DNA of 38,114 bases, taken from contig NIVC01004686.1 in assembly GCA_002269645.1 (NCBI GenBank), positions 1-38,114 on the forward strand, given 5' to 3'. Positions 1 through 38,114 of this stretch are shown here, one piece after another. The notes beneath the pieces are model-generated. The model had not been told where the DNA came from, did not search any database, and was given only the letters and a program-made list of their open reading frames with translations. The translations under genes were made by a program, and so were the position numbers. Positions within the stretch are counted from its first letter, which is position 1, and each line of letters begins with the position of its first letter. The DNA is from Macrostomum lignano. Lineage: Eukaryota.

Positions 1-149
1 CTGCAAACCCTAATAAATTGCCTAATATTTGAAAACAAACAAGTCTCGATTATTCCAAATATTATTATAGAAACCTTTGACTTCGCTGCGATAAAACCTA
101 CATGTAATATAACGGTATTGATTACAGGATCTCAGCAGGTTTAATGGCA

Positions 150-648
150 ATTCTCAGGGTGATGTAAGGGTGATTCTCAGGGTGATGTAGGGTGATTCTC
201 AGGGTGATTTAGGGTGATTCTCAGGGTGAGTTAGGGGTGATTCTCAGAGTGATGTAGGGGTGATTCTCAGGGTGATTTAGGGATGATTCTCGGTGATTTA
301 GGGTGATTCTTAGGGTGATGTAGGGGTGATTCTCAGGGTGATTCTCAGGGTGATGTAGGGGTGATTCTTAGGGTGATTTAGGGTGATTCTCAGGGTGAGT
401 TAGGGGTGATTCTCAGAGTGATGTAGGGGTGATTCTCAGGGTGATTTAGGGGTGATTCTCAGGGTGATTTAGGGTGATTCTCAGAGTGATGTAGGGGTGA
501 TTCTCAGAGTGATGTAGGGGTGATTCTCAGAGTGATGTAGGGGTGATTCTCAGAGTGATTTGGGGGTGATTCTCAGGGTGATTAAGGGGTGATTCTCAGA
601 GTGATGTAGGGGTGATACTCAGGGTGATTTAGGGGTGATTGTCAGGGT
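150..648. repeat. G-rich minisatellite, 22-23-bp unit (ttctcagggtgat[g/t]tag[g]ggtga)
   Basis: About 22 tandem copies visible. Each unit has two ~11-bp subunits containing TCAGGG and TTAGGG/GTAGGG. Confidence 0.95.
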
Positions 649-1884
649 AGAATGAGGCAATATTCATTGCAATTAAAATGTGTCCAACATAAAAGTACAC
701 AGACAGAAACTTGTATCGAAATATTTACTCGATACAGATAAATTAGATAAATGAAGTGCAGCAGCAAAAGTGCGTATTGCTGGATGGAAAATGACAAACA
801 AATTATCAGATCATGCTGTGTATAATTTTTAACTTCGTTTGTTTTTCATGTACAAAAAGAAAAAAAACAGATAAGAACATAATAATATACATACTCGATA
901 TAAAAATTAATAGTTTATTACAAAAATACAGTCGTTTAAACAAATTATTGTTGATAGATAAAATAAGAAGAACTGCTATTGAGCATAGGCTAATTCTATT
1001 CATAATTTTGAGAAAAATATATCTAATTGTAATATTAGGACGATTAATTAATTAATTATTAGAACACAGACGATTTATCTATTAGCTAAACTAATTCTGT
1101 TTGATTAAATTAGGCCAGACTAGCAATAAATTTGAAGTAAATTTATCAATATTAATTTCATTACCACCGAAAGCCCTAGTGCATGGATAAATCAATAAAT
1201 GTTTCCAATTTGAAATTGGAAAAAATTGGTAAACTTGCACACCTTTTTAACAAAAAATCAATCAATGTTACACGTTAATAACATTACAGCAGGAGGTTGG
1301 AAAACAGTAAAAATATGTATATACACATTACTAAAAATATGTAAAACCAAAATATTAAATTGCAGAAAACATTGAAACATTTTACTTTTAATCGAATGGA
1401 AGCGAACTTAAAACTAAGTCTATTATTATTTTAGCTACTACGGTTGCAAAATTAATCAACTGAAGTGGAGGGAGTTCGGGGCGCTACTTAGACCGCAACA
1501 AACAGGAAACAGTCGCGATAAATATCGATTATTTTTCATGTAGGCTTTCTGCATTAAAAGCTGGAATAGGCAAAGTCTGCAGATCGATTAAAACAACCAA
1601 TAAGAGATTCGAGAAAGTGCAGTCGGGTAATTATTTATGGAACACGATTGGGACTTTTCTGTTTAACGGAAGTACATTTTGTTACAGCCTTCGGCCAATG
1701 TTATTTACGAGCATTTCAGATTGGTTCCTTTCAAAACTTGAACCCAATATAAAAGCCAAGCTCTTTAACCTGATCCGAAAATTATACAATTAAAGCTTGT
1801 TAGACCCAAGCTTGAATTTAAACTCAAAGACAAGCTCGAAATCTATTTTAAAACTCGATTCTAATTGGCTTAATAGTAAACTAG

Positions 1885-2470
1885 AATTCGAATTGCGTGC
1901 GAACTCAAAGCTCGAACTCAAAGCTGGAACTCAAAGCTCGAACTCGAGCTCAAAAGCTCGAACTCGAAGCTCGAACTCGAACTTAAAAGCTCGAACTCGA
2001 AGCTCGAACTCGAACTTAAAAGCTCGAACTCGAAGCTCGAGCTCGAACTCAAAAGCTCGAACTCGAAGCTCGAACTTGAACTCAAAAGCTCGAACTCGAA
2101 CTCAAAGCTAGAACTGGAACTCAAAGCTCGAACTACTCAAGGCTTGAACTCAAAAACTCGAAGCTCGAACTCAAAAGCTCGAATTCGAAGCTCGAACTCG
2201 AAGCTCGAACTCGAACTCAAAGTTCGAACTCAAAGCTGGAACTCGAACTCAAAGCTCGAACTCGAACTCAAAGCTCGAACTCGAAATCAAAGCTCGAACT
2301 CGAACTCAAAGCTCGAACTCGAACTCAAAAGCTCGAAGTCGAAGCTCGAACTCGAAGCTCGAACTCGAAGCTCGAACTCGAACTCAAAGCTAGAACTCAA
2401 ATCTCGAATTCGAACTCAAAGCTAGAATTGGAACTCAAAGCTCGAACTCGAACTCAAAACTCGAACTCGC
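1885..2470. repeat. CpG-rich tandem repeat built from CTCGAA/CTCAAA/AGCTCG modules
   Basis: Continuous shuffling of gctcgaactc(g/a)aa modules. It ends about 53 nt past the vav stop codon. Confidence 0.93.
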
Positions 2471-2522
2471 GACCATAAAAAAGAAATGCCGCACCAAAGA
2501 CCCCACCCCAGATAATTAATCG

Positions 2523-3050
2523 TCAAGCAGCGAATCCGCCAGCAGCAAAGAACTCTGTCCCAGGCGTAGACACCAGCTGTACAACTTCTGGAGAGAACAC
2601 GCCAACCGAACCGTTGGCCCGCCGGCCTCGCCAAAGAGTGCCGTTGACCCCGGCCGGCTGGCACTGGCCCAGCAGGGTGACGGTCTCGCCAGCCACGAGA
2701 GCCAGATGTCCCGGGACGGCATAGTCCCGCAGCGCCAGGGCGTAGCCAACAACGCTACTGCGTCTTGGAGTTGACGTGCCCAGCAGGGCGGCGCCAGATG
2801 CCGGTTGAGCAGTGCCGAGGCCGCTGCTCTGGCTGTTGCTTCTCGAGTACACAGCAGGCGGCTGCTGCTGCTGCGTTGGAGGCGGAGGCGGCGGCGGCAA
2901 CGGCCGAGGCAAATCCAGTTTGATCGGCCTGGCCAGAGTGGCGTCCAGATCGGTGAAGCATTCGCACAACGAGTTGAGGCTATAGTGCTCCACTAGAGCT
3001 GGGATGCTGGGGAATGTCCTGATCTCGCCCAGGTAGTAACAGTTGGAGGC
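2523..3050 (-). CDS. VAV: Vav-family GEF exon 4 (last): second half of SH2, Pro/Gln linker, C-terminal SH3
   Basis: Acceptor cacactccag|GCC at 3051/3050, phase 0. Reads ASNCYYLGEIRTFPSIPALVEHYSLNSLCECFTDLDATLARP (Vav SH2 end), then ALRDYAVPGHLALVAGETV..LWRGRRANGSVGVFSPEVV (SH3). TGA at 2525-2523. Confidence 0.92.
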   Translation of the reverse strand, partial: ASNCYYLGEIRTFPSIPALVEHYSLNSLCECFTDLDATLARPIKLDLPRPLPPPPPPPTQQQQPPAVYSRSNSQSSGLGTAQPASGAALLGTSTPRRSSVVGYALALRDYAVPGHLALVAGETVTLLGQCQPAGVNGTLWRGRRANGSVGVFSPEVVQLVSTPGTEFFAAGGFAA

Positions 3051-3139
3051 CTGGAGTGTGGAGTGTTGTGGAATTAATGAGCTATTAAAGTGCTTAAAGT
3101 GCTCAGTTAGACACTGAATAACATACGTGTTAGTACATT

Positions 3140-5715
3140 AAATAGCCTACTTATTAACCTACTAATTAACCTACTAAATAACCCACACATTAACCTACTA
3201 AATAACCTACATATTAACCTACTAATTAACGTACTAAATAGCCTAACTCATCAACCTACTCATTAACCTACAAATTAACGTAAGAAAAAGCCTACTCTAT
3301 AACCTACTAAAAAACCCACTTATTAACCTACTAAATAACCTACACATTAACCTACTAAATAACCTACCTATTAAGCTACTAATTAACCTACTAATTAACC
3401 TACTAAATAACCCACTTATTAACCTACTAAATAACCCACTTATTAACCTACTAATTAACCTACTATTACCAACTAAATAACCCACACATTAAACTACTAA
3501 ATAGCCTAACTCATCAACCTACTAAATAACCTACTAATTAACGTAAGAAAAAGCCTACTCTATAACCTACTAAAAAACCCACTTATTAACTTACAAAATA
3601 ACCTACACATTAACCTACTAAATAACCTACCTATTAAGCTACTAATTACCTACTAAATAACCCACTTACTAACCTACTAAATAACCAACTTATTAACCTA
3701 CTAAATAACCCACTTATTAACCTACTAAATAACCCACTTACTAACCTACTAAATAACCCACTTATTAACCTACTAAATAACCAACTTATTAACCTACTAA
3801 ATAACCCACTTATTAACCTACTAAATAACCCACTTATTAACCTACTAAATAACCCACTTACTAACCTACTAAATAACCCACTTATTAACCTACTAAATAA
3901 CCCACTTACTAACCTACTAAATAACCCACTTATTAACCTACTAAATAACCCACTTACTAACCTACTAAATAACCCACTTATTAACCTACTAAATAACCCA
4001 CTTACTAACCTACTAAATAACCCACTTATTAACCTACTAAATAACCAACTTATTAACCTACTAAATAACCCACTTACTAACCTCCTAAATAACCAACTTA
4101 TTAACCTACTAAATAACCAACTTATTAACCTACTAAATAACTTACTTATTAACCTACTAAATAACCCACTTATTAACCTACTAAATAACCCACTTACTAA
4201 CCTACTAAATAACCAACTTATTAACCTACTAAATAACCCACTTATTAACCTACTAAATAACCAACTCATAACCTACTAAATAACCCACTTACTAACCTAC
4301 TAAATAACCCACTTATTAACCTACTAAATAACCCACTTATTAACCTACTAAATAACCCACTTACTAACCTACTAAATAACCAACTTATTAACCTACTAAA
4401 TAACCAACTTATTAACCTACTAAATAACCCACTTATTAACCTACTAAATAACCCACTTATTAACCTACTAAATAACCCACTTATTAACCTACTAAATAAC
4501 CCACTTACTAACCTACTAAATAACCCACTTATTAACCTACTAAATAACCCACTTACTAACCTACTAAATAACCCACTTATTAACCTACTAAATAACCCAC
4601 TTATTAACCTACTAAATAACCAACTTATTAACCTACTAAATAACCCACTTATTAACCTACTAAATAACCCACTTACTAACCTACTAAATAACCCACTTAT
4701 TAACCTACTAAATAACCCACTTATTAACCTACTAAATAACCCACTTATTAACCTACTAAATAACCCACTTATTAACCTACTAAATAACCCACTTACTAAC
4801 CTACTAAATAACCCACTTATTAACCTACTAAATAACCCACTTATTAACCTACTAAATAACCCACTTATTAACCTACTAAATAACCCACTTATTAACCTAC
4901 TAAATAACCCACTTACTAACCTACTAAATAACCCACTTACTAACCTACTAAATAACCCACTTATTAACCTACTAAATAACCAACTTATTAACCTACTAAA
5001 TAACCCACTTATTAACCTACTAAATAACCCACTTATTAACCTACTAAATAACCAACTTATTAACCTACTAAATAACCCACTTATTAACCTACTAAATAAC
5101 CCACTTACTAACCTACTAAATAACCAACTTATTAACCTACTAAATAACCAACTTATTAACCTACTAAATAACCAACTTATTAACCTACTAAATAACCCAC
5201 TTACTAACCTACTAAATAACCCACTTATTAACCTACTAAATAACCAACTTATTAACCTACTAAATAACCCACTTATTAACCTACTAAATAACCCACTTAC
5301 TAACCTACTAAATAACCCACTTACTAACCTACTAAATAACCCACTTACTAACCTACTAAATAACCCACTTACTAACCTACTAAATAACCCACTTACTAAC
5401 CTACTAAATAACCCACTTACTAACCTACTAAATAACCAACTTATTAACCTACTAAATAACCCACTTATTAACCTACTAAATAACCCACTTATTAACCTAC
5501 TAAATAACCCACTTACTAACCTACTAAATAACCCACTTATTAACCTACTAAATAACCAACTTATTAACCTACTAAATAACCAACTTATTAACCTACTAAA
5601 TAACCAACTTATTAACCTACTAAATAACCCACTTATTAAACTACTAAATAACCCACTTACTAACCTACTAAATAACCCACTTATTAACCTACTAATTAAC
5701 CTACTAAACAACCTA
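3140..5715. repeat. 24-bp minisatellite (aacctactaaataaccc/aacttat/ct) filling vav intron 3
   Basis: About 100 copies. Homogeneous 3650-5700, degenerate at both edges. Lies inside the inferred intron 3051-5787. Confidence 0.97.
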
Positions 5716-5787
5716 CTGACAAACTTAGAGACGGATCCAGACAGACCCATTAGTCACCCGATAACGCATGACTGCTGCAGAACTGAC

Positions 5788-6158
5788 CTGTTGAATTCTC
5801 ATATGCTTGATGGTCTCCCTATACCGCAGGCTGATCGCATAGTCCATGCTGCTAGTTAGGCTAAGCCGCACTAGAAATGTGCCAACCGGCTGACCCAGCA
5901 GGGCGTCACGCGCCATCTCGCGGGACATGGGACCGACGAACCAGTCGTGATGGTCCAGGGGGTGGCCAGTGCTGTCTGTCGATCCGCCTCGACTAAACCG
6001 CCGCGTGATCTGGTCAGGAGCAGGAGGAGGCTGGTCGCCGTTGACCGGCTGGGGCTTCGGCGACGGCGAGAATTCCTCGATAACAGCAGCGGGAATTCTC
6101 AATGGCATCAGCTGATTGGGAGCGGACGGCGAGAACTCCGTGGCGTCTGTTGAATGTC
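5788..6158 (-). CDS. VAV: Vav-family GEF exon 3: linker and first half of SH2
   Basis: Acceptor ctccgcag|GA (phase 1) and donor CAG|gtcagt (phase 0). SH2 motif WFVGPMSREMARDALLGQPVGTFLVRLS..YAISLRYRETIKHMRI. Phases match the neighbouring exons. Confidence 0.92.
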
Positions 6159-6194
6159 CTGCGGAGTCGAGTGGGGATTGAGCGCTTGAGAGGC

Positions 6195-6765
6195 CGATTC
6201 TCAGGGTGGATTAGAGGGAGATTCTCAGGGTGGATTAGAGGGCGATTCTCAGGGTAGATTAGAGGGCGATTCTCAGGGTGAATTAGAGGGCGATTCTCAG
6301 GGTAGATTAGAGGGAGATTCTCAGGGTGGATTAGAGGGCGATTCTCAGGGTAGATTAGAGGGCGATTCTCAGGGTGAATTAGAGGGCGATTCTCAGGGTA
6401 GATTAGAGGGAGATTCTCAGGGTGGATTAGAGGGCGATTCTCAGGGTAGATTAGAGGGCGATTCTCAGGGTGAATTAGAGGGCGATTCTCAGGGTAGATT
6501 AGAGGGAGATTCTCAGGTGGATTAGAGGGCGATTCTCAGGGTAGATTAGAGGGCGATTCTCAGGGTGGATTTGAGGGAGATTCTCAGGGTGGATTAGAAG
6601 GAGATTCTCAGGGTGGATTTGAGGGCGATTCTCAGGGTGGATTTGAGGGCGATTCTCAGGGTGGATTTGAGGGCGATTCTCAGGGTGGATTGGAGGGCGA
6701 TTCTCAGGGTGGATTAGAGGGAGATTTTCAGGGTGGATTAGAGGGAGATTTTCAGGGTGGTTCTC
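6195..6765. repeat. 24-bp minisatellite (ttctcagggtggattagaggg[c/a]ga) filling vav intron 2
   Basis: About 23 tandem copies inside intron 6159-6837. Shares the ttctcagggtg core with the array at 150-648. Confidence 0.96.
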
Positions 6766-6837
6766 AGTACTGAATACACTGACGCTTATGGGAAATACAA
6801 AGCATGCTACTCATAAGTAGCCACAATCGAAACTCAC

Positions 6838-7327
6838 TAGTCTGAACAGCTGGCGCACTATTGGGACCTCCTGGCGCGGAATTGGCACCGGCGCCAAATT
6901 CGCCAAAGCGCGGCGCAATGATCTCAGAATTGGACCGATCGGGCCGGCTGGGAATGCAGGCGGGATGCACTTTCTTGCCAGTCTTCCTGCACCTGTAGCC
7001 CTGATAGAAGCAGCCAAGAATGAGCCTATTGCACACCGAACAATAGGTTGGCAGATCGAACGTGGCCGGCTCGAAGTAGTGGCCAAACATGTTGAAATTC
7101 GGCGGAGCGAGCACCTCTTTAGAGCGCTGGAATGCTTCCAGCCAGCGCCGCCGGGACTCCTTGGTCTTGGCTATGAACACCATGTTGATGCCGTCTTTGG
7201 AGCCCTGCTGCTGCTGCTGCTGTTGCGGTTGCGGCTGGTCGCTGACTGAGAACAGCCAGGTCCATTTGGTGTTGCCAGCAGGTTGCGGCTGCTGCTGTTG
7301 CTGGGGTGACACCTGCTGCTGAGCAGT
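6838..7327 (-). CDS. VAV: Vav-family GEF exon 2: PH C-terminal part and C1 domain
   Basis: Acceptor ccactgcag|ACT (phase 0) and donor ACTA|gtgagt (phase 1). Contains VFIAKTKESRRRWLEAF (PH C-terminal helix) and HYFEPATFDLPTYCSVCNRLILGCFYQGYRC (Vav C1). Confidence 0.92.
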
Positions 7328-7369
7328 CTGCAGTGGCAATTATTAGCGATTTGTAGCCCCACTATCTCA

Positions 7370-7835
7370 TTCCATACGATCTCTAATCTCACGATAAAAA
7401 TGCCTAATCTCACCCTAAAGAACCTATGATCTCAACCTATGGAATTATGGAATCTCCAATCTAACCCTAAAAACTCCAGTCTTCCAATAAAGAATCTCCG
7501 AACTCACCCTAAAGAATGTCTAATCGCACCCTAAAAAACTATAATCTCACTCTAAACAATCTTCTTTTTCACTCTATAGAATCTCTTATCTCACCCTTTA
7601 GAATCTCCTATCTTACTCTACACAGAATCTCTTATCCTATCTTACTCTAGATAGAATCTTTTATCTCACCCCATAGAATCTCCTATCCTATTCTAACCTA
7701 TAGAATCTCTAATCTCACCCTGTAAAATCTCTTATCACACCCTATAGAATCTCCTATCCTACTCTACAGAATCTCCTTTCTCACCCTAGCGAATTGTCAA
7801 TCTATTGATAATATCTAATCTCACCCTATACAGTC
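7370..7835. repeat. Degenerate C-rich tandem repeat (atctcaccctatagaatct-like) in vav intron 1
   Basis: Recurrent ctcaccct[a/t] and gaatctc motifs. It is a reverse-complement relative of the tcagggtga repeats. Confidence 0.75.
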
Positions 7836-7914
7836 TTAAATAAGACTCTGAGAAGTCTAAAGAATAAAGAAGCCAATAAACAAATAAAAAAGCAGCACAA
7901 GCCGGAAGCCTCAC

Positions 7915-9666
7915 CGTCTGTTGCAGCTGTGCAACGCTCTTCTTCCCAGTCGGCGGGCAGTCAATCGGTTTAATAACCAGATCGGTTTTAATGGCGAACA
8001 CATTTTTAAATATGTAGCCTTCTTTGCCGGGTCCCCGACTCTTTACCAGCATGCAGATCCGGTTCCATAGGAAACAGTAGCGCAATTTACTACCGGAAGT
8101 AGGCCTGTTAGGATCGTTAGCCACCTTCAATTCTTCGTCAATCTGCAAGCGGCCATAATCGATGAGTCGCATAGAGGGTGGCAGGTCTAAATCGTCAATG
8201 GTGTTCTGAATCTGATCAATCAATGCCATCATTTCCAGGTCGCGTTTCACTTCGTTAACATAGTCCGCAACTTCGCACATCGCTTCGTGAGCTTCGCGTA
8301 ATTGGGATAAATCTAATTGGGAAGCTGACTGCTGCTGCTGCGGCTGAGCTGCCAGCTTCTCTTCAATACTGATGAGGCTGCGGAGTAGCAGGTGATACTT
8401 GAGCACCCGTTGCACCGGTACGGTGAGATATTCGCTCAGTTTAAACAATGCCCGACAATTGCTGAGATGCTGTTGCAATTCGTCGCTTTTACGCTTGTCG
8501 CATTTGCAAGCGTTCTCAACCAGCTTCTGCGCCCTGGCCAAGTGGCCGCTGTACTGACCATAAACCAGCATCCGGTCTTTGAATGAGCTGAACACTTGAG
8601 GCAGAGACTTAGCGTGCTCAGGCTTCAACACTACAGCAATTTGAAGCTCCTGCAGCAGTTTTTGATGCAAGCTGGACAGCTCGGGCAGAAATTTGAATAT
8701 TGTATCGACTTCATCGGCTGACCAAGCCGACTGCTTGGCTTTCATTGGCTGCATCACGTCTTCTACTAGGAGACGAAGTGTCTCAACGTAGTTACGTTCG
8801 GTGTCTACCATCTCCTGGATGCACAGATCCTGCGGTGTCAGACCTTTGACCGGCTGCTGCTGCTGCTGTTGTTGCTGTTGCTTCTGTTGCTGTTGCTGCT
8901 GCTGAGGCTGCTGTGGCTGCTTCCCCCTCAAGTTGATGATGCAATCGTAGACTTTCTCTTCGACTTGTTGAGAGCAGCAGCTGCTGACGCCGCTGGTGTT
9001 GAGACTGACATCAGCAATTGCTTGGTTCAACTGCTGCTGCTGCTGCTGCTGGTCTGTACCGTGTTTCTGCTGCAGCCGGTGCTTGCTGTGCACAGGCGCT
9101 GGCTCCGGCACTGAGTCTGCAACAAAACTGTAATAGTCTGACTCCGCCTGCGGACTGCATCGGGCAATTTCGAACCCGGCAATGCCACTCTGCCTAGCCC
9201 TGGGACACCTGGACAAGGTTGACAGCGCATCAATAATGCCAATTATATTCTCCTGTTCAAGCAGATCCTCGGCGCGAAACAGGTCAGATCGTTTTAAACC
9301 GAAATAAGATTCGCACTGATTCAGAAAAGCGCCAATATTCTTTTTAAATACGAACGGAGAATTCAGCGTCATCAGTTTGAATCCGTCAAGAGTTTTCAGA
9401 GTGATGTCGTTGCAGCTGAGCGCCGGCAGGATGTGGCACAGTAAAATGCCATCCTTTAATAAGCTCAGCAGATCCACCACTGTAGCCTGCGGATCGCCAA
9501 GCACAGTCTGAGCAGTCTGCAAAATATCCGGCACATTTTCTAAGCACCGGAACAGCCACTCTGCGCAGGGTCGCCATTGATTTTTAACGGCTTCATCCGA
9601 ACTGCTACTAAAAGTAGCATTGTTATTAGTTGACGCCAGATCAGGTGTTGCTACTGCAGTGGACAT
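7915..9666 (-). CDS. VAV: Vav-family GEF exon 1: CH, acidic region, DH (RhoGEF), PH N-terminal part
   Basis: First ATG at 9666 (the track's 9711 start is TTG). CH: LKDGILLCHIL..NIGAFL..FGL...LF. Regulatory Tyr candidate EEKVYDCI. DH: CIQEMVDTERNYVETL, LSEYLTVPVQRVLKYHLLL, VADYVNEVKRD. PH: DYGRLQIDEELKV. Donor ACG|gtgagg. The four exons total 3141 nt, or 1046 aa plus stop. Confidence 0.95.
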
Positions 9667-9809
9667 TGTTGTATCGATTGGTAGCGGCGGCAATTGGCGA
9701 CGACCCGACAATGGGCGGCCAGATTTTGGGCTGCAAGTTTTTTTGGATCGGCTGCTTTTAGCGTTTCACATTTGATTTAGAATTTTACATTTTAATAACT
9801 TAAACAATC

Positions 9810-10175
9810 CCAGAGCTACTCCTCGGGGGGGGGGCGCCCTGATGTGCCAGCGACCCAGGCTCGATTCCAAGTGCAGTCGCATTCATTTTGAGGCTAAACT
9901 GGAATTTCGGCTTGGCTCTGCTCGTGCAAGTTAACACCTTTGAGTGCCAGACCCAAGGCACAGTGAAATGTACATGCCTAACGATAAATAAAGTCAGGGC
10001 TGCTGTACACTCCTGTGTGAGTTTGTGCCTGTGCGTATGACTGCGTACGTATCCGCGCGCTTGTGTGCCTGCCCAGGGGAGTCGGCGGAATGGGCAGTAA
10101 TGCCTCTCGCCGGTTGTGTGACAATGTCGCTTAAGGTGCGCCAGGGTGCACACAACCCCCTGCCTCCAACTAAAA
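9810..10175 (+). mobile_element. Possible tRNA-derived SINE-like element (GC-rich island)
   Basis: cgacccaggctcgattcc resembles a tRNA T-arm/B box (GGCTCGATTCC at 9858-9868). It shares a ~20-nt motif with the SINE at 10650-11065. No clear A box. Confidence 0.4.
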
Positions 10176-10649
10176 AGTATCCTAAAAGAGCATTCACAAT
10201 CCTTGATTATTACTCACAGCACAGCAGACGACTTTAAAGCCAAGGCATCCCAATGCAATTTCAATTCAGCAACGCTAAATCTTTTGTTATTGTATGCCGT
10301 ATTCTTTTTAGCATTCATTATAATAGGCTATATTATGAAGAACTAGATAGATAAAATTATTCCAGCTAGCCTAGATATATATATAATGAAGAGAAGGAGA
10401 GAGACAGGGAGGCGAAGAAACAGTGGGTTAGGGACAGAGCTGAATGATCAAATTAGAAGCCAAAGAAGCCATTATTTGTGCACTTGACTTTTGCATCATT
10501 TTTTTCAATTGAAAAGACTAAGTAGAATTAATATACAAAAAATTAGTATAAGACAGAAAGATCGGTAAATTGATACGCGACTGAACAATATTCTGAAGCC
10601 AGCTTAGCTAACAACAGGCCTTATTCATTCTAGAACCCATAGGAAACAT

Positions 10650-11065
10650 GCATATATGCTATTTGCGCACTATACCAGTTGGAAGTCAAATTAACCCATG
10701 CCTACTGTGCCTACTGTGCGTCTTATGCTGTGGCAAAGACAACCAAAGCACGCACACTCGCTCACACAGGAGGTACAGCGCCCCAATTCGGACAGATGTG
10801 CAACCGACAGCTCAGCCGCAGCTATTGCGCGGCGCATCTGAAGGCTGCGTACGGCTGTTCAGTCCAAGGACTGGGGGGGGGGGGGTTGCCACACACAGCC
10901 TCAATTACCCCAGCTAATGCTGGCACCCATTTTACAACTGGGTGAACTGAAGCAATGCAGAGTTTAGTGTCTTGCTCAAGGACACAAATTGTTCCGAGTG
11001 GCTCGAGAATCGAACCCCCGACCTTCAAGTCGTGAGTCTGACGCTCTAACTACTCTCCCCTCCTC
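10650..11065 (-). mobile_element. tRNA-derived SINE with CORE/Meta-like central domain
   Basis: Minus strand: A-box-like TAGTTAGAGCG (11052-11042) and B box GGTTCGATTC (11016-11007), then gtgtccttgagcaagacactaaactctgcattgcttcagttcacccagttgtaaaatggg. This parallels the conserved central domain of CORE/Meta SINE superfamilies as I recall it. The 3' boundary is approximate. Confidence 0.75.
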
Positions 11066-11634
11066 TAACCCTCCTCTCAAGTATGTCGTCAAGCATGTAA
11101 ACTTATTGTGCCTTGAGGGTTGGTCCCAAAAAAACTGATGCAGATTAGCACTTACGCTCACTAGGAAGACAATTCAAACTCAACTTATAGATGCAATACT
11201 GCAGCAAAAAAAACCAGTCAAATCTAAAATTCATCGGCCTCTCCTAAATATCGCCAGAAAATGCACGAAAAAGTTGATGCCCGTTTCGAAATTTCTCGAA
11301 TGGGAGATTTCTACCAAATATCCCATTGGCCACGGAGTGCAGGAGCTGCATGAAACGATCTAGAAGCCCTGATAGATAGCAAATGACGGTTAAAATAGGA
11401 AATTCAGAGCAAAAAACCCAGATAAGGACTGGAAGCAAAAACGGTCAATAGAGTGACTTACTATACTCTACACTTCAGAATCCTTTCTTATCATCAACTG
11501 CAGGATTTAATAAGAAATTGAGCACTAACTCACTTTGCCAAGACTTAGTGATGGGTGAACTGGCGCACTTAAAATGAACTGGATGGATATGAGGAAGCCT
11601 ATGAGGAAACTTTTGAGTGGCCAACAGCCCTGCA

Positions 11635-12262
11635 ATTGGGGATCTGGGAGACTGGCCCCAACAACTGGGGATCTGAGAGGATGCTGGTCCAGCAACTGGG
11701 GATCTGGGAGGCTGGCCCAGCAACTGACACTCTGGGAGGCTGGCCCAGCAACTGGGGATCTGGGAGGCTGGCCCAGCAACTGGGGATCTGGGAGGCTGGC
11801 CCAGCAACTGGGGATCTGGGAGGCTGGTCCAGCAACTGGGGATCTGGGAGGCTGGCCCAGCAACTGGGGATCTGGGAGGCTGGCCCAGCAACTGAGGATC
11901 TGGGAGGCTGGCCCAGCAACTGACACTCTGGGAGGCTGGCCCAGCAACTGAGGATCTGGGAGGCTGGCCCAGCAACTGGGGATCTGGGAGGCTGGCCCAG
12001 CAACTGAGCATCTGGGAGGCTGGCCCAGCAACTGACACTCTGGAGGCTGGCCCAGCAACTGAGGATCTGGGAGGCTGGTCCAGCAACTGACACTCTGGGA
12101 GGCTGGTCCAGCAACTGGGGATCTGGGAGGCTGGCCCAGCAACTGAGGATCTGGGAGGCTGGTCCAGCAACTGGGGATCTGGGGGGCTGGTCCAGCAACT
12201 GAGGATCTGGGAGGCTGGCCCAGCAACTGACACTCTGGGAGGCTGGCCCAGCAACTGAGGAT
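11635..12262. repeat. 28-bp GC-rich minisatellite, array 1 (cagcaactgaggatctgggaggctggcc)
   Basis: About 22 copies with variants ctggggatc, ctgacactc and ggtcc. Confidence 0.97.
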
Positions 12263-13092
12263 TTGAGAAGGATAGTGCAGAATGGAGTCTTAACAGAAAG
12301 ACGAACTATCTAAAACACAGCAAAACAGTCTATTCGCCAAAATGAAAAAGTAACAAAGAAGAAGTCATGACAACAAAGAACAAAACAAAAACAGGAAAGC
12401 CGGGCGGGCCGGGAAAAATTATTGTAATTTTTAATTTCCTCTTTGATAGACAAATTGTTTTAACAAGTGAATCACTCTCTGGGCTAAGCGATCTACAAGT
12501 AATTGCTAGTATACGCAGCTGAACTTTATAGTACTTCAAGTAGCAGTAGAAGAGAAATCGGACAGAAGTAGAGGTCAGACAAAAAAGGGTGCCTAACGCA
12601 GCTGTACTACATGAAACAATGCGTTTAAAATATATTGAAGAAAAAATATAGAAACTGAATAAAAACATCTGCAGGTGAACGGGCAAAAATCACACAAAAA
12701 TAGTTCGTATTGGTTACATAGGCGCAGCGTACTACTGAAGCCGGGAATTCAATTACTAAGTAGTATAAAACTAACGAAATAGAATAATAGAGTTTGACGC
12801 ACAAGAAGAGAAAAGCATTAACGCAGCACGTGACAGAGTGGTGTTAGTTCTAGAATGTAATACGAAGTTACAACTGCTTGATAGAGATGAGACTGGGTGC
12901 CAATCCAATAGCAATGAGATCAAAGGAAAGCTTTAAAATGTATTGACAAATTTACATTAAGAAATTCAAGGCAAAAAAATAAAATACATGCGATAAAAGT
13001 GCTTTAATATTTGATTTAGTGCTTTTACTAATTACAGATTCACCAGGTTAAAAATACAGTTTTTAACTGTGTTGACTAAAATATGTAATAGA

Positions 13093-13745
13093 AGATCTGG
13101 GAGGCTGGCCCAGCAACTGAGGATCTGGGAGGCTGGCTCAGCAACTGAGGATCTGGGAGGTTGGCTCAGCAACTGACACTCTGGGAGGCTGGCTCAGCAA
13201 CTGAGGGTCTGGGAGGCTGGCCCAGCAACTGAGGATCTGGGAGGCTGGCCCAACAACTGGGGATCTGGGAGGCTGGCCCAGCAACTGACACTCTGGGAGG
13301 CTGGCTCAGCAACTGAGGATCTGGGAGGCTGCATGTCCCAGCAACTGAGGATCTGGGAGGCTGGCCCAGAAACTGAGGATCTGGGAGGCTGTCCCAGCAA
13401 CTGAGGATCTGGGAGGCTGGCTCAGCAACTGAGGATCTGGGAGGCTGCATGTCCCAGCAACTGAGGATCTGGGAGGCTGTCCCAGCAACTGAGGATCTGG
13501 GAGGCTGGCCCAGCAACTGAGGATCTGGGAGGCTGTCCCAGCAACTGAGGATCTGGGAGGCTGGCTCAGCAACTGAGGATCTGGGAGGCTGGCTCAGCAA
13601 CTGAGGATCTGGGAGGCTGGCCCAGCAACTGGGGATCTGGGAGGCTGGTCCAGCAACTGGGGATCTGGGAGGCTGGCCCAGCAACTGACACTGGGAGGCT
13701 GGCCCAGCAACTGAGGATCTGGGAGGCTGGAGCAGCAACTGACAC
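13093..13745. repeat. 28-bp GC-rich minisatellite, array 2
   Basis: Same unit and orientation as array 1. Private variants are ggctca, gctgtccc and gctgcatgtccc. Confidence 0.97.
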
Positions 13746-14229
13746 TCCCTGTGAAGTGATAAAGTAGCCAAAATACCTTTTGCAATTAAAATCCAACTAA
13801 TATTAACACAAGTCTAACTCGTTAGCGTAACAAAAAAGCAAAAACAGTACAAGCTCAAGTTCCTAGCAACTGTAAAACGGGTTGTTTTAACGATAGTTTA
13901 ACTATAAAGGAATAACATACGTAGAAAAAAGCTAAATTATGAAATCTGTTGAAGGTAATTTTACAACTTGTTACAAGTGATATACGGCACATAAATAGCT
14001 AATTAATTAGAATAAAAATCCAGATATAATGCTTCTGCGTGTGTCAGTCAGTATTGTGCAAAACAAAATTATGGCGAAAGAGTTTGTGTCAGCTGATTAT
14101 ACATTTCTCAGCAGCTGTGAAATTCGGGGCTGCTTCACTTAAAGGAAAAAGAGGACTTACTAAAGTTAAAAAGGGCATGGTGTTAAGTATAACAAGCGGT
14201 ATTAATTAATCATCCTAGAAGCATTTTCG

Positions 14230-15610
14230 AGTCAGACTATATAGACAACAATGCGTCAGACTATATAGACAACAATGTGCCAGACTATTTAGATACTAAT
14301 GTGTCAGACAATAGAGATACCAATGTGTCAGACTATATATATATATATCAATGCGTCAGACTATATAGACAACAATGTGTCAGACTGTATAGATATCAAA
14401 GTGTCAGACTATATAGATATCAATGTGTCAGACTATATAGACAACAATGTGTCAGACTATTTAGATACTAATGTGTCAGACAATAGAGATACCAATGTGT
14501 CAGACTATATATATATATATATATCAATGCGTCAGACTTTATAGACAACAATGTGTCAGACTGTATAGATATCAAAGTGTCAGACTATATAGATATCAAT
14601 GTGTCAGACTATATAGACAACAATGTGTCAGACTATTTAGATACTAATGTGTCAGACAATAGAGATACCAATGTGTCAGACTATATATATATATATATAT
14701 ATATCAATGCGTCAGACTATATAGACAACAATGTGTCAGACTGTATAGATATCAAAGTGTCAGACTATATAGATATCAATGTGTCAGACTATATAGACAA
14801 CAATGTGTCAGACTATATAAATCACAATGTGTCAAGACTATATAGATCAAAATGTGTTAAACTATACAGACATCAAAGTCAGACTATGTCTGTCCGACTA
14901 TATAGACATCTATGTGTCGGACTATATGGATATTAATGTGTCAGGCTATATAGATCACAATGTGTCAGACTGCATAGATATCAACGTGTCAGACTATATA
15001 GACATCAAAGTGTCAGACAAGATATACATCAAAGTGACAGGCTGTTTAGATATCAAAGTGTCAGACTGTTCAGATATCAAAGTGTCAGACTGTTTAGATA
15101 TCAAAGTGTCAGACTGTTTAGATATCAAAGTGTCAGACTGTTTAGATATCAAAGTGTCAGACTGTTTAGATATCAAAGTGTCAGATTGTTTAGATATCAA
15201 AGTGTCAGACTGTTCAGATATCAAAGTGTCAGACTGTTTAGATATCAAAGTGTCAGACTGTTTAGATATCAAAGTGTCAGACTGTTTAGATATCAAAGTG
15301 TCAGACTGTTTAGATATCAAAGTGTCAGACTGTTTAGATATCAAAGTGTCAGACTGTTTAGATATCAAAGTGTCAGATTGTTTAGATATCAAAGTGTCAG
15401 ACTGTTCAGATATCAAAGTGTCAGACTGTTTAGATATCAAAGTGTCAGACTGTTTAGATATCAAAGTGTCAGACTGTTTAGATATCAAAGTGTCAGATTG
15501 TTTAGATATCAAAGTGTCAGACTGTTTAGATATCAAAGTGTCAGATAGATATCAAAGTGTCAGACTGTTCAGATATCAAAGTGTCAGACTGTTCAGATAT
15601 CAATGTGCCA
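14230..15610. repeat. 24-bp minisatellite (aaagtgtcagactgtttagatatc) with higher-order structure in its left part
   Basis: Homogeneous 15040-15600. The left part is a 7-unit block of ~172-176 bp containing (TA)n, repeated about 3 times. It ends about 55 nt past the lectin-receptor stop codon. Confidence 0.96.
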
Positions 15611-15661
15611 GACCCCAAAATTGACCCAACAATGCCAGCCTCAACCAAGCCCAGCATCCAG

Positions 15662-16126
15662 TCAACAGTTAGCGGGCATATAAATCGGATTATGAAACGA
15701 GGTGCCACCGCCGCCGATGCTCACGCCGCCAAAGACGCCGCCGCCGCCAGAGCCGGCGTCGAGATTCAACTGCGGTCGGTAACCGGCAGCCCAGCGGCCG
15801 CGCTTCCAGATGCAGAAGCCCAGAACGCCAACGCCGGCAACGCCTAGCGCGCAGACAAGCACGATGACAGTCAGGACACCGATGCTGACGCCGCCGCTAT
15901 GCTGGTGGCTGTCTGGCTCGGCATGTCGGTCCGAGTTGGCCTCAGATTCACCCGGACACAACGGTACCGGACAGAATTCCAGTTTTAATGTGTAGTTTTT
16001 GTTGCCAGGTAGGTTGTGACGCGCGAAACAGACCGGCCGACCGACGCCCAGAGCCAAGCCGTTGACGCCGCCGGTGACAGATGTTGGCGGTGAGCGACAG
16101 AAATTAGCCGCTTCGCCAAGGGTTTC
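15662..16126 (-). CDS. C-type lectin/kringle receptor exon 3 (last): second half of kringle, TM helix, cytoplasmic tail
   Basis: Acceptor ctcacccaag|GAA (phase 0). Reads ETLGEAANFCRSPP..RPVCF..LEFCPVPLC (kringle C3-C6), TM IGVLTVIVLVCALGVAGVGVLGFCIW followed by KRGR, and tail ..TSFHNPIYMPANC stop. Confidence 0.88.
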   Translation of the reverse strand, partial: ETLGEAANFCRSPPTSVTGGVNGLALGVGRPVCFARHNLPGNKNYTLKLEFCPVPLCPGESEANSDRHAEPDSHQHSGGVSIGVLTVIVLVCALGVAGVGVLGFCIWKRGRWAAGYRPQLNLDAGSGGGGVFGGVSIGGGGTSFHNPIYMPANC

Positions 16127-16467
16127 CTTGGGTGAGGTTAAAAAAATATTACTTACGATACATATCGGCAGACGGAGATAGCTACAGTATAGAAAACAGA
16201 CCGATGCATGAAGTTATTTTTCGATACATATCGGCACATAAGATATGTACATTACTACATTGACTAGTTTATACAAAATAATAAACCGGGATGGCATACA
16301 TACAGCAGAGGCCCAAAATACATAAACAACAATAAAGTAAATATTTATATTTTGGAAATTTGGGTAAACAGCAGGAGTAACCATAAACTTATTTATTAAC
16401 TACAATGCCTCGTCAGCTAAGTAGTTTTATATTTCAATCTTATTTTATCAGACATCACATAACTAAC

Positions 16468-17061
16468 CTGACTATTGTCGGTCTCAATATCCACCACCTC
16501 GCTAGCAAACGGAGATCCTATCGGCAGCAGGTGCATAGCCGTATTCGAGTCATTGGTATTATTGTAAAATCGATAAACATCGGTCTGCTCGTAGATCAAT
16601 CTAACTAAATCCCATCGAACGCATTCTCGACCGTCTATAGATCGACTAGCGTAGCCGGAATAGCGCTTAGCAACGCCATAGCAACCGATGTTTTTATTAT
16701 GATTAGTATCAGAGTCTGGCGATGCCAAATCAGCAATAGCGGCAGCCTTACAAACGAATGGTTTCGGCTTGCCGCAGTCCTCGGCTGGACCGCCGCTGAT
16801 TCTATTCAAACCCATGACCGACGGAGTGGCCCTGTTGTACAGTCGGTAACCATAGCAACCAGACAGTTTGTCCAAGTTGTAATGACGAAATTCTGGCAGT
16901 ACATAGTCGAATCGAACAGGATTGAATTTGTCGCTATCACTACTACTAGCAGTAGCCCAATTCAAGCCAGTAATCTGTTCAGTGTTGGAACGCAAATTTA
17001 GCCAAATATCGCTGGGCGGCGGGTTACTGATTGATGAAGCCAAACTGCGAATAAAATGTAC
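16468..17061 (-). CDS. C-type lectin/kringle receptor exon 2: end of CTLD7 and first half of kringle
   Basis: Acceptor cattttcag|GTA and donor CAG|gttagt, both phase 0 (alternative donor GAG|gtggtg 30 nt earlier). Contains DIWLNL..EDCGKPKPFVCK and GCYGVAKRYSGYASRSIDGRECVRWD. Confidence 0.85.
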
Positions 17062-17269
17062 CTGAAAATGTTTGTTGTTGTTATTAAATGTCATAGACTG
17101 TACGTTATTGAAATATTTGCATTTGAACTTCTACAGTCGCTATTGTCTAAAGCAAAAAAGCATCAACTCTGAAAAGAATCGCTAGAGTCATTGCCAACAA
17201 CTCACTAGTGACTATCGCCTCTGGGGCAACTCGTGAATTTTTAAAGACTAGAATCCATCTAATGCGACG

Positions 17270-17450
17270 GAGAGGCAACTGTTGCGTCAAAAGCGCGTCA
17301 CGTCAGTGGTAGAATCGTAGAGTCGCGAAAGAGTCGACCAAGAATCGTTGTGTTGGCGCCTAGCTTTCGCTAGAGATGCGACTCTAATTCATCAACCAAT
17401 GCTAATGCGCTTCAAACACAAACTAACGACTCTACAGACTGTGGCATCGC
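17270..17450. mobile_element. Dispersed repeat (MITE-like), copy 1, in intron 1 of the lectin receptor
   Basis: Colinear similarity to 32390-32625 (tcacgt..gtagaatcgta; tggcgc.ta.cttt; tctaattcat; gactctacag..tggca.cgcc). Internal inverted tagagtc/gactcta motifs. Confidence 0.55.
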
Positions 17451-17746
17451 CTTAAATACCACTTTACGGGGGCAAATCACCTGCGTCGCCCTAAAGCCGT
17501 TTCAGATTTGCAGGCAATAAAACACTTTAAAGTGATTCTTAAGCAACTCTTTGACTTTTTGGCGGCTTGTACCATACCATGACATCTCGTCGTTTTAGAG
17601 TAGTTTAGAGTCATTCCTTCCAAGTTTACCTGCGTAATCTGCAACGACTCTGGGATCACAGATGACGGATTTTCGTGCATACAAGCACCAGATGAATTTG
17701 ACCGAGCACGGAATCTATTCCATAAAGTTAAGTTAATTAGGCTCAC

Positions 17747-20700
17747 CTCAGACGACGCCTCCAACCAAAGTAGTTCAGCGCTATCATTTTTACAATTAGT
17801 TTGAGCAGTTTCAAAATCTGCCGCCGCACTGTGAAATCTATAACACCAAGTTCCATTGAAGGCTACATAGCCATCCTTGCATATCTTAGGCTGCGGAGAA
17901 GACGGCGGTATCACAGTAAGCGGCCTACGGCACAGAGCCGGCAAAGGCAAGCTGCACAGCTCGGCTAAATGATAGCCAGATTTGCTTAGCAATGGATGGT
18001 ATCTAGTAGCTAAACAATGCGTTGACGGTATAGATGGCGCGTGAGGCCACACCAGAAAGTTCACCTTGGAACCGTCCAGCCAATTAAAGGCGCTACCGGC
18101 CCATTGCAAACCAAGCCAGACTAAGCCGGCTCTTCTACCTAGGCTAGCAACTAGGCTAACTAGAAAATCGTGCTGACCAGAAGTCTGATAGGACGCTAAA
18201 TCGCCGTCCAGACTCTGACAGCTGGAGCGAGCATCGGCAAATCTAGCCGGCTTAGGTAGCAGGCGATAACAAGCGGTGTTATCTGGAGTTGCTAGCCAGT
18301 CTGCTGGACAGTAACGCTCAACCTTCGAACTATTACCAGTCGACGGCTGAGAAGTAGAAGCATCCTGATCGGGCAACTTTGACACTAAAGTTTTACACAC
18401 TACCGACAAAGACTCTCCACAATCTCGATCATACCAAAGTCCCGAGCGTAATAGATTCTTAGATGACGAATATTCTGAACTCTTTATAAGTTGCGTCATC
18501 ATCGCGCCGCACTGACCGTAAAGATCTGGTTTGCTATTGTCAAAGTTAACGTACTGAACCGGAGTACCATCTGACCAAGTTGTCAATTTATCTGGAACTT
18601 GCTCGTAAGCTTCGTTCAAGCCAAGCCAAACTAAACCATGGGCTAGATGCAACTTTCTAACAAAGTTGTTCTCAGACTCCGATTCGATAGAAGCCAAATT
18701 GCTAGCATTGCTTGAGTCGATTTTTTGACAGGCAGCAAAAGCTTCAAACCAGTTATAAGTTTTGTTAGTTAGCACCCGATACGAGTAACACCGTCTACCA
18801 TCGTCCGATAGTCTCTGACCATTAATGCTCTGGCATGATTCAGCAAAACTAAGAACTTTTGGCGTGGCGGTTTTCACGGGTGGCATAGTTGTCATGGCAG
18901 CGGATAGAGTCGATTGAACCGGAGTCGAGTATTTATTAGTAACATTTGGCGCAGCCTGACATAGTACAAGCCTCTTTGCAGCGTTGCAGTCATTTGTCAG
19001 ATGCCATATAAAGCCTTTACTACTGTCAGATAAAACGTAGGCGCATTGAAAGGATGATTGTATCTTAATGCTATTAGCTGAATGCGGTGGATAATAATCA
19101 AACTGAGTAGAATCGGTCCACGTCGGATAGAGAAGCCCAGACGAACGACGAATGCTGAGACCAAGCCAGGCTCCATAAGTGTTTGAAGTGGGTAGCAACT
19201 TTGCGACAACGGAGGCCTTAATGCTCGAGTGTAAGCTAGCAACAAAAGCTGATGGAAATAATCCTTGGCAGGCGATGTTGGCGTTGTGCCAATCGGAATA
19301 GTTCGAACTTGTTGCTAGACATTTATTGTCGGCTAAGATAAAACCCCGCGGACATGTTGTCTCTACAATGGCAGTTGTAGCCGCAGTTGGAGAATGACTA
19401 ATAGCCCTCGTTTCCGACTGAGGCTTTGGATAGCGACAAGCGGGTAAAAGATTGGCGCACTGAGCACTGCTATTTTGGTTAATCAAGCCGCCAGTACCTG
19501 TTGAAAAGGCTAGACAGGAGCCATTAGCCTGTGGCAGGCTATCTGGTAGAGACAGCCAACCTGCATCAAATGAAACAGGTTTATCAATAGCGTAATAACG
19601 ATTTGGCTGCAGTCCAAGCAACGATACTAAAGCTAGCTGAGCTGGTCTATCAAACCAAACAGCGCTAGCATTGTACTTTTCCGAGCACCAGTCGGTTATT
19701 GAAGAATTACCAGCAATTGGGGTATCGCCAAGGTAGTAGCAAGAAGAATCAAAATTAACAAATCCAGGCAGACAACTGACGCCACTATTAAGAAAGTTGG
19801 TCAACTTCGAATCGAACGGGTTACTAGCATCAACACTGGCAGGCGTATGACAGAGGCTGTATAAACTAGCGGAATTTGCATTGCAATCCAGACTGCGCCA
19901 TGTAGCTGTACCGTTGCCAATAGCAACGCAAGCCTTGTCAGTCGCAGGCTGATTGGCTGACCATGCAGTGAGCAGAACAGAAGCCTTCTCAGACTGATTG
20001 TGCCACAAATAACCTCGACCAGGCACGAAGCGTAAACCAAAAACCAGTGGATGCTTATCAGCCAACACTGTAGCAACCTGTTGAGCAGTCCAATCATTCA
20101 GCATTGCTGGGAGATAATTTGAGCCAAGACTAGCGCATGCATCATCAGCGATTCCGGGAACAACAGCGTAGCAACGATCAGAGATATAATGCACAGTTGC
20201 CTTAGTTTTGCCAGCAATTTTAGGACAGTAACCGCCTGTAATTTGCAAATTGGAGCTGGGAACTGCCGGATTCACAGCCTGTCGGGCGCAAAGTGCGCGT
20301 CTTGGAGTGGACTCGGATTTATCGAATCTCATCTGTAGGCTAGCACGTGTTGGTGTGCTACTGTTGCTACTACTGTTAGTGGTGCTATTCCCCTCAATGG
20401 ATTCTTGCAGTATTAGATAGCCGAAACCTTTAGCATCAGTAGGCGAAGGGTCAAAGACTAGTCTTAGTGGAGACAGACTTCCATCGATATAAGTATCGTT
20501 AAGCCAGATTACCCGATTATTAACCAGGTTTCGATGCGCTGCAATCCAGTAAGTGCTGTTGATGTTGGTAACATTTAACTGAGAATTCAGTGCTGCTTCC
20601 AGTTGTTCGACAAACAAAGTATCTCGCAGGAATGTCAGATGGAAATCTTTGTTATCGCCAAGACTGCGACATTTTGCCTCAGCCTGTCTGTAGCTTCCCA

Positions 20701-20836
20701 AGAAGCTGTCAGATAGAAATACACAATCTCCAGTGCTACCAACTGAAAGCCAACCCCTGCTTTTAGGGCATGGATCAGCAGCAGTAGCAGTTGCAATTAA
20801 AAGCAGGGCTAGGCCAAGTAGATTGACCATTGCCAT
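17747..20836 (-). CDS. C-type lectin/kringle receptor exon 1: signal peptide and CTLD1-7 (mannose-receptor-like array)
   Basis: ATG at 20836 gives MAMVNLLGLALLLIATATA (signal peptide). Seven Cys-patterned CTLDs (C-x-x-G-W/F..CY..A..C..L..WLGL..W..C...C). Donor GAG|gtgagc joins in phase to give WLEASSE|VHFIRSL, restoring a typical CTLD helix. Total 4149 nt, or 1382 aa plus stop. Confidence 0.93.
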
Positions 20837-21199
20837 CAAGTCTTGTACTGTCTTCCTTTGTAAGCAAAACCAATGACTTCCTTGAAATGATCTAACGTCT
20901 TTGTTTGCAAATTCACATCAAAAAGAAAAGTTCTATGTTGTAGCGTATCTTTGATAATGAAATACAATTTACTATTCTATGTTGTAGCGTATCTTTGATA
21001 ATGAAATACAATTTACTATTTAGCTTGTATCCAAGTAAAATGTGTACTTTTAAAGTTTTTAGATGGCTTTTATGCATATATTTTCTAACTAATTTTTTCC
21101 TAGCCTGAAAAAATAGTGATCTTAACTTTTTTATTTCAAAGTTAAGGCTTTTAAAACAAAATTTAATCAACTTAATTTATGGGGCCAACAAACTAACCT

Positions 21200-22300
21200 G
21201 TTTTAAAAGTAAAAAGTGATACTTTTGTTAAACTTTCAAGTATATCTAAAACATAGATTAGTTAAGAAATGAAAAAAGTATATTATATTAGCCACAATGT
21301 AGATTCAAATAGGGTCTCCATTGAGATAACTAAGTTGATACAGTAACCTCAATAGAGACCAAACTTGATCTAATTTCTAACTGCATTCTTAGGGAAGCCT
21401 ACCAAATAATCCTTTTATATAAAACAAATAACACACTTAGATATGGCAATCATGTCTAGAATGCACAAACTTATAGAAATGGCAGCTATTAGTATATCTG
21501 TAATAGTGCCTAGCATATCTAAAATAATATTAGAGCTTATAAACAAAATAGCCATATCCATAATATACAATTTAATATACAATGAATATACAATTCATCA
21601 AGAAAATTGATGAACTTTTATCATTTATGCCAGACTTAGGCCACTATACCCTTGGGATAATGCCCATAATGGACTAGAGAGGGATAGCAGGCCATCTATG
21701 AATGCAGCATAAAAAGAAACAATGACAATGGATAAATTTAAATTTATGGGAGTTTATAAATAAAAAATATGCTTTTATTTGTATAATCTCTATTCTACCA
21801 ATAAAAATGAATACTATTTGTATATATCTATGTATAAATTTATTTGCTATGTACTTCCAAACTGCTCAACTATATTATACCAAATTTTGCATCTATCCTA
21901 AACTTATTATTGAGAATGACTTAAACTACCTTAAAATTTTCTAAATCTAAGTCTTCTTACCTAGAAAAACTGTGAATTTTTCACTAAATTTTCTATAGCA
22001 CCACTTTAGTTTAACTAACCTTCTTAGAATTTGACACAAACAATCTTTAACTATTTTGATACAATTATACAAAACTTTGAGTCTTAAAATTAACTCAGGC
22101 CTACCATAAGTTTGTTCCATTTGAAGTGATTTCCAGAGATTGACTTTATGTAACAAATAACCCTTTTAGCACTTATATATCTTAATACCTTATGTATTAT
22201 ATCCATTTTGGATGAGAATCATTTAATTACAAAAATTGCATTAAAATTATAGTGTTCCAAAACTATAGCATTTCTAGTCAATTTTGCTAATTTCAAGCAG
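21200..22300 (-). mobile_element. Highly decayed non-LTR retrotransposon (LINE-type RT) remnant
   Basis: Fragments LWKSL..G..LI.RLKVLY..SEKFTVFLG (21947-22156), AFIDGLL, TDILIAAIS..ILD and YLNGDPI occur in the order expected for LINE RT motifs. They are broken by stops and frameshifts. Confidence 0.35.
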
Positions 22301-22640
22301 TTATAGAACCATATCTTTTTATAAATGAGCATCTCATATAAAATATACTATTTCAATTATAGAAGATGATTATTTAAATACAAAAATTGCTTTGTTCCGA
22401 AACTATAGTCACTTTTGTCTCTAGCATCTCATGCAAGGCCTGTTATATTAGTTATATAATACATAGGGCCTATATAGACAATCTATATTATTTTTTAATA
22501 TTTAAAAGATGCAACAATTATTATGTCTACGCATACAATTAAAACACATGGTGGACAGCTGCTATGCATATAATTAAAACACTAGGCAGTTAGCTGATAT
22601 TTGTTTAATATGCTTTATTGGATTTTTCAAACATTAAGAA

Positions 22641-23426
22641 GGCTCATTCCATATAAGATGAACATTTTTGGAAAATAGAAAAAAGTCAATATTTTTGCTT
22701 GCCATTGCCTAATTAGCCTATTTTTTTACCAAATGTTTATATTGTGCAATATATACAATCTAAGAATAAAGGAATGGTAAAATGTTGGATTAGTATGTTA
22801 TCAATTGGCAAAAAGTCATTTTTGTAAAAATTTGGACATTTTTCGAAGCAAAAGACATCATTAAGATTTTGTACCTTTTAAAAACAAATAGAAAGCTTTT
22901 GAAGGTTGAAACAAACTATAGATAAAAGTATAGTACTTGCATCATCAGATAAAAGCATTGGTGACCAAATAATCTATTATATTTTTAATGTATTAGTACC
23001 TCAAAGTTACTGAATTGACAGAAAAAAATATGTTACGACCATAATGTTACGACCATAAGGCTGCCTTTTCTTTTGTATCTTTGTTGCCTTTTGAGTTTAT
23101 ATATTCTAATAAAAGAGTATGATTTCTAAAGATGTTCTTAGTCAAATTTTAAAAATGTATTGCAAAATATCAAAAATGAAAAATGTTATAAGACTTTTAC
23201 CTTTTAGTTTCTAAATGTCAAAAAGCCTGTCGTTACGACCATAATTGTCATTTAAGGTTTAATAGCATCTATACTAATGATGATATCTATATGAAACTCT
23301 ATAAATATATTCTAGACAAAATAATCTTTCATTTAAAATATTGGTTTAGTATATTCTATTATTAGATTTCATTTTATAAGTAAAAATAACCTGTCATGTT
23401 ACGACCATGCTTATATGGAATGAGCC
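22641..23426. mobile_element. 786-bp non-autonomous DNA transposon (MITE) with perfect 17-bp TIRs and 4-bp TSD
   Basis: Left GGCTCATTCCATATAAG (22641-22657) and right CTTATATGGAATGAGCC (23410-23426). AGAA flanks both sides (22637-22640, 23427-23430). Internal gttacgaccat repeats. Confidence 0.85.
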
Positions 23427-24950
23427 AGAATCAGTTAAACAATGAGAAGAATTTAACAAACAATTTTGCAGGATTATTCCTTAGCTTCTAGCTATTATTT
23501 TGATTCTTAAAGACAGATTTTTTCATTACCTAACCAAGCTGACCAGTTTCAAGCTGATAAGCTATTTTAGTTTTTTTAGGTATAGGCCTTTAGAGGTCAA
23601 ATGGGATTGAAATCTTCAGGTGAGATTAGGATCGGGAATAATTTTTTTCTAAGGTCTTTTAGGTCAGGTCAGGACAGATAGGTCAGGTCTTTTAGATCAG
23701 GTCTTTTAGTGTATTGTAGTTTGTAGGTTCATATAAAAGTAAACAAAATTAAGCAAAAATGTCAAGATCAAAAAGTAAAACATTTAACAAAATCAATGCA
23801 AAGTTTTGTAACTAACAAAGTAATAATGTAATGAGTACAAGTTAAAACAAAATACATTTAAGTAATCACTAGTTTTATAAATTTTTAATCAAAAGACCTA
23901 TTCTCAATTCTCATGTTTTTAGGGTTGGGATTCTAGTCCCATGGGAATCCAATTTTCCTTGGGATCCCAAGATTTTGAGATCAAGATAAGGATCCCATCT
24001 GACCTCTATAGGCCCTAAGGTTCCTTTTTTAGGCAAAGGTGGCAAATGAAATGAGTTTTGGTAAATAGAATTGAAAAAACACTAAAAATGCCTTTAAAAT
24101 CTGACTGAAGTTGCTAACCTAAATGGCAAGGGTCTACAAAGCCTAACTACTAAGGCTTAGGCCTAATTCTTAACTGGATGCAACTAAACAAAGTTAGGCA
24201 TTCTTTTGGTTTCCCACATTAAATTATTTTAACATGCATTATGCATTCTAGCGTTACTACCATGGCTAGCTAGAAGACCAGCACCAACTACAATTTTACC
24301 TCCTACGGAAATAAGGTACTATAAACTAAATTAGCCCTTACTATCTACACTGTAGTGGATTGATTGAATGACCAATTGACTAGCTTCCTATATTGTATTT
24401 TTCATTTTTTGTTATGCTCACATCCCATAAAAATTTAACGCAGAAAATTGAAAGATAGCCCAAAGTTATAGCAATTAGGCGGTAGGCCTGTTTTAGCAGT
24501 CACTGGTCAGATTGTCATATTCTATTTTGTTATATCGGATAACAAAGTGACCAGAAGCAAAGTAGCTTGAAAAATAATATGACAAAGTGACTGAATATTC
24601 AGTTATGCTAGATACTTTGTCATTACCAATCAATCTATGAGTGATTCGAGTTAGTGTAAACTATTTTTTAATAACTATAAGCTGTGGCAAGTAGAACTAA
24701 TTGATCGACAGGTTTTATCAATTGAGATGACAATATCTCATCACTAGCTACAAAATTACTGGGATCATAGGATTCCAAGTAGGCTTAAATATGTTTTATT
24801 GCCACATTATATCACTTGAATTTGGAACTAATATGATTGGTGGATGACAAAATGACTCTTTTTAGATAGTGTATGTTAATTAAGATGACAAGTGACTATA
24901 GTCGAGGTGAGCACCCCAGACACCCAGATGACAAAATGACTTGACTAGGT

Positions 24951-26713
24951 GGTTCCTAGACACTTTGTCATCTTACCACTTTGTTATCCACTCTTATTGT
25001 TAGACACTACATTATCTTACCACTTGGTCATCCATATTACTAATGTGGAACTTTGTCATCTACTCCCTGGACACTTTGTTATCCACTTTTTGTATGGAAA
25101 AATTTGTTATATGTAACATGTATACTCATATATGCAACTATATAACTATATAACAATATAAAGATAAAGATTAAACATTATACATGCATATATATCTACA
25201 TATAGCTGCCCTCTTCCTTTCATATTCTGGGCTTGGAACCAGACAATGGCGGAGTCACAACCTATAAAGATAGTCAATAAATATTGTGATTTGTAGCTAC
25301 ATATAGGCACAAAGATCAAAAAGTTCACAAAGCACAAAGAAAATAGCATTAAGACCTATACATAAAAATTGCAAAATTAATTCAATCCTTTTTTTCTAAA
25401 TCTATCTAAATCTCTAATATTTGTTTGTTTGTTTGTTTGTATGTCCATAACACTCTAGAGCTCACAAATTTTCTTTACCGATTTTGATCGTGTATTTGCC
25501 AAAAGATTCAAAATTGCTTGGAAAAAAGACAGTTAAAATCTCTTTAATCTGCTTCCAGTGTTAGGCACCATTAATGAAAATCTTAACTTCTGTTAATGGC
25601 AGAAGCATTAGCATTAAAACAAAAAAATCTTAACTTTGAAGCGCTTGCTGTTTTTTGCTAATTGGCTCTTGGCAAAAATGTAAGATGTCTACTATTTTCA
25701 CTTATAAACTAGCTGTTTCTTAAATGTATTTGCTTCTTATATGTGATTTCATACACCATATTTATAATAAAATTCTGGGTTAGAGTATGCTGGCCACTTC
25801 AGTCTTGAGGGGTTAAGTGACCATCTTTGCACTTGCATCCCTCTTGGATCTACCATTGTGGTTAGGTTAGTTGGTTGGAGAATTGGCATGTTGCACTTAT
25901 AGACAGTCTAGCTTAGACTGTATGTGTGTGAAAGGTTGGTTAATTCCCTGCAGGTAGAACAAGGAGAAATCCATTGCATTAAGTAACATCACTCTAGCTT
26001 AGATTGTACTATAAGGTTGTGATTCAAGGGTTGGTTAAGTCCCTGCAAGTAGAGCAAGGAGAAATCCATGGCCACATACTTTGTTGCCTTCCCTGGGTTG
26101 TAGAAGTGATAATGCCAATTTTATGCTTAAGGCATTAAGCAAAGAAGCAAAAATAATTATTAGAGCTTGGCAAGTTTAAACATAGAATAAAATTAGGCAA
26201 TAGTGCAGTTTCTTAATGCGCTAAATGCGCGACCTGATGGCTGCCACGGTCTCTGCCACAATTGTTAGAATGGTTTAAAACATCAATTTGTATTGTTGTT
26301 ATTGTTTTCTGGTTTGGAACTTTCAAATTTAAACGAAAAATAATTTCACAAACGAAACTGCACTATGCCTAAAATTACAATGAGCACTACTTGTACATTA
26401 AAGCATGCATATGCAAAATGTGTATACATTGTGTACATTGGATGCCAATTATAGCGACAAGTTGAATCTCTAAGTGTGTATTTTAATCCTATATTTTACA
26501 GACTAAATTAATTGAGTAACAATTTATAACAATAACAATCGAGTAACAATTTACAGCCTTGCTAAATCTTGGGATGACGAAGTGTCCTCAAAATTTGGTC
26601 ACTTCGTCATCTAGATTTACTAACAATTTTTTGATATGACGAAGAGTCCAAAAACCATGGTCACTTTGTTATCAAGATGACGAAGTGGTTAGATGACGAA
26701 GTGTCCAGGAGCA
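24951..26713. mobile_element. 1763-bp non-autonomous TIR element with 8-bp TSD (Mutator/Merlin-like termini)
   Basis: Left end ggttcctagacactttgtcatcttaccactttg matches the reverse complement of right end gatgacgaagtggttagatgacgaagtgtccaggagca. GACTAGGT is duplicated at 24943-24950 and 26714-26721. No ORF. Confidence 0.78.
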
Positions 26714-27983
26714 GACTAGGTCAAGACCGTCTAGGAACTCTTTTATAAGAAGAAAGTTGACATTTGCTGAATATTTTAAATAATATAATTTTTTAATGCT
26801 ATGAGAGAGATTGTATGAAGCAATAGAAAAAATACTATGAACACAAAAAGAACAGACGAGGGATGCTCGCTACTGAGGTCCCGCTCCCTGCCTAGACCTG
26901 CCTGATTCTGCCTGGTTTCTGAAATAAGTTCTTCCATGAAACCATTTGATAATTTAAGCAAAAAGGCCTTAAAAATGCATGAATGTTTAAATAACTCATG
27001 TTTTGTAAAGTTTTTGCTTAAATTTTTATTTTATTTTTTAATATAATTAAAAATAAATACAGCAGTACAAAACAGTTTGTTGTGTCAGGCATTTTCGAAG
27101 AAAAGTTTAAACACAGCTTCATTGTAGCATTTGAGTGCACAAACATGAAACAACTCATGGGATAGAGGATATAATAAGAACTAACAATATAATAACTTGA
27201 TATAATAAGCTTTTATTGATACATTAAATTGCTGTGTGGAACCGTGTTTCATTACGGTGTGAGAGTTCTTACGCAGGGGTCTAGTCAACAGAAATATAGA
27301 AGTTGTTTTGAAATTATGCTGTTCAATTGGATTGGGTCCGTTTAAACGGTGAACTCGTCCTCGTCCACCGAATTAATTTTGAAATTTCATTCAACAGTAA
27401 CAGTTGGTGAATTTACTCGAGAACCAGGCTTAGTTGACGAAACGACGAGTTTGCCAGTGGCTGTACAGTTAGTTAGGCCTAGGGAAATATTGCCCCCTTG
27501 GATATTGCCATATGTAAAGATATATTTATATCTGCCCCTCCCCCTGATATAAATCCTAATTAAGCATCTACTTTCTTTAATCTTCAAGCTTATTATGACT
27601 TTGTTTTAAATGTAATTACTTTGTTTTATATTTAGCTAATGCAATATAAAATATTTTTTATGAAATCACTAATCAGGCTAGGGCCTACATTTTTTAGTAT
27701 GCAATCCACATTTTGGATCATGTAGTTAATATAGTAATATGCCCAAAATTTTAGATATGCATTGCCATTGGCTTGCACATCAAAAGTAGGCATGCATAGT
27801 TGACATTCATTACTCTTAAAAAATAATATATATATACACCTAGCATGCACTTTATATAACAAAACAGATAGAAAAGTTAGTATTAAATAAAAAAAAGATA
27901 AAGAAAGTTCATTCATTTTTAAGTGTTAGTTTCAAGCATTATAGTTTTTAAAGCTTATTAGTAAGGCATTTAAACAAAGCCTT

Positions 27984-29120
27984 GCTTATATTGATTTTAT
28001 GTTGTAAATTTTATGCTTTGGTAGCAAAAATTACTACTTTGGTAATAGCCATTTTGGTAATAGCCACTTTAGTAACAAATGACAATAATAGTACATGTAT
28101 AGGGCCTATAGCCATATTATTGACATATATGCCCAACCTCAAAATTTCATCTATCTGGTGCAACTTGGTTTTGACTTTTGTCTAGATTTGACTTAGATTT
28201 TCCTAATTGTGACTTAGTTCCTCTCGATTGCAACTTAGGCCTAGTTCCCCGTGATTGCAACTTAATTTTCACTCTATATATAAATTTTTTTGCCCTTGTC
28301 TCTTTTTTCTCTTTCTCTTTCTCTCTTCTCTTCCTTTCTCTCTATTTTCTTTTATTTCTTTTCCTTTTCTCTTCCTCTCCTTTCTTCTACCAATTTTTCA
28401 TTTTTCATGTTTTTGATTTTGTGACTTACCTTGGCTTGTGGCCATTTCACCTATCTAGTTCAAACAGGTTGGACAGGTGTTGGGAATGTATGTTAATTGA
28501 TATGGTCCAAAAGAATGCACCAATGAACTTTTTAAAAAGAACAACAAAAATAATTAGGCCTAAGAAACATTCTTATACACTTTGAGAGATTTAGATTGAT
28601 GAAATAAACTGCAAATCTGCATATGTTTATCTTTTAAAAAAGTGTTTTTATCAATCTATTTTAATTTTGGGATACCTTAGATACATGTACTGTGACATCT
28701 TGTAATTGATCAAATATGATGCACATTAGATTATCTAAGTTAACAATTTAAAACTACAGAATCTACTTTTATCCTTCATTAATTACTTCATTTTCAATTT
28801 CAATGCTTAATTTTCTTTGCTTTCAAATGTTTCATAAAGTTAACATGCAAATTTAAAACAAATTAAAATATAGTTCAACTAGAAAATTAAACCATACATT
28901 GTAATTAAGTATTCAAGATTAAAATTAATTATCTAATTGTTGCAAGAGGTAATTACCATAAAGATATAAAGTTGAAAATTGTAAATCTGCTTTGCTATTG
29001 AACTGGCTGTTATCAAAGTGGCTGTTACCAAAGCAGTCATTTTTTGTTACTGAAGTGGCACTGTGGCAGTTACCAGAGTGGCTGTTACCAAAGTGGATTG
29101 TATTTGTAAATAGTATAAGC
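27984..29120. mobile_element. Putative foldback/MITE element with long inverted subterminal repeats (gtggct[a/g]ttaccaaa)n
   Basis: 28015-28085 and 29000-29098 carry the same short repeat in opposite orientation, with gcttata/tataagc ends. No TSD found. Confidence 0.5.
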
Positions 29121-29514
29121 AAAAAAGCAAAATAATCAAGCACTTAATTTTTTGTATGCATTTGTAATTATTTATTTTTTGTTCAGGCATGCACCTAGCA
29201 TGATCTGGACTATGGCATATAGTCTAGACCTCAACCTGTGCAATTGCTTCCTATTCAGCTAGATCGAGAATAACTTTTAGAAAGTTAAAAAGTACTGAAA
29301 AACCTTTAAAAATGAAAAATCTGTCCATGTTTGTGTCATAGTCATATATATGATTTATATATATGTTAATAATGTCAGAGTTGTTGACTATCATTTTGTC
29401 TATTGCCAATTTTTCTGCCACTCTTGTTTGCAAAAAATATAATGCAAATATTTTGTTCACCACAAAATATAAAGTATAATGTCAGTGCTTAAATTTTATA
29501 GACATGCTTGGGCA

Positions 29515-29668
29515 CAACCTTGGGATTCACTCGGCTGTTTCTATTGGCAACACACACACACACATGTAAGTTGCTATTGGACAGAATAGTAGTCACGTGA
29601 CTGCTCTCAGCCAATAGCGACTTACGTGTGTGTTGCCAATAGAAACAGCCGAGTGAATCTCAAGGTTG
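29515..29668. mobile_element. 154-bp near-perfect hairpin (small MITE-like palindrome, CAACC...GGTTG termini)
   Basis: The arms caaccttgggattcactcggctgtttctattggcaacacac and gtgtgttgccaatagaaacagccgagtgaatctcaaggttg pair almost fully. The centre is agtcacgtgact (29591-29602). Confidence 0.85.
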
Positions 29669-30162
29669 CGCATGTATGTTTATAGAGATAGTAATAAGAT
29701 AATAACAGTTTTATTTAAGAATTTTTTAAAAAATTTACAAAATTGTTGTTTTTTAAGTTTATAAAATAGTTTTGAAAACATTTAATTTAGAATTCTATTT
29801 TTATAGTTCTAAGCCTTTGTGAGCTGCAAAAAGTTTGTTGAAGTCTATAAATCCTCTATGTTTTGCAAAATATTTGCAAATTAAAATTTATAGTAGAAGT
29901 CTTGAAATTTCAAGAATCCTACTTATTATAGCATGTCTGATATTTGAAATTTAACCACGTTTCAATTTAAAAAAAAATGACTTTATTTAACTGGTATCCA
30001 GTTTGAAACAATAACAGAATTCTAATTTCAGATGCCCAAGTTATTGTTTGTGTGTTTTCATTCTTAAAAATATTTTAGCAAACTTTTTTGCATAGGTCTA
30101 ATTGTTTAAAAGGAATGCTTTAACATGTAATAATTTCATATCCTTTATTTTTGAATTCAACA

Positions 30163-30655
30163 ATGAAAATCACCTGCATTGCATTCCTGATCATATTGCT
30201 ATTGTTCATACCAACAGTCATCACTGGCAATAGTGACTCAAATAAGAAGCTGCACTTGTGCCAGAAGGTAGAAGCAACTGCCGCCACAAAGCCATCAGCC
30301 AACAATGATGCGCATGTACTGCTAGTTCACATCCAGCATTCAGATTCCAATGCTGACAAACAATTAGCCACTGTCTCAACTGCAGTGAGTCACGCCATTC
30401 AAATGTCTGGTCAGTCAATTGAATGTCGCTACCGGTTGCTGTCAGCTGGCGAGGCAGATCCTTTGGCGCCTCAGCTGACAGCCCAGCTGCCAGTTGCTTA
30501 TCTGCTGCTCCTGGGCCAGACTGACTGGCAACCGTTGCTGTTTGCGGAGACTGAGCTCACTGGAGACAAGCTGCTGGCCAGGTTGACTGAGCAACCGGCT
30601 GTTGTTCAGGACTTGGATGATGGCAATTTTGAAGGCCTAACCCAGGCTGCCACAG
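30163..30655 (+). CDS. Membrane-anchored thioredoxin-domain protein exon 1
   Basis: ATG at 30163, signal peptide MKITCIAFLIILLLFIPTVITG. Ends VQDLDDGNFEGLTQAATG, matching the L.D.NFE..TQA.TG.TTGDW thioredoxin subfamily motif as recalled. Donor ACAG|gtgagt, phase 1. Confidence 0.88.
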
Positions 30656-30769
30656 GTGAGTAGATAACCATTAATATCCATGCGAAGTTACCTATTCCCT
30701 TTTAAAATTGTTCTTCAGATAATTTGTTACATTTGAGTGGGGTGGCGGTTGCCACCGGTTGGCCTAGCA

Positions 30770-31582
30770 ACTGTGGATCTGGGAGGCTGGCCCAGCAACT
30801 GAGGATCTGATAGGCTGACCCAGCAACTGAGGATCTGATAGGCTGGCCCAGCAACTGAGGATCTGGGAGGCTGGCCCAGCAACTGAGGATCTGGAGGCTG
30901 GCACAGCAACTGAGGATCTGGGAGGCTGGCCCAGCAACTGAGGATCTTAGGAGGCTGGCCCAGCAACTGAGGATCTGGGAGGCTGGCTCAGCAACTGAGG
31001 ATCTGGGAGGCTGGCCCAGCAACTGAGGATCTGGGAGGCTGGCCCAGCAACTGAGGATCTGGGAGGCTGGCCCAGCAACTGAGGATCTTAGGAGGCTGGC
31101 CCAGCAACTGAGGATCTTAGGAGGCTGGCCCAGCAACTGAGGATCTGGGAGGCTGGCCCAGCAACTGAGGATCTTAGGAGGCTGGCCCAGCAACTGAGGA
31201 TCTTAGGAGGCTGGCCCAGCAACTGAGGATCTTAGGAGGCTGGCCCAGCAACTGAGGATCTGGGAGGCTGGCCCAGCAACTGAGGATCTGGGAGGCTGGC
31301 TCAGCAACTGAGGATCTGGGAGGCTGGCCCAGCAACTGGGGATCTGGGAGGCTGGCCCAGCAACTGAGGATCTTAGGAGGCTGGCCCAGCAACTGAGGAT
31401 CTTAGGAGGCTGGCCCAGCAACTGAGGATCTTAGGAGGCTGGCCCAGCAACTGAGGATCTGGGAGGCTGGCCCAGCAACTGAGGATCTGAGAAGCTGGCC
31501 CAGCAACTGAGGATCTGGGAGGCTGGCCCAGCAACTGAGGATCTGGGAAACTCGTGGGCCAGCCAGCAGCTGAGGATCTGAG
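30770..31582. repeat. 28-bp GC-rich minisatellite, array 3, filling the thioredoxin-gene intron
   Basis: Same unit and orientation as the 11.6-kb and 13.1-kb arrays. Private variant gatcttagg. Lies inside intron 30656-31633. Confidence 0.97.
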
Positions 31583-31633
31583 AAGTCAAATTAGAAAGTC
31601 AGATTGAATGAAGATCTCCCCCACTCCACCCAG

Positions 31634-32124
31634 GCAGCACCACAGGCCACTGGCTTGTCGCATTCCTGGATCCCAAAGATGCGCAGCTGTCATCAAAAAC
31701 CCGCATCCTCACCGGCTTGGCCCAGTCGCTTCGCCCGCTGCACGTCAGCGCAGCTCGAGTGCTGCTGACCGAAGCCTCCCACGCCACGGCTGCTCGATTC
31801 GGCATTGCCAAGCCCAACAGTCTGCTGCTGTTCCGGTCCGGGGCCTTCTATAAGCTGCCGCACCAGCTGCACAGCTGGAGACTTGTGCTGGCATTCGCCA
31901 GGCACGGCTACTCAGATGCCAAGAAATTCCCTGTGCCGGCGGCTCCCACGCCATTCGATCACGCTGTTGACGCTGTGGTCGCATTCCTGCTGTCCTTCAA
32001 TGGAGTTGGCGTATCGCCAGTTTACATTGCCATCTGCGCCGGCCTGTTTGTGCTGATGGCTTGCATCATTGCAGTGTGCCTGTGCGCCGGTAAAGGCCTC
32101 TCAAAAGTTACCAAAACTGATTGA
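31634..32124 (+). CDS. Membrane-anchored thioredoxin-domain protein exon 2: redox-inactive Trx fold, TM helix, basic tail
   Basis: Acceptor ccactccacccag|GC (phase 1) gives G-STTGHWLVAFLDPKDAQL. TM VYIAICAGLFVLMACIIAVCLCAG, tail KGLSKVTKTD stop. AATAAA at about 32229. Total 984 nt, or 327 aa plus stop. Confidence 0.88.
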
Positions 32125-32389
32125 GTTTGAGTCTGAGTTGCTTTTATCCACGTTTGTCTTTTTAGCTTATGGTTTCGGTCAGTTCATTGTGTTTACATGT
32201 ATTTATTTGTTTATTTATTTATCTTGCAAATAAATCAGTGTATGCGTGTTTATCGACTACTTTATTAGTTTATTTCATGCTATTTTTTAGCAATATGCCT
32301 GTTGAAATCGTTACCGTGACAGGAATCGGTAAAGAGTGATTGTAAAAAAAACTTGTGACTTATCAACGACGCAAACGACGACAATGCGA

Positions 32390-32625
32390 CTGTTAAGTCA
32401 CGAGAGCATCACGTGATCTGTAGAATCGTAAAAGAGGCTCATAAAATTTACTCAAGAGTCGGTATTTTTGGCGCTTAACTTTCTGCTAAACTCTATAAAC
32501 AAACTAAATTCGAAGTAGATTCGAAATGGCGGTTCTAATTCATAGTGACGCAGACGCGCTTTAGACGCAAGTCAGTGACTCTACAGCGGCTCTGGCACGC
32601 CTCAACTTCGACTCTACAACCTTTG
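32390..32625. mobile_element. Dispersed repeat (MITE-like), copy 2
   Basis: Diverged colinear match to 17270-17450. It also carries gacgcgctttagacgcaa, the near reverse complement of ttgcgtcaaaagcgcgtc in copy 1. Confidence 0.55.
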
Positions 32626-32691
32626 AGTTATCATAGAAGCAAACTGTGTTACACCATTTTCATGGAAATTAAAATTGAAGCCTAAATAAAT

Positions 32692-32765
32692 TCCATGTCC
32701 TCAGTAGCCTACTACTCAATCTCGATAGTAGAAAGTAGAACATTTTAGCATCATTTTTTGTGCGA
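32692..32765 (+). repeat. ~70-bp direct repeat, upstream copy (flanks the INCENP-like gene)
   Basis: tccatgtcctcagtagcctact..agtagaaagtagaacattttagcat aligns with 34738-34808 at roughly 80% identity by eye. A partial third copy lies at 32824-32858. Confidence 0.8.
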
Positions 32766-32889
32766 ACATTTAAAATAATAAATTTAAATAGATTTCATAT
32801 TCTCTATAGCCTGCTCAATTGGATCAGTAGAAAGTAAGACATTTTACCATTATTTTAGTTAAAAGCATTCTAATAGTTTTTTTTTTCAA

Positions 32890-33339
32890 ATGAATTTCAT
32901 GCGTCGTCAGCAGCAGCAGTGGCAGCGTCATGCTGCTGAACAGTTGCGCCGTCGTCAGCAACAGCTGGAAGCCAAACTGGCCGCCGACGCCGAGCGTCTT
33001 CAACGCCAACGCGACGAGGCAAACCGGTTAAGAGCTGAGAAAGCGGCTCAGGCTGAGGCGCGCAGAAGACGCGTGCTTGAGACGGCGCAGCGACTGCAGC
33101 GCGAGCGGCTGCAGCGACTGAAGTCTGGCGCTGCCGCAGCCCATGCTGTCCAGCCGCCTCAAACTCAGACAAAGAAAATTAATTTGAAAACTCCGCGGAC
33201 AGCAAAGCATCGACAGGTCTGCTGCGAGCAGTCCACCGCTGTCAAGGCTGTTTTTAGTGCTGCATCGCCGCAGCAGATGCAGAAATTGGAGCAGATTGTT
33301 GAACTGCGCAAGCCGCTGCTTGATAGTTGTGGAAGCTTG
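32890..33339 (+). CDS. INCENP: INCENP-like gene exon 1: R/E/Q-rich single-alpha-helix or coiled-coil segment
   Basis: ATG at 32890. Helix QRHAAEQLRRRQQQLEAKLAADAERLQRQRDEANRLRAEK. Donor TTG|gtaaga, phase 0, in frame with the acceptor at 34064. The gene assignment rests on the IN-box in exon 2. Confidence 0.65.
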
Positions 33340-33374
33340 GTAAGAATATACCAATTCCCTGACTTTCGTTTCAT

Positions 33375-34050
33375 CATCTATCTGCCCTGCTAGATATCAA
33401 TTTACTAAATCTATCTGCCCTGCTAGATATCAATCTACCAAATATATCTGCCCTGCTAGATATAAATCTACAAAATCTATCTGCCCTGCTATATATCAAT
33501 CTACCAAATCTATCTGCCCTGCTAGATTTCAATCTACCAAATCTATCTGCCCCGCTAGATATCAATCTACCAAATCTATCTGCCCTGCTATATATCAATC
33601 TACCAAATCTATCTGCCCCGCTAGATATCAATCTACCAAATCTATCTGCCCTGCTAGATATCAATCTACCAAATCTATCTGCCCCGCTAGATATCAATCT
33701 ACCAAATCTATCTGCCCTGCTAGATATCAATCTACCAAATCTATCTGCCCTGCTAGATATCAATCTACCAAATCTATCTGCCCCGCTAGATATCAATCTA
33801 CCAAATCTATCTGCCCTGCTAGATATCAATCTACCAAATCTATCTGCCCTGCTAGATATCAATCTACCAAATCTATCTGCCCCGCTAGATATCAATCTAC
33901 CAAATCTATCTGCTCTGCTATATATCAATCTACCAAATCTATCTGCCCCGCTAGATATCAATCTACCAAATCTATCTGCCCCGCTAGATATCAATCTACC
34001 AAATCTATCTGCCCTGCTAGATATCAATCTACCAATTCTATCTGCCCCGA
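33375..34050. repeat. 33-bp minisatellite (ctagatatcaatctaccaaatctatctgccc[t/c]g) filling the INCENP-like intron
   Basis: About 20 tandem copies inside intron 33340-34063. Confidence 0.97.
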
Positions 34051-34063
34051 AAAACCTCCGCAG

Positions 34064-34674
34064 GCCCTGCAGAGCTCCAATCAGCTGCAGCCGGAGTCTC
34101 AGCCTCCGCCGCCACCGACGCCGCTGCCTCCCCAACTCGACCTGTCAATCAGCGACGTCACAATTGAGTTTGAGCAGGACGAGAATCATCATCCCAGCCA
34201 GTTGCAGCAGCAGCAGCAGCAACAGATCGAAGACCAAGCCTCAAAAGCAGAAGACGCCAAGCCACCTGAAGCAGAGCCCGATGAAGATTTATCAGACTAT
34301 GAAGACGAAGAGGACGAGCCGGATTTCAGCCGGCCAGAATTCGCGGACGATGCTCTGGCCGACTGGGTGACGAGGACAATCTGCACTGGATGTTCTCTCG
34401 CCAGGCTGTCGAAGGCCTTCGCTGGTGGCACGTGTTCCGCCCAGTGGATGCCGGAAGCAAACTGGCCAACAGTCTGGTCCGAGCATTCGAAGATGTTGCG
34501 ACAAAAAGCGATTCAACAGATGACGTTAATGATGAGGATTCTATTAATAATAATGATGATGATGGCCATAGCCGGAGGAGGAGGCGGTGCTGGCTGAGTC
34601 GCCGCGGTAGCTCGGCTCTGTGGGACACTCCGCCTAGCGAAGTGGTTCGGCGTCAAATTCAAGATAATCGCTAG
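34064..34674 (+). CDS. INCENP: INCENP-like gene exon 2 with IN-box, interrupted by a 1-nt frameshift near 34360
   Basis: Acceptor cctccgcag|GCC. Frame A reads ALQSSNQ..DLSDYEDEEDEPDFSRPEFADDALA to 34360. The -1 frame continues RLGDEDNLHWMFSRQAVEGLRWWHVFRPVD..LVRAFEDV..RRGSSALWDTPP stop at 34674, paralleling the INCENP IN-box/TSS motif (RTSSAVWNSPP in vertebrates, recalled). Confidence 0.7.
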
Positions 34675-34737
34675 CAATTATGCGTAATTATCACCCATCA
34701 ATACTTATCAATTATTATAAAATTCTAAAAAGAAAAA

Positions 34738-34808
34738 TCCATGTCCTCACTAGCCTACTCAGTCGCGTGAGTAGAAATTAGGACATTTTACCATTCTTTT
34801 TTGCAAAG
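34738..34808 (+). repeat. ~70-bp direct repeat, downstream copy
   Basis: Aligns with 32692-32765. Contains the small hairpin ctactcagtcgcgtgagtag. Confidence 0.8.
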
Positions 34809-35059
34809 AAGAATAATTAGTGCCATATACCGTATTACTTGTTGTCAGTAGCTTGTTGCTTACTTCATGTGTGAACTGTTTAGCAATATTATTGTATCTG
34901 TTTAGTTCTGTATAAAATTTCTAATTAATTAGTCTGCCTTTTTACATCTGTTTTGAACTGCAAAAATGTACTCTTACTTTTGTGTTGCGTCCGTAAGTTT
35001 TTAGCTGCGTCTCTTGTGAGAGCTGTTTACAATCTCACTTTGGCGGCTTTTATCTCTCC

Positions 35060-36870
35060 CAGATCTCTTATCTTAGTCTGACATCTCTCATCTTAGTCTG
35101 AGATCTCTCATCTTAGTCTGAGATCTCTCTTCTTAGTCTGAGATCTCTCTTCTTAGTCTGAGATCTCTCATCTTAGTCTGACATGTATCATCTTAGTCTG
35201 AGATCTCTCATCTTAGTCTGACATCTCTCATCTTAGTCTGAGATCTCTCATCTTAGTCTGACATGTATCATCTTAGTCTGAGATCTCTCATCTTAGTCTG
35301 AGATCTCTCATCTTAGTCTGACATCTCTTATCTTAGTCTGACATCTCTTATCTTAGTCTGACAGACATCTCTCATCTTAGTCTGAGATCTCTCTTCTTAG
35401 TCTGAGATCTCTCATCTTAGTCTGAGATCTCTCATCTTAGTCTGAGATCTCTCATCTTAGTCTGAGATCTCTCATCTTAGTCTGAGATCTCTCATCTTAG
35501 TCGACATCTCTCATCTTAGTCTGAGATCTCTCATCTTAGTCTGAGATCTCTCATCTTAGTCTAACATCTCTCATCTTAGTCTGACATCTCTTATCTTAGT
35601 CTGACAGACATCTCTCATCTTAGTCTGAGATCTCTCTTCTTAGTCTGAGATCTCTCATCTTAGTCTGACATGTATCATCTTAGTCTGAGATCTCTCATCT
35701 TAGTCTGAAATCTCTTATCTTAGTCTGAGATCTCTCATCTTAGTCTGAAATCTCTTATCTTAGTCTGAGATCTCTCATCTTAGTCTGACATCTCTTATCT
35801 TAGTCTGACATCTCTCATCTTAGTCTGACATCTCTTATCTTAGTCTGACAGACATCTCTCATCTTAGTCTGAGATCTCTCTTCTTAGTCTAACATCTCTC
35901 ATCTTAGTCTGACATCTCTTATCTTAGTCTGACAGACATCTCTCATCTTAGTCTGAGATCTCTCTTCTTAGTCTGAGATCTCTCATCTTAGTCTGACATC
36001 TCTTATCTTAGTCTGACAGACATCTCTCATCTTAGTCTGAGATCTCTCATCTTAGTCTGACATGTATCATCTTAGTCTGAGATCTCTCATCTTAGTCTGA
36101 AATCTCTTATCTTAGTCTGAGATCTCTCATCTTAGTCTGACATCTCTTATCTTAGTCTGACAGACATCTCTCATCTTAGTCTGAGATCTCTCTTCTTAGT
36201 CTGAGATCTCTCATCTTAGTCTGACATCTCTCATCTTAGTCTGAGATCTCTCATCTTAGTCTGAGATCTCTCATCTTAGTCTAACATCTCTCATCTTAGT
36301 CTGACATCTCTTATCTTAGTCTGACAGACATCTCTCATCTTAGTCTGAGATCTCTCTTCTTAGTCTGAGATCTCTCATCTTAGTCTGACATATATCATCT
36401 TAGTCTGAGATCTCTCATCTTAGTCTGAAATCTCTTATCTTAGTCTGAGATCTCTCATCTTAGTCTGACATCTCTTATCTTAGTCTGACAGACATCTCTC
36501 ATCTTAGTCTGAGATCTCTCATCTTAGTCTGACATGTATCATCTTAGTCTGAGATCTCTCATCTTAGTCTGAAATCTCTTATCTTAGTCTGAGATCTCTC
36601 ATCTTAGTCTGACATCTCTTATCTTAGTCTGACAGACATCTCTCATCTTAGTCTGAGATCTCTCTTCTTAGTCTGAGATCTCTCATCTTAGTCTGACATA
36701 TCTTATCTTAGTCTGACAGACATCTCTCATCTTAGTCTGAGATCTCTCTTCTTAGTCTGAGATCTCTGATTGCAGTCTGATATCTCTTATCTTGATTTGA
36801 TATCTCTAATCTCTGTCTAAGGCCTCTCATCTCAGTTTCAGATCTCATCTCAGTCTCTCTTTCTCTTATC
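35060..36870. repeat. 20-bp minisatellite (tcttagtctgagatctctca) with variant units and a 720-bp higher-order duplication
   Basis: About 85 copies, with a recurring +4 variant (gacagac). 35521-35640 is identical to 36241-36360. The right edge is degenerate. Confidence 0.97.
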
Positions 36871-37555
36871 TCTTATCTCTCTGGCCTTTCCCATGTTTTA
36901 ATCTCTACATTTTAGCCAATTTATAGCTGTGCATTTGCCAAATGCCCGTTTGTTAAACTTACACTTCCTAAACTAAATTGAATTTTATTTTATTAACACC
37001 GCATTTGGATGTCTTATAGTAGTGGCAGCTGAATATGATTTTTAAAAAGTCAGTTTTTTATAAGCTAGTTCAACAATATTTTTTATATTCGGTCTTTGTA
37101 TTTTTCTAGGGCATTTATTATAATAAAATAAATAATGTTTCATATATATATATATATACACAAAAGTAAAATGTTCTCCATTTTCATGTCTATCAAACTT
37201 TTTGACACAAATTTTCAAGCATCAATCGCTGTAAATATATACGTCTATTGAAAAAAAGCAACATTAAATCCACTATATTACTTGCAATAATCCGTGTTCT
37301 TTACTCTATGTTTTTAGAAAATTAATATGAAAAACAAAAATACGAATAAAGTAGTTGAATGTTTCTTTAAGGAATTGCATCGCCCGTGTACATATCGAAC
37401 ACAATCTAAATGGTGATCAAGTGTTAGTTTTAATTTAAGCAATTTTTAAGTGGATTTTTATCATTTAGAATTGTTACTTTATCTAATTATATTACTGTTA
37501 TGAGTAGCATGTTGATCACTCGGCAGTTTAATATTGTTTGTTAGTCAGAAAAAAG

Positions 37556-37886
37556 TCAACGGAATCCTCGTTTGGTGCCGCGCTGCTCGTCCCACTTCAT
37601 AGCCAGCCGGTACACCGGGGCGCTCAGGAATAAATTTATATTGGCCATCACCCAGAACCAGAAGCTGAATGCCGGGTAGCCTCCTTGATAGTCCGACCAG
37701 ATGATGTACAGAATCCAGGTGATGAGGAACAGTACACCTGACACGATTAGCAGGATCACGACCGACCACATGACTCGAACGTTGAGTTTAACTCTTGGAG
37801 TGCACAGCTCTACTAGGACAATGATTATCACGACCAGGACTACCAGCAGGGACAGGACAGCAAATATCAGCACCGCCAATGGAATG
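37556..37886 (-). CDS. Last exon of a claudin/PMP22/EMP-like tetraspan membrane protein (three TM helices)
   Basis: Three hydrophobic helices, with YPAFSFWF (G-x-S-F/Y-W-like motif) before the last and a basic tail. TGA at 37558-37556. Candidate acceptor caatccgcag at 37887. Upstream exons are presumably beyond the window. Confidence 0.6.
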
Positions 37887-38027
37887 CTGCGGATTGATTG
37901 CAATTATTTATTTGCGGTTGCTCTTCATCATTATTATTAAGCTGCAAGCAATAAAAATTGAATATTTGGAGAGTCTACCAAACTAACCAGAATTCTTGGT
38001 AGAGTTTTACAAACTTTGGTTGTTAGT

Positions 38028-38114
38028 CTTCATTCTGAATATTCATGACGAAGACTACAAACTTCATCCTGAATATTCAGGACTAAGACTACAATCTTAA
38101 TCTGAATATTCATG
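38028..38114. repeat. Start of a ~34-bp tandem repeat with internal palindrome (ctgaatattca[g/t])
   Basis: About 2.5 copies before the window ends. Probably intronic to the tetraspan gene. Confidence 0.6.

What the first reader, a model, noticed from the sequence alone, without database searches (positions are those of the whole stretch)
32890..34674. Mini-INCENP: charged helix plus IN-box with no centromere-targeting N-terminus
The C-terminus (acidic patch, RPEFA, helical segment, WHVFRPV, RRGSSALWDTPP) follows the order of the INCENP IN-box that binds and activates Aurora B, including the phosphorylated SS motif. The predicted protein is only ~353 aa. It starts directly in the charged helix and lacks the Survivin/Borealin-binding CEN-box. 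Only ~760 bp separate it from the upstream gene's stop codon, leaving little room for missing exons. It could be a stand-alone Aurora activator uncoupled from the chromosomal passenger complex (for example germline or stem-cell specific), or a truncated duplicate. This is the best candidate for an undescribed system in the window.
Basis: partly seen in the sequence, partly recalled or inferred. Interest (0 to 1): 0.8.

Follow-up and report, generated by a model that had tools for sequence, protein, structure and literature searches.

The report
Small flatworm protein with INCENP-like tail
A short, expressed and conserved gene of the flatworm Macrostomum lignano ends in the phospho-serine motif that INCENP uses to switch on Aurora B kinase. 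The rest of the claimed Aurora-binding domain is not statistically detectable, and the worm has a separate, ordinary INCENP.

Summary
The window is the whole contig NIVC01004686.1 of the Macrostomum lignano Mlig_3_7 assembly.

**What is there**
- A two-exon gene lies at 32890-34674. Its intron (33340-34063) is filled by a 33-bp minisatellite.
- The 353-aa reading needs a one-base repair at 34370/34371. This contig lacks a C that three other assembly copies have.
- One of those copies is otherwise identical over 11.2 kb, with 0 substitutions and 4 homopolymer indels. The frameshift is therefore an assembly artefact, not a pseudogene.
- dN/dS between copies is 0.11.

**What the tests show**
- Only the C-terminal RRGSSALWDTPP (INCENP "TSSxxW" motif) is significant. 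hhalign gives P = 8e-5, and 0 of 20,000 shuffles reach its HMM score.
- Pfam INCENP_ARK-bind gives no hit even at E <= 10, and PDB INCENP chains do not match.
- The upstream "IN-box" part is only weakly alignable, and via W250 in ALADW rather than RPEFA.
- An exhaustive phmmer search finds no homologue outside M. lignano.
- Published annotation shows a canonical, neoblast-expressed INCENP elsewhere in the genome (Mlig013955).

**Verdict**
This is a real orphan gene with an INCENP-type Aurora activation tail and possibly a degenerate IN-box. A role as an Aurora partner is plausible (about 0.5) but unproven. Interest is moderate.

The parts
32890..33339 (+). Exon 1 (150 codons). ATG at 32890, a (CAG)4 run at 32908-32919, and an N-terminal ~75-residue R/Q/A/E/L-rich helix encoded up to about 33129, followed by a basic/disordered linker.
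   Evidence: ORF and GT donor. The same exon is present in the transcript-based models P0001 and P0036. AF2 places a helix at residues 2-75 with pLDDT about 97. GC is 58% against 34% in the flanking DNA.
32908..33159 (+). The only NCBI-annotated CDS for this gene on this contig: an 84-aa fragment (P0035), partial at both ends.
   Evidence: L004 positions 6001-6252 correspond to window 32908-33159.
33340..34063 (+). Single GT-AG intron of 724 nt.
   Evidence: Splice sites GTAAGA…CCGCAG. The junction matches P0001 and P0036. The intron is 361 nt in copy L001.
33376..34047 (.). 33-bp minisatellite, 20.4 copies at 95% match, occupying almost the whole intron.
   Evidence: Tandem Repeats Finder.
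34064..34674 (+). Exon 2. It encodes a P/Q-rich linker, the acidic patch, the degenerate IN-box-like segment, an acidic insert, a basic run, the TSS-like motif and the TAG stop.
   Evidence: GC is 56%.
34274..34324 (+). Acidic patch EPDEDLSDYEDEEDEPD. It sits in the same position as the acidic S/T/D-rich patch that precedes the IN-box in INCENPs (DLNSDDSTDDE, SEDEDE).
   Evidence: for coordinates. Alignment A3 of real INCENP C-termini. The greedy hhalign alignment pairs the two patches. The match could be driven by composition alone.
34370..34371 (+). Site of a missing C (GTGAC-CGAGG) that frameshifts this contig's copy. It is most likely an assembly indel error.
   Evidence: three other copies carry the C; window against NIVC01002769.1 shows 0 mismatches and 4 single-base indels in 11,211 bp.
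34349..34494 (+). Degenerate IN-box-like segment DALADW(V T)EDNLHWMFSRQAVEGLRWWHVFRPVDAGSKLANSLVRAFED. It aligns without gaps to PIPxW…L…Q…LFG of INCENP through W250, L256, Q263 and F274.
   Evidence: hmmsearch domain 2, conditional E 0.09. PSSM shuffle p = 0.014 for the C-terminal region and 0.16 for the whole protein. AF2 predicts low-confidence helices here. This support is weak.
34570..34635 (+). Basic run SRRRRRCWLS followed by RRGSSALWDTPP, an INCENP-type TSSxxW Aurora B/C phospho-activation motif. The paired serines lie 19-20 residues from the C-terminus.
   Evidence: hhalign P = 7.8e-5. hmmsearch conditional E 6e-5 and 7e-6. 0 of 20,000 shuffles reach the score. Chance estimate. The motif is identical in all four copies, with one synonymous change. 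Motif definition from PMC6639382.

Best explanation
**Shown**
- The locus is an intact, transcribed, selectively constrained gene that has been found only in M. lignano.
- It encodes 353 aa in two exons. Annotated copies are Mlig000369.g4 and Mlig006609.g1, and there are four near-identical copies in the redundant Mlig_3_7 assembly.
- This contig's frameshift is an assembly indel.

**Protein layout**
- an N-terminal helix of about 75 residues;
- a disordered basic and P/Q-rich middle;
- an acidic patch;
- a poorly conserved helical segment;
- an acidic insert;
- a C-terminal tail, RRRRRCWLSRRGSSALWDTPP, that reproduces the INCENP 'TSSxxW' motif.

**Inferred mechanism**
- The tail docks on an Aurora B-type kinase, as the phosphorylated INCENP tail does.
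- The arginine would pair with the phospho-serine and an αC glutamate. The paired serines would be phosphorylated by the kinase itself. The tryptophan would stack between two histidines. Together these would stabilise the activation loop.
- The preceding helical segment (W250…F274) may be a degenerate IN-box 'crown' on the N-lobe.
- The N-terminal helix would supply dimerisation or targeting.
- M. lignano has a separate canonical INCENP, so this protein would be an accessory Aurora partner. It could be an alternative activator or localiser. Alternatively, like experimentally over-expressed soluble IN-box, it could compete with INCENP and draw kinase away from the CPC.
- The likely origin is an old partial duplication of the INCENP 3' end, or convergent acquisition of the tail.
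For: **Gene reality**
- The transcript-based annotation has the same splice junction. PMC5730564 describes the RNA-seq-guided annotation.
- Three copies carry the intact ORF, and the window's frameshift is an artefact.
- dN/dS is 0.11, p = 1.2e-4. GC contrast separates exons from flanks.

**TSS motif**
- hhalign of 11 real INCENP C-termini against the C-terminus gives P = 7.8e-5 and 61% probability.
- hmmsearch gives conditional E 6e-5 and 7e-6.
- Shuffles reaching the observed score: 5 of 20,000 for the full IN-box HMM and 0 of 20,000 for the TSS HMM.
- All seven invariant residues R.SSA.W..PP match, with chance probability 1.8e-6 per protein.
- G at the T position is the C. elegans state. 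R891, S893, S894 and W897 are the functionally characterised residues (PMC6639382).
- The motif is near the C-terminus, as in INCENP, and is invariant in all copies.

**Colinearity**
- The greedy hhalign alignment runs acidic patch, W, L, Q, then the TSS motif in INCENP order; the F274 match belongs to the separate gapless alignment.

**Context**
- A canonical INCENP, survivin and Aurora genes exist in M. lignano and are neoblast-expressed (PMC5816591 supplement).
- Soluble IN-box is dominant-negative in HeLa cells (PMC4248066).
Against: - Pfam INCENP_ARK-bind does not hit at E <= 10, and no PDB INCENP chain matches.
- The candidate F881 region (KLA[N/D]SL[V/F]RAF) varies between copies.
- An insert of about 35 residues separates the helical segment from the TSS motif, unlike in known IN-boxes.
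- Exhaustive phmmer of the C-terminus against 1.84 billion representatives found no relative, not even the worm's own INCENP, at E <= 1e-3. Homology to INCENP is therefore unproven.
- RRxS is also a generic basophilic-kinase site.
- I found no expression pattern, localisation or interaction data for this gene.
- AF2 has low confidence outside the N-terminal helix.
Confidence: 0.5

Rival explanations
1. This is an orphan, fast-evolving, low-complexity nuclear or coiled-coil protein unrelated to INCENP. The C-terminal RRGSS is an ordinary basophilic-kinase (PKA/Aurora-type RRxS) site, and the W and PP that follow are coincidence. The protein has no specific relation to the chromosomal passenger complex.
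For: - No Pfam or PDB hit.
- No homologue in 1.84 billion representatives.
- Only a 12-16-residue stretch is significant, and the N-terminal IN-box part is at noise level for the whole protein (p = 0.16).
- Pairwise Smith-Waterman against vertebrate IN-boxes gives only p = 0.002 to 0.05.
Against: - All seven invariant positions of the INCENP tail match, plus three conservative ones, at the right distance from the C-terminus. Chance is 1.8e-6 per protein and 3.6e-5 per window, which survives a correction of 1e3.
- 0 of 20,000 shuffles reach the score.
- The motif is invariant across copies, whereas nearby residues vary.
- The acidic patch and the W…L…Q…F spacing are colinear with INCENP.
Confidence: 0.3
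2. This is a compact but genuine second CPC scaffold, not uncoupled from the CPC. The N-terminal 75-residue helix would join a helical bundle with survivin, with or without a borealin-like protein. That would make it a CEN-box analogue, so the protein would be a short INCENP paralogue that still localises like the CPC, as with paralogue switching in Oikopleura.
For: - A long, confidently predicted N-terminal helix with heptad-spaced leucines.
- CEN-box sequences are not conserved outside vertebrates, so absence of a Pfam hit says little.
- INCENP paralogues with divided labour exist in Oikopleura dioica (PMC6681789).
- Survivin is present in M. lignano.
Against: - No sequence similarity to any INCENP or borealin N-terminus.
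- The helix is very R/Q/E-rich, which is more typical of a single alpha-helix or a generic coiled coil.
- Nothing in these tools tests binding.
Confidence: 0.15
3. This is a truncated duplicate or pseudogene of INCENP that is decaying, which was the reader's alternative and is suggested by the frameshift in this contig.
For: - The window copy is frameshifted at 34370/34371.
- The NCBI model on this contig is only an 84-aa fragment.
Against: - The frameshift is one of four homopolymer indels, with zero substitutions, relative to an overlapping contig.
- Three copies are intact.
- dN/dS is 0.11.
- Spliced transcripts are annotated.
- There is no detectable similarity to a recent INCENP parent.
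Confidence: 0.05

Closest known systems
INCENP IN-box (Pfam PF03941 INCENP_ARK-bind; human INCENP 835-903, Xenopus 790-856, C. elegans ICP-1)
   Same: - The C-terminal R-x-S-S-A-x-W-x-x-P-P tail is about 20 residues from the end, with a basic cluster and an aromatic residue just upstream.
- G in place of T, as in C. elegans.
- An acidic patch lies N-terminal of the segment.
- W…L…Q…F spacing can be laid without gaps on PxW…L…Q…LFG.
- A long helix lies upstream.
   Different: - No Pfam hit.
- There is no P-x-W-A motif; the sequence is ALADWV.
- LFG is replaced by VFR, and the F881 region is uncertain and polymorphic.
- An acidic insert of about 35 residues separates the helical part from the TSS motif.
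- The whole protein is 353 aa, against roughly 600-900 aa.
- It is not the worm's INCENP orthologue, which is Mlig013955.
INCENP paralogue pairs (Oikopleura dioica INCENPa/INCENPb, PMC6681789; apicomplexan INCENP1/2, PMC13439184)
   Same: A second INCENP-like gene sits beside a canonical one, so division of labour for Aurora B localisation or activation is conceivable.
   Different: I did not examine the sequences or domain content of those paralogues. Here only the tail is recognisable, and no function is known.
Experimentally expressed soluble IN-box fragment (PMC4248066)
   Same: An IN-box-like module without recognisable centromere-targeting sequence. It predicts what such a protein could do, namely compete for Aurora B and delocalise it.
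   Different: That fragment's effect depends on W845 and F881 and not on the TSS motif. In the flatworm protein the TSS motif is the well-conserved part, and the W/F region is the doubtful part.
Other Aurora activators that work through short docking segments (TPX2 and Bora for Aurora A; from general knowledge)
   Same: A mostly disordered protein that would contact the kinase N-lobe or activation loop through short motifs.
   Different: No sequence similarity to them. The motif here is specifically the INCENP type.

Membership tests
INCENP IN-box (Pfam PF03941 INCENP_ARK-bind) | Significant match to the family HMM (Pfam gathering threshold). | tested here: not met
   No PF03941 hit at E <= 1 or E <= 10 for the spliced window model, a first-guess frameshift-joined C-terminal fragment (made before the copies were compared), P0001 and its C-terminus. 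phmmer against PDB also finds no INCENP chain.
INCENP IN-box | C-terminal TSS(xxW) phospho-activation motif: R-[T/G]-S-S-x-x-W (R891, S893, S894 and W897 of human INCENP). | tested here: met
   RRGSSALWDTPP at 34600-34635. hhalign P = 7.8e-5. hmmsearch conditional E 6e-5 and 7e-6. 0 of 20,000 shuffles reach the score. Motif definition from PMC6639382.
INCENP IN-box | W845-equivalent tryptophan in a P-x-W-A context at the start of helix αA, required for Aurora B binding. | tested here: inconclusive
Profile alignment places W250 (ALADWV) on the invariant W, with L256, Q263 and F274 on invariant or near-invariant columns. The score is at noise level: conditional E 0.09 and p = 0.014 to 0.16. The flanking P and A are absent.
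INCENP IN-box | F881-equivalent phenylalanine (L-E-D-I-F) needed for kinase activation. | tested here: inconclusive
   Candidates are KLANSL[V/F]RAF. Alignment needs 2-5 inserted residues, and one candidate F is V in this copy.
INCENP IN-box | Binds and activates Aurora B/C. | not testable with these tools
   No complex prediction or biochemistry was possible.
INCENP (full-length CPC scaffold) | N-terminal CEN-box helix that bundles with survivin and borealin. | tested here: inconclusive
   No Pfam INCENP_N or borealin-type hit. The protein does begin with a confidently predicted 75-residue helix, whose partners cannot be inferred from sequence.
INCENP (full-length CPC scaffold) | Is the organism's INCENP orthologue (reciprocal best hit to INCENP/ICP-1). 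| tested here: not met
   Published annotation assigns that role to Mlig013955.g2/4/5/6, with a 3,087-nt transcript, a PF03941 hit and reciprocal hits to human INCENP and C. elegans icp-1 (PMC5816591 supplement). The present protein has no hit to anything outside its own copies.
INCENP (full-length CPC scaffold) | Long charged helix (SAH or coiled coil) N-terminal of the IN-box. | tested here: inconclusive
   A helix is present at residues 2-75, but it sits at the extreme N-terminus, about 170 residues from the IN-box-like part. Its leucines are heptad-spaced, rather than showing a typical E/K/R single-helix pattern.

The most novel reading that the evidence does not exclude
A natural 'mini-INCENP': a 353-aa flatworm protein that keeps only the Aurora-activating tail and a degenerate IN-box, attached to a new N-terminal helix. 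It would act beside the canonical CPC, either as a stand-alone Aurora B activator at a different site or as an endogenous competitor that tunes how much kinase is in the CPC. It could be relevant to neoblast or germline divisions of a regenerating, neopolyploid animal.
Probability: 0.3. Interest if true: 0.6.

Novelty: new variant of a known kind. Interest (0 to 1): 0.4.

Why it matters
If the tail really engages an Aurora kinase, this would be a rare natural case of the INCENP activation module separated from the recognisable CPC localisation module.

- It would offer a handle on how Aurora B activity is partitioned between CPC-bound and other pools.
- M. lignano has transgenesis and RNAi, so the idea is testable there.
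- It would also show how far IN-box sequences can drift while keeping the TSSxxW tail. That matters for finding CPC components in divergent lineages, since the worm's canonical INCENP has no Schmidtea or Schistosoma homologue listed in its row of the published annotation table (PMC5816591 supplement).

If the resemblance is coincidental, the locus is just one more flatworm orphan gene. The main practical lesson would then be that this contig carries homopolymer indel errors that break ORFs.

Tried and rejected
- **38-nt GT..AG mini-intron (34367-34404).** I built it to restore the frame, giving 340 aa. I rejected it because three other copies have an uninterrupted frame through VTEDNLHWMFSRQ and the annotated proteins contain that peptide.
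- **Pseudogene reading of the frameshift.** Rejected on the indel-only difference from an overlapping contig and on dN/dS.
- **Pfam, three attempts, and PDB phmmer.** Both gave no INCENP hit.
- **Exhaustive phmmer of the C-terminal 138 aa.** It returned only the protein itself and a junk repeat ORF (P0002).
- **Fetching the worm's canonical INCENP for a pairwise comparison.**
  - A search with the human IN-box found only vertebrate last-exon fragments.
  - A search with a 129-sequence seed alignment found only INCENPs, nearly all vertebrate last-exon fragments, with one more divergent hit (P0061, organism not identified). That alignment used vertebrate backbones carrying synthetic TSS-motif variants, purely to widen the exact-word retrieval.
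  - No M. lignano protein passed E <= 10, so the comparison with Mlig013955 could not be made.
- **AF2 on the single sequence.** Only the N-terminal helix is confident, so I did not run a fold search because it would be meaningless.
- **Literature and supplement searches for expression data.** I searched for Mlig000369 and Mlig006609 and found nothing. The one relevant table is truncated in the library.
- **RPEFA as the PxWA equivalent.** Not favoured by either HMMER or hhalign.
Full report
**Origin of the window.** The only database relative of the predicted protein is a Macrostomum lignano hypothetical protein (BOX15_Mlig000369g4, P0001, 95% identity). An exact look-up shows that the window is the complete 38,114-bp contig NIVC01004686.1 of assembly GCA_002269645.1 (Mlig_3_7). 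The assembly was made from PacBio, Illumina and 454 data. It is known to be redundant, and its gene models come from genome-guided RNA-seq assembly (PMC5730564).

**Gene structure.** The ATG is at 32890.
- Exon 1 runs to 33339, with donor GTAAGA.
- The intron is 33340-34063. It is almost entirely a 33-bp minisatellite (20.4 copies) and ends in CCGCAG.
- Exon 2 runs from 34064 to the TAG at 34672-34674.
- The exon junction (…DSCGSL|ALQSS…) is the one used in the transcript-based NCBI proteins P0001 and P0036.
- Exons are 56-58% GC and the flanks 33-34%.
- The upstream same-strand gene (321 aa, no Pfam domain) ends at 32124 and has an AATAAA at 32229. The spacer is 765 bp, with 13-19 stop codons in each of the three forward frames.
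- An in-frame TAA lies at 32860. In copy L001 the spacer is only about 570 bp, because 208 bp (32293-32500) are absent.

**The 5' end.** The annotated CDSs of three copies are '5' partial' and begin inside the (CAG)4 run, 6-9 codons after the ATG. The M. lignano spliced leader ends in ATG (PMC8629364), and every CAG offers an in-frame AG acceptor. The mRNA may therefore start with an SL-donated AUG. This is inference. Either way the protein starts in the helix.

- As written in the window, the frame breaks after …RPEFADDALADW, because GTGACCGAGG reads GTGACGAGG at 34370/34371.
- The assembly holds four copies: the window, L003 (NIVC01002769.1), L001 (NIVC01002878.1) and L002 (NIVC01000265.1).
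- The other three encode an intact 353-aa protein.
- The window and L003 overlap over 11,211 bp with no substitution and four single-base indels, at least three of them next to short G/C runs. This is the signature of consensus errors, not of a diverged pseudogene.
- The NCBI model on this contig, and on L003, is only an 84-aa fragment (P0035, 32908-33159).
- With the C restored, the window copy differs from L001 by 10 synonymous and 4 non-synonymous changes. That gives dS 0.044, dN 0.0049 and dN/dS 0.11, with binomial p = 1.2e-4. The protein sequence is under purifying selection.

**Is it an IN-box? Standard searches.**
- Pfam INCENP_ARK-bind does not hit at E <= 10.
- phmmer against all PDB sequences finds no INCENP chain. 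The human IN-box finds them easily.
- An exhaustive phmmer of the C-terminal 138 residues against 1.84 billion representatives finds only itself and a junk repeat ORF.

**Is it an IN-box? Targeted tests.**
- I built an alignment of 11 real INCENP C-termini: nine vertebrate and two more divergent sequences of unidentified organism.
- hhalign against the flatworm C-terminus gives one local match, HKRTSSAVWNSPPLQG against SRRGSSALWDTPPSEV, with P = 7.8e-5 and probability 61%.
- hmmsearch with all filters off gives the same domain, at conditional E 6e-5, or 7e-6 with a TSS-only model.
- Among 20,000 composition-preserving shuffles, 5 reach the full-model score and 0 reach the TSS-model score.
- All seven residues that are invariant in the alignment (R.SSA.W..PP) are matched. 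Chance expectation is 1.8e-6 per protein of this composition and 3.6e-5 per six-frame window. It is the only R.SS..W in six frames.
- These are the residues shown structurally and kinetically to matter: R891, pS893, pS894 and W897. The literature calls this the 'TSSxxW motif', with GSS in C. elegans (PMC6639382).

**The rest of the IN-box is weak.**
- HMMER's best placement of the N-terminal half is a gapless alignment of PIPaW…L…Q…LFG on ALADW250…L256…Q263…F274. Its conditional E is only 0.09.
- A PSSM shuffle test gives p = 0.014 within the C-terminal region and 0.16 over the whole protein.
- A greedy hhalign extension is colinear, running acidic patch, W, L, Q, then the TSS motif. It has near-zero confidence outside the tail.
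- The candidate F881 region is polymorphic between copies (N/D and V/F).
- An acidic insert of about 35 residues separates the helical segment from the tail.
- In human cells W845 and F881, not the TSS motif, determine IN-box binding to Aurora B (PMC4248066). The best-conserved part here is therefore the activation and substrate element, not the binding element.

**Other features.** AF2 on the single sequence predicts a helix at residues 2-75 with pLDDT about 97 and is unconfident elsewhere. It shows low-confidence helices over the IN-box-like segment and a disordered tail. The helix has heptad-spaced leucines. Whether it is a coiled coil, a single alpha-helix or a bundle-forming 'CEN-box analogue' cannot be told from sequence.

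**Genomic context of the CPC.** Supplementary Table 2 of PMC5816591 lists a canonical INCENP in M. lignano.
- The genes are Mlig013955.g2/4/5/6, with a 3,087-nt trans-spliced transcript.
- It has a Pfam PF03941 hit of 23.7 bits and reciprocal hits to human INCENP and C. elegans icp-1.
- It falls in the class 'Neoblast, stringent'.
- The same table lists survivin (Mlig017541.g1) and Aurora kinases (Mlig021261.g1 and others).
- The gene studied here is therefore not the INCENP orthologue but an additional gene.
- I could not retrieve the Mlig013955 sequence. Two further database searches returned only INCENPs, nearly all vertebrate fragments, plus one more divergent hit (P0061) of unidentified organism. 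The decisive paralogy test remains open.
- No paper or held supplement mentions Mlig000369 or Mlig006609.

**Interpretation.**
- Most likely (about 0.5), this is an accessory Aurora-kinase partner that carries an INCENP-type activation tail and perhaps a degenerate IN-box. It would have arisen by an old partial duplication of the INCENP 3' end or by convergence.
- Whether it activates Aurora away from the CPC, competes with INCENP as soluble IN-box does experimentally, or joins the CPC through its N-terminal helix cannot be decided.
- The main rival (about 0.3) is an unrelated orphan protein with a coincidental motif.
- A decaying duplicate is very unlikely.

**Verdict.**
- Membership in the Pfam IN-box family was tested and not met.
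- If true, the finding is a new variant of a known kind.

Noticed in passing
window 27159, 34371, 37881, 38102: Four single-base indels, at least three next to short G/C runs, are the only differences from the overlapping contig NIVC01002769.1 over 11.2 kb, with 0 substitutions. The two contigs are unmerged copies of one locus, and this one carries consensus errors, one of which breaks the ORF.
   Followed up: yes
window 33376-34047 (intron); L001 10424-10784: The 33-bp minisatellite that fills the gene's only intron differs in copy number between assembly copies. The intron is 724 nt in three copies and 361 nt in L001.
   Followed up: partly
window 34736-34792, 32690-32750, 32811-32856: A short repeated element flanks the gene on both sides. 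The downstream copy folds into a good hairpin (-7.9 kcal/mol, z = -3.2), while the upstream copies are degenerate. It looks like a MITE-type insertion, but its family was not identified.
   Followed up: partly
window 32293-32500: A 208-bp segment in the spacer upstream of the gene is absent from the homologous copy L001. This is an indel in the putative promoter or outron region.
   Followed up: no
window 32908-32919 and annotated CDS starts of P0001, P0035, P0036: The annotated CDSs start at different CAG codons of a (CAG)4 run, downstream of the genomic ATG, and are flagged partial. The M. lignano spliced leader ends in ATG, so the start codon may be donated by trans-splicing.
   Followed up: partly
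window 11627-12262, 13094-13742, 30760-31548: The same 28-bp minisatellite family (TGGCCCAGCAACTGAGGATCTGGGAGGC) occurs as three arrays of 23-28 copies. The third lies between the two coding blocks of the gene upstream of the finding.
   Followed up: no
window 2523-9711, minus strand: A Vav-like guanine-nucleotide exchange factor gene (CH, RhoGEF, C1, SH2 and SH3 domains on successive ORFs). Its introns hold very large minisatellites, for example 24 bp x 107 copies at 3146-5717.
   Followed up: partly
window 17477-20839, minus strand: A single 1,120-aa ORF encoding a protein with at least three C-type lectin domains. It probably continues into the ORFs at 15662-17094.
   Followed up: no
PMC5816591 Supplementary Table 2, INCENP row: In the row for the canonical M. 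lignano INCENP (Mlig013955), the columns for Schmidtea and Schistosoma homologues are empty. No flatworm homologue is listed for it in that table.
   Followed up: no
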